The notes under the pieces were generated by a model that worked only from the letters and a program-made list of their open reading frames with translations, was not told the origin of the DNA and made no database searches. The translations under genes and the position numbers were made by a program. This document shows, piece by piece, positions 1 to 64,000 of a stretch of 64,000 nucleotides of DNA; position 1 is the first letter of the stretch, and every line of letters starts with the position of its first letter. Source of the DNA: an uncultured Acidobacteriota bacterium (GTDB taxonomy: Bacteria; Acidobacteriota; Thermoanaerobaculia; Gp7-AA8); assembly GCA_963822445.1 (NCBI GenBank), contig CAWGHO010000003.1:928001-992000 (forward strand). The letters run 5' to 3'.

Positions 1-2
1 CG

Positions 3-1289
3 CAAACCATCCCGCCGATTCCGCTCAAGACCCGAAGCCTCCCGAACGGACTTCGGGTCTACACCGTTCAGGATCGCTCGACGCCGACCGTGGCCATTCA
101 CGTCTGGTATCGAGTCGGCTCGAAACACGATCCCGAGGGGCGCAGCGGCTTCGCGCATCTCTTCGAGCACATCATGTTCAAGAGCACGAAGAACATGCCC
201 TCGGAGATGCTCGACCGGCTGACCGAGGACGTGGGCGGCTTCAACAACGCCACCACGCTCGATGACGCGACCGCGTATTACGAAGTCGTTCCGTCGAACT
301 ACCTCGAGACGCTGCTGTGGGCCGAAGCCGAGCGCATGGGATCGCTCAACGTCGATGATCCGGCGTTCAAGTCCGAGCGCGACGTGGTCAAGGAAGAGTT
401 CCGGTATCGCATCCTCGCGCCGCCGTACGGCCGCTTCTTCTACGCGCTGGCGAAGAACTCCTTCACGAAGCATCCGTATCGCCGGCCCGGCATCGGAAGC
501 ATCGAGGATCTCGACGCGGCGACGCTCGACGACGTCCGCTCGTTCCACTCCATGTTCTACCGCCCCGACAACGCGTTGCTGGTCGTCGTCGGCGATTTCG
601 AGCAGCCGCAGCTCGATGGGTGGATCGACAAGTACTTCGCGAACATCCCCAAACCCGACGCGCAGATGCCGAACGTGAACGTGCCCGAGCCGCCGTACGC
701 GTCGGAGCGGCGGATCACCGAATACGCGCCGAACGTGCCGCTCCCGGCGCTGGGAATGGTCTGGCAGGCCGTGCCTGCATCGCACGCCGACTCGGTTCCG
801 CTGCATGTCGCGGCGACGTTGCTGGCGGAAGGGGAGTCATCGCGCCTGCAGGAAAAACTCGTGCGCGGCGAGATCGCGCAGGAAGTCTTCGTCGACGCCG
901 ATCTTCGCGAAGACCTCGGCTTGTTCGACGCGATCGTGATCCTGGGCGGCGAGCATCAGCCGGCCGAGGCGGAGAAGATTCTGCGGAGCGAGATCGCGGC
1001 GCTGGCAGAGAAACCGGTGCCGGCCGCGGAGCTCGAGAAAGCAAAGAACCTGATTCTCACCGGCGCGCTTCGCGAGCGCGAGACGAGCAACGGCAAGGCC
1101 TTCAGCATCGGCGAGTCGCTCGTCCTCCGCAACGACGCCAATTTCATCAACACCGGCCTCGCGAAACTGCAGGCCGTGACCGCGGCGGATGTGCAGCGCG
1201 TCGTGCGCAAATACATGATCGAAGGGAAACCTCTGGTGCTGACGTATCTCGATGAATCGAAGAAGCCGGCGGCCGGAGGTGCGAAATGA
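3..1289 (+). CDS. M16 (pitrilysin/insulinase) zinc peptidase, catalytic subunit; 5' end truncated by the window
   Basis: HxxEH motif (AHLFEH) and the distal SERDVVKEE; the frame is open from position 3 (…RSLPNGLRVYTV…). Confidence 0.92.
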   Translation, partial: QTIPPIPLKTRSLPNGLRVYTVQDRSTPTVAIHVWYRVGSKHDPEGRSGFAHLFEHIMFKSTKNMPSEMLDRLTEDVGGFNNATTLDDATAYYEVVPSNYLETLLWAEAERMGSLNVDDPAFKSERDVVKEEFRYRILAPPYGRFFYALAKNSFTKHPYRRPGIGSIEDLDAATLDDVRSFHSMFYRPDNALLVVVGDFEQPQLDGWIDKYFANIPKPDAQMPNVNVPEPPYASERRITEYAPNVPLPALGMVWQAVPASHADSVPLHVAATLLAEGESSRLQEKLVRGEIAQEVFVDADLREDLGLFDAIVILGGEHQPAEAEKILRSEIAALAEKPVPAAELEKAKNLILTGALRERETSNGKAFSIGESLVLRNDANFINTGLAKLQAVTAADVQRVVRKYMIEGKPLVLTYLDESKKPAAGGAK

Positions 1290-2734
1290 AACGCGCAAGC
1301 ATCCTGATGTTGGCGCTGCTGTTCGCGTTCACTTCGGTTGCGCAGCAGACGACGCCGCCTGCGCCCTCGGCACCGCGCGATCCGAAGGTGCCGCAACCGG
1401 TCGAGAAGACTCTCGAAAACGGCCTGCGCGTGATCGTCGTTCCGAAACACGACATCCCTCTCGTCGCCGCGCGGCTGATGATCAAGACTGGTGCGGCGGC
1501 CGATCCGGCGGAACGCGATGGCCTGGCGCAGCTCACCGCGACTGTCCTCACAAAGGGAACGAAGAACCGCACCGCCGAGCAGATCGCGCGCGGCGTGGAA
1601 GCCCTCGGCGCGACGCTCGAGTCGAATGCCGGCTGGGACAGCTCCAGCATCGACATGAGCGTCATGTCGACGAACCTCGGCAACGCGATGGAGTACGTCG
1701 GCGACGTCGCGCGCAACGCCACGTTCGCGAAAGATGAATTCGATCGCGAGCGCGCGCAGATGATCGACGCGCTGCAGGTCGATCTCACCCAGCCGCGCAC
1801 GCTGGCGAGCGTCGTCGCGTCCCGACTGATCTTCGGCGAAGGTCCGTACGGCCACAACCTCGGCGGCACGCCGGCAGCGCTGGAGAAGATCAAGCGCGAA
1901 GACCTGGTGAAGTATCACGCGACGCACTACCGGCCCGACAACGCCGTGCTCGTGCTTGCGGGCGATGTTAAAGCCGATGCGGCCTTCGCCCTGGCGCAGA
2001 ACGCGTTCGGCGGATGGAAGCGCGGCACTGCGAAACCGTCGACCGCCGCGACTTCCGCGAAGCCGGCCGGCCCGCGCGTCGTCGTCATCGACATGCCCGA
2101 GGCCGGACAGGCTGGTGTCGTCGTCGGCCGTCAGGGCATCCGCCGCAGCGACCCGGCCTACATGCCGGCGCTGGTCACGAACTCGGTTCTCGGCGGCGGC
2201 TATTCGTCACGGCTCAATCAGGAGATCCGCATCAAGCGCGGTCTCAGCTACGGCGCGAACAGCTCGTTCGATCCGCGCGTCGACGTCGGCCCGTTCACCG
2301 CTCGCACGGAAACGAAGAACGAATCGGCCGCGGAGGTCGTCGGGATCGTGCTCGGTGAGATGAGCAATCTCTCCAGCGCCGACGTGTCCGAGGCGGAGCT
2401 GACGCCTCGCAAAGCCGTGCTCATCGGCGGCTTTGCGCAGTCGCTGGAGTCGACCGCGGGCATCGTCAATCGCATCTCCGCGCTGGCGTTGTACGGGCTC
2501 CCGCTCGAGGAGATCAATCGCTACGTCAGCAAGGTCCAGGCGGTCACCGCCGCGGATGTGCGCAAGTTCGCGACGTCGAATCTTGGCGGCAAGGACGTGA
2601 ACGTGGTGATCGTCGGCGATGCGAAGCAGTTCGTCGAGCCGCTCCGGAAGCAGTTCAGCGATGTCGAAGTGATTTCGGTCGCCGATCTCGACCTGTCCTC
2701 CCCGACGTTGCGGGTGCGGAAGGCGAAGAAGTAG
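1286..2734 (+). CDS. M16 peptidase, non-catalytic partner subunit (secreted)
   Basis: Signal peptide, TLENGLRV start of the fold, HxxEH replaced by QLTAT, C-terminal IRIKRGLSYG R/Y motif; ATGA overlap with the upstream gene. Confidence 0.9.
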   Translation: MKRASILMLALLFAFTSVAQQTTPPAPSAPRDPKVPQPVEKTLENGLRVIVVPKHDIPLVAARLMIKTGAAADPAERDGLAQLTATVLTKGTKNRTAEQIARGVEALGATLESNAGWDSSSIDMSVMSTNLGNAMEYVGDVARNATFAKDEFDRERAQMIDALQVDLTQPRTLASVVASRLIFGEGPYGHNLGGTPAALEKIKREDLVKYHATHYRPDNAVLVLAGDVKADAAFALAQNAFGGWKRGTAKPSTAATSAKPAGPRVVVIDMPEAGQAGVVVGRQGIRRSDPAYMPALVTNSVLGGGYSSRLNQEIRIKRGLSYGANSSFDPRVDVGPFTARTETKNESAAEVVGIVLGEMSNLSSADVSEAELTPRKAVLIGGFAQSLESTAGIVNRISALALYGLPLEEINRYVSKVQAVTAADVRKFATSNLGGKDVNVVIVGDAKQFVEPLRKQFSDVEVISVADLDLSSPTLRVRKAKK

Positions 2735-3764
2735 GAGGTCCCTCGACTGACGCTCGGGATGACACTCCGCGGCGTGTCACCAGATACGTCGCGAAGCTGC
2801 CGAGCCAGTGGCCACCTTCGTAATGTTCTCCGGTCACCGAGGCCAGGCCCGCGGTTGCGTGGGCCTGGGAGGAGGCGGTGAGCGTGGCGACGCGGGGATC
2901 GTTCGATGGTAGACCTGACGCGATGCCGTCGAGCATCCAGGCGCGGCTGAGATTCAAACCATCGAGGTGAGCGAGTTTCGGATCGGTCGGATCGGTCACG
3001 ATTGCCGGAGTCAGGGTCATCTTCGGCATGAAGCCGGTCAACCAGCGCGCGAACTCCTTCGGCGGAAGCACGCGCCGCATCGCATCCGCCTCGGCCAGGC
3101 ACGGCGAGAGGAAGTCTTCGCCCGACGGCTCGTAGGCGAGCGGGCAGTTACGGTCCTTCGCGTAGAACGCGGCGGCACGCTCGCGCATCAGCTTTCTGAA
3201 TGCGTCATCCGCAGTGGAATCGAGCATCAGACCAAGCGCGAACGCGGTCTGGCTGTGCTCGCCGGAGCGCACCGGATGGGAAAGTTTCGGCAGCCAGGTG
3301 CGCAGACGCTCCACCGCCGCGTCCTCGAGCGGCTTGATCATCGCGTACAGCGGATCGTTCGCCTCGCGCAATTCACCGGCGAGTTGCAGAAGCCACGCGA
3401 GTCCGTACGGCCGCTCGAAGCTGGCCCGCCCGGCGCCGTTCAGATACGCCACTTCCGCGGCGATGTTCTCGTTGGTGATGCTCTTTTCGAGCGCGGCGCG
3501 CGCCTTCGGGGCAAACGGCGCATCGGGCGACAACCGCGCCAGACGCGCGAGCAGCCAATGGCCGTGAACGGAGGAGTGCCAGTCGTAGCAACCGTAAAAG
3601 GCCGGCGTGAGCACGCGCGGCGGCTGCGCGTCCTTGTCGGACTGCAGCACGTGCGCGATCTTGTTGGGATACTCCTTGTGCACGCAGGCGAGGGCGAGGC
3701 TCGCGAATCGCTCCGCCGCTTGCGGGTCGAGCGAGAGCGTGGCGGCGAGGAGAAGCGCCTTCAT
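2655..3764 (-). CDS. DUF2891-family protein
   Basis: PAFYGCYDWHSSVHGHW, FERPYG, HLDGLNLSRAW and HWLGSFA motifs; about 35 extra C-terminal residues overlap the convergent gene. Confidence 0.85.
   Translation of the reverse strand: MKALLLAATLSLDPQAAERFASLALACVHKEYPNKIAHVLQSDKDAQPPRVLTPAFYGCYDWHSSVHGHWLLARLARLSPDAPFAPKARAALEKSITNENIAAEVAYLNGAGRASFERPYGLAWLLQLAGELREANDPLYAMIKPLEDAAVERLRTWLPKLSHPVRSGEHSQTAFALGLMLDSTADDAFRKLMRERAAAFYAKDRNCPLAYEPSGEDFLSPCLAEADAMRRVLPPKEFARWLTGFMPKMTLTPAIVTDPTDPKLAHLDGLNLSRAWMLDGIASGLPSNDPRVATLTASSQAHATAGLASVTGEHYEGGHWLGSFATYLVTRRGVSSRASVEGPPTSSPSAPATSGRTGRDRRPKSLRHR
2736..2764. repeat. Single arm of a REP-like element (TGTCATCCCGAGCG…GTCGAGGGACCT on the minus strand)
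   Basis: Sits exactly between the convergent gene ends and resembles GTCATCCYGAGC-type repeats; only one copy in the window. Confidence 0.5.
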
Positions 3765-3766
3765 CG

Positions 3767-3922
3767 CTAGCGCATCTGCAGAATCACCCAGACGACCAGC
3801 GCGATGGCCACCACGACGATGATGCCGATCGTGATCGCGGTTCCCTTCGTGCTGCTCGCGCTGACGGTCTCCGTGATGACGCGCCGCGAGACCATGTCTT
3901 CGTTTTCATCTGGTTCAGGCAT
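3767..3922 (-). CDS. Small (about 51 aa) membrane protein with a C-terminal TM helix
   Basis: Acidic N-terminus then ITIGIIVVVAIALVVWVIL; start chosen downstream of the sigma54-type motif. Confidence 0.65.
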   Translation of the reverse strand: MPEPDENEDMVSRRVITETVSASSTKGTAITIGIIVVVAIALVVWVILQMR

Positions 3923-5087
3923 GTTCAGCGGTCTCAGCAACGTCGGTGCCACGGACCAATCGCCGCGATGTGACCGCGAAGATGGGGATGCACAAGCAGC
4001 TCAGTGCGGCGGCGATGTAGAAGGCGATGCCGAGGCCCCATCGCTGGCCGATTGCTCCCGTTGCCGCGGAGCCGATTCCGATTCCGGTGTCGAAGGCCCA
4101 GATCACACTGCCGAACGTTCGCGCGCGATTCGCGGGATTGCTGTGCGTCACGACGAAGGTCATGAACGCGGGAAACGACGCGCCCATCCCCGCGCCGAAC
4201 AGAATCGCGGAAATGACCAGTTCCGTGCGGGTTCGCGAGTAGGCGAGGAGGGCGTACGCGATCGGCATCAGCGCAAAGGCGGGATAGAGAAATGCGCGTG
4301 TGGAAACGCGATCGCCGATTCGCGAGAAGAAGATGCGGACGAAGATCGTCGAGATCGCGAAGACCGTGAAGAAGATCGACTCCGGCTTGATGCCGCGCTC
4401 GCGCGAAAGGATCGTCACGTAACTCGTGACGCCGCCGTGGCCGAACGCAACCATTGCCAGTGAGAGCGTAGTCGCCACGACCTTCCAGTCCCACCACGAC
4501 CTCATGCGGGGCATGGCCTGCGAGCCGCGTTTGTCGTCCGCCGGCAGCCGCGAGGCCCACACGGCGGTAATTGCGGAGATCACCGCCAGCTCGACGCAGA
4601 GCACGAACCAGCCGAATTCGTAGACATACAAGCCGACCGCTGGAGCGAGCGCTATCGCCGCGGTCGGGGCCAGACCCCAGTAGGCGAGGCCTTCCGTTCG
4701 CCGCGCGCTGGGGATGAAGTCGGTCATGATCGCGCCGGCAGCGGAGAGGATCGCCGACCAGAGTGTGCCGTGCACGACGCCGATCATCAGCACCAGCGGC
4801 AGCCAGGACACGACGGCGTATCCGAGCGAGAAGAGGATGAAGAGGACCGAGGCGATGACGAGCATCCGCCGGCGGCCGGTGTGATCGGCGATGGTGCCCA
4901 TGATCGGCGCCGCGAACGCGCTGGCGATGGTGTAGGCCGTCAGGAAGAGGCCCGCCGCTGCTTTGCTTCCGCCGAGGGAGATGATCCGGAGCGGGATGAC
5001 CGGGAGAAGTTGAAAGACGGAGAAGAACGTCAGGAATTGAAACGTCCAGAGTGCGAGAAAACGGGGGGTGAAGAGGCGTTCCGGCAA
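3915..5087 (-). CDS. MFS transporter
   Basis: About 12 hydrophobic segments; motif A GTIADHTGRRR. Confidence 0.9.
   Translation of the reverse strand: MPERLFTPRFLALWTFQFLTFFSVFQLLPVIPLRIISLGGSKAAAGLFLTAYTIASAFAAPIMGTIADHTGRRRMLVIASVLFILFSLGYAVVSWLPLVLMIGVVHGTLWSAILSAAGAIMTDFIPSARRTEGLAYWGLAPTAAIALAPAVGLYVYEFGWFVLCVELAVISAITAVWASRLPADDKRGSQAMPRMRSWWDWKVVATTLSLAMVAFGHGGVTSYVTILSRERGIKPESIFFTVFAISTIFVRIFFSRIGDRVSTRAFLYPAFALMPIAYALLAYSRTRTELVISAILFGAGMGASFPAFMTFVVTHSNPANRARTFGSVIWAFDTGIGIGSAATGAIGQRWGLGIAFYIAAALSCLCIPIFAVTSRRLVRGTDVAETAEHA
3936..3951 (-). promoter_or_regulatory. sigma54-type -24/-12 promoter
   Basis: TGGCAC-CGACG-TTGCT, a consensus match located inside the 3' end of the MFS gene. 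Confidence 0.7.
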
Positions 5088-5129
5088 GCCCGCGGATTGT
5101 ATGCGCCGTCTGGTATGTTCCCCACCCCG

Positions 5130-5972
5130 ATGAAAGTGAAGCGCGCAGCAAAGTACGGATTCTGTTCAGGCGTCCGCATCGCCGACCTGAAGGTGAAGCG
5201 ATTCGCCGCCGGCGGCGGCCGCGGAGCAATCCTCGGCCAGGTCGTCCATAACGAGCGCGTCGTCGAGGAGATGGAAAAGCTCGGCGTGCGCACCATCGAC
5301 ACCATCGAGGCCGTGGCTGAGCCGACCATCGTCTTTTCCGCGCATGGCGTCCCGCCGTCCTTTCATGATCGCGCCCGGACCAGCGGCCTGCAGATCCTCG
5401 ACACGACCTGCAAGTTCGTCTACGACATCCATCGCGAGGCCAAAAAGGCCCTTGAGGACGGGTTTCACCTCGTTTTCATGGGCGACCCGAAGCACCGCGA
5501 GGTCATCGGTTATACGAACGACCTCGATCCCTCGACGTATCACATCATCTCCAGAACTCAGGACGCGGAGTCGATCGACTGGTCGCCGTACAAGGCGATC
5601 AAGATCTTCTACCAGACCACTCTGAACGCCGAGGACTTCGAGGACGTGGTGCGGGCCATCGAGCGGCGTGCGGCGCGCGTCGAGCGTGGCGACACGATCT
5701 GCTACGCGACGAAGGAGAACCAGGACGCGGCGCGGGTCCTTGCGGAAGATCCGGAAGTCGACGTGATTCTGGTCATCGGCGGCAAGAAGAGCGCGAACAC
5801 CAAGCACCTCTGGGAGATCTGCCGGGAGACCAAGCCGGCGTATCTGATTCAGGGGGCTGACGATATCGATCCCGCCTGGCTGGCGAGCGCGGCCGTGGTC
5901 GGCGTCACGGCAGGCTCCTCGACGCCCGATTACGTCATCGACGAGGTCGAGCAATCCCTCGCGAAACTTTGA
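5130..5972 (+). CDS. ispH: 4-hydroxy-3-methylbut-2-enyl diphosphate reductase
   Basis: Three Fe-S cysteines (GFCSGV, DTTCKFV, DTICYAT) plus VHN, AHG, QTT and TAGSSTPD motifs. Confidence 0.95.
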   Translation: MKVKRAAKYGFCSGVRIADLKVKRFAAGGGRGAILGQVVHNERVVEEMEKLGVRTIDTIEAVAEPTIVFSAHGVPPSFHDRARTSGLQILDTTCKFVYDIHREAKKALEDGFHLVFMGDPKHREVIGYTNDLDPSTYHIISRTQDAESIDWSPYKAIKIFYQTTLNAEDFEDVVRAIERRAARVERGDTICYATKENQDAARVLAEDPEVDVILVIGGKKSANTKHLWEICRETKPAYLIQGADDIDPAWLASAAVVGVTAGSSTPDYVIDEVEQSLAKL

Positions 5973-6007
5973 ATAACTTCCAGCCGTCCACTGTTTTGAG
6001 AGCGCAC

Positions 6008-6787
6008 ATGAAAAAGACCAGCCGAGCCCTTGCCCTGTCCTTAGTCATGGTCGCGTCCGCTTCGGCGTTCGCGGATGGTACGGAAGAGCTGCGCTATTCG
6101 TGGCGGCTGCGGGGCGGCGTTCGTTTTCTGGCAGGTCTGGTCTTTCCGACGAACGGCGTGGGCAACCTCCGCACGACTGCGCCGGTCAACGGCGGGCACA
6201 CCATTCAGAGCGAGCTGCTGATCACCGCGCCCACGGGCAAGGACGGCGGCTACTACGCGTACGAGTCGGAGATCGACGAGCGCGGGGCGAAGACGCTGAT
6301 GACGTATCACGGCTACGCCTGGGGCAAGAAGGCGCGGCACGAGCGGACGATCTTCGACTACGTGAAGCGCCTGGCGCGCATCCGCAAGCAGACGCCGGAA
6401 GAGATCGAGAACAAGGTCAAGAAACTCCCGGATGGCGACGAGCAGATGCGCGACGTCCTCACGGCGATCTACTTCATGCGCCAGAACGCGCAGTCGATCA
6501 AAGGACCGATGCAGACGCGGATCTACTCGGATGGCAAGGAGTACCCGGTGATCCTGCGTCCCGGCGAGCGGAAGAGCTTCGTCATCGCCGGCAAGCAGTC
6601 GACCGCGACCGCTTACGAGATCGTCGACGCGCCGGGCGGCAAGAAGTGGCCGGGCGGCGTGAAGGTGTGGCTCACCGACGACGCGCGGCGCCTGCCGGTG
6701 CGGATCGAGATCCAACAGAGCATGGCCTCGCTGCAGCTCGATCTTCAGGCGATCGTGGGGCCGCCGGTCATGATCGCGGCGCGCTGA
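6008..6787 (+). CDS. Secreted DUF3108-like protein
   Basis: Signal peptide; EELRY N-terminus, DVLTAIYFMR and VWLTDDARRLPVRI C-terminal pattern. Confidence 0.7.
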   Translation: MKKTSRALALSLVMVASASAFADGTEELRYSWRLRGGVRFLAGLVFPTNGVGNLRTTAPVNGGHTIQSELLITAPTGKDGGYYAYESEIDERGAKTLMTYHGYAWGKKARHERTIFDYVKRLARIRKQTPEEIENKVKKLPDGDEQMRDVLTAIYFMRQNAQSIKGPMQTRIYSDGKEYPVILRPGERKSFVIAGKQSTATAYEIVDAPGGKKWPGGVKVWLTDDARRLPVRIEIQQSMASLQLDLQAIVGPPVMIAAR

Positions 6788-7014
6788 ACGCGCTGCTCAG
6801 TGACGAGGTATGAGGTATGAGGTATGAGGTATGAGTAAGCGCTAGCGCGCTTTTAACTCATCACTCGTCACTCATCACTGAGTTACGCCGTTAGTCGCTG
6901 CGCGCTGAACGCGCGCCGCTCAGTGACGAGGTATGAAGTACGAGGTATGAGTAAGCGCTTGCGCGCTTTTACTCATCACTCATTACTCATCACTCATCAC
7001 TGGGTTTACGCCGT
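6781..7014. repeat. Tandem duplication (about 121 bp period) of a heptamer-repeat hairpin
   Basis: Two copies of CTCAGTGA-(TGAGGTA)n-AAGCGC..GCGCTT-(CTCATCA)n-CTG at 6781-6891 and 6902-7014. Confidence 0.9.
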
Positions 7015-7425
7015 CACATCTTTCGGCGCCGCGATCGGCGTTCCAAGCCCGCAGAACAACCCCACCAGGTCGAGCAGCTCTGCGACGTGGAAGGGTTTTT
7101 CCAGGACGACGCTCGGCTTGAGGTCTTCGTCGGCGGGCTCGAGCTTGTAGCCGGTGATGATGATGACCGGCGATTCCTTGCTCTTGCCGCGGAACCAGCG
7201 GAGCCACTGCCGGCCGTCCATACGGGGCATGGCCAGGTCGAGGATGACCAGCTGGATGTCGGGGTTCTGATCGACGAGGGGCATGGCCTGCTCGCCGTCG
7301 TTCGCGTAGAGCACCTCGAAGCCGTAGGGCGTGAGCACCTCGCGGTAAAAGCCAACCAGCTTCTCGTCATCGTCGATGACCAGCAGCTTGCGAAGCTTGA
7401 AGGGGGTCCGCTTGGCTCGAATCAA
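7006..7425 (-). CDS. Stand-alone response regulator receiver (CheY-like)
   Basis: LLVIDDD, ILDLAMP, ITG and EKPF; TTG start with GGAG upstream. Confidence 0.88.
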   Translation of the reverse strand: MIRAKRTPFKLRKLLVIDDDEKLVGFYREVLTPYGFEVLYANDGEQAMPLVDQNPDIQLVILDLAMPRMDGRQWLRWFRGKSKESPVIIITGYKLEPADEDLKPSVVLEKPFHVAELLDLVGLFCGLGTPIAAPKDVTA

Positions 7426-7464
7426 ATCAGGTACTCCAGTCGTGGCGCGATCCGAAGCGGGCAC

Positions 7465-7480
7465 TGCAAGGGTTACGCCG
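7465..7480 (-). promoter_or_regulatory. sigma54-type -24/-12 promoter
   Basis: CGGCGT-AACCC-TTGCA (GG-N10-GC), about 40 nt upstream of the receiver gene. Confidence 0.6.
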
Positions 7481-7486
7481 GACGTC

Positions 7487-7573
7487 GCGGGCAGCGGGCA
7501 GTGGGCCGCGGGCAGTGGATCGAGGCTCTGCCCGCTGCGAGCGCCGCAGGCGCGCACTGCCCGCTGCCCGCTG
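7487..7573. repeat. Heptamer tandem-repeat hairpin
   Basis: (GCGGGCA/GTGGGCA)n left arm and (TGCCCGC)n right arm, intergenic. Confidence 0.8.
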
Positions 7574-7575
7574 AA

Positions 7576-8667
7576 TTACCGGCTCTCGCTCATCGGCGGC
7601 ACGACATCCGTCGGCACGGACGTTTGCCGCGTTTCGGTCTCGCGCGGCAGCAGGCGGAACCGGGAGGGGTCGTAACTGAGGGCCAGCAGTCGCCCTTTGT
7701 GCACGTTCGCGTCGGCGGGGAGCTCGATCCGAAGGGAGATTGCGCCGCTGAGCAGGCCGCGGGCGATCCAGCGGCCATTGGCGAAGCCCGCTTCTTCCAC
7801 GCCGAAGACCAGATCCGAGTCTTCGCCCGGTTTGGTCTGCGTGAAATCCGTTGGGCGGACCAGCGCCACGCCATTGCCCTGGAATGGCGCCTCCTTCACT
7901 TCCCAGAAGCCGATGACCGACTCGACGGAGTTGCCGCGGATCGTGATCGGGATCAGGTCGAACTCGCCCGTTGCCACCGCGGCGGCGTCGTTGATCGGAT
8001 TCGCGAAAATCTCCGCCGCTCCGCCGCTCTGCACGACCCGGCCCTGATCGAGCACGACGATGCGATCGGTGAACGCCAGCTCATCGCGCGCGCTGGGGGC
8101 GAAGATGACCGTCGTGCCCATGACCCGCAGCGTGCGGTAGAACGCGTCGGCGATGCGATCCCGCGACGAGGCTGATACGCCCTCGAGCAAGCGATCGGCG
8201 ACGAGAATCCCCGGTTTGAGCAACTCGACCCGTGCACACTGCACGCGTGTCCGCTCGGTCGACGACAGCGAATCGATGCGCCGTTCGAGCAATGTCTCCA
8301 GCCGCCACGCCTGCGCGGCCAGCGCGTAATCGCGATGGCGGTCTTCGCGATCGAGCGTGCGCGTGCGGACGGCGGCCACGAGCGCATGCTGCACGCTCCA
8401 GCGGCCGGGGATGTCGAGCTCAGACGTCGCGTAGAGCAGCGGACGTCGCGCGGGCTTGAGATCGTTGACGACGCGCGCGCCGATGACGATCTCGCCCGAT
8501 CGAGGTTTGAGCGTCCCCGCGATCAGCTTCAGCAGCGTCGAGGCGCCGCACGCCGGCGCGCCGACGATCGCCGAATGCGAGCTGCGAGGAAACAGCGCGT
8601 TGACGCCGCTGAGCACAAGCTCGCGGTCGTATCCGAACGCGAGGTTCCGTAGCGCGACGTCCAGCAC
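7576..8667 (-). CDS. MalK/PotA-like ABC ATP-binding protein with degenerate catalytic motifs
   Basis: ABC fold pattern (SGEIVIG, DRIVVLDQGRVVQSG) and a TOBE-like tail, but Walker A is GAPACGAST, the signature is LSSTE and Walker B is ILVADR. Confidence 0.8.
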   Translation of the reverse strand: MLDVALRNLAFGYDRELVLSGVNALFPRSSHSAIVGAPACGASTLLKLIAGTLKPRSGEIVIGARVVNDLKPARRPLLYATSELDIPGRWSVQHALVAAVRTRTLDREDRHRDYALAAQAWRLETLLERRIDSLSSTERTRVQCARVELLKPGILVADRLLEGVSASSRDRIADAFYRTLRVMGTTVIFAPSARDELAFTDRIVVLDQGRVVQSGGAAEIFANPINDAAAVATGEFDLIPITIRGNSVESVIGFWEVKEAPFQGNGVALVRPTDFTQTKPGEDSDLVFGVEEAGFANGRWIARGLLSGAISLRIELPADANVHKGRLLALSYDPSRFRLLPRETETRQTSVPTDVVPPMSESR

Positions 8668-8676
8668 GCCGCGATT

Positions 8677-9138
8677 CTAGTTGGGCCGGCGTCCGGGAGG
8701 CGGACGCTTCGGACCAGGCCGCCCATCCATCGGCCGGTCCCGCTCCATCCGATCGAGGTGCTGCCGCAGCCGGTTCCACTGCGCTTCATTCAGAACACCG
8801 CGCATGTCGACGAGCATCATCAGCTCGCGCTCGAACAGCCGGCCGCGAGCGGTGTTCAATTCACCGGCAATCCGCTGGATGTCGGCGCGGCGCAGCACCG
8901 GTCGATCGATCTCGCCGCGCAGCCTGATCTGCAGTTTCTCGACAGCGGCCTTGGCGTCGATCAGACCGTCCGACGCATCGCGGAACACTTCGTCGAGCCG
9001 GTCCTGCTGGTCGGCGGTGAGCTCGAGGTTCTGCGCCACTTCCGCCCGACGCCACCATTTTCCGGGGGGAAGGTGCTGCGCTTCGGCAATGCCCGCCGCG
9101 AGCAGAAGCGCCGCGGCGATGAGGAAACGACGGGTCAT
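8677..9138 (-). CDS. Periplasmic Spy/CpxP/heavy-metal-sensor-like helical protein
   Basis: Signal peptide, GKWW, and LTxxQ-type motifs LELTADQ and VLNEAQW. Confidence 0.8.
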   Translation of the reverse strand: MTRRFLIAAALLLAAGIAEAQHLPPGKWWRRAEVAQNLELTADQQDRLDEVFRDASDGLIDAKAAVEKLQIRLRGEIDRPVLRRADIQRIAGELNTARGRLFERELMMLVDMRGVLNEAQWNRLRQHLDRMERDRPMDGRPGPKRPPPGRRPN

Positions 9139-9650
9139 AGGGACTTTTCTCCGTTCGAGGGCTCGACCCACGACTCCCAGGCCACGACGGACTGGAACTC
9201 GCTCAGCTCATCGGATTCCCACGGGTCAGAAGGCTCAGTGGCTTCAAGGCTCAAAGGCTCAGAGGAGAGCTGCGATGCGGTTTGGACGACTTGCGGCTTT
9301 GCGCCATTGAGCCTTTGCGCCTCTGAGCCTTCCCGCCAGGTCACCACCCCGCCGCCCAGCGCGAGCACGAACACCGCCGCGGCAGCGATTCGTGAAATGC
9401 GCGAAACGTACGACGTCCGCGCGCGCTGCGCGTCGATCTTCCGCATCACCAGCATCCGCTGGCGGGCCCAGAAGCTTTCCGGCTTTTCGTCGTGCGAGCA
9501 GGCGGTGAGGCTGCGCAGCTTGCGATCGAGACGCTCGTAGCGCGCCGCGCATTCGCTGCAGTCGGCGAGATGCATCATCACCGGCATCGATTCGCCGGGC
9601 TGCATGTAGAACGTCTCGAGCAGATCGGCTTCAGTGAAGTGCTGCTTCAT
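9135..9650 (-). CDS. Zinc-binding (ZAS, zf-HC2) membrane anti-sigma factor
   Basis: H…HLADCSEC and a single TM helix; overlaps the ECF sigma gene. Confidence 0.85.
   Translation of the reverse strand: MKQHFTEADLLETFYMQPGESMPVMMHLADCSECAARYERLDRKLRSLTACSHDEKPESFWARQRMLVMRKIDAQRARTSYVSRISRIAAAAVFVLALGGGVVTWREGSEAQRLNGAKPQVVQTASQLSSEPLSLEATEPSDPWESDELSEFQSVVAWESWVEPSNGEKSL
9229..9332. repeat. Octamer-repeat hairpin inside the anti-sigma CDS
   Basis: GAAGGCTCAG…(AAGGCTCA)n left arm and (TGAGCCTT/TGCGCCTC)n…CTGAGCCTTC right arm; 10-bp perfect terminal inverted repeat. Confidence 0.75.
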
Positions 9651-10284
9651 GTTCGGTCTCCTGGAGTCCTCGCGAAGTTCGCCAGCACGCGAGCTCCTTG
9701 CGAATCTTGTGAATGGCGCGGAAGAGGTGTGCGCGGACTGTGCCCGCGCGCAGGCTGAGATGGTCGGCGATCTCTTCCAGCGAGAGGTTTTCGTAATGAC
9801 GCAGGCGGAAGATGACCTTCTGCTGCGAGGAAAGCAGTTTCTCCGCGCGCTGGATGGCGATCCGGAGCTGTCCGGCCATGAACTGCCGCTCGGGATCCGG
9901 CCGCTCGTCGACCGGTTCGATCATGACCTCGGACTCTCCATCGTCGCCGCTGCGGAGCACGAAGAGGCTCGAGAATTTGCGGCGGCGCAGAAAGTCCCGC
10001 GAGCGATTGATGGCGATACGCGTCAACCAGGTCTCGAGACCGGCGCGTCCTTCGAAGCGGGCGAGGTTGGTGTAGGCCTGCACGAAGACATCCTGGGTGA
10101 TCGTGTCGGCCTCGGTCTCATCGCGGACGATGGCGAAGGCGACGCGGAAGATCTTCCGTTGAAAACGCTCGACCACGATTCCGTACGCGGCTCCGTCGCC
10201 GGCCAGGGTGCGGTCGATCAGCTCCTGGTCGGTCGGTGCGCTGGCTGTGTCGCTCAATCGGAACGCTGCCACGTTGCTTCTCAC
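9631..10284 (-). CDS. ECF RNA polymerase sigma factor
   Basis: Region 2 (ADTITQDVF, TWLTRIAIN) and region 4 (LSLEEIA…GTVRAHLFRA). Confidence 0.93.
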   Translation of the reverse strand: MRSNVAAFRLSDTASAPTDQELIDRTLAGDGAAYGIVVERFQRKIFRVAFAIVRDETEADTITQDVFVQAYTNLARFEGRAGLETWLTRIAINRSRDFLRRRKFSSLFVLRSGDDGESEVMIEPVDERPDPERQFMAGQLRIAIQRAEKLLSSQQKVIFRLRHYENLSLEEIADHLSLRAGTVRAHLFRAIHKIRKELACWRTSRGLQETEHEAALH

Positions 10285-10290
10285 GCGGGT

Positions 10291-10319
10291 TTGACGGTTC
10301 GGCCCGGATTTCGTTTACA
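10291..10319 (-). promoter_or_regulatory. ECF-type autoregulatory promoter
   Basis: TGTAAAC-N16-CGTCAA, 6 nt before the GTG start. Confidence 0.65.
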
Positions 10320-10323
10320 CATC

Positions 10324-11202
10324 TTAGGCGCGTCCGGCCCGCGGCGTTGCCGTGGCAAGGAAGACCCCGCCAAAGATCATCACCGCCGCGACGATCACGA
10401 TCCCCCGGAGATGCTCGCCGAGGAAGATCACGCCGAGGAGGGAGGCGAGAACGGGTTGGAGGTAGGTGTAGACGGCGACTGACGAGCTGTCCGCGTGTCG
10501 TAATGCCCATGCCTGCAACAGATACGCGCCGACGGTCGGGCCGGCGATGACCACACCAAGGGCCAGCCAGGCTTGCGGCGAGATGGCCGACCATCGCTCC
10601 TGCGACATCGGCCAGGCCGCGATCGGCAGCAGAACGATCGCCCCGACGGCGAACATCCTCGCGACCACCCGCCGCGCCGAAAGACGGGCCATGTGCGGCT
10701 TGGAGACGACGAGGTAAAGCGCGTAGGACAAGCAGTTGAGAATGAGCATCACCGCGCCGGCAAACGAGCGCCAGCTTCCGTGAAGGCCTTCGCCGCCGAC
10801 GACGAGCAACGCCCCCGCGCCCGCCAGCGCGATTCCAGCGATGTGCTGAATCGAAGCGGTCTCCTGCTTTGCCGCGATTGCGGCGGCGAGAGCGAAAACA
10901 GGGATGGTGGTGATGAGAATCGCCGCGACCTGCACCGTGCTCAGCGCGAGGCCCGCGAGGAAGAACGACTGGTTGATGACGACGCCGAGGATTGCCCAGC
11001 CGGCAACGCGGCGGCCGTCTTCGCGAGAAAGCTCCGGTTCATTCCGTGCGATCAGCCAGAGGATCACGCCAGCCCCGAGAATCCGCAGCCACGCGAAGCT
11101 GAGCGGAGAAAACTCCCGCATCCCCAGTTTCGAAATCAGGTAGTTGAGTGAGAAGAGAAGCGCGACGGTGAACAGCGCGGAATGGAGTCTGAGCTTCGAC
11201 AA
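10324..11202 (-). CDS. DMT/EamA family transporter
   Basis: About 10 TM segments in two repeats; YTYLQPV…LGE motif. Confidence 0.9.
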   Translation of the reverse strand: MSKLRLHSALFTVALLFSLNYLISKLGMREFSPLSFAWLRILGAGVILWLIARNEPELSREDGRRVAGWAILGVVINQSFFLAGLALSTVQVAAILITTIPVFALAAAIAAKQETASIQHIAGIALAGAGALLVVGGEGLHGSWRSFAGAVMLILNCLSYALYLVVSKPHMARLSARRVVARMFAVGAIVLLPIAAWPMSQERWSAISPQAWLALGVVIAGPTVGAYLLQAWALRHADSSSVAVYTYLQPVLASLLGVIFLGEHLRGIVIVAAVMIFGGVFLATATPRAGRA

Positions 11203-11205
11203 CGC

Positions 11206-14200
11206 TTAGGTTTCGTCCCTCTCCACCCACACATCGTGATACCGCACCGGCGGCGGCACCAGCGACGTCCGCACGCCGCGTACTTCGGGCTTGTGCAGGA
11301 CGAAGAGGCGCTCGTGGAACAGCGGCAGCATCGGCGCTTCCGTCACCACCATCTGATTCAGCGCGCGATAGATGTTCGCCCGCTCCTCGCTGTCGTTCGA
11401 GCGCCGGGCGGCCATGATCTGGGCGTCGATCTCGGGACGGTGGTAGTAGATCCCGGAGATCGACGTGGCCTGGCTGTGGAAGAAGATGAAGAAGAAGTTG
11501 TCCGAGTCGGGAAAGTCGGCGTACCAGTTCGCGCAGTAAATGAGGCCGTGGCCGCGGTGCGCGCGAGGCGCGCTGGCGTCGGTCGCGGAATGGCGGGTGA
11601 CGTTCACGCGGATGCCGATCGCGTCGAGGTCCTCGATGATCATCGGGATCATCCCCGAGTTGTTGAACTCGTCCGTGTCCCAGGTCCGGTACTCGACGTT
11701 GAAGCCTGAAGCGAGGCCGGCCTGCTGCATCAGCTTGCGGGCGCGCTCCGGGTCATGCTCGTAACCCTTCAGGTCGGGGTCGTATCCGAGAAGCCCGGGC
11801 GGAAGGAGCGATTGCGCGGGGACCGACAGCCCGGCGAATACGCGCTCGTTGATCCTTTTGCGATCGACGGCGTGTGCGATCGCCTGACGCACTTCCACGC
11901 GATCGAACGGCGGCGACGACGAATCCCAGGCGAGATACGACGTGTGCAGCTGCGTCGTGGTGAGCAGGTACGCCGCGTACTGCGCGTTCGCGCGAATCTC
12001 GTTCACGATCTTCGGCGGAATGCCGTGCGCGACGTCCAGCTCTCCGCGCAGAAACGCGTCCGACACTTCCTTGAAGCTGCGCAGGTCGAGGCGGAAATTC
12101 AGCTCGTCGAGCAGTGGCTGGCCGGGGATGAAGTAATCGCGATTTCTCACGAGCCGCACGTGATCGCCTTCCACCGCTTCCTCGACCTTGAACGGACCCG
12201 CGCCGATGCCGCGCAGACGATAGCGTTCCGGATCGCGCGCCTCTTCGGCCGGCACGATCCCGCATTCATGCATGGTCATCAGTGAGAGGAAAAAGGCCAT
12301 CGGCTCGGTGAGCTGAACGTCGAACGTGTGCGCGTCGCGCGTCACGAATCCGGCCAGGGTGCGCGTCTTCCCTTCGAGCACATCCGGCGCTCCGCGCACG
12401 CTTCGCAGAATCCAGGCGCCTGTCGATTTCATCTCCGGCAGCAGCAGACGGAGAAAGCTTTCGTTGACGTCGCGTGCCTCGACGGTGCGTCCGTTGTGAA
12501 AGCGCACGCCGCGGCGGAGATGGAAGCGGTACACGAGACCCTGCTCGAGCACTTCCCAGCGCTCGGCGAGATCGGGGATGAGCTCAGCACCCTCGCCGTA
12601 CCGCACCAGCGTCGCGTGAATGGCCTTGGACATGAACCCGAGCGCGGATGCCGAGGTGTGCGCGGGATCGAAGGTGAGCTTCTGCCAGAGCACGGTCGCC
12701 GTGGCCAGCTTGCCGCCCTGATTCGGCGCGGGAAGGGTGAAGCGGCCGAGCTCCTGTTTGAGGAGCGTCGATTCGTGGCTGAGCGTATTCGCCATCTGAT
12801 TGAGGTCGCTGACGCCGAAGCTCGACTCGCGCGAGCCGTGCTTGACGACGTCCATCGACTTCACGATGGCGGAGCTCTCCGCGGCGAGCACGGACGTCGA
12901 CTCGAGAACGGTCTGCACCAGGCCCATGATGTTTTCCATGGCCCGGCTGATGGCGCGGCTGCCCGTTTCCTGCTCGGTCATGGCGCGCTTGAGGTGCTTG
13001 GTGTAATCGCGGACGAGCGCGGCCTGCTCGCCGATCTTGCTCGAGGTCTGCGACTGCTGCTGCGTCGCGGCCGCGGTGGTCTGCACCATCTTCGTGACTT
13101 CCTCGATGGCCGACGTCGCCGCCGCGCTGCCGCGGGCCTGCTCTTCGGTTGCCCGGGCGATCTCGGAGATGGAATTCGTCGAGCGATCGGTGAGCTCGAG
13201 AATCTTGTCGAGGACCTGCGCCGCGCGAGCGGTGAGGCTGACGCCGTCCGTCACGCGGTCGGCGCTCATGGTCATCTGATCCGCGGCGCGTTCCACGCCC
13301 CGCTGGACGTTCTGAATCAGCGTGCGGATCTCTTCGGTCGATACCGAGGTCCTCTCGGAGAGATCGCGAATCTCGTCGGCGACGACCGCGAAGCCGCGGC
13401 CGCGCTCACCGGCCTGCGCGGCGATGATGGCCGCGTTCAGCGCGAGCAGGTTCGTCTGTCCGGCGATGTCGTCGATGACTCGGACGATGTCGCCGATCTC
13501 CTGCGAACGCTCGGCGAGGTCGTTCAGCGCGATCTTTGCGTCATCGACGGACACCTGGATCTTGCGCATGCCGTCGACCGTGCCTTCGACGGCGGAGCGG
13601 CCTTCGTTCGCGGCGTCTTTCACGTACCGCGCGAGCTCCGACGATTGCCGCGCCGAATTGCGGATCTCCTCGGTCGTCGCATTCATCTCGACCATCGACG
13701 AGGCGGTCTGCGTCGCGAACGACGAGAAGCTCTCGGTGTTGGTGGCCACTTCGTTGATCGACGCGATCATCTCTTCGATGGCCGAACCGGTCTGCTCGAC
13801 GAACTCCGAAAGCGTGTCGGCGATGCGGCCGACTTCCTCGATCGACGCGGACATCTGCAGGATCGAGGTCGAGGTCTCTTCCGCGTTCGCGGAAAGCTCT
13901 TCCATGCTCCGGCGCACGCTGTTGATCGATTGATCGATCTGCATGACCGAGGAGGAGGTGGATTCGGTCGATTCGAGCTGTTCGGTTGCGCTGCGGGCCA
14001 GGATGCGCGAGCGGCCGCTGATCTGATCGCTGACTTTCGCGACGTCGGCGGCGAGCTGGCCGAAGCGGCGGATGGTGCGCTCGAGATTGGCGACCAGGCC
14101 GCGCATGGCCGTGGCCATGCGGGTGGACTGCGTTTCCGCGACGATGTCGCGCGAGCTCAGGGACAGGTCGCCCGAGGTGATGCGATCGATGAGCTTGAGG

Positions 14201-14409
14201 ATGCCTTCGCGGCGGGCCAGGACCTTGGCGAGCCAGAGTTGAAAGATGAAGACGCAGATGAACGCCGCCGCAAAGGCGGCGATCATGACCTTCCACCACA
14301 TCGAGAAGGTCAGGCCGGGGACGAACGCCACGAAAATGGCGAACAAAACGATGCACGCAAACAACAGGACCCATGCCTGCTGAGTCCGTCCGAAGTTACG
14401 TATGTTCAT
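11206..14409 (-). CDS. Methyl-accepting chemotaxis protein fused to a C-terminal family-5 (Opp/Dpp) solute-binding domain
   Basis: Two N-terminal TMs, HAMP-like segment, MCP tip [34 protein letters not shown], then PDLAERWE…[12 protein letters not shown]…GAGPF…[10 protein letters not shown]. Confidence 0.9.
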
Positions 14410-14468
14410 AGAGTTCCGACTTTGGATGATACATGAGCGCCTGCGGCGATCGGTTAGCATCGGCGCCG

Positions 14469-15344
14469 GTGAACGAGTACTTCGATTCGAGGCGCGCGCT
14501 GGTGGACGACTACCTTCGTCAACTGGCCGGGCGCACGGACGCACCCGCTCCGCTCCGCGCCCCACTCGAACGCGCGCTGACCTCGGCCGGCAAACGCGTA
14601 CGGGGCATTCTGCTGATCGCGGTGGGGGAGGCGTCGGGCTGCCGCGCCGAGAAGCTGGTCGCCGCCGCCGCGGCCATGGAGATGATTCACGCGTCCTCGC
14701 TCGTGCTCGATGACCTTCCGGCGATGGACGACTCTGTCCTGCGGCGCGGCCAACCCACGCTGCATCGCGAATTCGGGGAGGATCTGGCGATTCTGTCCGC
14801 GGTGGCGCTGCTCAATCACGCGTACGGTCTCATCGCCCAGGCGCATGCCGAGCTGTCGCCGCGCCGCTGGCCGATGCAGCAGGTGATGCAGCGCGTGGTC
14901 GACGCGGTCGGCTGGAACGGAACGATCGCCGGCGAAGCGGTCGACCTTCACAGCGCCGACTCGCCGCTCGATTTCGACACGCTGGAGTTCATTCACTCGC
15001 GCAAGACCGGAGCGCTGTTCGTTGCCGCGGCCGCAGTCGGAGGCATGCTCGCGAACATCCACACCGCGCCACTGCAGCGCATCGAAGTCTTCGCGAAGAA
15101 TCTCGGCCTGGCGTTTCAGATCACCGACGACGTCCTGGACGTCACCTCGAATCCGGAGGTGCTTGGCAAGGATGTAGGCAAAGACGAGCAGCGGCTGACG
15201 TTCGTCAAACTGGCGGGCGTCGACGGAGCGCGCAAGCTCAGCGAGGAACTGGTCGAGACGTCGCTCGCAGCCATCGAGCCCCTCGGCACGACGGCCAGGC
15301 CGCTGCGCGACCTGGCCATCGTGGTGCGGGATCGGATTCGCTGA
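14469..15344 (+). CDS. Polyprenyl (FPP/GGPP) diphosphate synthase
   Basis: GKRVR, first Asp-rich motif LDDLPAMDD…RRG, KTG and second motif FQITDDVLD. Confidence 0.93.
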
Positions 15345-15345
15345 G

Positions 15346-18300
15346 CTACTTAACCCCGTTTCTCAATTCGCTCACATGAGCGGCTTTCACCATGGTGGTG
15401 CCGGCGGTGAGAGCCGGATCGGTGAATGCGATCGCGGGCAACCCCAGTGCCGTGCGTGCGGCATTGAGGCTCGAGCGCAATTCGGTGATGTGCAGGGCCT
15501 TGAACGGCCCCCCGATCGTCACTGAGTCCGTGAACGTCTGCGCTGCCAACCCAGCCGCGGCGCGCATGGCGTTGACAGCGCCTCGCAGCTCATTGACGTG
15601 CACCGCTTTCATCCCCGTGCCCGGACCGAGAGGATCGTCGGTGAAGATGACGGTCGTGGCGAGATCGGGACTGCTCAGTTCCGGAAGCGGGGCCACGCTG
15701 ACGCGTACCCGATAGGTGTACGTCGTATACGGCACGAGACCCGTGTCGGTCGTGGAATTGCCGCCCACGGTCTTGACCAGGACCAGCGGTCCACCGTTCG
15801 AGCTGCGCAGGATGTCGTAGCCCGGTGCATTTGGAATCGCCGTCCACGTGAGCGCGACGCTCGAGGAAGTGGCCGCGGTGGCAATCAGATTCGTCGGCGT
15901 GAACAAGACGTTCGCCACGTCGGTCGCGCTGTTGTTCGAAGGCACGACGTCGCCGCCGCCGGATACGTTGGCGGTGTTGGTCAACGTCGCCGGCGCGTTC
16001 ACGCTGACGTTCACGTTGAGGATGATCACCGGGTAGGTCTGATTGACGGCGAGACTGTCGGTGCGTGAGCACGTCACCGCCGCGAGATCGCAATTCCAGC
16101 CCGAGCCGGTCAATGCGATAGGCGTAATGCCGGTCGGCACGGCATCCGTCACCGTGACAGTTCCGCTCGACGGCGCGGCGCCACTGTTGCCGACATTGAT
16201 GTAGTACGTCGCTCCCTGCTGGCCGCGCGCCAATGGTCCAAGACGCGTTTTGGTAATGGTCAGATCGGCGCCCTGCACGATGGTCGTCGGATCGCTCGCG
16301 CTGTTGTTGCTGGTGACCGCGTCCGCGCCACCGGAGACAGTGGCGGTGTTCGTAACGCTTGCCGGGGCGGTCTCCGAGACCGTCACGAAGAGACTGATGT
16401 CGGGATAACTTCCTGACCCGAGCGTATCGCTGCGCGTGCAGGTGAGAGTGGCCAGCGTGCATGACCATCCGGAGCCGCTCATCGCCGTCGCGGTCAGTCC
16501 GGCAGGCAGAACATCGGTGACCGTCACCTGTCCGAGTGTGCCGCCCGCGGCGATGTTCGCGACGTTCAACGTGTACTTCGCGTTCGTCTGGCCACGCTTG
16601 AAGTTTCCGGCATGGCTCTTGGCGATGGTGAGATCGGGACAGCCGCCGCTCATCACGATGAGCTTGTCATTGTGCGCGGTCGTCACGGCCAGGTCGGGTC
16701 TCCCGTCCGCATTGAAATCTCCGATGACCAGGGCCGTCAGTCCATTGCCGACGGAATAGCTCATCTCCGGCTGGAACGTTCCGTCGCCATTACCGAGCAG
16801 GATCACGACTCTGTTCGAGCTTCCGTTCACGATGACCAGGTCGGCTTTGCCATCGCCGTTGAGATCCTCGACGGTCGCGGAGAACGAGCCGTAACTGACC
16901 TGGAAGATCACGGGTGCCTGGAACGTCCCGTTTCCATTGCCGAGCGAGACGAAAGCAGTCCCCGAGTAGTAGCTGCCCGCGACGAGATCGACGTTGCCAT
17001 CCCGATTGAAGTCGCCGGCGCTGACCCAGTAGGTCGAGTTGCCCGACGCATATTGGACGGCACTCTGGAAGGTACCGTTGCCGTTGCCGAGGAGTACCCA
17101 GAGGCCGCCGTACTCGCTCGACACGACCAGGTCCAGTCTGCCGTTGCCGTCGAAGTCGGCGACTGTCAGTGATTGAGGATACTGGCCGGCCGGGTATTCA
17201 GCCGCTGTCTGAAGCGTTCCGTTCCCATTTCCGAGAAGAATGTGAACCACACCTTGATAGGCCCCCTCGGTCGCAGCGACGTCCAGATCCCCGTCGCCAT
17301 CGAAATCTCCGAGTGCGACCGAATTGACGTAGTCACTGACCGGATACTGGACGCGCGCTGCAAACGTGCCGTTTCCGTTGCCCAGCAGCACTGAGACGCT
17401 GCCGCTGTATTGATTCAGGATGACCAAGTCGGAGATGCCGTCGTTAGTGAGGTCTCCCGTGGCCACCGCGATCGGAGCGTCGCCGACCGCGTATTTGCTT
17501 GCTGTCGCGAACGTACCATCTCCGTTCCCGAGGTAGATCGAGACGTTGTCGGCGTAGTAGTTGGCCACGACGAGATCGGCGTACGCGTCGCCGTTGAAAT
17601 TCCCCATGGCCAGGTCCTGGGGATTGTCGCCGGTGTCGTATTGCACGCTGATGCCGAAGCTCCCGCAGTTCTGGCTGTTCCAGATTACTGTCAGATCGGA
17701 TGCCGTGTTGTTCGTGGCGACGCCATCCCCGCCTCCTGTGACCGCAGCGACGTTCGTTACCGAGGTCGGAGCGTTGGCGGCGACGTTGACGGTGAGCGTG
17801 ATCGCCGGGTAAGCGGTATTGGCCGCGAGCGCGTCGCTGCGGGTGCATGTCAAATTGCCGAGGGTGCAGTTCCATCCCGTGCCGGCGATTGCGGTCGCCG
17901 TGAGGCCAGCAGGCAAGGTGTCGACGACGGTGACGAGACCCGCCGTTGCCAGACCGCCCGCGTTCCTGACGAGCAGTTTGTAAGTCCTGCCGGTGTCTCC
18001 CTGAGCGAAATTGCCGGAGTGGGTCGCCGTAATGGTGAGGTCCGTAACCGGCTCGACCGTCGTTTGATCGCTGGCGGTGTTGTTCAGTGCATCGAGCTCT
18101 CCGCCGCCGGCCACGGTGGCTGTATTGGTCACGCTGGCCGGGGCGCTGCTCGCTACCTTTACCGTCAGCGTGATCGCGGGATAACTCGCGCCGGGCGCGA
18201 GACTGTCGGTGCGCGTGCACAGAAGCGTCGCCGCACTGCACGACCATCCCGTGCCGCTCAACGCTGTTGCGGTCAGTCCGGCCGGGAGGGTGTCCTTCAC

Positions 18301-21300
18301 GCTGACCACGCCCTCGGTCGGCGCACCGCCGCTGTTGGTCGCGGTGATCGTGTACGTTCTGGCCGCATCACCCTGCACGAAGTTGCCGGTGTGAGTCTTG
18401 GTCACGGTCATGTCCGACAGAGGACAGGTGTTGAGCAATATCGAGACGCTGGCTGCAGTGCTGTTGGCAATGGCCAGATCGGGCTTGCCGTCGCGATTGA
18501 AGTGAGCCGCGACGAGCGCCGCCGGGCCGTTCCCTGCGCTCGAATGCACAGCGGACTCGAACACGCCCGTGCCCGTGTTGAAAAGAACGGAGACATTGTT
18601 CGAACCGTTGTTCGTCACGGCGAGATCGAGGCTGCCGTCAGCATCGACATCGCTGGCGACGAGCATCGACGGAGCCGTTCCGACCGCGTAATTCAACGCC
18701 GCCTGGAAGGTGCCGTTGGCGTTTCCGCGAAGAACGGAGACGTCGTTCGATCCGCCGTTGGAAACGGCCAGATCGAGCTTGCCGTCGCGATTGAAGTCGC
18801 CGGCGGCGATCGATGATGGACTCGTGCCCGCGGCAGTGATCGTCGCGGTCTGGAACGTGCCGTTTCCATTGCCCAGGAGAATCGAGACGTTGTTTGACCC
18901 AGTGTTGGCGGCAGCGATGTCGGCGCGGCCGTCGCGATTGAGGTCGGCGGTCGCCACGGCAGAGGGATTCGTTCCCACGGCGTAATTCACTGCCGCCTGG
19001 AAGGTGCCGTTGCCATTGCCTAGGAGAACGGAGACATTGTTCGATCCGCCGTTCGCCACGACGAGGTCGAGCCTGCCGTCGCCGTTGACGTCGCCCGCCG
19101 CCACGGAGCGGGGATTGGTGCCCGCGCCGTAGTTCGCGGCGGTCTGGAAGCTGCCGTCGCCGTTTCCGATGAGGATCGAGACGTTGCCCGAGCCGTTGTT
19201 CGCGACTGCGAGATCGACTGTGCCATCGCCGTTGAAATCGCCGGCGATCAGGGCGTCGGGGTCGTCGCCGGCGGCGTAATTGCCACCCGCGGTGAACGTG
19301 CCGTCGCCGTTCCCGAGCTTGACGGAAACGTCGTTCGCACTCTTGTCGGCGATGGCGAGGTCGATCCTGCCGTCGCCATTGAAATCGGCGGCGGCAAGAG
19401 CGTCGGGAGTGGTGCCGGCGGCGTAATCGACCGCGGCAGCCCAGGTACCGCAGTTCAACGCGCAGACGCTCGAATTGAACAATACGGAGACGTTGGCGGA
19501 GGTCGGATTTGCGACGGCGATGTCCGCTTTTCCGTCGCGATTCAGGTCGGCGATGATCGCCTGATTCGGATTGGTGCCGGCGACATATTGAGTCGCGGCC
19601 GCAAAGGTTCCGTTTGTATTTCCGCGAAGCAGCGAGACAGGTCCGCTACTGCTGGCAGTCACGAGGTCGAGCTTGCCGTCGCCATCGATATCCCCGGCCG
19701 AGACGGAATACGGCCCGGTGCCGGTCGCGTAATTGACAGCCGCGTCGAAGGTGCCATCGCCGTTTCCGGTCAGGACGCCGATGTTGTTCGAGGTGTAATT
19801 CGAAACGGCCAGATCGAGCGCACCGTCGGCATTGAAGTCACCGATGGCGACGGAGGAAGGCGCGCCGCCGACGGTCAGGTCCACGGCCGCGCCGAATGTA
19901 CCGTCGCCATTGCCGGGGAGAATCGACACCTTGCCGGCGTTGTAATTCGCGACGGCGAGATCGTTCCGGCCGTCTGAATCGAAATCTCCGATCGCCACCC
20001 AGAACGGGCCGGAGCCGGTGCCGTAATTGACCGCCGACTGGAACGTGCCGTCGCCTGCGCCTTTGAGGATCGAGACGTTGCTCGAGCCATTGTTCGCGAC
20101 GGCGAGATCGATCTTTCCATCGCCGTCGAAATCGCCCGCGGCAACTGAAAACGGACTGACGCCGGCTGAGTAATGGACCGCGGACTGGAAGGCGCCGTCG
20201 CCGGTGCCGAGGAGGATCGAGACGTCGTTCGAGCCGGAGTTCGCGACGGCGATGTCGGTCTTGCCGTCGCCGTTGAAATCGCTCGTGGTCACGGCGATGG
20301 GAGCGGTGCCGACTTCGTGATAGACCGCCGAGAGGAACGAAGTGCCGTTTCCGCGGAGCGTCGCAACGGTTTTGCCGGTGACGTTGGCGACTGCGAGATC
20401 GACGATGCCGTCGCGGTTGAAATCACCCGCGGCCAGAGCGGCGGCGCCGGCGGCCGAATAGTCGATCCGCGCATTGAAAGAGGGACAGCCAACGACGGGA
20501 GCGGTAGTGACGACACTCACGTTGGCGACGGTCGCGTGTGCGATGCCGTCGGCGATTCCCGAAATGACGAGCGGATAGTTTCCCGTCGGCGAGGAGGCGC
20601 CGATGTTGAGGGTCAGCGTCGAGGTGGTGGTGGCCGACGAGGGACTGAAGGAGCTCGACGATCCGCTGGGCAGACCGCTGACGGAAAGCGCGACCGAGCC
20701 GGTGAATCCGGCCGATGGCGTGATCGTGATCGTGTAGGTCGTCGAATTGCCGCGGACCACCGTTCGCGTCGACGGGCTCGTGGTGATCGAGAAATCGGGG
20801 CCGAGAGGAGCGCCGATCGCTTTCGCCGCATTGAGGCGGCCCCCGGTGATGGTCTTGCCTGAGAGGCTGGAAAGCGGATCGGTGTTGTCGAGGATCTCGC
20901 TCTTCACCTCGGCCGTCGTCAACGCGGGCGTGCTTGCCAGGATCAACGCGGCGACGCCAGCCACGTGCGGCGCGGCCATGGAGGTGCCGCTGAGATATCC
21001 GTACGACGCGCCGGGGAAGGTGGAGTAGACGTCGACACCCGGCGCGCCGAGGTGCACGGTGGTCGGGCCGTAGCTCGAGAAATACGCGATGCCGTCGGTG
21101 TTGGTCGTCGCCGCGACCGAGATCATGTTGGGGGTGGCGTAATTCGCCGGGTACTTGGGATAGAAGTCGTTGTTGCTCGAGTCGTTGCCGGCTGAAGCGA
21201 CGAACAGGATGTCGTGCTCGTTCGCTTTGTTGATCGCGTCGAGCAGCGATTTGGAAAAGTAGCCGCCGCCCCAGCTGTTCGACAGCACGCGCACGTTCAC

Positions 21301-22104
21301 GCCGTCGATCTTTGCCTGGACCGCGAAGTCGATCGCGGCGATGGCGTTCGCGGTCGTGCCGTAACCGTCCGCGTCCAGGAACTTGAGTCCCATGATCGAC
21401 GTCGTCCAGTTCACGCCGGCGACTCCGAGGGAGTTGTTGCCTACTCCGCCGATCGTTCCCGAGACGTGCGTGCCGTGGTAGTGATTGTCGTGCGGATCAC
21501 AGGTCTTGGTGATGGCGTTGAACCCGTGCGTGCCGGCGGCGCAGGTGACGTTTCCTTTGCCGCCGGGGTTGTTCCAGATGTTCGCGGCGAGGTCGGGATG
21601 GTTGTAGTCGACGCCGGTGTCGACGACGCCGACGACGATCGATGCGGATCCCGTGGTCACGTTCCACGCTGCCTCGGCATTGATGTGGGAGCCCGGAAAT
21701 CCGGGCGAGCCGCCGATCGATTGCCCGGTGTTCTTCAGGCCCCAGAGCAGGCCGAACGAGGTGTCGTTCGGCGTCGCCACGAGACGGAGGACGTAGTTCG
21801 GCTCGACGTATTCGATGTTGGGGTTCTTTTCGAGGGCCGCTGCAAGGGCTTCGACGTTCTTCGAGCGCGAACGGAAGCGCATGACCGTTCCCGACGCGAA
21901 ACTCGCAACCCGTTCCGACTCCTCGGCGTCGGCGATCTGCTCGAGGTTCGCCAGCGCGGCCTGCGAGGCCCCCTTCCTGATCTTGATCAGGACCTCGCGG
22001 GGAACCGATCCTCCGGTGGGCTTGATCGCCGGCGCGGCGTTGGCGGAAATCGCGAAGACGAGAATGAGGAGCGAGCGGACGAGTACACGGAGCGTCGTGT
22101 GCAT
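15346..22104 (-). CDS. Secreted S8 subtilase with three FG-GAP repeat clusters, DUF11-like Ig domains, an Fn3 domain and a C-terminal triple repeat
   Basis: Catalytic triad VVDTG / HGTHVSG / GTSMAAP; many GDFNGDG..DLAV repeats; signal peptide. Confidence 0.93.
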   Translation of the reverse strand: MHTTLRVLVRSLLILVFAISANAAPAIKPTGGSVPREVLIKIRKGASQAALANLEQIADAEESERVASFASGTVMRFRSRSKNVEALAAALEKNPNIEYVEPNYVLRLVATPNDTSFGLLWGLKNTGQSIGGSPGFPGSHINAEAAWNVTTGSASIVVGVVDTGVDYNHPDLAANIWNNPGGKGNVTCAAGTHGFNAITKTCDPHDNHYHGTHVSGTIGGVGNNSLGVAGVNWTTSIMGLKFLDADGYGTTANAIAAIDFAVQAKIDGVNVRVLSNSWGGGYFSKSLLDAINKANEHDILFVASAGNDSSNNDFYPKYPANYATPNMISVAATTNTDGIAYFSSYGPTTVHLGAPGVDVYSTFPGASYGYLSGTSMAAPHVAGVAALILASTPALTTAEVKSEILDNTDPLSSLSGKTITGGRLNAAKAIGAPLGPDFSITTSPSTRTVVRGNSTTYTITITPSAGFTGSVALSVSGLPSGSSSSFSPSSATTTSTLTLNIGASSPTGNYPLVISGIADGIAHATVANVSVVTTAPVVGCPSFNARIDYSAAGAAALAAGDFNRDGIVDLAVANVTGKTVATLRGNGTSFLSAVYHEVGTAPIAVTTSDFNGDGKTDIAVANSGSNDVSILLGTGDGAFQSAVHYSAGVSPFSVAAGDFDGDGKIDLAVANNGSSNVSILKGAGDGTFQSAVNYGTGSGPFWVAIGDFDSDGRNDLAVANYNAGKVSILPGNGDGTFGAAVDLTVGGAPSSVAIGDFNADGALDLAVSNYTSNNIGVLTGNGDGTFDAAVNYATGTGPYSVSAGDIDGDGKLDLVTASSSGPVSLLRGNTNGTFAAATQYVAGTNPNQAIIADLNRDGKADIAVANPTSANVSVLFNSSVCALNCGTWAAAVDYAAGTTPDALAAADFNGDGRIDLAIADKSANDVSVKLGNGDGTFTAGGNYAAGDDPDALIAGDFNGDGTVDLAVANNGSGNVSILIGNGDGSFQTAANYGAGTNPRSVAAGDVNGDGRLDLVVANGGSNNVSVLLGNGNGTFQAAVNYAVGTNPSAVATADLNRDGRADIAAANTGSNNVSILLGNGNGTFQTATITAAGTSPSSIAAGDFNRDGKLDLAVSNGGSNDVSVLRGNANGTFQAALNYAVGTAPSMLVASDVDADGSLDLAVTNNGSNNVSVLFNTGTGVFESAVHSSAGNGPAALVAAHFNRDGKPDLAIANSTAASVSILLNTCPLSDMTVTKTHTGNFVQGDAARTYTITATNSGGAPTEGVVSVKDTLPAGLTATALSGTGWSCSAATLLCTRTDSLAPGASYPAITLTVKVASSAPASVTNTATVAGGGELDALNNTASDQTTVEPVTDLTITATHSGNFAQGDTGRTYKLLVRNAGGLATAGLVTVVDTLPAGLTATAIAGTGWNCTLGNLTCTRSDALAANTAYPAITLTVNVAANAPTSVTNVAAVTGGGDGVATNNTASDLTVIWNSQNCGSFGISVQYDTGDNPQDLAMGNFNGDAYADLVVANYYADNVSIYLGNGDGTFATASKYAVGDAPIAVATGDLTNDGISDLVILNQYSGSVSVLLGNGNGTFAARVQYPVSDYVNSVALGDFDGDGDLDVAATEGAYQGVVHILLGNGNGTLQTAAEYPAGQYPQSLTVADFDGNGRLDLVVSSEYGGLWVLLGNGNGTFQSAVQYASGNSTYWVSAGDFNRDGNVDLVAGSYYSGTAFVSLGNGNGTFQAPVIFQVSYGSFSATVEDLNGDGKADLVIVNGSSNRVVILLGNGDGTFQPEMSYSVGNGLTALVIGDFNADGRPDLAVTTAHNDKLIVMSGGCPDLTIAKSHAGNFKRGQTNAKYTLNVANIAAGGTLGQVTVTDVLPAGLTATAMSGSGWSCTLATLTCTRSDTLGSGSYPDISLFVTVSETAPASVTNTATVSGGADAVTSNNSASDPTTIVQGADLTITKTRLGPLARGQQGATYYINVGNSGAAPSSGTVTVTDAVPTGITPIALTGSGWNCDLAAVTCSRTDSLAVNQTYPVIILNVNVSVNAPATLTNTANVSGGGDVVPSNNSATDVANVLFTPTNLIATAATSSSVALTWTAIPNAPGYDILRSSNGGPLVLVKTVGGNSTTDTGLVPYTTYTYRVRVSVAPLPELSSPDLATTVIFTDDPLGPGTGMKAVHVNELRGAVNAMRAAAGLAAQTFTDSVTIGGPFKALHITELRSSLNAARTALGLPAIAFTDPALTAGTTMVKAAHVSELRNGVK

Positions 22105-22279
22105 GGATTCGGAACCCTGGGCATTCGCGAGCTGACAGGCGGGCGGGATCAGCCGGAAATCGGCCGTTCGAGCGTCGTCACGTTTGCCCGGTTTGCGAGT
22201 TATTTTGGACCGCGAGCACTATACGGAAGGACGGCCGGTCGTTCAACGCAATAATTGCTGGCGCTCGGGAGGGAAGGGG

Positions 22280-22355
<76 letters not shown>

Positions 22356-22445
22356 GGCAGAAGCGGCGCGGAAGATACCACAGCCGTTTTCGGTGGCAAG
22401 CCTCGACGTAAACGCATGAGCCCGTGAATCATTCCGTTTCGCCCG

Positions 22446-22473
22446 TTGACATGGCCCGGATCCCGCGTACACT
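22446..22473 (+). promoter_or_regulatory. sigma70-type promoter upstream of the riboswitch
   Basis: TTGACA-N16-TACACT. Confidence 0.7.
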
Positions 22474-22498
22474 CCTCCAGCCGCCATTTGGGTGGCGG

Positions 22499-22638
22499 CC
22501 TTGCCGCCTAATCCTCGGCGCCGAGGAACGGGGGAACCAATTAGCGACGGCTTGCCACCGTCCGGGGTGAATCCAGCCAGAAGCTGGTAGGGCTTCCAGC
22601 CCGAATCCGACAGCTAACCTCGTAGGCAGCCGGAAGGC
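22499..22638 (+). ncRNA. Cyclic di-AMP (ydaO/yuaA-type) riboswitch aptamer
   Basis: Conserved blocks in the correct order: AATCC…AGGAACGGGGGAACC…GGGGTGAATC…GTAGGG…CCCGAATCCGACAGCTAACCTCGTAGGC. Confidence 0.9.
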
Positions 22639-22647
22639 TCGGCCAAG

Positions 22648-22683
22648 CAAACGCCGCGAAGAAATTCGCGGCGTTTGTCATTT
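22648..22683 (+). terminator. Probable riboswitch expression-platform terminator
   Basis: CAAACGCCGCGAA-GAAA-TTCGCGGCGTTTG stem with a U-rich 3' side (TTTGTCATTT). Confidence 0.65.
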
Positions 22684-22872
22684 GCGCGAACATTTGCGCG
22701 AAAAATCCATCCCGATGGATCCCCCGCAACGGCGTCTTGAACGATCCACCTTTTTCGGAATTGACTCCGCCCGCCGCAAACGATAGAAGCAGCAGGTAGT
22801 TGACGGTTTCCGGCATCGGCGGCTGGAAACCTGCACAACCACGGCGTTCTGAAACCTTTGAAAGGAGCCGAT

Positions 22873-25871
22873 ATGAAACGGTGCCCTCCCCTTTGGTATC
22901 GCGCGGCATGGGCCGCGATGCTCGTATCACTGCTGGCGTTCGGTGCATACGGGCAAGGTGCGCAGTCCGGCAATATTTTCGGCACGGTAGCGGGCAGTGA
23001 CGGAGGCGCCCTCCCGGGCGTGACCGTAGTCCTGACAGGCGGCGGTGCTCCACAGACCACCGTCACCGACGCTCAGGGACGTTTCCGCTTCATCAACCTG
23101 TCTCCCGACACGTACTCGCTGCGAGCCGAGCTTGCCGGCTACGGCACCGCGGAACGGTCGGGCGTCACGGTGAACATCGGACGCAACGCCGAAGTCTCGA
23201 TGACGCTGAATCCCTCCGTCTCGCAGACCATCACGGTCACCGCCGAGACCCCGCTGCTCGACGAGCGGCGCACCGGCACGGGCACGACGATCACCGAGAT
23301 CGAGCTCGAAGAAGATCCCGACCGCGCGTGACCCCTGGGCGATCCTGCAGCAGACCCCGGGCGTGCTCAGCGACCGCATCAACGTCGGCGGCAACGAGAG
23401 CGGCCAGCAGTCGACCTTCGTTTCCAGGGCATCACACCAGCGACGAGGCGACGTACGGCGGTGGACGGCGTGGTGATCACCGACATGGCGGCCACCGGCT
23501 CCTCGCCGGCCTACTACGACTTCGACTCGTTCGAAGAGATGCAGGTCACGACCGGCGGCACCGACACCGCGCGTGCAGACCCCGGCGCGCACGATCAACA
23601 TGGTGACCAAGCGCGGCACCAACGAGTGGCGCGGCTCGGGCCGTTACTTCATGACCCCCGGCGACTATCAGGCCGAGGCCTCCGTTCCGGCCGAGGCGTT
23701 CTATCTCCAGCGCACGCAACGAGATCGAAGACATCACCGAATGGGGCGCGGAGATCGGCGGCCCGATCATCCGCGATCGTCTCTGGTTGTGGGGCGCCTA
23801 CGCCGACCAGCAGATCGACCTGTTCACCGCGCAGCCGATCAACACGACGGTTCGCTACTCCGACAAGACCACGCTCGAGACCTTGAACGCGAAGGTCAAC
23901 GCCCAGGTCTTCAGCAACAACAGCTTCACCGGCTTCTACACGGACAACCAGAAGATCAAGATCGGCCGGAACATCGGTCCGCTCCGTCCGCCCGAGACGA
24001 CCTGGAACCAGGGGGCGTTCGGCCCGCGTGGAACGTTCAAGCTCGAAGACACGCACATCTTCTCGTCGAGCTTCTACCTGACCGGCATGTACTCGAAGGT
24101 CAACGGCGGGTTCTATCTCGCCGCGCAGAGCGGTGAGAACTGCACGTCCATCGATTGCATCCGCTCGGTGCCGAAGGCGATCGTTCGCGACGTCACCGGC
24201 GGTGACCACCATCTCGAATACCGCAACACCTACTTCTCGCCGTTCGGCGAGCGTCCGCAGGAGCAGACCCGCCTCGACGGTTCGGCGTTCTTCTCCACCG
24301 GCGCGCTGAACCACGAGCTGAAGTTCGGTTTCGGCTATCGCACGGCCGGCACGCACAGCGTCTCCATCTGGCCGCAGGGGCAGTACATCCTCGACCTCGA
24401 CGGCGCGGGTTTCGGCCTGACCTACTTCCAGTCGTCCGACTTCGTGAACTACGAGTACGACTACAACGACATCTACGTCGGCGACACCATGCTGTGGGGC
24501 AATCTGACCCTGCAGGCTGGTCTCCGTTTCGACCGCCAGAAAGCCTCAGCCGGGGATCAGATCGGTCCCGAGAATCCGATCGTTCCTGAATTTCTGCCCG
24601 CGCTGTCGATCAGTGGAAGTGAGATCGACACGATGGAATGGGAGAGCATCTCGCCACGAATAGGCCTGACCTACGCGCTGGGGCAGGACAAACGAGCACT
24701 GGTACGAGCTTCATACAATCGATTCGTCGGTCAATTAGGGTCGAACACATCAGGCTACGCCGGCGTCATACCGGTCTCGTACAGATACATATCCTTCCTG
24801 ACCTTCGATGAAAATCTGAACGATCTCATCGAGGAAGGGGAGGTTCTGTACAACTACGGGCCGTACGGTTGGCTGGGACTCGATCCCGACAATCCGAGCT
24901 CGGTCATCCCCACCACCCGGGTGGATCCCGACATCGAAGCGCCAACGACCGACGAGTACATCCTCGGCTTCGAGTACGAGATGTTCCGGGACTTCGTCGT
25001 CGCGGTGAACTACACCCACCGCGACATCGATCAGTTCGTAGGAACACGATTCGAGAAAAACCGCGGCATGGGGGACTACATAACCGCAGCCGACTATCAG
25101 CTGCGGGTCAACGGCGATACCGGGCAACCGTTCCCCGCTACGAGACCGGGCGGCGTGACCGAGGTAGGCAACTACTCGGTACCGGTCTATGAGTTGAAGC
25201 CCGGCATCTCACCGAACTTTTCAGTTCTGACGAACCTGCCCGGTTATTCGCAGACGTATGACGGCATCGAGCTGTCTCTCGTCAAGCGGATGAACAACCG
25301 CTGGATGTTCCGCGGCAACTTCTCGTTCAACGACTGGACCCAGGACGTCGATCCGCAGTACTACGATCCGACGCCGGTTCGCGTCGGCTCGGGCTGCTCG
25401 AACTGCGACGGCGCCGACGTCGTCGAGCAGTCGACCGGCTCTGGCAACAAGGGCAGCGTCTGGATCGATGCCGACTGGGCCTTCAATATTGCCGGCGTCT
25501 ACCAGATCCCGGTCATCGAGACGAACTTCGGCGTGAACTTCACCACCCGCCAGGGTTATCCGATCCTCTACGTCCACAACGCGGACGTGACCCAGGCCGG
25601 TGCGGACACGAAGAACGTCCTCGTCGAAGAAGTCGGTGCGAGCCGCCTCGACAATCCGTACTCGCTCGACCTTCGCCTGTCGAAAGACTTCCGCTTCCGC
25701 GGGGTGGGGCTGGAAGTGGCCGTCGATGCCTTCAACATCACCAACGAGCGCACCGTCCTGCAGCGCAACTCCAGTCTGACGTCGTTCGACGCGGCCGTTG
25801 CGTCGCGCAACCGCATCACCGAGCTGCAGAGTCCCCGCGTTCTCCGGTTCGGTGCCCGCTTCTCGTTCTAA
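22873..25871 (+). CDS. TonB-dependent receptor (Oar-like, carboxypeptidase-regulatory-like N-domain), broken by several frameshifts at about 23310-23720
   Basis: AAGGAG RBS and signal peptide; plug motifs PTARDPW..LQQTPGV, DGVVITD and INMVTKRG lie in shifting frames; the barrel ends in PRVLRFGARFSF. Confidence 0.88.
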
Positions 25872-25899
25872 GCCCCTTGGATCACAATGGTTCCACCAG

Positions 25900-25935
25900 C
25901 CCGCCGGGAATTCTCCCGGCGGGTTTTTTTCTTTT
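25900..25935 (+). terminator. Intrinsic terminator
   Basis: CCCGCCGGGA-ATTC-TCCCGGCGGG followed by T7. Confidence 0.9.
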
Positions 25936-25971
25936 CCGTGCGCCGTCACCAACAACCCGGAGGTCCTGACT

Positions 25972-26946
25972 TTGATCCGATCAGCACGTTTCTTTGCGGT
26001 GAGTCTCGCTCTGTGCGCCGCCCTCGGCGCGTCCGCACAGGCATGGAAGGGCGTGGCCCGGATTCAGGGCGTCGTCGTCGATGCCCAGGGCAAGGCCATC
26101 AAGGGCGCGAAGGTTCACCTGAAGTCGGTGCGGATGGATGGCGCCGGCCCCAAGCCGATCGTCACCGACGACCGTGGCAAATGGGCCGCCCTCGGGCTGG
26201 CCAGCGGCAAGTGGAACGTCGACGTTGAGGCCGAGGGCTTCCTCCCGCGCGCGACGAGCGTGGAGCTCAGTGAGCTCACGCGCATCCCGCCGATGAAGAT
26301 CGAGCTCGAGGCCGCGCCGCCTCCCGCTCCGAAGGAAGAGCCGGCCGCGGTGGAAAGCATTCAGGTTGGTGGCGTCGAAGTCACTCCCGAGATCGCGCAG
26401 GCCCTCGAAGCGGCGAACGGCTTCATGAAAGAACAGAAGTGGAAGGAAGCGGCCGCCGAATACGAAAAGGCGGTGGCCGTTCTTTCCACGAACATGTCTC
26501 TCAAGTTCGCGCTGTCCCGCGCGTACTACGGCGCGGGGGAGATCGACAAAGCGATCAACCAGCTGCAGGCGGTTTACGCGGCGGACAGCGGCAACATGAC
26601 CGCGGCTACGCTGCTCACGGACATGCTCCTCGAGAAGGGGCGCATCGACGAGGCCAAGAAGATTCTCGCCGCGCTGCCGCCGGGCGCGCTCTCTGATCCC
26701 AACACGATCATCAACCTCGGCATCCGCTTCATGAATCAGAACAAGGGCGAAGAGGCCCTGAAGTACTTCAATGACGCCGTCGGCGTCGCGCCGGATCTCG
26801 CGGCCGCTTATTACTACCGCGCCGTTGCCTCGCTGTCGCTCAAGAAAATGGCGGACGCGAAGAAGGACCTGAACAAGGTTATCGAGATGGCGCCGGATTC
26901 ACCCGAGGCCAAAGACGCGAAGGAACTGCTCGCTCAGATGAAATGA
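25972..26946 (+). CDS. Secreted protein with a carboxypeptidase-regulatory-like domain and TPRs
   Basis: GGAGG RBS with TTG start, signal peptide, IQGVVVDAQG..IKGAKV, C-terminal TPR helices. Confidence 0.85.
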   Translation: MIRSARFFAVSLALCAALGASAQAWKGVARIQGVVVDAQGKAIKGAKVHLKSVRMDGAGPKPIVTDDRGKWAALGLASGKWNVDVEAEGFLPRATSVELSELTRIPPMKIELEAAPPPAPKEEPAAVESIQVGGVEVTPEIAQALEAANGFMKEQKWKEAAAEYEKAVAVLSTNMSLKFALSRAYYGAGEIDKAINQLQAVYAADSGNMTAATLLTDMLLEKGRIDEAKKILAALPPGALSDPNTIINLGIRFMNQNKGEEALKYFNDAVGVAPDLAAAYYYRAVASLSLKKMADAKKDLNKVIEMAPDSPEAKDAKELLAQMK

Positions 26947-29105
26947 TGGGTTCCCCGGCGAGATCGGTCGCGCTGATCGTCCTCGGCCTCGCGCTGGCCG
27001 CCTGCCGCGGCGACGACAAATTGCCGCCGCCCGCGGCCGGCACGCCGGTCTTCATCATCTCCATCGATACGCTGCGGTCGGATCACCTTCCGGCCTACGG
27101 ATACAAAGGCGTCGAAACGCCGCGGATCGATGCTTTTCGCGACGACGCCGTGCTCTACGAGCGGGCCTACTCGCACACGCCGCTGACCCTGCCTTCGCAT
27201 GCGTCGATCCTCACCGGCGCTCTTCCGGCGGATCACGGGATCCGCGACAACACCGGCTACCGTCTCGGCGCGAAAGTCCGCACCGCCGGCGAGATTCTCG
27301 GTGAGCGGGGATACGCGACCGGGGCCGTGGTTTCGTCGTTCGTGCTGCGCCGGCAGACCGGAATCGATCGCGGCTTTCAATTCTTCGATGACGAGGTCGC
27401 GCCGCTCAATCCGCAGAACCGCCAGATCGGTGCGATTCAGCGCGACGGCGCCGAAACGGTGCAGGTGGCGACGTCGTGGATCGAGAAGCAGACCAGGCCG
27501 GTCTTCTTTCTCCTCCATCTGTACGAGCCGCACATGCCGTACACGCCGCCGGAGCCGTATCGCAGCCGCTACGCGAATCACTACGACGGCGAGATCGCCC
27601 GCGCGGACGAGATCGTCGGGACGTTTCTCGATGCGCTCAAAAGCCGCGGTCTTTACGATCGTTCGCTGATCATCCTGCTCTCCGACCACGGCGAAGGACT
27701 CAACGACCACGGCGAGGTGGAGCACGGCACGTTTCTTTATCGCGAGGCCATCCAGGTTCCGCTGCTGGTGAAGTTCCCCGACTCGAAATTCAGCGGGACG
27801 TCGGTTGCCGCGCCGGTGCAGCTCATCGACGTCGTTCCCACCATCCTCGATCGCGCCGGCATACCGTCCACGGGCACGCCTGCCGGGCGCTCGCTGGCGA
27901 GCTTCCTGGTCGAGAAGAAACCGGAATGGCGCAAGGTCTACAGCGAAAGCTATTACCCGCGCTTCCACTTCGGCTGGGCCGATCAGCATTCCCTGATCGA
28001 CGGGCGCCATCACTACATTCACTCGACGAAATCCGAACTGTTCGACCTGGAGAAAGACCCTGCCGAGAAGGCGAACGTGCTGGAAGCGGATCGACGCACG
28101 TTCTTCGCGATGAAGTCCGCCATCGAGCCGCTGGTGAAGGAGGCGTCGGCGCCGGCGCCGGTTGGTTCCGAGGAAGCGGCGAAGCTGGCGGCTCTGGGCT
28201 ATCTCGGATCGACAGTGCAAACCAAGCCCGGTGAAACGCTGCCGGATCCGAAGGACAACATCCATCTCGCGACGAGCTCCAACGAGGCCTTCGCGAAATA
28301 TCACCAGCGCCAGTACGCCGAAGCTCTGGTCGTGATCGAGCGGCTGCTCGCGGAGAACCCGCGCATCCTCGATCTGTGGGACCTCAAATCGAAGACCCTC
28401 GCGCGCATGGGGCGTCTCGAGGAAGCGGTCACGGCGGCGAAAGAAGGATTGCGGCTCTCGCCGAACGCGACGCACCTGGCCATCGACGTCGCCACGCTGC
28501 AGATCGATCTCGCCAATTACGACGACGCTGAAAAGCACGCTGAGCTCGCGCTGGCGACTGACCCGGCCCAGGCCCACGACCTGATCGCGAGAGTCTGGAT
28601 CGCCCGAAAAAATACGGATCGCGCGGAAGCGGAAGCGAAGAAAGCGATGAGTGCGAGCGACCGCGTCGCGCCGCTGATCACCATGGCCCTCGTGCGGCGC
28701 GAGCAGGGGCAGCATGAGGAAGCGCTGAAGCTTCTCGAGCAGGCCGTCGAGAAAAAACAGAAGCGGGAAGAGATCGCCTCGCTGTACTTCCTGCGCGGGG
28801 ACATGCGCGCGCGTCTGGGACGTGCCGAGGAGGCGGAGCGGGATTTCCGGCGTGAGATCGAGCTCTTCCCGGAAAGTCCGCAGGCCTACCGCAATCTCGC
28901 GCTGCTGCTCGTCGCGGACGGACGGATCGAGGAAGCGACGGCGCTGATTCGCAAGCTCATTGCCGAGGCGCCTTTTCCTGGTTCGTACCACACCGTTTGT
29001 CAGATTCTCGACACGGTCGGCGATCAACGCGGCGTGCGCTATTGGGCGCGGCGCGGGCTGGCTCAGTTCCCTGAAGACAGGACGTTGCGGCGGCTGGCGT
29101 CATGA
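26943..29105 (+). CDS. Sulfatase-like (alkaline phosphatase superfamily) lipoprotein with TPRs
   Basis: Lipobox LAAC, ISIDTLRSD, PLTLPSH, YEPH, SDHGE and a TPR tail. Confidence 0.88.
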   Translation: MMGSPARSVALIVLGLALAACRGDDKLPPPAAGTPVFIISIDTLRSDHLPAYGYKGVETPRIDAFRDDAVLYERAYSHTPLTLPSHASILTGALPADHGIRDNTGYRLGAKVRTAGEILGERGYATGAVVSSFVLRRQTGIDRGFQFFDDEVAPLNPQNRQIGAIQRDGAETVQVATSWIEKQTRPVFFLLHLYEPHMPYTPPEPYRSRYANHYDGEIARADEIVGTFLDALKSRGLYDRSLIILLSDHGEGLNDHGEVEHGTFLYREAIQVPLLVKFPDSKFSGTSVAAPVQLIDVVPTILDRAGIPSTGTPAGRSLASFLVEKKPEWRKVYSESYYPRFHFGWADQHSLIDGRHHYIHSTKSELFDLEKDPAEKANVLEADRRTFFAMKSAIEPLVKEASAPAPVGSEEAAKLAALGYLGSTVQTKPGETLPDPKDNIHLATSSNEAFAKYHQRQYAEALVVIERLLAENPRILDLWDLKSKTLARMGRLEEAVTAAKEGLRLSPNATHLAIDVATLQIDLANYDDAEKHAELALATDPAQAHDLIARVWIARKNTDRAEAEAKKAMSASDRVAPLITMALVRREQGQHEEALKLLEQAVEKKQKREEIASLYFLRGDMRARLGRAEEAERDFRREIELFPESPQAYRNLALLLVADGRIEEATALIRKLIAEAPFPGSYHTVCQILDTVGDQRGVRYWARRGLAQFPEDRTLRRLAS

Positions 29106-31180
29106 AAAAGCGCGCGGTCATCGCCGTTGCGCTCATCGTCGTCGCCGTGGCGGCGTTCTTCGTGCTGCGGCGTGGCGCCGTCGGTGTCGCGGCACTCGGC
29201 TCGAAACAGCCGGACATCATTCTGGTCACGATCGACACCCTCCGCGCCGACGGCATCAGCTTCACCGGCAGCAAGCGGGTGAGCACGCCCTTTCTCGACG
29301 AGCTGGCGCGCGGCGGCGTGTACTACCGCAACGCCCACGCGCATAACGTGGTCACGCTGCCGTCGCACTCGAACATCCTCACCGGCCTCCTGCCGTATCA
29401 GCACGGCGTGCGCGAAAACGCCGGTTTCGTGCTCGACCCGAAGCACAAGACCGTGGCGGCGCTGCTCAAGGAGAAGGGATACGCGACCGGGGCATTCGTC
29501 GCCGCGTTTCCGCTCGACGCTCGTTTCGGTTTAGGCGCCGGCTTCGACGTTTACGACGACGAGTATCCCGAGGCGACGAAGCCGACGGCGTTCGTCGTGC
29601 CGGAGCGCGGCGCATCGGAAGTCTTCGCCGCCGCGCAGCAATGGTTCGACTCGGTCACCGACCGCGGCCGCTTCCTGTGGGTGCACGTGTACGAGCCGCA
29701 CGCGCCGTACAACCCGCCCTCGCCGTATCGGGAGAAGTACAAAGACAATCCTTACTACGGCGAGATCGCCGCGCTCGACGAAGTCCTCGGCGGTTTCCTT
29801 CGCCCGATCCTCGAAAAGAATCCGAACACGCTGCTCATCGTCACCGCCGATCACGGCGAGGGGATGAGCGAGCATGGCGAGATCACCCACGGCGTCTTCG
29901 CCTACGAGGAGACGCTGCACGTTCCGCTGATCGTTCACGAGAAGGGCCGCGTCGCGCCGCGGGTCGAGCAGAGCTATGTCCGGCACGTCGACATCGTCCC
30001 GACGATCCTCGAGCGCGCCGGACTCGAAAAGCCGAAGGAGCTCCTGGGCGAGTCATTGCTGCGGATCGAAAAGGAGCGCGACACCTACTTCGAAGCGCTC
30101 ACCGCGAACATCAACCTCGGCTGGGCGCCGCTCATCGGCATGATTCACGGCGGCCACAAGTACATCGAGCTTCCACTCCCCGAGCTCTACGACCTCGGCG
30201 CCGATCCGCGGGAGAAGAAGAACATCCTCACCGACAACCGGCGGATGACCACGCGCATCCGCTCGATGCTGGCCAGTGCCGCGCCTGCGGCGGGCCCGAT
30301 CGAGCGCAATCTCTCGCCGGAAGAAGCGCGCAAGCTGCTCAGTCTCGGATACCTGGCCGGCACCGCCGCGGCCAAAAAGGAGTACACCGAGCGCGACGAT
30401 CCGAAGAACGTCGTCCATCTCTACACGATCATGATGGATGCGATCGCGAAGTATCAGCAGGGCGACCTCGAGGAGTCGATGCGCATCGCCCGGACGGTGA
30501 TCGCCGAGCGCGCGGAGATGGCCATGGCCCGCGACTTCCTCGCCTTCGTCCTGCAGGAGAGCGAAAAAGGGGCGGAAGCGGAAGGCGTCATCCGCGAGGC
30601 GATGGCCGCGGGCACCGCGACCGACGCCATGCGCAAGCGCCTCGGCCTGCTGCTCAGCGAAAGCGGTCGCCCCGAAGAGGCGGTGAAGGTTCTCGCGGAG
30701 TTCTCCGGGTCGCGCGACCCCGATCTGCTCAATGCCTACGGAATCGCGCTCGCGGACATGGGCCGCTTTCCCGCGGCCATCCAGCAGTTCGAGAGCGCCT
30801 TGCGGATCGATCGGACGAACGCGACGGCCTATCAGAACCTCGGCGTGGTCGCCTTGCGCGTGAACGATCTCGCCCGGGCCGAGCAGTATCTCGGCCGCGC
30901 CCTTCAGCTCAATGCGCAGATGCCGCTGGCCCTGAACTCGATGGGGGTGGTCTACGCCCGCCGCAATGATTTGCCGCGCGCGCTGGAGTCCTGGAAGCGG
31001 GCTGTGGCGGTCGATCCGAAGCAATATGACGCTTTGTTCAACATTGGGCTCGTCGCCGGCAACGCGGGCCGGTACGATGAGTCCCGCCAAGCCTTAGAAC
31101 AGTTCGTAAAAACCGCGCCGAAAGAGCGGTACGCGCAGGACATCGCCCGCGCGCGTTCCGCGCTCCAGGCGTTGCCTTGA
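29102..31180 (+). CDS. Sulfatase-like membrane-anchored protein with TPRs
   Basis: N-terminal TM, VTIDTLRAD, VVTLPSH, YEPH, ADHGE and a TPR tail. Confidence 0.88.
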   Translation: MKKRAVIAVALIVVAVAAFFVLRRGAVGVAALGSKQPDIILVTIDTLRADGISFTGSKRVSTPFLDELARGGVYYRNAHAHNVVTLPSHSNILTGLLPYQHGVRENAGFVLDPKHKTVAALLKEKGYATGAFVAAFPLDARFGLGAGFDVYDDEYPEATKPTAFVVPERGASEVFAAAQQWFDSVTDRGRFLWVHVYEPHAPYNPPSPYREKYKDNPYYGEIAALDEVLGGFLRPILEKNPNTLLIVTADHGEGMSEHGEITHGVFAYEETLHVPLIVHEKGRVAPRVEQSYVRHVDIVPTILERAGLEKPKELLGESLLRIEKERDTYFEALTANINLGWAPLIGMIHGGHKYIELPLPELYDLGADPREKKNILTDNRRMTTRIRSMLASAAPAAGPIERNLSPEEARKLLSLGYLAGTAAAKKEYTERDDPKNVVHLYTIMMDAIAKYQQGDLEESMRIARTVIAERAEMAMARDFLAFVLQESEKGAEAEGVIREAMAAGTATDAMRKRLGLLLSESGRPEEAVKVLAEFSGSRDPDLLNAYGIALADMGRFPAAIQQFESALRIDRTNATAYQNLGVVALRVNDLARAEQYLGRALQLNAQMPLALNSMGVVYARRNDLPRALESWKRAVAVDPKQYDALFNIGLVAGNAGRYDESRQALEQFVKTAPKERYAQDIARARSALQALP

Positions 31181-31200
31181 CGGATCCCAAGGAGAACCCG

Positions 31201-33285
31201 ATGAACACGAGACGCATGCTGAGCATCCTGTTGACCATCGCCGTGGCCGCGCCCGTTCTCGCGCAGCGTGTCGGCGAGGCCGTGCAGGTCACCGTCGTCG
31301 AAGTCCCGGTCACGGTCGCCGACCGCGAAGGGAAGTCGGTCGCCGGTCTCACCGCGGAGAACTTCGAGCTGTATGACGAAGGGAAGCGCGTGCCGATCGA
31401 GTACTTCGACGTTCTCGATCTCTCCTCAACGTCGACGGTCAACGTGGACGTGCCCGCCGAAGCACTTCCTCCCGCCGCGACGCGTCACTTCCTGCTGATG
31501 TTCGACATCGCCAACTCATCGCCGGGCACGATCGGCCGCGCGCGCGAGGCCGCACGCACATTCGTCACGAGGGATCTCGGCCCGCGCGATCTCGCCGCGG
31601 TGGCCACGTTCACAGTCGAAGCGGGCGCGCGGATGGTCACCAACTTCACGAGGGACCGGCGCCTGCTGACGAGTGCGATCGAGACGCTCGGCCATCCGAA
31701 GTTCTTCAAGGTCGCCGATCCGCTGATGATCTCCGCCAACACCAGCGGCGGCGGGTCGGACGGCGGCCCGGGCGCGGGCATCGATGCCGACGCGATCTTC
31801 GCCGAGCTCACCCAGGACCAGCAGCGGCTCGCGAAATCGGCACATGACAACGAAATGCGCAATCGCCTGCGCATCCAGTTCTCGAACATGGGCAAGGTCG
31901 CGCGCGCGCTCGATCGCCTGCGCGGCCAGAAGCAGATCGTGCTGTTGTCGGAAGGCTTCGATTCGCGTCTCGTTCAGGGACGCGAGGTTCTCGGAGCAGA
32001 GGCCACGAAGGAAGCGGACACGATCATGGCCGGCGAAGTGTGGAAGGTCGACAGCGAGCAGCGCTTCGGCAGCTCTTCCTCCACGAACGACGTCATGGAC
32101 ATGGCCGAGCTCTTCCGCCGGTCGGACGTCGTGCTGCACGCGATCGACATCAAGGGACTCCGTGGAGCAGCAACAGACGCGAGCACGGCCAACGCCACGC
32201 AGGGCAAATCGGTCGAGTCGCTTCACATGATCACCCGGCCCACCGGCGGAACGGTCTTCAAGAACTCCAACGATCTCGGCGAGACGTTCCAGAAGATGTT
32301 GAAGCAGCAGGAGATCATTTATCTCATCGGCTTCCAGGCCCGCGGCACCGGCAAACCGGGCAAGTTTCATTCGCTGAAAGTGAAGGCGAACACCCCTCGC
32401 GGCACGCGCGTGGCCCATCGCGTCGGCTACTACGAGCAGAGCGAGCAGATGACGGATCTCGAGCGGAACCTCACCCTCGCCGAGATCCTGATGACCGACG
32501 CGCAGATCGAGGACGTCGTTCTCAATCTCGGCGCGACCACGCTGCCCGGGCCGGGAGGAAAGGCGCGGGTTCCGGTGGTGGTGGAGATCCCCGCGAGCGG
32601 ATTACTCCAGGAATTGAAGGGCTCGAAGGCGAGTGCGCAGTTGCTGCTTTACGCGTTCAATGAGCACGATCAGGTCGTGGACTTCCTGCAGGAGCGCATC
32701 GGCCTCGACCTCGACGTCGCCGGCGACGCCGTTCGCAAGGGCGGCGTCCGCTATTACGGAACGCTGCGGCTGCCTCCGGGCAAACACGCCCTGAAGGCGC
32801 TGGTGCGGGTGAACGAGACCGGTCGCATCGGCTACAAGCGCGAAGACGTGGACGTTCCGGCCTTCGACAAGGCCGCGATCATGCCGCCGGTGGTATTCGA
32901 GGATCCGGGTCAGTGGGCGATGCTGTTCGGGCCCGCGCGCGGCGACGACTACCCGTACCCGTTCGCCGTCGGCGACGCGAAGTACATCCCCAAGAGCGAG
33001 CCGGAAGTGAAGGCGGGCCAGGAGTACAAGATCGCGCTGTTCCTGAATCGCGTACCGCTCGAGAATCTTTCGGTCCTGCCGACGCTGATCACGAAGGGCG
33101 GAACGCCGCAGCCCGCGAACCTGAAGCTCCTCGGCCGCAGCAGCGCCGACGAGCGCGGCTCGGTGAAGCTGATCTTCAACTTCACGCCGCAGAACATCGC
33201 CGCGGGCAATCACCAGCTTCGCTTCGATGTGAAGACCAGCGACGGAACGGAGACGGCAGTGACCCTGCCGTTCATCGTCCGCTGA
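31201..33285 (+). CDS. Acidobacterial-type VWA-domain protein
   Basis: VEVPVTVADREG…GLTAENFEL, KQIVLLSEG, TGG and Y.IGF…GKFHSLKV pattern; signal peptide. Confidence 0.85.
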   Translation: MNTRRMLSILLTIAVAAPVLAQRVGEAVQVTVVEVPVTVADREGKSVAGLTAENFELYDEGKRVPIEYFDVLDLSSTSTVNVDVPAEALPPAATRHFLLMFDIANSSPGTIGRAREAARTFVTRDLGPRDLAAVATFTVEAGARMVTNFTRDRRLLTSAIETLGHPKFFKVADPLMISANTSGGGSDGGPGAGIDADAIFAELTQDQQRLAKSAHDNEMRNRLRIQFSNMGKVARALDRLRGQKQIVLLSEGFDSRLVQGREVLGAEATKEADTIMAGEVWKVDSEQRFGSSSSTNDVMDMAELFRRSDVVLHAIDIKGLRGAATDASTANATQGKSVESLHMITRPTGGTVFKNSNDLGETFQKMLKQQEIIYLIGFQARGTGKPGKFHSLKVKANTPRGTRVAHRVGYYEQSEQMTDLERNLTLAEILMTDAQIEDVVLNLGATTLPGPGGKARVPVVVEIPASGLLQELKGSKASAQLLLYAFNEHDQVVDFLQERIGLDLDVAGDAVRKGGVRYYGTLRLPPGKHALKALVRVNETGRIGYKREDVDVPAFDKAAIMPPVVFEDPGQWAMLFGPARGDDYPYPFAVGDAKYIPKSEPEVKAGQEYKIALFLNRVPLENLSVLPTLITKGGTPQPANLKLLGRSSADERGSVKLIFNFTPQNIAAGNHQLRFDVKTSDGTETAVTLPFIVR

Positions 33286-33308
33286 TCGAACCGTATACTT
33301 TGCCTCGC

Positions 33309-34007
33309 GTGGAAAACGGCGTTTCGGAGTTCGAGCAGCGCATCGGTTACACGTTCGTCCGCCGCGATCTCCTGCGGCGCGCGCTCACTCACAAGTCGTA
33401 CTCGCACGAGGCGAAGGACTTCGAGGTCCGCCACAACGAGACCTTCGAGTTTCTCGGCGACTCGGTCCTCGGCTTCGTCATCGGCGACCTGCTCTTCCAG
33501 CACTTTCCGGCAGCTCGATGAAGGCGCGCTTTCGAAGATGAAGGCGTACCTCGTCAGCGCCCCGAGCCTCGCGAAAAAAGCCGCGCGAGTACGGGATGGG
33601 CGACGTGATCCTCCTCGGCGTCGGCGAGGAGAAAACCGGCGGCCGGAAGAAGGACTCGCTGCTCGCGAACCTGTTCGAGGCGGTGATCGCCGCGATCTAC
33701 CTCGACGGCGGCATCGAGCCGGCGCGCAAGGTGATCGAGAGCACGTTCCGCGATGACATCCGCGCGATCGACGAGGAGGACCTTCTCTTTCACGACTACA
33801 AGACCGCGCTGCAGGAAGTCGCGCAGGCGAAGGGGCTTCCGTTGCCGGAGTACAACGTCGTGGCCGAGGTGGGGCCGGATCACGACAAGCGTTTCGTGGT
33901 CGAGGTGAAGCTCGGGCGGCCAGACGTCGCAGGGCGAAGGCTCATCGAAAAAGGAAGCGCAGCAGCAGGCGGCTCGTCATGCATTGCGCGAATTCGCTAA
34001 TCGGTGA
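33309..34007 (+). CDS. rnc: Ribonuclease III (apparent frameshifts at about 33510, 33585 and 33915)
   Basis: ALTHKS, NETFEFLGDS, LFEAVIAAIYLD, DYKTALQE, GPDHDK and GSSKKEAQQQAA spread over different frames. Confidence 0.9.
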
Positions 34008-34015
34008 GATCAAAA

Positions 34016-34168
34016 GGGACCGACCGGGGGGCCTCCGGCGGGCCGGCACGGCCGGCAGCGCTGATGTTGGCGTGAACGCGGGTAGCGCAACCAGCGCGGT
34101 CGCGGCAGAAGGCACAACCAGCGCCTGCCGGCCCGTGGCCGGCCCGCCGGAGGCCCCCCGTCGTTCCC
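34016..34168. repeat. Long imperfect inverted repeat (REP/REPIN-like)
   Basis: GGGGGGCCTCCGGCGGGCC…GCCGGCAGCGCTG pairs with CAGCGCCTGCCGGC…GGCCCGCCGGAGGCCCCCC. Confidence 0.8.
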
Positions 34169-34170
34169 TC

Positions 34171-35280
34171 TTGATCGCAGCCCTGATCGCGATTCTCGCG
34201 GTGACGCCGGCGCACTCCCAGCGCACCGACCTCGATCGCATCCGCACCGACATCTCCAACCTTCGCAAACGCCTCGACAACGTTCGCCGGCAGGCCCAAT
34301 CGGCGGCGCGCGCAGCTGGAGGAAGTCGATCTCGAGCTTGGAATCCGGACGCAATGAGCTCGAGCTCGCGGCGCGCGAGGAGACGCGGATCAACGGGGAG
34401 CGCATCGCGACGCAGACGCAGATCGACGAGCTCATTCCGCGCATCGCCCGGCAGAAAGAAGACCTCCGCAAGCGTCTGGTCGCCCTCTACCGCCTCGGAG
34501 GGCTGAGTTACCTCCGCGTCCTTCTGACGTTGGAGAGCGATCGCAATCCCATCGAAGCCGTCTCCATGCTCAGCTACCTCGTTTCCCGCGATGCGCGTGC
34601 CGTTTCGCGGTTTCAGACGTCGCAAGGAACAACTGGCGGCGCGGCAGGTCGAGCTTGCCGATCGGCTCGCGCAGCTGCAGCAGGTCAAAGTGGTCGTCGA
34701 ACAGCGGCGGCGGGCGGTCGAGGTGGCGTACAAGCAACAACAGGCGGTGGTTGCGCGTCTAAGGACAGAGGAAACCGGTGCGGAACAGCAATTGGCGGTG
34801 CTCGAAGAGAAGGCCAGGCGGCTTCAGCGGCTCGTCGATGCCCTGTCCCAGACCCAGCGGGGCATCGGTCACGCGCTCGACATCCGCAGCGTTCAGGGTG
34901 CGCTCGACTGGCCGGTCAAGGGGAAAGTGTTCGAGCGGTTCGGCAAGCAGCGTAACCCGAAGTTTGCAACCTTCACGATCAATAACGGCCTGAAAATCGA
35001 GGCAGTTGCGGGCACACCCGTGCGGGCCGTGTTCGCTGGAACAGTTCTGTTTTCGCAGTGGTTCAAGGGGTACGGTAACTTGATCATTCTGGACCATGGG
35101 AATCGCGTCTTCTCGCTGTACGGCAACGTGAAGGCGTCGACGGTAGCCGTTGGTGATCGGATCGCCACCGGCCAGCCGATTGCAGGAGTGGGCGAGAGCG
35201 AGGACGCGAGCTCCGGCCATCTCTACTTCGAGATCCGGCAGGACAATCGCCCGGAAGATCCACAGACCTGGCTGCGCTGA
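34171..35280 (+). CDS. envC: EnvC-like murein hydrolase activator (coiled coil plus degenerate M23); frameshifted at about 34310 and 34620; start uncertain
   Basis: Signal-like helix, coiled coil, WPVKG…FG…NNGLKI, GYGNLIILDHG and HLYFEIR; Zn ligands are degenerate as in EnvC. Confidence 0.75.
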
Positions 35281-36474
35281 TGACGAAAAAACAAATCGCT
35301 TTCCTCTCCCTCTCCGTGGTGCTGATGATGACGCTGCTCGCGGGCGCCCTGTTCGGGCAGGCCACGCAGAAGAGCAACGTCTACCGATACCTGAGCATCT
35401 TCTCCGAGGTGTTCGACCTGGTGAGGAGCAACTACGTCGAGACCGTGACCTCCGAGCAGCTGATGGACGGCGCGTTCTCCGGCGTGACCGACGCCATCGA
35501 CGAGTTCAGCTACTACGTTCCGCCGATCGACATGCCGGCGCATGCGAAGTTCAGCGACATCGATGACAACGGCATCGGCGTCGTCGTCAGCAAGCGCTTC
35601 GGCTACGCGTACGTCGTGTCGGCCGTCGAAGGCTCGCCGGCGGACAAGGCCGGCGTCGAGCGGGGCGACTTCATCGAGAAGATCAACGGCAAGCTCGACC
35701 ACCACGATGCAGGTCTGGCAGATTCGCAATGCCCTGCGCAACAACGGGCCGGTCAAGCTGCAGATCCTGCACGGCGGCGAAACCAAGCGCTCCGAGATCG
35801 CCGTTTCGCCCGCCGAGTTCCATCCGCTCAAAGTCTCCAACGAGACCATCTCCGGCGTCGCGTACGTGAAGATTCCTTACTTCGAGAAAGGCTCCGCGGC
35901 CGAGTTCCGCGCCGCTCTCGACGACGTGCGCAAGCGCAACATCCGCAAGCTGATCGTCGACGTCCGCGGCAATGCCGGCGGCGTCGTCGAGGAAGCAATC
36001 ACCGCTGCCGACGATCTACTGACCAGCGGCGTCATCACCGCGCTCGAAGGCCGCACCGTCGAGGCGAAGAAGTGGCAGGCCGATCGCGAGACCGCGTTCG
36101 ACGGCGAGGTCGAAGTCCTCACCGACATGTCCACCGCGGCCGGCGGCGAGATCTTCGCCGGTGCCATTCGCGGCAACAACCGCGGCAAGGTCATCGGCGT
36201 GACCACGTACGGCAAGGCCATCGTCCAGAAATTCATCCCGCTCTCCAGCGGCGGCGGCGTGCAGATGACCGTCGCGCACTACACCACTCCCGACCTCAAG
36301 GCCATCACCGAGACTGGTGTGAAGCCCGATGTCGTCGTCGATCTCTCCACCCAGGCCCTCGACGATCCCGAGAAGAAGGACAAAGCCGACGAGGTCGATC
36401 TGATTCTCGAGAGAGCGCTCCGCCTCTTCGGCGCGATGCCTCCGGAGAAGGTCGTCGAGAAGAAGGCCGCTTAG
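35280..36474 (+). CDS. S41 (CtpA-like) PDZ protease homolog; frameshift at about 35700; catalytic Ser apparently replaced
   Basis: N-terminal TM, NYVE, PDZ (GSPADKAG…GDFI), DVRGNAGG, TYGKA and GVKPDV. Confidence 0.85.
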
Positions 36475-36550
36475 GCACACACTGACGGCATTTCGACGCA
36501 AACCATGACGCCCGGCTCCCGCCGGGCGTTATACTTATTGCGGTCCAAAA

Positions 36551-37708
36551 ATGCCCCTTCTCTCCATCCGTCTGTTCGGGGAGTTGTCTGCAACCGATTA
36601 CCGCGGAAACGCGCTGTCGATAGGCAACCGCCGCACGCAGGCCCTCGTGGTCTATCTCGCGCTTCGCGGCGGCAGGACGTCCATCGCGGAGATCGGCGAG
36701 CTGCTGTTCGAAGATCCGGGTGCGGAAACGCAGGTGCGCGCGGTCATTCGCGATCTTCAGTACGCGCTTCGCTATCTCTCGCCGGAGATCCTCGTCGACG
36801 ACGGACGGACGGTTCGCTTCAATCGCGACGAGGTGTCGGTCGACGCGCAGGAGTTCAACGACCTCATCTCCGGACCGTCGATCAACACCATCCGCAAGGC
36901 CGTCGAGATCTACCGCGGCAATCTCCTCGATAACTTCAGTACCGGCATCCGCCCTTTCGATGAATGGCTGGCCGAGCGGCGGTTGAACATGTGGCGCGGC
37001 GCGCTGTCGATGTTCGGCACGCTGCTGACCACGCAGATCAGGGCAGGGTGGTGGGAAGAGGCCGTCGAAACGGCCGGACGGCTGCTGTCGCTCGATCCGT
37101 CGCAGGAAGTAGTGCACCGCACGCTGATGCGGCTGCAACTCGAGCAGGGCCGCGCCGATGCAGCCATGCGCCGCTACCAGGAATGCGCGGACGTCCTCCG
37201 CCGCGATTACGGACGCGAGCCGAGCGCGGAGACGGAGCGTCTGCGCCAGGAGATTGCCGTTGCCCTCGAGCGCGAGCCCGCGCCTCGCGAGGTCTCGCCG
37301 TCCTCGCGCAAAAACGGCGGACCGACCCTCGTTCTCGTCGTCGAAGATGACCTGGTCTCCTCCGCGCTCATCGACGCCTTCCTCGTCGAAGCGGGATATG
37401 AAGTGGTCACCGTTGCCGACGGCGCGGACGCGCTGCTCGAGCTCGGCCGGCGCAAGTTCGATCTGCTCATCCTCGACATCAACATCCCTACGCTCAGCGG
37501 CCTGAAGCTCTTCGAGATCATGCTGCAGAAGCAGATCCAAACGCCGGCCCTCTTCATCACCGGCATCAGCGGCGTCGAAGTGGAAACGCGCAGCCTGGAA
37601 ATGGGCGCCGCCGGTTTCCTGCGTAAGCCAATCCGCAAGGAAGTGCTGGTTCCCAAGGTGCGGGGTATCCTGAAGCGCAGCGGCCGTCACGCGGCCGCCG
37701 GCGAATAA
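36551..37708 (+). CDS. SARP/BTAD-type transcriptional regulator with a C-terminal receiver domain
   Basis: IRLFG…ALVVYLAL, YRGNLL…FDEWL, LDPSQEVVHRTLM and REPSAET; REC motifs LVVEDD, ILDINIP, RKP. Confidence 0.88.
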   Translation: MPLLSIRLFGELSATDYRGNALSIGNRRTQALVVYLALRGGRTSIAEIGELLFEDPGAETQVRAVIRDLQYALRYLSPEILVDDGRTVRFNRDEVSVDAQEFNDLISGPSINTIRKAVEIYRGNLLDNFSTGIRPFDEWLAERRLNMWRGALSMFGTLLTTQIRAGWWEEAVETAGRLLSLDPSQEVVHRTLMRLQLEQGRADAAMRRYQECADVLRRDYGREPSAETERLRQEIAVALEREPAPREVSPSSRKNGGPTLVLVVEDDLVSSALIDAFLVEAGYEVVTVADGADALLELGRRKFDLLILDINIPTLSGLKLFEIMLQKQIQTPALFITGISGVEVETRSLEMGAAGFLRKPIRKEVLVPKVRGILKRSGRHAAAGE

Positions 37709-37713
37709 GGAAC

Positions 37714-40101
37714 ATGCCCGCTTCCCCCCTCGAACAGAAACCGGAGCCCAGCCGGCGCGACCGCCGTTACCGCCTGGCCGCATACGAGCTGCCGCTGCTG
37801 CGCCTCATCGGCTCCGTTTTTCTGACGTTCGCGGTCTGGCTGAACAACCGCTACCTCGTTCCCACGGCGGACATCGACGCGTGGAAGACAGTCGCGGCGA
37901 TCTTGGCGATTTACGCCGCCGTCTCCTGGCTCGTCCTTATCGCATTCCTCCGCCGGCGCCGCGACCTCACCCCCTGGATCCTCGGCGGCGATCTCCTGGT
38001 CTGGACCGCGGTCCTTTATCTGACGGGCGCCGAGCAGAGCTGGCTGTTTTTCGTGCTCCTTCTTCGCGTTGCCGACCAGACTCAGACCACATTCCGCCGC
38101 GCGATCGCATTCTCGATGTGGGCCACGGCCTGCTACGCGGCGATGCTCGTCTGGGTGCTCGTCGACGGGCGGACGCTCGACGTCGCCGCCGCGATGTCCC
38201 GGCTCGCGTTCATCTTCATCGCCGGTCTTTACATCGCCCTTGCGGCACGGACAGCGGAGGCCCGACGGGTGCGACTGGCCGGTGCGATCCGCACGTCGCG
38301 CAATCTGATCCGCCGATTGGAAGAGCAGTCCATCGAGCTGCGCGAAGCTCATACGCGTGCCGAGGAGGCGAGTGCGGCGAAGAGCGAATTCGTGGCGAAC
38401 ATGTCCCACGAGATGCGCACGCCGTTGCAGGGCGTGCTGGGTGTGCTGCAACTGGCGATCGAAGACGAGCCGTCTGAAGCGAAGGCGCGGCGTCTGGAAA
38501 CGGCGAAGCGCTCGGCCGAAACGCTTCTGTCGATGATCGACGACATCCTCGATTTCTCGCGCATCGAAGCGAGGAAGCTCGAGCTCGAACCGGTCTACTT
38601 CTCTTTGCGCCACATGCTCGCCGAAACGATGAAGGCCCTCGGCGTGATCGCAGCGGGCAAGCGGCTCACCCTTTCATATCTCGTGCAGCCCGACGTCCCG
38701 GAGACGGTGTGGGGCGACCCGCAGCGGCTGCGGCAGGTGCTGGTCAACCTCGTCGGCAACGCCGTGAAGTTCACGCACGAGGGGGAGATCATGGTCACGG
38801 TCAGCCGCGCCCAGGCCAAGGTCCGCTTCGACGTTCGCGACACCGGGATCGGAATCGCACCGTCGGTTCGCGAGCGGATCTTCGAGCCGTTCACGCAGGC
38901 GGATTCGTCGTTCGGACGCCGTCACGGCGGCGCGGGACTCGGCCTTTCGATCGTCGCGCGTCTGCTCGAAGTGATGGGCGGCACTGTCGACGTCTCGAGC
39001 GAGCAGGGCGCGGGCTCGGTGTTCTCGTTCATCGTTCCGCTGACTGCCGATGCCATCGGCGCCGGACCTCATCGGCGTCCATGGGAAGCGACGCTCGCGG
39101 GAAGTTCGGTACTGGTCGTCGAGCCGGCGGAGATGTCGCGAGGAGCGATCGCAGAGATGCTCCGCAGCCGCGGGATTTTCGCCAGCGCGTTCGCATCAGC
39201 TTCGCAGGCGCCGGAAGGCGGCCGCTATCTCTGCGCGGTCACTGCCGATTCGCGAGTGACCGTGCAGCCGCAGGTGCTCATCGCCTCGCCGCTGTCGCCG
39301 CCCGAAGACACGATTCACGTCACCCGTCCGATCGTGGAGCGCGAGCTCATCGACGCCATCGGCGTGGCCCTCGGCCTGGTCACGCACCACGTCGAATACA
39401 GCCTTCCTCTGCGCACGCCGGCCGACAATCCGCAGCGGATTCTCCTCGTCGACGACAACGAAGTGAACCGCGAGGTCCTCGGCGAAATGATCCGCCGCCT
39501 CGGCCATCAGGTCACCCTGGCGTGGGACGGCGAGGAAGCGCTGTCCGCGCTGGCGCGCGAGAAATTCGACCTCGTGTTCATGGACGTGCAGCTTCCCGGC
39601 ATCGACGGGCTGGAGGCGACGCGCCGGTTCCGCGCCGCCGGCGGAACGACGCCGATCGTCGCGCTCACGGCTCACTCGACGCGGGATGACGCGGAGCGAT
39701 GCATCGCCGCGGGAATGCGATCGGTGCTGGTGAAGCCCGTCGATTCCGCGCAACTCGCCGCGATGATCTCCGACACGCCGCACGCATCGGAGTCGCTGCT
39801 CGATGTCGTGGGAGGAAACGCCGATCTCTTCGCCCGCGTGCGCGAGGTGTTCGCACGGCAGACGCCGGAGATCCTCGCCGCGATGCGCGCCGCCGCGGCC
39901 GCGCGCGACAGCGATGCACTCGCGCGTCAAGCTCACAAGCTCAAGGGCTCGCTGAGCAACTTCCCCGGGCAGAGCGGCGTGGCCGTTGCCGCGAACCTCG
40001 AGAACGCCGCCCGCCTCGGCGATCTGGAGCGCGTCGACGCGATGGTCGACGAGCTCGAGGCCGCGGTGGCGCGCCTGAACGCGCAACTGGCGACGGTGTA
40101 G
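37714..40101 (+). CDS. Hybrid sensor histidine kinase (TM-HisKA-HATPase-REC-HPt)
   Basis: NMSHEMRTP, NLVGNAVKFT, DTGIGI, GAGLGL, FMDVQLP and AHKLKGS. Confidence 0.95.
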   Translation: MPASPLEQKPEPSRRDRRYRLAAYELPLLRLIGSVFLTFAVWLNNRYLVPTADIDAWKTVAAILAIYAAVSWLVLIAFLRRRRDLTPWILGGDLLVWTAVLYLTGAEQSWLFFVLLLRVADQTQTTFRRAIAFSMWATACYAAMLVWVLVDGRTLDVAAAMSRLAFIFIAGLYIALAARTAEARRVRLAGAIRTSRNLIRRLEEQSIELREAHTRAEEASAAKSEFVANMSHEMRTPLQGVLGVLQLAIEDEPSEAKARRLETAKRSAETLLSMIDDILDFSRIEARKLELEPVYFSLRHMLAETMKALGVIAAGKRLTLSYLVQPDVPETVWGDPQRLRQVLVNLVGNAVKFTHEGEIMVTVSRAQAKVRFDVRDTGIGIAPSVRERIFEPFTQADSSFGRRHGGAGLGLSIVARLLEVMGGTVDVSSEQGAGSVFSFIVPLTADAIGAGPHRRPWEATLAGSSVLVVEPAEMSRGAIAEMLRSRGIFASAFASASQAPEGGRYLCAVTADSRVTVQPQVLIASPLSPPEDTIHVTRPIVERELIDAIGVALGLVTHHVEYSLPLRTPADNPQRILLVDDNEVNREVLGEMIRRLGHQVTLAWDGEEALSALAREKFDLVFMDVQLPGIDGLEATRRFRAAGGTTPIVALTAHSTRDDAERCIAAGMRSVLVKPVDSAQLAAMISDTPHASESLLDVVGGNADLFARVREVFARQTPEILAAMRAAAAARDSDALARQAHKLKGSLSNFPGQSGVAVAANLENAARLGDLERVDAMVDELEAAVARLNAQLATV

Positions 40102-40163
40102 TGTGGGCCTCCGGCCTACCTTTTGGCCCCCACCCAAAGGTAGGCCGGAGGCCCACACTACAC
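40096..40163. repeat. Perfect 28-bp inverted repeat, GTAG-type REP doublet (REPIN-like)
   Basis: GTGTAGTGTGGGCCTCCGGCCTACCTTT-N12-exact reverse complement. Confidence 0.9.
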
Positions 40164-40167
40164 GGAA

Positions 40168-40866
40168 TCAGTCGAGGTGCCGTTTCGTCGCGGGCACGCA
40201 CAACATCCGCGGGGCGATCACCACGTAAGTCTGGCCGCCGAACTGATCGCGCACGTCAACCTTGCGCTTGCGGAACTCCTTCGAGGGCTTCACCTCGTAG
40301 CAGAGGTAGTGATCCAGCTGGTTCTTCGCCGGTTCCACCTTGAAGTACGCCGCGCCGGCGCCGAACGGGCTGGCCACCGCCTTGATCGTCAGCGAGTGCG
40401 GTCCGGGGCCGACCGTGAACGTTCCCTTGCTGACCAGCGGATCGGCGAAGCAGGGATCGGGATCCGGGCCGCAGTCGCCGCTCGTGGCGGGAGCCGAGGT
40501 CACGCCGATCGACGTGCCGAAGTCGAAGACCTCGAAACGATCGCCGCGAAGGAACGCGTCCGTGACGCTGACCGTCGCGCCGCCGGCCGGTGCGGTGAAC
40601 GTCCAGGGCGGATCCCCGGCGAACACGGCGTTGACGCCGGGGCCGGCACATCCGCCGGCGAGACAGCCGGTCGCGAAGCTGCCGGCGCCGCCGAACAGGA
40701 ACTCCTGCCACGGGCCGGCCGTCGGGACGGTCACCGGATCGAAGGCCGTGTCGCGCTGCGGCGGCGTGCCGCGCGTGCCCCTGATGCCGTTCTGTTGCGC
40801 GTTGATGGAGAGGGTGGAGAGAACGACGAGACAAACGAACGTCAGAGACCGGAAGAATTTGGACAT
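40168..40866 (-). CDS. Secreted Cys-containing hypothetical protein
   Basis: AGGAG RBS and signal peptide; VTDAFLRGDRFEVFD core and C-terminal DHYLCY…DQFG…LCVP module. Confidence 0.8.
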   Translation of the reverse strand: MSKFFRSLTFVCLVVLSTLSINAQQNGIRGTRGTPPQRDTAFDPVTVPTAGPWQEFLFGGAGSFATGCLAGGCAGPGVNAVFAGDPPWTFTAPAGGATVSVTDAFLRGDRFEVFDFGTSIGVTSAPATSGDCGPDPDPCFADPLVSKGTFTVGPGPHSLTIKAVASPFGAGAAYFKVEPAKNQLDHYLCYEVKPSKEFRKRKVDVRDQFGGQTYVVIAPRMLCVPATKRHLD

Positions 40867-40937
40867 ATCGCTACTCCTGTAGTTAGTCGAGGCATTGGAG
40901 CCTCACAGAAGTAGTGACGGAAAGACGGCCGGCGTTA

Positions 40938-40970
40938 CAGCCCTCTCCCCGACGCGCGGGAAGAGGGCTG
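40938..40970. terminator. Hairpin downstream of the giant surface protein gene
   Basis: CAGCCCTCT…AGAGGGCTG stem; no clear U-tract. Confidence 0.45.
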
Positions 40971-40978
40971 GCAAATCG

Positions 40979-43900
40979 TCATTGGGCGGGCACGTACGTC
41001 GGGTCCTGCGTGCGGTTGTCGATCGCAGAGCCGTATCCGATCACGGCGCCGTTGCCGCCGATGACCCGGATCGAGACCCGGGCATTCGTCGCTCCGTCGA
41101 GGCCGAGGTTGGCCAGGAGGGATCCGTACTGGCGGAACTCGTAGGGGGCCAGGTCGATGGTCATGGAGGACGTCTGACCATCGCCGCCGGTGGCGATCAC
41201 TTCTACCTGGGCGCTGTGTCCCGCGACTTCGGCAACGCCGACATTGCTGCGGAAGCGGGCAGATTGTTCGAGCTGCAGAACATCGATCGCTCTTCCGCCA
41301 AGCCGGGAGGCATCGGCGATGGTCATCGCCGGGATGAACTGGCCGTACGTGCCGCCGGTATCGCGGCGGTCGTAAGTCCGCGCGGTGACAACCAGCTTCG
41401 ATGCCGTCGACGTCGAGACGTGAAGCGCGCCGCCGCTCTGGGTCTTTCCGAACATCTGCTCGATGATGTTGTCGTACGCCTTCACTTCGCGCCCGAAGAG
41501 CGTGACCATGCGCGTCACCGCACCCGCACCCCCCTCGGGATGGAACGTCAACGTGGCGCTGATCGATGCTTCGCCGGCGTTGTAGATCCGCACGTCGCTG
41601 CGCCAGTTGTTTCGCCCGGTCGCGTAGTGCGCGACGCCGGGGACGACATAACGCTGGGCATTGACGGCCGCGGGGACGACACCGGTTACCAGCAGAGGAT
41701 CACTGGTGACGTTGTCGACCAGCGAGGCATACGCGGCAACCGTTCCCTTCGACGAGCTGACCTCGACCTCGAGCCGGGCGTCGTCGATCTTCACGTCGTG
41801 CCGCGCGAGCATCGAGTCGATCTGCTGATGCTCGAATGGTGCGAGGGCGATGGTCTCCTCGGCGAGCTTCTGACCGGTGGCGTTGTAGAAGCGGACGATG
41901 ACGTTGGCGGCGTTGCCGGAACCCTCCACCAGTCCGACGTTCGTGCGATAGGCCGCCGACTGGGCGAGCTGCTGCAGCGAGAGCGTCGTTCCTGTACCGG
42001 CGAAGGCAGACGCGGGGATTGCCGGGATGAACTGACCGTAGGTTCCTGAATCGGTCTGGTTGTACGTGCGGCTGGAGATGACAGCGTTCGATGAGCCGTC
42101 GACCGGCCGTATCTCGAGCGCGCCGGTGGCGCTTTCGCCCATCGCGCCGTAGCCGAAGATCCGGCGGACGACGTCGCCGAGAGCGAGCGTCGCTCCGGCC
42201 TCGATGGTCATGGTCGAGCGGCGTCCTTCCAGCGTGCCGTCGGTGCGCGATGGCGTGAAGAGCAGGTCATAGGCTGCGGCGGTCGCCGACGGGTTGTAGA
42301 TGCGGACGTCGGAGCGCCAGTGCGACCCGATGCCGGCGGCGTGACCGACCGCCGGGATGACGGCCGCCGGCTGCGAGGCTGACTTGCCGCTTTCTTCGAC
42401 CGGCTCCATCGCGTGAACGGTGACGCTGTAAGTGGTGATGAGCGAGTTGTCGGGCGCACGAACGCTGACCGTTCCGGTCGTGCTGCCACTGCGAAGTGTC
42501 GCAGGGTCGGCCGTCAGAGCCAGCACCAGACCGGACGGCGGAATCGTTCCGGATGCCGGTGTGACTTTGAGCCAGGCGGCGTTGCTGACGGCGATGAACG
42601 ATGCATTCGCGCTGATGCCCACGCCTTCTTCGGGAGTGAGGCCAGCAGGTTGCGTGAGCTGATCGGTGGATCCGCGCTCGATGGGGATGTCGAAGTCGTT
42701 CTCAGTGCCGGACGACATCGGCTGTACGACGACGCGCAACGTCCGTGACCATTCGTCGCTGCATCCATCGACTCCCTTGACTCGGAAGTAGTACGCGGTG
42801 GGTGAGGCGACATCGAAACGGAAGAGACGTGACGAGCCGTTGACCTCGAATTGTGTGGCCGACGTGAAATCGGTGCTCGACGACTGCTGGAGCTGATAAC
42901 GCGTGGTGTGAACATCCGACCAGCGGACGTGGAAGCTCGAGCGCGTGCTGGTCTCGGAGACGGCAGAGATGCGCGGCGCGGCGCAAACGTCTTCCTCTTC
43001 CGTCGTGAAGCGCGCGCAGGCGCTCGTGATCACCCCGCAACCGCTGCGGTGCGCGACGACACGCCACTCGTACGTAGTGTTGGGCTGGAGGTTCGAGTAG
43101 GCGAAACGGGGTGCGGTGATGTTGCCGACCAGGGTCGTGCAACCGCTGCCCTGCACGCCGAGGTAGACGTCGAAGCGGGACGCTCCCGGGGCGCTCCAGG
43201 TCAGCTCGCCGGAAGCGGCGCCTCTGGTTACCGGCCGCATGTTCGATACGGTCGGGCAGGCGGCTACGCGCGTGGAGAAGGTGTCGCTATTGTCGGATGG
43301 ATCGGATTCGCCCGAGGATGAGGAGGCGGATGCGGTGATGGTGTACAGGCCGCCTGCGGTGCCGAGCGGTGTGATGAGCCGGAAGTTGATGGTCTGCTGG
43401 GCACCGGCGCCGACAGTGCCGATGTTGCAGGGGAACGACGCGCACGGTGCGGAGGGCTGGAGGATCCAGCCGGCAGGAGGCGTCAGCGAGACCGACGTAT
43501 TCGCGGCGGGGGAGGAACCGTTGTTCCGGATGACGACCGAGTAGTCATCGCCTTCGCCGGCCATCGCGCTCGCCGGACCGTTCACGGACACCGCGAGGTT
43601 GGGCAGGCCGCCGATGATGATCGTGGCGGTGCCGCTTTCGCTTCCGCCGGTGCGGGTTGCGGTGATGGTGAATGAGGAGCCGCCCGTTCCAAAGTTGAGA
43701 CCGTGGCTGGCCAGCAAGCCGTTCGCGAACGTTGCCGTGGTTCCGGCGCCGGCCGAAAGGGTGCCGCTCGAGGAGATGTCGACCGTGTTGCCCGTGCCGT
43801 TGAACGACACGACGACGTTGTTGTGCACATCGAGTGCGCTAATGCGGATGGCGAACGGTGCACCCGCCGTTTGCGGCGGGATCGTGCCGCCGCCGGCCGA

Positions 43901-46900
43901 CTCGATCGCGAAGTGATGCAGCGGTCCGGCGTTGACCGTGAAGGGATTGGACGTGCCGGCGCCGTTCGTGTCCGCGGCGGTGATGGTGCGACCCGCGCCG
44001 GATGCGGTCAGCGTGACGTTGATCGTCTTCACGCCGTTGTCGGAAGCGATGAACGTGACATTGGTCGGCGCGATGTCGCCCACGTCCGTGGTGACGGTCA
44101 ACGTGCCGGTGAAGCCGGTGGCCGTGTTGCCGAAGGTGTCGCGTGCCGTGATGCGGACGGGGAAGGGGATGCCGGCCGTCTGCGGGCCGATGTTGCCGCC
44201 TCCGCCCGCTTCGACGAGGTGGTTCGCTGCGCCGGCCGCACTGACGACGAAGGAGTTGGAGGATCCGCTGTTTCCGCTCGGCGCGTGCGTGGCCGTCACG
44301 GTGGCCGCGGCATTGGCGGCTGTCAGCGTGACGTTGATCGTCTTCACGCCGTTGTCGGCGCCGGCGAACGTGACTGTGAGCGGCGAGACCGTTCCGGCAT
44401 TCGAGCTGAGGTCCAGCGTGCCGCTGAACGCGGTGTGGGTGTTGCCGAACGCATCGCGCGCGGTGATGCGCACCGCGAACGCGACGCCCGCTTGCTGCGG
44501 GGCGATGTTGCCGCCGGCCGGCGCTTCGACCCTGAAGTGATCGAGGGCCGCGTGCTGCACGTCGATCGTCGCCTGGCCGGTAATCGGTCCGTCGGTCACC
44601 GTGATCGTCTGCGTTCCGGCGGTGATGAGGGCGAGACCGGTGAAGGCGTGATCGCCCTGGTCCGATCCGGCGTTGAACGCGTAGCCCGGAGGAAGGGTCG
44701 CCACGGGATCGCTGCTGGTGAAGGAGACAGTGCCCGAGTAGGTCGTCGTGACGTTATCGAACGCGTCGAGTGCCGTCACCGTTGCCGCGAACGGATCGCC
44801 GGCGATCGTCGTCGCCGGAGCGTTGATGGTGAAGTGATCGGTGGCCGCGGCCGCGACCGCGACCTCGGCCGATCCGGTGATCACACCGGACGTGGCCGTG
44901 ATGGTCTGGTTGCCCGACGTGCGGAGGGTGATGCTGTCCAGCCGTGTGCCGCCGGTCAGCGTGCCGTCCGCGGGCAACGTGGCGTCGCCATCGGTCGACG
45001 TCACGATCACCGTGCCGGAGAAGGCCGGCGTGACGTTGTCGTAGGCATCGAGGGCGGTGATGGTGGCGTTGAACGCCACGCCGGCCGTTGCAGTGGGCGG
45101 AGCAGCGACGGTGAAGTGCGTCGTCGCGCCCGGATCGACGGTGAACGGATCGCTGTCATCTGCCGCGCTGACGCCGCCGGTCGCGGTGGCTGTGAGGATC
45201 ACGCCCGATTCGGCCTTCGTGTACGTCACGCCGCTGATGGTCGTTCCGGTGTTGCCGAACGCGATGGCGCCGTTCAGGGTGCCGCCGAGCGGGCCGGTGC
45301 CGGTGTCGAGCGTGAGCGCGATCGGTGTGTTCGCCGGGACGCCGGTCGCGTTGCCGAGCGCATCGACTGCCTGCACGACGACATCGAAGGGTGTGCCGGC
45401 AACCGGGTTGACTCCGCCGTTGACGGACGTGATGGCGATGCCGACCGCTTGCGCGTGCAGCGTGAAGTCGCCGAACGAGGTGATGCCGGCGCCCGACGCG
45501 GTGTGGAGGATCGTGTCGACGGAGGCCGTCGGATATGCCCAGCCACCGCTATGGCGCGCGAGGCGATAAGCGAGCTCATTGCCGACCACGTCGGCCGGGA
45601 GATAGGTGAAGGTCAGATCGGCTGCGGTGACGCCACCCGCGTTGAGAGTCCAGTAGCGCTGCAACGCGTTGGCGGTCGGCGAATTCGGATGCGCGCCTTG
45701 AACCGCGGTGGTTGTAACGGTCGCAGGGAACGTTCCAGTGGTCGCGTTCACGCTCACCGGCGAGTACCCGTTTGCCGTGCCGACGTCGAACGCCTTCGTT
45801 CCGGCGGCCGTGAAGACGCGGGCGAGGTTGCCGATCACATGGCCGCTGGTCCGTGAAACCGATCCGCTGCCGAGGATGGTCAGTGTGTTCGCGCCGGTGT
45901 CGATGTTGCCGAGGGTCAGGGTCAATGTGCCGCCGGCCGTGACCTGGGTCGCGAGCGTGAGCCCGGCGGCATTGTTCATGGTGACGTTGTGCAGCGCGAT
46001 CGGGGAGGTAGTTCCATCGATCGTCTGAGGCGACGTGCCGTTGACGTTGAGATTGCCGGTCGTGCTGAATCCGCCGTTGACGGTCATGTCGCCGTGCAGA
46101 TGAAGGCTGCCGGAGCCGGCGTTGAGCGATCGGCCGCTGTTGATCACCAGCGAGTCGGACACCGGCAGGTTGCCGAGCATGGTCACGTCGGAGTCGATGA
46201 CCAGATTCGAGAAGAAGTTGTTCGGGTTGTAGCTGCCGATGGTCTGGAGCTGGCTGCCGTTGAAGGTAATCGTCGACGTCGGGCTGAGCTCGAGCGTCGA
46301 GCCGGCGGCGAAGTTGCCGGTGATGTTCATCGAGCCCGCGCCGGTGATCTCCAGGATCTGCGTCGGCGGGTTGCCGGGGAAGGTCGCGTTGCCGTCAAGA
46401 TTGACCGTGCCGCCGGCGACGGTGAGGATGGCCTTGCGGTTTCCGGCGCCGTTCATCTCCAGCCCGCCGATGTCGAGCGTGCCGTGGCCGACGTTCATCA
46501 CCGCTTCGATGTTCGCGTTCAGCGGCGCCTCGATCCGGAGCAGGCCCTCGACGCTGAGGGTCACGCCGTTGTTGAGCACCACCGCGGAGCTGATCGTGGC
46601 CGCGTCGAACGTGAGCGTGCCGGCGGATGCGTCGGCGGTCACGGTGACGGTGTGACCTTCAGCGATGACCGCGTCATCGGCGATCGTCGGCACGCAGCCG
46701 CCAACCCAGGTCGAGCCGTCGTTCCAGGTGCCGCTGGCGAGTGTGGTGTACGTGCAGATGCCGATCGCGCTGAAGGACGTCGAGGCCGCGCCGGCGGTGA
46801 CGTTCAAAGTGTTCGCGCCGGCGGTCGGGCCCAGCGTCCAGCTCGTGACGGTCGCGACGCCGGAGCCGTTGGTCGTCTGCGAGCCTCCGGTGACTGAGCC

Positions 46901-49900
46901 GCTGCCCGCCGCCGGCGCGAAGGTCACCGGCTGGCTGGGAATCGCGTTCGTAAACGCGTCTTCGATCCTCACCGACGGATCGGTGGGGAGGGTCGAGCCG
47001 GCGGGCGCCGTCTGATTGTCGCCGGCCAGTTTCACGATCACCGCCGCGGGGCCCGGTGCAACGGTGAAGCTGTTGCTCGTCGCGCCGGTCAGGCCGGGTG
47101 CGCTGATGCTGAGCGTCTTCGCACCGGTCGTGTCGATGCGCAGCCCGCTGTACGTGCCCGCGCCGTTGCCGTTGGCCGTGCCGATGTCGACCGTCGTCGT
47201 TCCCTGCAGCGTGCCGGTGCCGCTCTGCAGGGCGATCGTGACGATCCTGCTTCCGCCGAGGCCTGAGGAAGAGTCGTTCCCGAAGGCGTCGCGCGTCTCG
47301 ATCGCGGGCTGCGTTCCGAACGCAGAACCGGCTGCTGCGCCGCCCGGGTCGGTGGTGAAGAAGAGCGATGTGGCTGGACCGGGATCGACGGTGAAGGCGG
47401 CGCTGGTCGCACCGGTGAGCTGATTGTTCGAGGCGGCCAGCGTCTTGATGCCGGCGGTGTCGATGCGCAGATTGCTGAACGTAGCCGTGCCCGGCGTAGC
47501 GCCGTTGTTCCCGGCGTTGATGTTGCCGCCGCCCTGCAGCGTGCCCGTGCCGCTGGCGATGTCCAGCGCGATGTTGGCGTTGTTGGCCAGGCCGACGATG
47601 GAGTTGTTGCCGAACGCGTCCTGCGTCTTGACCACGGCGGTGAACGTCGACCCCGCGACGGCACCGCCGGGCTGGGTCGTGAAACCGAGCCCGGCCACCG
47701 TCGTAGCGTTGACGGTCATGGTGTTGTTGCCGTTGATGGATGCGGACACCGTGTCGGTCGCAGTCACGCTGCGTGAACCGGCGGTCTTCAGCGTCAACGC
47801 GTTCGTGAATGTGCGCACGCCGTTGTCGCCGCTGACGAAGGTGTAGTTGCCCGGCAGCACGCCCTGCGGGTCATCGGAGCTGAACCCGATGGTGCCGGTA
47901 TAGCCGGTGGCGGTGTTGGTGAACGCGTCTTTCGCCGTAATCGTGGCGCTGAACGCCGTGCCGGCAGTGGAAGTGGCGGGGAGGGCCACGACGAAGTTCG
48001 TGGCTGTGCCGGGCGCGACGCTGATGCTGTTGCTCGCGTCGCTGAATGTGCCGTCGTTGGCGGTGATGGTGCGTGTACCGGACGTCTTCAGCGTCGCGCT
48101 GAACGTGCGCACACCGCTGTCCGCGCCGGTGAATGCGTAGTCCGCCGGAAGAATGGCGATGCCGTCGGTCGAGGTAAATCCGACCGTTTCCGCGTAACCG
48201 GTGGCGATGTTGCCGAAGGCGTCGCGTGCAGTGACGGTGAAGTCGAACGCGTCACCGGCGATCGCGTTCGCCGGAGCCGACGTAGTCAGCGAGGCAGCAG
48301 CGGCGGGCGCGACGTCGATGTTGTCCGTGGCGTCGGTCAGCGTTCCGTCATTCGCGGTGATGGTGTGCGTGCCGGCGTTCTTGAGGGTGACGCTGAAGAC
48401 TCTCTGGCCTGCGTCTCCGCCCGTGAATGGATAGTTCGCGGGGAGTGTCGCCATGACGTCTGTCGAGCTGAACGCGACCGTGCCCGTGTAGCCGGTGGCG
48501 ATGTTGCTGAACGCATCGCGAAGCGTCACGGTGACGTCGAAGGCATCGCCGGCCGTGGTGTTCGCGGGGCCGGTGATGGTCATCGACGTTGCCGCTCCGG
48601 CGACCACCGTGACGTTCTTGTTGCCGGTGATCGTCGCGGTGACGGTGTCGGTGCCGGTGATGCTCTGCACACCGCTCGTGCCGAGGGTGAAGCTGAGGAT
48701 TTTCGCGCCGTTGTCGGCGACGAGGAAGGTGTAGTTTGCCGGCATGGTCGCCTGCGGATCGCCGGACGTGAAGTGCACGGTGCCGGTGTAGCTCGGGGCC
48801 ACGTTGTTGAAGGCGTCCCGCGCCGCGACGGTGACGTTGAATGCGTTGCCTGCCGTTGCGTTCACGGGTGCGGTCAGGGAAAGAGTCAGAGGCGCACCGG
48901 GTGACACGTTCACGTTGTTGCTGGTGCCGTTGATCCCGCCGTCGGTCGCGGTGACGGTCCGGTTGCCGCTCGTCTTCAGCGTGACGTTGAAGCTCTTCAC
49001 GCCGTTGTCGCCGGCGAGGAACGTGTAGTCGCCCGGAAGGACGGCCTGGGCGTCGTTCGATGTGAACTGGACCGTGCCCGTGTAGCCGGTGGCAACGTTG
49101 CCGCCTGAATCGCGCGCGGTCACGCTGACGCTGATGACATCGCCGGCCTGCGCGGATGCGGGAGTGCTGACGTCGAACGAAGCAGCTGGTCCCGCGGCAA
49201 CGGTCACGGAGCCGGAGGTGACACCCGTAAGGCCAATGGATGCGAAATCGACGGCGATCGTCTCGCCGGCCACGTTGTAGCGAAGGTCGTTGAACGTCGC
49301 CAGTCCGCCGACGGCGTCTTCGGACGTGTCGCCCTGCAACGCGGCCGTGCCGCTTCCGCTGTTGCGCGTCGCGGTGATCGTGTTGGTGGCGCTGGTCGGA
49401 TTGCCGAAGGCGTCGAAGATCCGAACCGCGGGCGCAGGGGAGAAGGCAACGCCCGCGGTTGCGTTGGCCGGCAGATCCTGAACCATCGCCAGATGGTCGG
49501 CCGGCCCGGCGGCGACGGTGAATGCGTCGCTCGTTGCGGTGCCGAAGCCGCTCGCACTCAACGTGTGGGCTCCGGCCGTATCGATCCGCAGGTCCAACCC
49601 GGTGATCGTGCCGTTGCCTCCGCCGGTGCCGATGTCATGGAGGGTCGTGCTCGACCCGTGGAAGGTGCCGGGGCCGCTGGCGACGGCGAGCGTGATCGGC
49701 ACACTCGCCGCGAGACCGCCGTTCGAGAGGTTGTCGAACGCGTCGAACGTCTGCAGAACGGGCTGGGTCGAGAATGCCGCGCCGGCCGTTGCGCCGCCGG
49801 GGTGGGTGGTGAACTTGACGGTGCTCGCGTTTGCCGCCGAAACGACGACGTTGTTCGAGGTCGTGCCGGTCAGCCCTGACGAGCTGAAGGCGAGGCTGAT

Positions 49901-50695
49901 CGTCTCGGCTTTGTTGTGCGAAAGGTTGAGAAACGTGGCGATGCCGGCGGAGGCGGTCGCGGAAAGCGTTCCCTGAATCGCCGGGGAGCCGCCGCCATCC
50001 CGGGCGGCGCTGACGCTGGTGGTGTTGTCCGTCGTTCGCAGATTGCCGTGCTGGTCTTCGACGCGAATGGCCGGCTGCGGCGCGAAGGCTACGCCCGCGG
50101 TGGCGGCCGAAGAGGGCTGCGTATCGACGGACAGTTGCTTCGCCGCGCCGAACGTCATCGACAGCGATCCGAAGTTCGTGGCGCCGCTGACGCCGTTGAT
50201 GGTGGAGGTGCTCGCCGCGCCGCGCACGATGTCGCCGGCAGGCGTATTGCCCAGGACACCGTCATTGGGTCGTACCCGCAGACCGCTGACGGTCAGCGTG
50301 TCGGCTGCGGTCGTGTTGTTGATGCGGAACTGGACGGTTGCGGCCGTGGCCGTGACGCCGATGCTTGGTGGATTCTGAAAGTCCGAAGGGCCGCCGTTGC
50401 GGGTGGTACTGCCCTGGCTTGCCTCGAAGCTCCAGCCAGTCGGCGGTTCGAGGACGAGGGTGACGACGCTGCCGCCGCTGTGCGCGAAATCGGTGTTCGC
50501 TCCTTCGACGATGATGATGTTTACCAGCGCCGTGTACGCGGGTGTCGTCGCGTTCGCAGCTTTGTCGGCGCTGATGTTCGTACCGCCGCTTGCCGGTGTC
50601 ACTGTCACCGCTGCCTGAGCGCTGACGGCAAACATCGCCACGAGAGTGACTACGAGCGCGAATCGATTCTGCTTCTTCAATCTATCCTCCGTCAT
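40979..50695 (-). CDS. Giant (3238 aa) secreted Ig-like repeat surface protein or adhesin
   Basis: Signal peptide, many approximately 100-aa T/G/A-rich repeats (D.FGN…Y.GTV.F.S.D), a beta-helix-like middle, DUF11/Fn3-like domains and a duplicated C-terminal module. Confidence 0.9.
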   Translation of the reverse strand: MTEDRLKKQNRFALVVTLVAMFAVSAQAAVTVTPASGGTNISADKAANATTPAYTALVNIIIVEGANTDFAHSGGSVVTLVLEPPTGWSFEASQGSTTRNGGPSDFQNPPSIGVTATAATVQFRINNTTAADTLTVSGLRVRPNDGVLGNTPAGDIVRGAASTSTINGVSGATNFGSLSMTFGAAKQLSVDTQPSSAATAGVAFAPQPAIRVEDQHGNLRTTDNTTSVSAARDGGGSPAIQGTLSATASAGIATFLNLSHNKAETISLAFSSSGLTGTTSNNVVVSAANASTVKFTTHPGGATAGAAFSTQPVLQTFDAFDNLSNGGLAASVPITLAVASGPGTFHGSSTTLHDIGTGGGNGTITGLDLRIDTAGAHTLSASGFGTATSDAFTVAAGPADHLAMVQDLPANATAGVAFSPAPAVRIFDAFGNPTSATNTITATRNSGSGTAALQGDTSEDAVGGLATFNDLRYNVAGETIAVDFASIGLTGVTSGSVTVAAGPAASFDVSTPASAQAGDVISVSVTARDSGGNVATGYTGTVQFTSNDAQAVLPGDYTFLAGDNGVKSFNVTLKTSGNRTVTATDGGINGTSNNVNVSPGAPLTLSLTAPVNATAGNAFNVTVAARDAFNNVAPSYTGTVHFTSGDPQATMPANYTFLVADNGAKILSFTLGTSGVQSITGTDTVTATITGNKNVTVVAGAATSMTITGPANTTAGDAFDVTVTLRDAFSNIATGYTGTVAFSSTDVMATLPANYPFTGGDAGQRVFSVTLKNAGTHTITANDGTLTDATDNIDVAPAAAASLTTSAPANAIAGDAFDFTVTARDAFGNIATGYAETVGFTSTDGIAILPADYAFTGADSGVRTFSATLKTSGTRTITANDGTFSDASNSISVAPGTATNFVVALPATSTAGTAFSATITAKDAFTNTATGYTGTIGFSSDDPQGVLPGNYTFVSGDNGVRTFTNALTLKTAGSRSVTATDTVSASINGNNTMTVNATTVAGLGFTTQPGGAVAGSTFTAVVKTQDAFGNNSIVGLANNANIALDIASGTGTLQGGGNINAGNNGATPGTATFSNLRIDTAGIKTLAASNNQLTGATSAAFTVDPGPATSLFFTTDPGGAAAGSAFGTQPAIETRDAFGNDSSSGLGGSRIVTIALQSGTGTLQGTTTVDIGTANGNGAGTYSGLRIDTTGAKTLSISAPGLTGATSNSFTVAPGPAAVIVKLAGDNQTAPAGSTLPTDPSVRIEDAFTNAIPSQPVTFAPAAGSGSVTGGSQTTNGSGVATVTSWTLGPTAGANTLNVTAGAASTSFSAIGICTYTTLASGTWNDGSTWVGGCVPTIADDAVIAEGHTVTVTADASAGTLTFDAATISSAVVLNNGVTLSVEGLLRIEAPLNANIEAVMNVGHGTLDIGGLEMNGAGNRKAILTVAGGTVNLDGNATFPGNPPTQILEITGAGSMNITGNFAAGSTLELSPTSTITFNGSQLQTIGSYNPNNFFSNLVIDSDVTMLGNLPVSDSLVINSGRSLNAGSGSLHLHGDMTVNGGFSTTGNLNVNGTSPQTIDGTTSPIALHNVTMNNAAGLTLATQVTAGGTLTLTLGNIDTGANTLTILGSGSVSRTSGHVIGNLARVFTAAGTKAFDVGTANGYSPVSVNATTGTFPATVTTTAVQGAHPNSPTANALQRYWTLNAGGVTAADLTFTYLPADVVGNELAYRLARHSGGWAYPTASVDTILHTASGAGITSFGDFTLHAQAVGIAITSVNGGVNPVAGTPFDVVVQAVDALGNATGVPANTPIALTLDTGTGPLGGTLNGAIAFGNTGTTISGVTYTKAESGVILTATATGGVSAADDSDPFTVDPGATTHFTVAAPPTATAGVAFNATITALDAYDNVTPAFSGTVIVTSTDGDATLPADGTLTGGTRLDSITLRTSGNQTITATSGVITGSAEVAVAAAATDHFTINAPATTIAGDPFAATVTALDAFDNVTTTYSGTVSFTSSDPVATLPPGYAFNAGSDQGDHAFTGLALITAGTQTITVTDGPITGQATIDVQHAALDHFRVEAPAGGNIAPQQAGVAFAVRITARDAFGNTHTAFSGTLDLSSNAGTVSPLTVTFAGADNGVKTINVTLTAANAAATVTATHAPSGNSGSSNSFVVSAAGAANHLVEAGGGGNIGPQTAGIPFPVRITARDTFGNTATGFTGTLTVTTDVGDIAPTNVTFIASDNGVKTINVTLTASGAGRTITAADTNGAGTSNPFTVNAGPLHHFAIESAGGGTIPPQTAGAPFAIRISALDVHNNVVVSFNGTGNTVDISSSGTLSAGAGTTATFANGLLASHGLNFGTGGSSFTITATRTGGSESGTATIIIGGLPNLAVSVNGPASAMAGEGDDYSVVIRNNGSSPAANTSVSLTPPAGWILQPSAPCASFPCNIGTVGAGAQQTINFRLITPLGTAGGLYTITASASSSSGESDPSDNSDTFSTRVAACPTVSNMRPVTRGAASGELTWSAPGASRFDVYLGVQGSGCTTLVGNITAPRFAYSNLQPNTTYEWRVVAHRSGCGVITSACARFTTEEEDVCAAPRISAVSETSTRSSFHVRWSDVHTTRYQLQQSSSTDFTSATQFEVNGSSRLFRFDVASPTAYYFRVKGVDGCSDEWSRTLRVVVQPMSSGTENDFDIPIERGSTDQLTQPAGLTPEEGVGISANASFIAVSNAAWLKVTPASGTIPPSGLVLALTADPATLRSGSTTGTVSVRAPDNSLITTYSVTVHAMEPVEESGKSASQPAAVIPAVGHAAGIGSHWRSDVRIYNPSATAAAYDLLFTPSRTDGTLEGRRSTMTIEAGATLALGDVVRRIFGYGAMGESATGALEIRPVDGSSNAVISSRTYNQTDSGTYGQFIPAIPASAFAGTGTTLSLQQLAQSAAYRTNVGLVEGSGNAANVIVRFYNATGQKLAEETIALAPFEHQQIDSMLARHDVKIDDARLEVEVSSSKGTVAAYASLVDNVTSDPLLVTGVVPAAVNAQRYVVPGVAHYATGRNNWRSDVRIYNAGEASISATLTFHPEGGAGAVTRMVTLFGREVKAYDNIIEQMFGKTQSGGALHVSTSTASKLVVTARTYDRRDTGGTYGQFIPAMTIADASRLGGRAIDVLQLEQSARFRSNVGVAEVAGHSAQVEVIATGGDGQTSSMTIDLAPYEFRQYGSLLANLGLDGATNARVSIRVIGGNGAVIGYGSAIDNRTQDPTYVPAQ

Positions 50696-51017
50696 ACGGC
50701 AGCCGGGTTGCGGCAGGTGTTCCGGGCGACACGTCGGTCAGGACGTGAACTTCAGTGAATTCGACGGCGAGTGCCCAGGCGGCGCGGACCTTGTGCGCGC
50801 GGCGGACGCGCCCCAGGCAATGGAGCCGGGTGGCCATGTCGGGGTCGCTGAACGTGACTTCGATGACCGCGTCGAACGCGTCGCCGGCGGCGAATTTCCT
50901 GGGCGACACGATGAGCGCGCCGCCCATCCCGATGTTTCGCGTGAAACCGCGAGCCTCGCCGATGAAGACCGGCAGGGCGAGGTCGTACCGCGTCACGCCG
51001 CGGCGTTCTGCGCACAT
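50682..51017 (-). CDS. PilZ-domain protein
   Basis: RxxxR (RGVTR) and NIGMGG (variant of D/NxSxxG); ends in AVEF. Confidence 0.8.
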   Translation of the reverse strand: MCAERRGVTRYDLALPVFIGEARGFTRNIGMGGALIVSPRKFAAGDAFDAVIEVTFSDPDMATRLHCLGRVRRAHKVRAAWALAVEFTEVHVLTDVSPGTPAATRLPYDGG

Positions 51018-51102
51018 GAATTGAGCTCCTTGGACTATTGGACCGGGTTGGAGTATCGGCTCGACGCGGGCGCGACGCCATTCATCGGGGGGCGGTAGGA
51101 GG

Positions 51103-51118
51103 TATATCGAAAGTTATA
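51103..51118. promoter_or_regulatory. Candidate response-regulator operator
   Basis: TATATC-GAAA-GTTATA near-palindrome in the divergent promoter region, related to the site at 53485. Confidence 0.45.
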
Positions 51119-51149
51119 GAGCCCAGGTCGTCGCTTATGCTCTGGCACC

Positions 51150-52862
51150 GTGGAACGGGGTCTTCTCGAGCATGCGCGTGGCGAACGGATCATCGCCACC
51201 GGCCGGGTCATGCTGGCGATATTCACCACTCTGGTCGTCTATGTCGACCCGGATGTGAGTGATTCGCAGCTCCGGCTGCTGCCGATTACGGCCGGTTTCG
51301 CTGTTTATGCCATTCTGGTGGGTCTCGTCGGATGGCGCGCCCCGGTGGTCGCCGTGCGCGCCAGGCTCCTGGTTCACATCGTCGATTTCCTGCTCTTCTC
51401 CACCTTTATCGAGCTAACCCACGCATCGGTCAGCCCGTTTTTCATCTTTTTTCTCTTTTCACTCCTCTCGGCGCTGCTCCGGTTCGGAGTGAGGGGAATG
51501 TTGATCACCGCGGCGGTGTCCATCGCGACGTACGTCGGCCTCGCAACGACCGACGCGATGATCCGCAGCGATCCCGGTTACCTGATCATGAGGGTCACGT
51601 CGCTCAGCGTGGCCACGTTGCTGCTCGCATACGTCGGCGCGTACTACGAGCGGGTCCGGACCGAGCTCACGAAGCTGGCTGCGTGGCCGCCTCTCGTCTC
51701 CGATCAGACCGAGCCGATGATTCGCGAGACGCTGCTCCTCGTCCGTGACCTGATGGCGGCACCAAGGACGCTGCTGGTCTGGGAAGAGGAGGAAGAACCC
51801 TGGACGACCGTGGCCATGCTCGCCGATGGTGAGCTGGAGATGACGCGCGAGGCACCAGGCTTTCTGGAGATGATGGTGAGCGCCGCCGCGCGCGAAGCGA
51901 CGTTCCTCGAGCGCAACGGCCGCGATACGACAGCGCTGCTGGTGACCGACCGCGGAACGCGGCGCGAAGGGACATCGGCACTCACGCCGGAGGGCGCGGC
52001 ACGATTTCGTCCCCAGGCGATGCTCTCCGCGCCGGTGCGGGGACAGACGATCAGCGGCCGGATCTTCTTCTTCGATCGGAACGACGTACAGGTGGACGAT
52101 GTCGTCGTGGTGGAGATCGTGGCCCGGCTCGTGGCGGCACGTCTCGATCAGCTCAACATCGCCCTCCGCACGCGCTTCGCGGCGGTGGCACAGGAGCGCC
52201 TGCGCATGGCCCGCGATCTCCACGACGGGTTTCTGCAGTCCCTGACCGCCGCCTCGCTGCAGCTCGAAATGACGAACCGGCTGATCGAAACCGACCCGGC
52301 TTCGGCGCGCGCCCGGCTGCAGAACGTGCAGGATCTCATCGCCGCCGACCAGTCCGAGTTGCGCTCGCTGATCAACGCCCTCCGCCCCGAGGCGGCATTG
52401 CCCCGAAAGACCCTCGCCGCTCGTCTCGAGGAACTGGCCGAGCGCCTGCGCCGGCAGTGGGACGTGGAGGTGGCAATCACCATCGAGTCCTCGGCGGTGG
52501 GTCTCCCGGACGACCTCGCGTCGGAGATCTACAACATCATCACCGAAGGCGCGGTCAACGCCGCGAAGCACGGACGCGCGTCGCGAATCGGGGTGGAGCT
52601 CTACACGGATGCAGCCGAGATCGCGATGATCGTCGCCGACGACGGTACGGGGTTTTCGTTCACGGGCGCATACACGCTCGAGGAATTGAACATGGATCGC
52701 CGCGGACCGGTGACGCTGAAGGAACGGGTCGCGGCACTCGGCGGCGATCTGATGCTCTACTCCACGCCGAAGGGCTCCCGCGTCGACATCCGCCTGGGCC
52801 GCGGGCTGGCGTCGAGTCCTGCTACTCTCCAACGCGATGCCGATACGAATCGTCCTGGCTGA
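51150..52862 (+). CDS. Membrane sensor histidine kinase (HisKA_3 type)
   Basis: ERLRMARDLHDGFLQ, EGAVNAAKH and DDGTGF; multi-TM N-terminus. Confidence 0.93.
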   Translation: MERGLLEHARGERIIATGRVMLAIFTTLVVYVDPDVSDSQLRLLPITAGFAVYAILVGLVGWRAPVVAVRARLLVHIVDFLLFSTFIELTHASVSPFFIFFLFSLLSALLRFGVRGMLITAAVSIATYVGLATTDAMIRSDPGYLIMRVTSLSVATLLLAYVGAYYERVRTELTKLAAWPPLVSDQTEPMIRETLLLVRDLMAAPRTLLVWEEEEEPWTTVAMLADGELEMTREAPGFLEMMVSAAAREATFLERNGRDTTALLVTDRGTRREGTSALTPEGAARFRPQAMLSAPVRGQTISGRIFFFDRNDVQVDDVVVVEIVARLVAARLDQLNIALRTRFAAVAQERLRMARDLHDGFLQSLTAASLQLEMTNRLIETDPASARARLQNVQDLIAADQSELRSLINALRPEAALPRKTLAARLEELAERLRRQWDVEVAITIESSAVGLPDDLASEIYNIITEGAVNAAKHGRASRIGVELYTDAAEIAMIVADDGTGFSFTGAYTLEELNMDRRGPVTLKERVAALGGDLMLYSTPKGSRVDIRLGRGLASSPATLQRDADTNRPG

Positions 52863-53475
52863 TGACCATCGCATCGTGCTCGATGGACTCGCCCAGCTGC
52901 TGTCGCTGGAGAGCGACTTCGACATCCTGCTGCGATGCACCGACGGCACGGAGGCGCTGGCGGCGGTCGAGCGCGCGCGGCCTGACGTTCTCATCGCCGA
53001 TGTGAAGATGCCCGGGCTCACCGGGCTGGAGCTCCTTCGACGACTTCACGAGAGCGGAAGCGCCACGCGAGTCGTGCTGCTGACGGCCCAGATGACCGAC
53101 AGCCAGGTGGTGGAAGCGGTGCGCATGAATGTCGGCGGGATCGTTCTGAAAGAGTCGGCGTCGCGGACGCTCGTGCAGTGCGTCCGGGTGGTTGCCGGCG
53201 GCGATCGCTGGCTCGATCAGGAGACCATTCACAGCGCGCTCGAGTCGATGCTGCGCCGGGAGGCTGGGATCGCCCGCGCGAGCAAGACCCTCACGAAGCG
53301 CGAGCTCGAGATCGTGCGCATGGTGGCCACGGGACTGCGCAACAAGCAGATCGCCGACAAGCTCACCATCACCGAGGGGACCGTGAAGATGCATCTGCAC
53401 TCGATCTACGAGAAGCTGAACATCTCCGGCCGCGTCGAGCTGAGCAACTACGCGCGCGAGAACGAGCTCGCCTGA
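52837..53475 (+). CDS. NarL/FixJ-family response regulator
   Basis: LADDH, IADVKMP and LuxR HTH LTKRELEI…NKQIA…TVKMH. Confidence 0.95.
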   Translation: MPIRIVLADDHRIVLDGLAQLLSLESDFDILLRCTDGTEALAAVERARPDVLIADVKMPGLTGLELLRRLHESGSATRVVLLTAQMTDSQVVEAVRMNVGGIVLKESASRTLVQCVRVVAGGDRWLDQETIHSALESMLRREAGIARASKTLTKRELEIVRMVATGLRNKQIADKLTITEGTVKMHLHSIYEKLNISGRVELSNYARENELA

Positions 53476-53484
53476 ACGGAACCG

Positions 53485-53500
53485 TATACCCATCGGTATA
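53485..53500. promoter_or_regulatory. Candidate response-regulator operator
   Basis: Perfect palindrome TATACC-CATC-GGTATA. Confidence 0.5.
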
Positions 53501-53657
53501 TTGCGGTCGCAGCGCGCCGCGCCTATCTTGCGCCTGTCCGGAACACTTCAGCGTCCTGTCCCAACAACTGAGCGAAACGCAGCAAACGCCAGAGAGAGTC
53601 TGGCTTCAGAGAAGAACTACGCCGTCAACGCCCGCACGACCAGAGGAGAGAGATCAC

Positions 53658-54170
53658 ATGAGACACATTCTCGTAGTTTTGGCAGCAATCGCCATCGTCG
53701 CCGTACCCACGTTCGCCGCGGTCACGTTGAACCCGTCCACAATGACCGGCTTCGTCGGCAAAGGCGACGTCCAGCTGGCCTTCGGCTGGAACAACAAACA
53801 GATGCAGCAGAATCAGGACGGGGTCGGCTTCTACTACGAAGCCAGCGCCACGTATCAGCAGAGCTGCATCAAGGAAACGCAGCGCCACACGATCAGGCAC
53901 GTCTACACGAAAAAAGCGGCGATCGCCACGGAGATCAGCCGGGACGCGCGCCAGAAGAACCAGATGGTCGGGTACATCCTGACCGGAGCGGACGTGCAGG
54001 ACGACAGCGGCGCGCCTTTGAACGTCTGCCCGGGCGGCTTCGACGTGGATCTCGACGGTGAATTCCCGGTTCCGACACTGGTCGAAGGGGAGAGCGTCAG
54101 TGGTCTCTACACGACCTACGGCGACTCCAAAGTGCAGCTGACCTGGCCGGTCGTCGTCGTCCTTCCGTAA
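53658..54170 (+). CDS. Secreted hypothetical protein
   Basis: GAGGAG RBS, signal peptide, GFVGKGDVQLAFGWNN motif and two Cys. Confidence 0.8.
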   Translation: MRHILVVLAAIAIVAVPTFAAVTLNPSTMTGFVGKGDVQLAFGWNNKQMQQNQDGVGFYYEASATYQQSCIKETQRHTIRHVYTKKAAIATEISRDARQKNQMVGYILTGADVQDDSGAPLNVCPGGFDVDLDGEFPVPTLVEGESVSGLYTTYGDSKVQLTWPVVVVLP

Positions 54171-54197
54171 CCTGCGCCGCCAACGCCGTCTCGCATC

Positions 54198-54230
54198 CGC
54201 CTCCTTCGCCATGCGGCGAAGGAGGCGTTT
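54198..54230 (+). terminator. Intrinsic (possibly bidirectional) terminator
   Basis: CGCCTCCTTCGCC-ATGC-GGCGAAGGAGGCG-TTT between convergent genes. Confidence 0.8.
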
Positions 54231-54252
54231 CTGTTCATGCGGCTGGCCGGCA

Positions 54253-54906
54253 CTACACCACGCCGTCTTCCACGTTCTTGAGGTGGAACGACAGCGATTC
54301 GAGGTTAATGCGGAGGTCGACCGACTTCACTTTGACCGAAGGCCGCAGCTTCAGCTGCACCGGCGCGAAGTTGAGGATGGCGTGCAGGCCGGCATCCGCG
54401 AACGCTTCGTACACGCCCTGCGCAGCTTCCGCGGTCACGGCGATGATCCCGATCTCCACGCGGTTCCTCTTCACCAGCTCGGGCAGGCGATCGGCCGGCA
54501 GGACGGGGATTCCGGCGCGGGACGTGCGGCCGACCTTGGCCGGGTCGCTGTCGATCATGCCGGTGATGTGGAAGCCGTTGCTGTTGAATCCCGCGTAATC
54601 GGCGAGGGCCATGCCCAGATTTCCGGCGCCGGCGATGATTACGTTGCGCGTGCGGTCGATGCCCAGCTCCTGCACGAGCTGCTGCTTGAGGCGGGAGACG
54701 TCGTATCCGACGCCGCGCGTGCCGAACTCGCCGAAGCAGGCCAGGTCCTTCCGGATCTGCGCGGAATTGAGGTGGAAGCGATCGGCCATCTCGTGCGAGG
54801 AGACGGTCTTCTGCCCCTGGACCTCGAGGAAAGTCAGGCAGCGGAGGTAGACGGAGAGCCGTCCGGTGGTGAGCTCCGAAATCGCTTCGCGGTCATTCGT
54901 GGCCAT
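54253..54906 (-). CDS. rex: Redox-sensing transcriptional repressor Rex
   Basis: RLSVYLR, QIRKDL..FGEFGTRGVGY, GAGNLG and ILNFAP. Confidence 0.96.
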   Translation of the reverse strand: MATNDREAISELTTGRLSVYLRCLTFLEVQGQKTVSSHEMADRFHLNSAQIRKDLACFGEFGTRGVGYDVSRLKQQLVQELGIDRTRNVIIAGAGNLGMALADYAGFNSNGFHITGMIDSDPAKVGRTSRAGIPVLPADRLPELVKRNRVEIGIIAVTAEAAQGVYEAFADAGLHAILNFAPVQLKLRPSVKVKSVDLRINLESLSFHLKNVEDGVV

Positions 54907-54913
54907 GCACGGT

Positions 54914-56374
54914 TCAATGCTGCAACAGCACCCGCGCCGCGTTGTTCGCGGCCTGGAACAGGGGCGTGGGATAGAGGCCGATGGCCAGGATTCCCACGAT
55001 GGCGATGGTCAATCCACCAGCCGCAAACACTCCACCAACAGGAGTCGCCGCAAACCCCTCGGACGGCTCTTTCATGTAGAGGTAGTAGACGACGCGCAGG
55101 TAGTAGTAGACCGAGACGATGCTGGTGAGGATGCCGATCAGCGCGACCGCGGTGTGGCCGGACTCGATGGCGGTCTTGAAGATGTAGAACTTCGACATGA
55201 ATCCCGCAGTCGGTGGTAGGCCGGACAGCGAGAACATGCAGATGGCCAGCGCGAAGCCGTAGAACTTGCGGCGGAAGCCGAGGCCGGCGATGTCGTCGAG
55301 GGTCTGGGGATCGTTCTGATTCTTCATCAGCAGCGAGACCACGCCGAACGCGCCGATGTTCATCAGGGCGTAGGTGATCGTGTAAACCGCGACCGCGGCG
55401 ACGGAATCTTCGCGCACGGTGAGCATGCCGATGGTCATGTAGCCGACGTGAGCGATGCCTGAGTAGGCGAGCATGCGCTTGAGGTCGCGCTGCACGATGG
55501 CCACGGCATTGCCGACGATCATCGAGAGCACCGCCAGCGCGGCGACCATGGTCATCCAGTTGACGCGCGGCAGGATCGGATTCATCGCGTCGAACAAACG
55601 AACCAGCGCGATGAGCGTCGCGGCTTTCGGCGCGACGGAAAGCCACCCGGCGACAGGCGACGGAGCGCCTTGATAAACGTCCGGAGCCCATGGGTGGAAC
55701 GGAGCGAGGGCGAGCTTGAAACCGAAGCCGGCCATCATCAGCACGAAAGCGACCGTCAACAGCGGCGTCGCTTCATTCGCCGCAAACCAGCCGGCCATCT
55801 TGGTGACGTTCGTCGATGCGGTCGCGCCGTAAAACAGGGCGGTTCCGTAGAGGATAAAGCCCGTCGCGAACGCGCCCATGAGGAAGTACTTGAGGCTGGC
55901 CTCGTTCGAGATCGGGAGCTTCCGGTGATAGCCGAGGAGCACGAAGATGCAGACGGAGAGAATCTCCAGCCCGAGGATCACGATGAGAAGATCGAGGCCC
56001 TTGGCCATCATCATCATCCCCACCGTGCCCCACATCAGCAGCGCGTAGTACTCGCCGCCTTCGATGCCTTCCCGCTCGAGGTACTCGCGCGAGAACAGCA
56101 GGGCCATCATCCCGGCGAGCAGAAAGGTGAGGTCGAAGATCATCGTGATCGCGCTGATCTCGTAAGTCCCGCCGAAGAACGTACCGCCTTGCACGAAGAG
56201 GTTCTCGACCCAGGCCGTGGCGATGAAGATCAGAAGCGCCAGCGGAGCGAGGGCGCCTTTTGCGCGAGGCAGGAAGGCGTCGAAGAGGATCAGCAGCATG
56301 CCGCCGCCGCAGAGAATCAGCTCGGGGAGGATCGCCCACTGCCAGCCCGGTTCGAGGAGAGGCTGCAACGTCAT
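54914..56374 (-). CDS. nuoN: NADH-quinone oxidoreductase subunit N
   Basis: EASLKYF, FKLALAPFHPWAPDVYQGAP and KRMLAYS. Confidence 0.96.
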   Translation of the reverse strand: MTLQPLLEPGWQWAILPELILCGGGMLLILFDAFLPRAKGALAPLALLIFIATAWVENLFVQGGTFFGGTYEISAITMIFDLTFLLAGMMALLFSREYLEREGIEGGEYYALLMWGTVGMMMMAKGLDLLIVILGLEILSVCIFVLLGYHRKLPISNEASLKYFLMGAFATGFILYGTALFYGATASTNVTKMAGWFAANEATPLLTVAFVLMMAGFGFKLALAPFHPWAPDVYQGAPSPVAGWLSVAPKAATLIALVRLFDAMNPILPRVNWMTMVAALAVLSMIVGNAVAIVQRDLKRMLAYSGIAHVGYMTIGMLTVREDSVAAVAVYTITYALMNIGAFGVVSLLMKNQNDPQTLDDIAGLGFRRKFYGFALAICMFSLSGLPPTAGFMSKFYIFKTAIESGHTAVALIGILTSIVSVYYYLRVVYYLYMKEPSEGFAATPVGGVFAAGGLTIAIVGILAIGLYPTPLFQAANNAARVLLQH

Positions 56375-57918
56375 CGCGCAGCTCCTTGTACGACAGGCAC
56401 GCTTGCCTGTCGTGCGGCGACCATCGTCTGCGGTCCGCCGCTGGGGCTATGCACCGCCGTGAGCAGATGTTTGACGCTCGGCTCCATCTTTTTGAGGAAC
56501 GTATTCGGGTGCACGCCGATCCACACCATGAAGATCACCAGCGGCACGACCGCCGCGATCTCGTTCCAGGCGATCTCGGGGATGTTCTTGTTTTCCTCGT
56601 TCGTGATCGGGCCGAAGAAGACCTTCTGCACGAGCCACAGGAGATAGATCGCCGCGAGGATGACGCCGCTCGTGGCGATGATCGTCGCCACCGGCGCGGT
56701 CTTGAACGAGCCGGACAGAATCAGGAACTCGCCGATGAATCCGTTCAGGCCGGGCAACCCGACCGAGGAGAGCACGGCGATGATGAAGAACGTGGTAAAG
56801 ACCGGCATCGTCCGTCCGATGCCGCCGTAGTCCGCGAGCAGCCGCGTGTGGCGCCGCTCGTAAACGACGCCGACCAGAAGGAAGAGCGCCCCGGTGGACA
56901 GGCCGTGATTGACCATCTGCAGGATCGAGCCTTCGATCGCGGTCTGGTTCATGGCGAAGATGCCCAGCACGCAGAATCCGAGGTGAGAGACCGAAGAGTA
57001 AGCGACGAGCTTCTTCATGTCCGGCTGCACCCAGGCCACGAGCGCGCCGTAGATGATGCCGATCACCGAGAGGGCGATCATCAATCCCGCCCACCGCGCC
57101 GATGATTCGGGGAAGAACGGCAGGACGAAGCGCAGGAAACCGTACGTCCCCATCTTCAGCATGACGCCGGCGAGGATGATCGAGCCGCCGGTCGGCGCTT
57201 CGACGTGCGCGTCGGGAAGCCAGGTGTGCAGCGGGAACAGCGGGACCTTGATCGCGAAGGCGAGCGCGAACGCGAAGAAGAGCAGCATCTGCGCTTTTGG
57301 CAGCAGCTGCGTGCCGTACAGATCGAGGATGTAGAACGTCGGCAAGCCGGTCTGGTGATAGTTCTGGAAGACGAGGTAGATGATCGCCAGCAGCATCAGC
57401 AGCGATCCGGCGATGGTGAAGAGGAAGAACTTCACCGCGGCGTAGATGCGATTCGCGCCGCCCCACACGCCGATGACCAGGTACATCGGCAGGAGCATGA
57501 GCTCGAAGAAGATGTAGAAGAGGAGGAGGTCCGTGGCCAGGAACGCGCCGATCATGGCCGTTTCCATGACCAGGAAGGAGATCAGGTACTCCTTCGGATG
57601 CTTGTGCAGCGAGTTCCAGCCGGCGAGGAAGATCAGCGGCACGAGGAACGTCGTCAGCAGCACGAGCCACAGCGAGATGCCGTCGATGCCCAGGCTGTAG
57701 TTGATGCCCCACTGCGGGATCCAGGGCTTGTTCTCGACGAATTGAAAGCCCGCCTGCGCGTCGTCCCAGCCGCGTAAGACGCCGAGGGAGATGATGAACG
57801 TGGCTACCGACACGGCCAGGGCGAAGCCTTTGACGGCCGTCGCCGCTGCGCGCGGAAAGAACGCGAGGATGATCGCGCCCGCGAGGGGGAGCCAGAGAAA
57901 TGTGCTCAATAAGGGCAT
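56371..57918 (-). CDS. nuoM: NADH-quinone oxidoreductase subunit M
   Basis: FFELML, AIKVPLFPLHTWLPDAHVEAP and KKLVAYSS. Confidence 0.97.
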   Translation of the reverse strand: MPLLSTFLWLPLAGAIILAFFPRAAATAVKGFALAVSVATFIISLGVLRGWDDAQAGFQFVENKPWIPQWGINYSLGIDGISLWLVLLTTFLVPLIFLAGWNSLHKHPKEYLISFLVMETAMIGAFLATDLLLFYIFFELMLLPMYLVIGVWGGANRIYAAVKFFLFTIAGSLLMLLAIIYLVFQNYHQTGLPTFYILDLYGTQLLPKAQMLLFFAFALAFAIKVPLFPLHTWLPDAHVEAPTGGSIILAGVMLKMGTYGFLRFVLPFFPESSARWAGLMIALSVIGIIYGALVAWVQPDMKKLVAYSSVSHLGFCVLGIFAMNQTAIEGSILQMVNHGLSTGALFLLVGVVYERRHTRLLADYGGIGRTMPVFTTFFIIAVLSSVGLPGLNGFIGEFLILSGSFKTAPVATIIATSGVILAAIYLLWLVQKVFFGPITNEENKNIPEIAWNEIAAVVPLVIFMVWIGVHPNTFLKKMEPSVKHLLTAVHSPSGGPQTMVAARQASVPVVQGAAR

Positions 57919-57927
57919 TGATGACCT

Positions 57928-59850
57928 TTAAACAAAAAACACCATGAACACCACCACGCCGACGACGAACATCAGCGCGTAGTTGCGAACGTTGCCGGTC
58001 TGGAAGAAGCGCATCACGTCGCCGAACATCCGCACGCCGAAGCCGAGCATGGCCGCGAGGCCGTCGATCAATGCGTCGACGCCCTTCCAGAAGAAACGGG
58101 AGAGAGCCGCGAGCGGGCGGACGATGATCGCCGCGTACAGCTCGTCGACGTACCACTTGTTCTCGATCGCCCGCGCCAGGCCCGGCGCTTTCTGTTCGAA
58201 CGCGACGTCGGACGCCAGCTGCTTGTCTTTGTAGAGGCTCCTCGCAACCAGCCAGCCAGCAATCGCCACGATCGTCGAAATCAGCGCGATGATCCCCTCG
58301 GTCTTCGGATCGAGGTGAAGCGCATGCCCGACGCCGGGGATGTCCGGGATCACCGGATGCAGCCATGACGAGAGCGACCAGCCGTGCCAGATGAAGTGCG
58401 GAAGCGAGAGCAGGCCGCCGAAGATCGACAGGCCGGCCAGGATCCACAGGGGGATGGTCATCGTGGCCGGCGACTCGTGCAGGTGATGCTCCTGCTCGTG
58501 CGTGCCGCGGAAATCGCCGTGGAACGTGAGGTACACCAGCCGGTACATGTAGAACGCCGTGCAGAACGCGGCGAGGGTTCCTAGAAGCCAGACGAACTTG
58601 CCGATACCGGGGAAGTAAGGCGTCGACCAGGCCGAGACGAGGATCTCGTCCTTCGAGAAGAAGCCCGCGGCCAGCGGCAGGCCGGCAATCGCGTATGTGG
58701 CGATGGCGAAGGTCAGATACGTCTGTTTGATCTTCGACTTCAGACCGCCCATGTTGCGGATGTCCTGCTCGCCGCTCATCGCGTGAATGACCGAGCCTGA
58801 TCCGAGGAAGAGGCAGGCCTTGAAGAAGGCATGGGTGACGAGATGGAACACGCCCGCGCTGAATGCGCCGACGCCGACGCCGATGAACATGAAGCCGAGC
58901 TGGGAGACGGTGGAGTAGGCGAGGACTTTCTTGATGTCGAACTGGCGGAGGCCGATCGTCGCCGCGAACAGCGCCGTCAATCCGCCGACGATCGCCACGA
59001 CGGCCATCGCCGTCGGAGAGAGGCGATAGAGCACGTTCGAGCGGGCGATCATGTAGACGCCCGCGGTGACCATCGTCGCGGCGTGGATCAGAGCGGAAAC
59101 CGGAGTCGGTCCCGCCATCGCGTCCGGAAGCCAGACGTACAGAGGCAATTGCGCTGACTTGCCGCACGCGCCGAGGAAGAGAAGGAGGCAGATCGCGGTG
59201 ACGATGCCTGTCGCTATGCCACCGCCCGCTGCCACCTGCTGCACCTTCGCGTAGTCGACGCTGCCGATGTACGCGAACATCAGGAACATGGCGATGAGGA
59301 AGCCGAAGTCGCCGATGCGGTTGACGACGAAGGCCTTCTTGCCCGCCGCGGGCGCGTAGTCAGTCTGGTAGTAGAAGCCGATCAGCAGGTACGAGCAGAG
59401 GCCTACGCCTTCCCACCCGACGAACATGAACAGGTAGCTGCTCCCGAGAATCAGGATCAGCATCGCCGCGAGGAAGAGGTTGAGGTAGGCGAAGTAGCGC
59501 CAGTAGCCCTCGTCGTCGTGCATGTAGCCGACGGAGTAGACGTGAATGAGGAAGCCGATCCACGTCACCACCATGAGCATGACGATGGAGAGGGGATCGA
59601 GCTGGAAGGCGATGTCGGTCCCGATGCCGCCCGAATTGAACCACTCGTAGACGACGTTCAGGTGCCGCTCGCCGTGATGGTAACGGCCGTTGTACTCAAA
59701 GACCGCCGCGGTGCCGAGGACCGCCGCCGCCAGCGAGGCCAGGATGGCCACGGCGCTGGCGAAGCCCTTGCCGGCGCGTTTGCCGAATAATCCGTTTGCT
59801 AAGAACCCGAGAAAAGGCAGGATCGGGATTAGCCAAAGTTTGTCGAGCAT
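57928..59850 (-). CDS. nuoL: NADH-quinone oxidoreductase subunit L
   Basis: GWEGVG, NRIGD and GKSAQLPLYVWLPDAMAGPTPVSALIHAATMV. Confidence 0.97.
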   Translation of the reverse strand: MLDKLWLIPILPFLGFLANGLFGKRAGKGFASAVAILASLAAAVLGTAAVFEYNGRYHHGERHLNVVYEWFNSGGIGTDIAFQLDPLSIVMLMVVTWIGFLIHVYSVGYMHDDEGYWRYFAYLNLFLAAMLILILGSSYLFMFVGWEGVGLCSYLLIGFYYQTDYAPAAGKKAFVVNRIGDFGFLIAMFLMFAYIGSVDYAKVQQVAAGGGIATGIVTAICLLLFLGACGKSAQLPLYVWLPDAMAGPTPVSALIHAATMVTAGVYMIARSNVLYRLSPTAMAVVAIVGGLTALFAATIGLRQFDIKKVLAYSTVSQLGFMFIGVGVGAFSAGVFHLVTHAFFKACLFLGSGSVIHAMSGEQDIRNMGGLKSKIKQTYLTFAIATYAIAGLPLAAGFFSKDEILVSAWSTPYFPGIGKFVWLLGTLAAFCTAFYMYRLVYLTFHGDFRGTHEQEHHLHESPATMTIPLWILAGLSIFGGLLSLPHFIWHGWSLSSWLHPVIPDIPGVGHALHLDPKTEGIIALISTIVAIAGWLVARSLYKDKQLASDVAFEQKAPGLARAIENKWYVDELYAAIIVRPLAALSRFFWKGVDALIDGLAAMLGFGVRMFGDVMRFFQTGNVRNYALMFVVGVVVFMVFFV

Positions 59851-59858
59851 GCTTGCGG

Positions 59859-59932
59859 GGTTGTCGGCTTGTCAGGTTGTCAGGTTGCCAGGTGAAAACC
59901 TGACAACCCGATAACCCGACAACCTGACAACC
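59859..59932. repeat. Octamer tandem-repeat hairpin upstream of nuoL
   Basis: (GGTTGTCA)4-like left arm and (TGACAACC)4-like right arm. Confidence 0.88.
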
Positions 59933-59977
59933 AGTCTCCTCACACCGTTTCCGATGCGAGGAGAACCCGCATCGGAA

Positions 59978-60391
59978 CTATCTGTCTTCGTCTCTTACAC
60001 GGTCCCGGTAATCATCCGAAGAGGCCGGATCGAGCTCCCACCGTTTTTTGTCGCGGTCTCGCTCTTTCTCACCGACTTTCAACTCCTCGTTGTCGCTGTA
60101 GGTGACGCCCATCGCCGTGCCGATGTCGTCGACCTGGTTGTTGTCCGGCGTGGTCATGCTGCTGACGGCCGACTCGTCTCCCGAGAACTGCGCGCCTTCC
60201 CACTGGGCATCGACGTCGCCCGCGGTGATCCGTGGATCGGCCAGCGAGTCGTTTTCGAGCCGGTGAGCGAGGCGGGCAGAGCCGGCCGAGACGTCCGGAA
60301 TCGGCGGCTCGATGTCGTCGCTGAGCCCGTTCCGGTTCCGGTCTTCCCGTTCGTTGTCTTCCCAGTCAATGAGCTTTTCCGTCTTGTCCAT
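59978..60391 (-). CDS. Acidic DUF6335-like protein inserted between nuoK and nuoL
   Basis: TAGDVDAQWE…GDE…TPD…VDDIG…G…RWELDPASS; AGGAG RBS. Confidence 0.8.
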   Translation of the reverse strand: MDKTEKLIDWEDNEREDRNRNGLSDDIEPPIPDVSAGSARLAHRLENDSLADPRITAGDVDAQWEGAQFSGDESAVSSMTTPDNNQVDDIGTAMGVTYSDNEELKVGEKERDRDKKRWELDPASSDDYRDRVRDEDR

Positions 60392-60417
60392 GTTCAGTGC
60401 TCCTGGGAGCTGAACAT

Positions 60418-60433
60418 TGCGACGGTTGTGCCG
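60418..60433 (-). promoter_or_regulatory. sigma54-type promoter for the DUF6335-like gene
   Basis: CGGCAC-AACCG-TCGCA (GG-N10-GC), 26 nt upstream of the ATG. Confidence 0.5.
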
Positions 60434-60444
60434 TTTGGCACCCT

Positions 60445-60747
60445 CTACCAGTGCATCAGATTCGCTTCATCCACATCGATGGTGTCGCGGTGGTGGAACA
60501 GGGAAATGAAGATGGCCAGCCCCACGGCAGCCTCAGCCGCGGCGACGGCCATGATGAAAAAGACGAACATCAGTCCATGAAGCTGACCGAGCTGTCGCGC
60601 GTAGGCGAGGAACGTCAGATTCACCGCGTTCACCATCAGCTCGATGGACATGAAGATGGTGATGCCGTTCTTGCGGGTCAGCACGCCCATCACCCCGATG
60701 ACGAAGAGGATGGCGCTGAGAATCAGAAAGTAATGCGTCGGGATCAC
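60445..60747 (-). CDS. nuoK: NADH-quinone oxidoreductase subunit K
   Basis: MSIELMVNA and [12 protein letters not shown]. Confidence 0.96.
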
Positions 60748-61265
60748 TGCTGAACCTCCGCACTCTTCGCCCGGCCCCGTCCGCCGCTGAGGACCAGCGC
60801 GCCGACGATCGCCGCCAGAAGAAGAATCGACACCATCTCGAACGGGAAGACGTACTCCTCGAACATGGCGATGCCGATGGCCCGCGCGTCGGCGCGGAAG
60901 CCCGGCGCCGGAAGCGTGTCGAACACGCCGTACTTGAGCAGGTAGTAGACGAGCCCCAGGCCGAGGAACGCGCAGCTGGTGTAGCCGAGGAACTGCTGGA
61001 CGGGACGGGTGTTCGGCTCGGCGACGTGCTGCAGGTTGAGCAGCATGATCACGAAGAGGAACAGGACCATGATCGCCCCGGCGTAGACGATGACCTGCAG
61101 CGCCGCCAGGAACGGCGCCTCGAGCAGCACGTACATCACCGCCAGGGCGAAGAACGACGCCACGAGCGACAACGCGCCGACCACCGGATTGCGGTGCAGC
61201 ACCACGACCAGCGCGAAGACGACGGCCACCGCGGCGAAGAAAAAGAAGATGACGAATTCAGCCAT
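60744..61265 (-). CDS. nuoJ: NADH-quinone oxidoreductase subunit J
   Basis: [20 protein letters not shown] and [10 protein letters not shown]. Confidence 0.96.
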
Positions 61266-61269
61266 GATT

Positions 61270-61326
61270 AGTAGGCAGTGGGCAGTGGGCAGTGGACCGG
61301 GGGCGTGTGGCGGCCCCCTGCCTACT
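61270..61326. repeat. Heptamer-repeat hairpin between nuoH and nuoJ
   Basis: AGTAGGC(AGTGGGC)2AGTGG…CTGCCTACT. Confidence 0.75.
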
Positions 61327-61331
61327 GATTC

Positions 61332-62432
61332 TCATAACCACCCCGCTGCGATGAACGCAGCTACGAGAACGATATTTACGATGGCCATCGGCAGGAACAA
61401 CTTCCAGCCGATGCGCATGAGGATGTCGTACTTCAGACGGGGAATGGTCCAGCGCACCCAGACGAAGACGAACAGCATGAAGACGACCTTCGCGAGGAAG
61501 AACAGCGCTGTCGCCAGGAACGCCCACCACGTCGCGGGCTCGTTCCAGTACGGGATGTCCCACCCGCCGAAGAACAGCGTGGCGATGAGCGCGGACATCG
61601 TGGCCATGGCCATGTACTCGGCCATGAAGAAGAGCGCGAACTTCATCGACGAATACTCGGTGTGATATCCCGCCACCAGCTCCGCCTCGGCCTCCGCGAA
61701 ATCGAAGGGCAGGCGGTTCGTTTCAGCGAAGGCGGCAACGGTGAAGACGATGAAGCTGAGCCACATCGCCGGCGAGAAAACGTTCCACGCCGGGATCTTG
61801 ATCGTGTCGAAGAGCACGAAGTAACCGGTCTGCTGATGAACGACCTCGGTCAACCGCAGCGAACCGGCCACGAGCAGCGCGCTGACCGCGGCGAGGGTCA
61901 GGGCGAGCTCGTACGAGATCATCTGCGCCGAAGCGCGGATGCCGCCGAACATCGAGTACTTGTTGTTCGAAGACCAGCCGGCGATGACGATGCCGTAGAC
62001 GCCGAGCGACGCCAGCGCGAAGACGATCAGGATGCCGGCGCTGACGTCGGCGATGACCGGCTCGAACCAGCGTCCGCCTTCGACGAACTTCCGTCCGAAC
62101 AACGTGAACTCGGGAATCTCGAAGCCGCGGCCCCAGGGCACGACGGCGATGGTGGTCATCGCCGGGAGCAGTCCGAACGCCGGCGCGAGCGTGTACAGCC
62201 ACTTGTGCGCGCCCGAAGGAATGATGTCTTCCTTCATGATGAATTTGATGGCGTCGGCGAACGACTGCAGGAGGCCCATCGGTCCGACGCGATTCGGGCC
62301 GGGGCGGTCCTGAATGAGCGCGCTGCCGCGCCGCTCGACCCAGACCATGATCGGCGTGACGTTGAGCATCAGGCCGAGGACGATCGCGATCTTGAGTGCG
62401 GAAAGCGCGATGTCGGTCGCGTCGAAGGGCAT
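61332..62432 (-). CDS. nuoH: NADH-quinone oxidoreductase subunit H
   Basis: ERR…QDRPGPNRVG and AETNRLPFDFAEAEAELVAGYHTEYS. Confidence 0.97.
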   Translation of the reverse strand: MPFDATDIALSALKIAIVLGLMLNVTPIMVWVERRGSALIQDRPGPNRVGPMGLLQSFADAIKFIMKEDIIPSGAHKWLYTLAPAFGLLPAMTTIAVVPWGRGFEIPEFTLFGRKFVEGGRWFEPVIADVSAGILIVFALASLGVYGIVIAGWSSNNKYSMFGGIRASAQMISYELALTLAAVSALLVAGSLRLTEVVHQQTGYFVLFDTIKIPAWNVFSPAMWLSFIVFTVAAFAETNRLPFDFAEAEAELVAGYHTEYSSMKFALFFMAEYMAMATMSALIATLFFGGWDIPYWNEPATWWAFLATALFFLAKVVFMLFVFVWVRWTIPRLKYDILMRIGWKLFLPMAIVNIVLVAAFIAAGWL

Positions 62433-63976
62433 TACGCGCTGACCTCGGCGAGTGTGGAGACCGTGCCGCGCAGCTCGGCGAAGACGTCCAGCGCGTCGGC
62501 GGTGAGGAACGCCTCGTCAGCAGGGAAGAGCCGCGCGGCCACGCGGCGGAGCGCTTCCAGATCCGTCTCCGCCTGACCCTTCGGGGCCATGGCCTGATGG
62601 ATCCGCTGCACGCGCCCCTGCAGATTCGTGAACGTGCCTTCCTTCTCCGCATGCGTCGCCGACGGAATGAGCACATCCGCAACCTCGGTCAAAGGATGGT
62701 TCGCATCCCAGGCGTGCACAACTAGGAACTTTGCCTTGCGCAGATTGGCCACGACCGCGGGGTCCTTCGCGCGGTCGGTGAACTCGGCGTCGCAGATGTA
62801 GAGGACGTCGATGCCGTCGGCGCCTTTGGTGAGAAGGTCTTCGATCGACGCGCCGGTGCCCACGACCGCGCTGACGCCACGGAAATTCGGCGCGCCCTGC
62901 TCGCCGATCAGCCACTCCGTCCGCGACTTCATCTTGATCGGACCGATCGGATCGACCATCACCCCGATCTTCGCGCCGGCCTTGTCGGCGAAGAGCTTCT
63001 TCGCCAGCCAGGCCTCTTCGTTGGTCATCTGCGCGGAAAGGATCGCGAAGTTGTTCTTCGCGCCGCTGAAGGCTTTCTCGATCGCCTCGAGGGCTTCATC
63101 CCAGGTCGAGATGCCGAGGTAATCGTCCTCGGTGCGGACCTTGGGGACGACCACGCGGTCCGTTTCATACCGCTCGTACGAAAAGCGGCCGTAGTCGCAC
63201 AGCCAGTGATCGTTGACCTCGGGATTCACGCGCGGGCGGTAGCGGAAAATCTGGCCGCTGCGGTGACCGATGAAGATGTTGCAGCCGACGTCGCATCCGT
63301 TGCAGACCGAGTCGGTGGAGTCGAGGTTCCAGACGCGGGACTCGAAGCGAAACTCCCGCGTGGTCAGCGCGCCGGTCGGGCAGATGTCGGTGACGCAGGC
63401 GCTCATCCAGTTGTCGAGCGGCGTTCCGGGGAACACGCCGACTTCCGTCGAAGCGCCGCGCTTGAAGAAAGCCAGCTCGCTCGTGCCGGTGATCTCCGCG
63501 GTGAAGCGGATGCAGCGCGTGCAGTGGATGCAGCGGTTCATGTTCTGCACGACGTGCGGGCCGATGGCCGTGCGATCCATGCCGGGGTACGTGCGTTTGA
63601 ACTCGCCGTAGCGCGACTCCACCGAGCCGTAATTGAAGGAGTAGTCCTGCAGCGGGCATTCGCCGGCCTTGTCGCAGATCGGGCAGTCGAGCGGATGGTT
63701 GATGAGCAGGAACTCCATCTGCCCCTTGCGGGCCTTGTCGACCTTCTCGTTCCAGACGGCGATCTTCATTCCGTCCTTGACCGGCGTCGCGCAGCCGGCC
63801 TGCAGCTTGGGCATGCCTTCGACTTCGACGAGGCACATCCGGCACTGGCCGACGATGCTCAGGGAGGGGTGGTAGCAGAAGTGCGGGACGTGGACGTCGG
63901 CCGCCTTGGCGGCTTCGATGACGTTGATTCCATCCTGAACTTCGACTTCGGTTCCGTCGATGGTGACTTTGGCCAT
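62432..63976 (-). CDS. nuoG: NADH-quinone oxidoreductase subunit G (short form, 514 aa)
   Basis: FCYHP…CRMCLVE, HPLDCPICDKAGEC, CIHCTRC, CNGCDVGC and EKEGTFTNLQGRVQ. Confidence 0.92.
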   Translation of the reverse strand: MAKVTIDGTEVEVQDGINVIEAAKAADVHVPHFCYHPSLSIVGQCRMCLVEVEGMPKLQAGCATPVKDGMKIAVWNEKVDKARKGQMEFLLINHPLDCPICDKAGECPLQDYSFNYGSVESRYGEFKRTYPGMDRTAIGPHVVQNMNRCIHCTRCIRFTAEITGTSELAFFKRGASTEVGVFPGTPLDNWMSACVTDICPTGALTTREFRFESRVWNLDSTDSVCNGCDVGCNIFIGHRSGQIFRYRPRVNPEVNDHWLCDYGRFSYERYETDRVVVPKVRTEDDYLGISTWDEALEAIEKAFSGAKNNFAILSAQMTNEEAWLAKKLFADKAGAKIGVMVDPIGPIKMKSRTEWLIGEQGAPNFRGVSAVVGTGASIEDLLTKGADGIDVLYICDAEFTDRAKDPAVVANLRKAKFLVVHAWDANHPLTEVADVLIPSATHAEKEGTFTNLQGRVQRIHQAMAPKGQAETDLEALRRVAARLFPADEAFLTADALDVFAELRGTVSTLAEVSA

Positions 63977-64000
63977 AAGTTGCGCGCGACTTGTTGCAGA

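Follow-up and report, generated by a model that had tools for sequence, protein, structure and literature searches.

The window, the whole 64,000-nt stretch of DNA that was analysed, carries a tRNA-Phe(GAA) gene on the reverse strand (22283..22355; Rfam tRNA, 73.3 bits), and next to it a regulatory leader, a receptor gene and several envelope-related genes run on the forward strand. The tRNA gene is the divergent neighbour of the leader and a conserved synteny anchor; in 23/32 loci ARAGORN detected tRNA-Phe in the 1.2 kb ahead of the aptamer. The leader begins with promoter P1, TTGACA-N16-TACACT (22446..22473, forward strand, 10/12 matches). Three promoter-like sites were found in 22200-23200, with shuffles giving 0.1, and P1 was the sole one on the forward strand. 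Based on the -10 box, transcription would start at about 22480, where a 5' terminal hairpin, GCCGCC-loop-GGCGGC (22480..22499, forward strand), was observed as helix 1 of the 32 aligned leaders.

The Rfam covariance model for the c-di-AMP aptamer, RF00379, matched 22495..22641 on the forward strand with a score of 75.9 bits (gathering score 38, E 7.9e-16), covering model positions 1-134 of 134 without truncation. The search of the whole genome returned the same score, and 22495-22641 was the sole copy. The conserved cores of the aptamer are ACGGGGGAACC and CCCGAAUCCGACAGCUAACC. A forward-strand hairpin, GACGG-CUUGCCA-CCGUC (22547-22563), is inserted in the aptamer and was invariant in 32/32 leaders, including its loop. 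A chance match or false positive is ruled out by the score and the conservation. A search of 22350-23000 for other RNA families, with E values of up to 1 allowed, gave sub-threshold matches at chance level only.

After a linker, 6 nt past the aptamer, T1 (22648..22684, forward strand) is a GC-rich hairpin of 13 bp that ends in a U-rich tail; it was recognised by eye and with RNAfold and is presumed to be the attenuator. Its 5' arm (22648-22660), loop (22661-22664) and 3' arm (22665-22677) are followed by the tail TCATTTG up to 22684, and the hairpin is present in the RNAfold minimum-energy fold of the leader. The simple terminator scan of the window did not call T1 (0 found), because its U run is interrupted; the homologue in locus L040, with the tail TCTTTCTG, was called as a terminator with 15 pairs. 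The distance from the aptamer to the receptor start codon is 232 nt. The sequence-only reading had placed a TTGACA-N16-TACACT promoter, a ydaO/yuaA-type aptamer and a terminator-like hairpin in this region, and all three were recovered at these positions; in the Infernal/Rfam check that it had suggested, the score was about twice the threshold. Judged by its sequence, 22446-22684 is a complete riboswitch leader with a sigma-70-type promoter, the 5' hairpin, a canonical aptamer of the ydaO/kimA class and a hairpin resembling an intrinsic terminator, and c-di-AMP is its predicted ligand.

The relatives that share this leader are labelled Acidobacteriota, class Thermoanaerobaculia, in agreement with the acidobacterial host proposed earlier. 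Across this family the promoter–aptamer–hairpin unit showed 89-99% identity, and the aptamers of the relatives were 81-99% identical to that of the window. TTGAC[AT]-N16/17-TA[CGA]ACT was found at the same position in 31/32 leaders. For the six named helices, 98.3% of cells in the 32 leaders formed standard pairs. Pairing was 98.8-100% in the five helices that lie within the aptamer or ahead of it; helix 4 showed both-side changes in three pairs, and helix 1 (98.9% of cells paired) varied solely from G-C to G-U. T1 was present in 32/32 leaders with 95.9% of its cells paired and two pairs changed on both sides. The covariation was sparse because the leader sequences are very alike.

The first gene behind the leader (22873..25871, forward strand; RBS AAGGAG at 22862-22867, ATG at 22873, stop at 25869-25871) encodes a signal peptide, a CarboxypepD_reg domain, a Plug domain and a beta-barrel. 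PF25183 matched 23856-25526 of the window with 65.2 bits and the orthologues with 125-128 bits; at odds with this, hmmscan gave no match when the 694-residue ORF of the window was searched by itself. Plug (PF07715) scored 28.6 and 29.4 bits, and also 26.8 and 29.7 bits, in orthologues (cut-off 23.9), while no single piece of the window scored for Plug, the plug region being the frame-broken stretch. NCBIfam assigned no family to the receptor orthologues. In the PDB sequence search, with one orthologue and with a profile, the N-terminal CarboxypepD_reg-like domain alone matched, and therefore a fold search was needed. The orthologue structure model had a mean pLDDT of 59.6 (plug region <50), which is a moderate confidence, and its 50 best Foldseek matches in the PDB were all TonB-dependent transporters, with FusA at the top (E 1e-20). 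The motif ITVT (residues 119-122 of the first sequence) was invariant in 19 orthologues and reads SQTITVTAE in the window; it is a candidate TonB box that may resemble those of FhuA and BtuB. TonB_C (PF03544) gave 16 matches above the cut-off in the genome. The gene product is predicted to be an outer-membrane receptor of roughly 1000 residues with the TonB-dependent-transporter fold. The CarboxypepD_reg–Plug–barrel receptor family of Acidobacteriota is very large and uncharacterised.

Directly after the receptor stop, T2 (25898..25935, forward strand) forms a 12-bp GC-rich hairpin followed by a T run, and a hairpin with a T tail was likewise found in 19/20 loci. The following genes are all on the forward strand. 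A protein with CarboxypepD_reg and TPR domains (25972..26946) has its RBS, GGAGG (25959-25963), 23 nt past T2. Two sulfatase-like (PF00884) proteins with TPR (26943..31180) begin with 4-nt start/stop overlaps at 26943 and 29102, and an acidobacterial VWA-domain protein (TIGR03436, 31177..33285; 183 bits, cut-off 81) overlaps the preceding gene by 4 nt. The genes rnc, M23 peptidase and ctp (PDZ protease) at 33309..36471 make up the constant downstream end of a variable module, and in each of the 22 loci long enough to include them they were collinear with the aptamer. No forward-strand promoter-like site was found in 25800-36600. The riboswitch leader heads a cell-envelope gene cluster, which consists of the receptor and then four translationally coupled genes after T2.

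A search for the same leader on orthologous receptors had been suggested, and it is present in many relatives: the orthologous receptor lies directly downstream of the unit in 18/31 relatives' loci, in addition to the window. For further genera of the family, the receptor was observed behind the aptamer in 3/4 cases, and in the fourth the contig ends. In public species genomes the aptamer stands upstream of 36/78 receptor-family loci, with a single such locus in each genome and the same strand in 35, and receptor paralogues in those same genomes have no aptamer. One aptamer-bearing paralogue per genome argues for a specific link. In other families of the phylum, RF00379 precedes AA_permease_2 (KimA-like) in 7 loci and K_trans (Kup) in 2. 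The c-di-AMP riboswitch class is not unusual in Acidobacteriota, and elsewhere it precedes K+ transporters. The DAC-domain cyclase that the sequence-only reading had proposed to look for was found: the single DAC domain of the genome (128.7 bits) belongs to a CdaA_N + DAC protein, and the next gene is YbbR (CdaR). From this CdaA-CdaR pair, the organism is predicted to make c-di-AMP.

We consider it probable that the riboswitch acts in cis as an OFF switch of the receptor. CdaA would make c-di-AMP; at high c-di-AMP the aptamer would fold and transcription would stop at T1, and at low c-di-AMP the polymerase would pass T1 and transcribe the receptor gene. If T2 is leaky, read-through may also reach the accessory genes. 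This riboswitch class responds to low c-di-AMP under K+ or osmotic stress, and those of its known leaders that carry a terminator are OFF switches. For the B. subtilis kimA leader, OFF logic is described in the preprint 10.1101/2023.07.05.547876.

The spacer between T1 and the receptor (22685..22872, forward strand) contains, in the alignment of 17 receptor leaders, a conserved hairpin, the CTGCACAA block and the RBS. Between T1 and the start codon it measures about 190 nt in the window and 177-563 nt across loci, and in L038 it tolerates a tandem-repeat insertion. Folding of the window spacer was not above shuffles (z 0.18). Neither RNAfold of nascent leaders nor a search for duplexes that either T1 arm could form with the RNA upstream of it gave a mutually exclusive antiterminator for T1. 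The pairing of 22545-22555 with 22647-22658 was considered as a candidate and dropped; it occurred in 3/32 minimum-energy folds and gained 0.4 kcal/mol in the window. When leaders of aptamer-less paralogues were compared with the riboswitch-linked leader, the RBS/start region alone aligned, which is uninformative on an own promoter.

An alternative that appears rather doubtful is that the unit is a free-standing RNA gene of ~205 nt bounded by the terminator, or a generic attenuator, and that the receptor and later genes owe most of their transcription to promoters of their own beyond T1. The sharp conservation that starts at the -35 box and ends with the T1 tail, with flanks that are barely alignable, agrees with it, as does a 13-bp GC-rich T1 for which no antiterminator was found. 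Promoter-like blocks in the spacers of most relatives point the same way: an extended -10-like TGCTAGAGT block was present in the spacers of 13/17 aligned leaders, and TTGGCA-18-GAAAAT in the L040 spacer was called promoter-like. A conserved TATACT box, separate from these, lies 9-10 nt ahead of the rnc start codon. In the window, however, the TGCTAGAGT block is absent and no forward-strand promoter-like site was found between T1 and the receptor (22685..22872). Moreover, a single receptor paralogue per genome retains the aptamer, and trans-acting riboswitch RNAs are rare, SreA and EutX/Rli55 being examples.

The loci that have lost the receptor bear on this alternative from both sides. In five species rnc directly follows T1, and the unit there scored 75-76 bits with 95-97% identity. 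The start signature of the orthologue was found in 0/5 of these genomes. Their best receptor-like matches (46-51% identity to L048) were read as paralogues, because their N-termini differ and they lack both a CarboxypepD_reg/TPR neighbour and the leader blocks. The rnc–M23–ctp tree showed four changes of state, and the AU test rejected one clade for four rnc-direct rows (p 3e-5), a group named after seeing the first tree. With the unit retained at full score, the whole module was lost independently at least twice and the receptor alone at least twice. As the unit stays intact after receptor deletion, it is kept for something besides the receptor, in line with a free-standing RNA. On the other hand, in three species with a receptor deletion only 40-42 nt separate T1 from the following start codon, and therefore read-through from P1 is the sole visible transcription route. 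This distance and the 23 nt from T2 to the RBS leave no room for a canonical promoter, which argues that the hairpins are read through at a useful rate.

It is unlikely, in our judgement, that the unit is a self-contained c-di-AMP-sensing RNA gene, fixed beside tRNA-Phe across a whole family of Thermoanaerobaculia, whose short form would be a c-di-AMP buffer or trans-acting RNA and whose read-through form would gate the envelope genes behind it. These gated genes would be the receptor module, the TPR/sulfatase-like operon or rnc–M23–ctp, placed there by recombination. If so, the survival of the unit through repeated deletion of its target would be explained.

The receptor gene (22873-25871) was found behind the hairpin, as the sequence-only reading had stated, but in this assembly it is not a single open frame. 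Four frame changes were located near 23310, 23440, 23575 and 23720, and translation of the N-terminal frame ends at 152 residues, as could be expected if the receptor were a true pseudogene and the riboswitch regulated nothing functional at the first gene here. We regard this as improbable. The intact orthologue aligned over its full length (residues 1-1015) across three window frames (frame 1, 22873-23592; frame 2, 23309-23746; frame 0, 23718-25868), so that all its residues are still encoded, and no other receptor defect was detected over 2.1 kb. Short-read contigs (~92% identical, two runs) differed from the window by single-base indels exactly in 23315-23717. The frame changes are most likely a consensus or assembly error, because rnc, M23 and ctp nearby are also broken in the window (within 3.2 kb, at least 3 frame changes each in rnc and M23, and 1 in ctp), though intact in relatives, and because 19/19 receptor orthologues examined were intact.

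An ON switch, or an action on translation or RNA stability instead of termination at T1, would suit the failure to find an antiterminator and the option, seen by eye, for GGCGGC (22494-22499) to pair with either GCCGCC 22480-22485 or the P1-strand GCCGCC 22503-22508, but it is very improbable, since T1 lies just 6 nt past the aptamer, OFF logic is what is known for terminator-bearing leaders of the class, kimA included, and the start codon, about 190 nt beyond T1, is too distant for the aptamer to occlude the RBS directly.

Cis OFF control, which the sequence-only reading had proposed for an importer under c-di-AMP, is thus upheld in part: the aptamer score, the cyclase and the leader conservation favour it, and the failure to find an antiterminator, the promoter-like spacer blocks in relatives, the unit outliving the receptor and the broken frame weigh against it. 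The locus is read as a canonical riboswitch whose probable target, an outer-membrane receptor, represents a new class. In the literature no paper pairing a c-di-AMP riboswitch with an outer-membrane receptor was found, as the earlier reading had supposed; the gene tables and supplements of Nelson 2013 and Block 2010 could bear on this novelty. The natural deletion series, with the receptor present, the receptor lost or the module lost and the riboswitch always kept, is a ready comparison for the role of the leader. If the control is true, it would give an experimental handle on CarboxypepD_reg–Plug–barrel receptors, where a known signal singles out one paralogue per genome. Signalling by c-di-AMP is understood mainly in Gram-positives, where it acts at the inner membrane on K+/osmolyte uptake and on the homeostasis of the cell wall; such control would extend its reach to outer-membrane transport in a diderm soil lineage, across at least 35 species-level genomes.

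Among known systems, the closest structural matches of the receptor are FusA (4zgv) and YddB (6ofr), with E 1e-20 and 2.4e-20 and TM 0.58-0.63 on target; the sequence identity is 12-13%, and the receptor here differs by its N-terminal CarboxypepD_reg domain. The leader shares the aptamer family RF00379 with the ydaO/kimA riboswitch of B. subtilis and relatives (kimA, ktr, kdp, kup), and both have a promoter-proximal leader, then a terminator-like hairpin, and a CdaA-type cyclase in the genome. Here, however, the gene behind the leader encodes an outer-membrane receptor and neither a cell-wall hydrolase nor an inner-membrane K+/osmolyte transporter. Further differences are the long spacer, the want of a recognisable antiterminator and the invariant 17-nt hairpin inserted in the aptamer.

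SreA/SreB of Listeria and EutX/Rli55 of Enterococcus/Listeria are riboswitch-containing small RNAs. They resemble the unit as a promoter–aptamer–terminator arrangement able to exist as a discrete short RNA, which fits its retention after loss of the downstream genes, and they differ in that a short transcript, a trans target and a protein-binding site are hypothetical here. The cobalamin riboswitch upstream of btuB controls a TonB-dependent transporter; both there and here, the gene for such an outer-membrane protein has a riboswitch in its leader. The btuB ligand is what the transporter imports, or a product of it, and acts by feedback, whereas here the ligand would be a second messenger made by the cell; if the control is true, uptake would be gated by a signal, unlike the substrate feedback of btuB.

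The aptamer was located at 22495–22641 (+) as a match to RF00379. The covariance check that the sequence-only reading had proposed gave 75.9 bits, well over the gathering score of 38 (E = 7.9e-16, Rfam search of the window). The alignment covered all 134 model positions without truncation, and the conserved cores and pseudoknot strands of the class were visible. Besides the aptamer, the only gathering-level Rfam match in the 64 kb was a tRNA at 22283–22355 (−), identified by ARAGORN as tRNA-Phe(GAA). Promoter P1 (TTGACA-16-TACACT, 22446–22473, +) showed 10/12 matches and was the only one of three promoter-like sites in 22200–23200 to lie on the + strand (shuffles, 0.1). Hairpin T1, 3′ of the aptamer at 22648–22677 (+), has 13 bp (CAAACGCCGCGAA / GAAA / TTCGCGGCGTTTG) followed by TCATTTG, and was present in the minimum-energy fold of the leader. 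A simple terminator scan did not call T1 in the window; its homologue in a related locus, L040, was called by the same scan. Promoter, ydaO-type aptamer and terminator-like hairpin were all recovered where they had been claimed, by pattern scan, Rfam and sequence respectively. The receptor gene claimed behind them kept its RBS (AAGGAG, 22862–22867), ATG (22873) and stop (25869–25871, +), but no single ORF spans 22873–25871 in the assembly.

The N-terminal piece of the receptor showed a signal-peptide-like start and a CarboxypepD_reg domain (69.1 bits). In intact orthologues the Plug domain scored 28.6 and 29.4 bits against a cut-off of 23.9, and the barrel family PF25183 scored 128 and 125 bits. 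The C-terminal part in the window gave 65.2 bits for PF25183 in a six-frame genome search; despite this match, hmmscan of the 694-aa ORF at 23787–25868 against Pfam gave no family at E up to 0.01. AlphaFold, run on a 19-sequence alignment, gave a moderate-quality model of the intact orthologue L048 (mean pLDDT 59.6; barrel 70–85, plug below 50). The best 50 Foldseek matches listed against the PDB were all TonB-dependent transporters, led by FusA (E = 1e-20) and YddB (2.4e-20). An ITVT motif preceding the plug is invariant in the orthologues, and we take it to resemble a TonB box. The genome holds 16 TonB_C domains over the cut-off. RF00379 matched once in the whole 6.0-Mb genome, and the search for a DAC-domain cyclase found one DAC domain (128.7 bits), in a CdaA_N + DAC protein; the gene immediately following encodes a CdaR-like protein with a YbbR domain.

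The riboswitch was detected in 33/60 relatives (30/34 in the same genus, both other family genera sampled, and 1/24 outside the family), tallies that include two unpublished genomes, G002 and G025. A phylum sample added 4/4 further genera of the family and 16/146 genomes outside it. Family aptamers were 81–99% identical to that of the window, and the adjoining proteins only 44–65%. Wider loci were fetched for 32 cases, without the unpublished genomes, and 31 could be oriented. The same leader, sought on orthologous receptors, was present: the receptor immediately followed the aptamer in 18/31 loci, and in one more lay at +8.2 kb behind two VWA genes. The CarboxypepD_reg/TPR gene came first in three loci, rnc in five, and rnc after a 3.9 kb insert in one; one locus was a diverged second riboswitch copy, and two contigs were too short for a call. 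The receptor was next in three of the four further genera, the fourth ending at a contig end. Public species genomes held 78 receptor-family loci (record titles Thermoanaerobaculia or Acidobacteriota MAGs), with an aptamer upstream in 36, from 36 different genomes and in 35/36 on the receptor strand. Among the 42 without an aptamer, 10 have less than 800 nt upstream and are not judgeable; the others include paralogues from the same genomes. Linked and unlinked copies interleave in the receptor tree, a pattern resembling that of copies duplicated repeatedly out of the riboswitch locus.

Individual loci showed further features. The 3.9-kb insert replacing the receptor module (L022, genome G012, aptamer 99.3% identical to the window's) carries an Arr-ms rifampin ADP-ribosyltransferase gene directly 3′ of T1 (947–1360, −; 168 bits). 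The second copy in a sister genus (L034, G035:C129; 81% identity, 77.5 bits) lacks a P1-like promoter; rnc lies upstream of it in opposite orientation, and the region after it contains no recognised gene. The tRNA-Phe(GAA) lies upstream of the aptamer in 23/32 loci (same strand 6, opposite 17). Upstream of this tRNA in the window, 15346–22104 (−) encodes a secreted-looking protein of 2252 aa with a subtilase domain, 17 FG-GAP-like repeats, DUF11 repeats and fn3.

The leader was strongly conserved. P1 was present in 31/32 aligned leaders, and the 5′ hairpin, aptamer helices and T1 were 95.9–100% paired in 32 leaders, six pairs showing changes on both sides; an inserted hairpin of 17 nt including its loop was invariant. 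Between T1 and the start codon the spacer varied from 177 to 563 nt and holds a conserved hairpin plus a CTGCACAA block, before a nearly invariant RBS and start. An extended −10-like TGCTAGAGT block occurs in the spacer of 13/17 aligned leaders and not in the window. A conserved ACCTTTCCTTGACA...TGGTGCTAGAGT block, likewise in 13/17 receptor leaders (e.g. L040, 3235–3280) and missing from the window, has CACC/GGTG ends, with covariation in L057 (CATC/GATG); this block might serve as an extended −10 promoter, bind a protein or fold into a small hairpin. In L038 (genome G018, ~3190–3500) a tandem array of ~18-nt units, ~300 nt in total, separates T1 from the conserved spacer blocks.

Directly 3′ of the receptor stop is T2 (25898–25935), a strong hairpin with a T run; a similar hairpin was found in 19/20 loci. 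T2 would have to be leaky, because the next RBS (GGAGG, 25959–25963) is just 23 nt beyond it in the window and the four genes that follow overlap by 4 nt each. The receptor and accessory genes are probably transcribed together as a single unit, at graded levels. In 22/22 loci reaching that far, the module ends with rnc-M23-ctp in the same orientation. A conserved TATACT box stands 9–10 nt ahead of the rnc start codon (GTG/TTG), which lacks a Shine-Dalgarno sequence (window 33294–33311 and ~20 loci); the geometry suggests a leaderless rnc transcript. Type I sulfatases carry C/S-x-P-x-R at the motif position; the two 'sulfatase' proteins (26943–31180), read by eye, have T-L-P-S-H there and may instead be phospho-transferases or hydrolases of the alkaline-phosphatase superfamily. 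Sulfatase-like genes also follow paralogous receptor genes elsewhere.

We consider a cis-acting OFF attenuator the most likely reading of the unit, and hold it with moderate confidence. High c-di-AMP would cause termination at T1, and low c-di-AMP would permit read-through into the receptor and then via T2 into the accessory genes. Three points count against it: no antiterminator for T1 was found in the leaders folded, the long spacer is itself variable and contains promoter-like blocks, and the unit persists where its target has been lost. The main rival, in which the RNA unit is free-standing or generic, is rather unlikely but draws on this last point. On an rnc-M23-ctp DNA tree (20 rows, loci with too little of the region excluded) the rnc-direct state changed at least twice, all states together four times. 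Grouping the four rnc-direct rows as one clade was rejected by an AU test (p = 3e-5); this group was named once a first tree had been seen. The start signature of the orthologue was found in 0/5 rnc-direct genomes, and the receptors detected in them were paralogous only. Their riboswitches scored 75.2–75.8 bits, and this persistence of a full-scoring riboswitch argues that the unit is retained by selection without the receptor. In three receptor-less species with the TPR gene first, the next start codon lies 40–42 nt 3′ of T1, and no source of transcription other than P1 read-through is visible there. This spacing is the best indirect evidence, and suggests that T1 is a working attenuator and not a full stop.

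A true pseudogene of the receptor is a minor and improbable rival. It would account for the broken frame: L048 (1015 aa), the reference, aligned full length in frame 1 at 22873–23592, frame 2 at 23309–23746 and frame 0 at 23718–25868, giving four frame changes near 23310, 23440, 23575 and 23720, with the downstream 2.1 kb free of defects. Consensus errors of the assembly are the probable cause, because rnc, M23 and ctp are broken too, short reads show indels, and orthologues and nearby genes are intact. At 8–11 kb downstream, frame changes against intact orthologues numbered at least three in rnc, at least three in the M23 peptidase gene and one in ctp; at 33282–36471 rnc, M23 (EnvC-like) and ctp each run over two or three frames (at least seven changes in 3.2 kb). 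Short-read contigs ~92% identical, from two runs, showed single-base indels against the window that coincide exactly with the affected zone (23315, 23425, 23436, 23441, 23461, 23566, 23580, 23592, 23629 and 23717), and cross-mapping depth peaks there. All 19 orthologous receptors extracted were intact (988–1038 aa), as were other long genes near the receptor. Insertion/deletion errors seem to occur in this assembly in patches, which fall on its most conserved coding sequences.

For the attenuator, the OFF direction is borrowed from the riboswitch class, with the kimA leader logic as described in 10.1101/2023.07.05.547876, and an ON or non-termination mechanism is a very improbable minor rival.

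The gene or operon directly downstream of the same riboswitch was tabulated for loci outside the family. AA_permease_2 (KimA-like) genes followed in seven loci, K_trans (Kup) in two, FAD/NAD(P)-binding proteins in two, ORFs without a Pfam family in four, and a sulfate-type binding protein, a Porin_O_P porin heading an ABC importer operon, an M28 peptidase, a Band_7 protein and a molybdopterin oxidoreductase in one each. The class is ordinary in Acidobacteriota, because AA_permease_2, K_trans and other genes follow RF00379 there; what is new is its linkage to the receptor, which is specific to the family. In genome G108 (L085) a binding-protein gene lies directly 3′ of the riboswitch. In another family, L105 (genome G142, 55–6500) has the riboswitch followed by the Porin_O_P outer-membrane porin, an SBP_bac_11 binding protein, two permeases and an ABC ATPase-Usp fusion. 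Here, for the second time, a c-di-AMP riboswitch precedes the gene of an outer-membrane channel.

The pairing with a TonB-dependent receptor was not known to be described; no report was found in the full-text literature searched, to which the claim is limited, and the gene tables of the primary surveys (Nelson 2013, Block 2010) could list the association. A loose parallel is found in Caulobacter, where, according to 10.1101/2023.07.05.547876, a TonB-dependent receptor is induced on K+ depletion.
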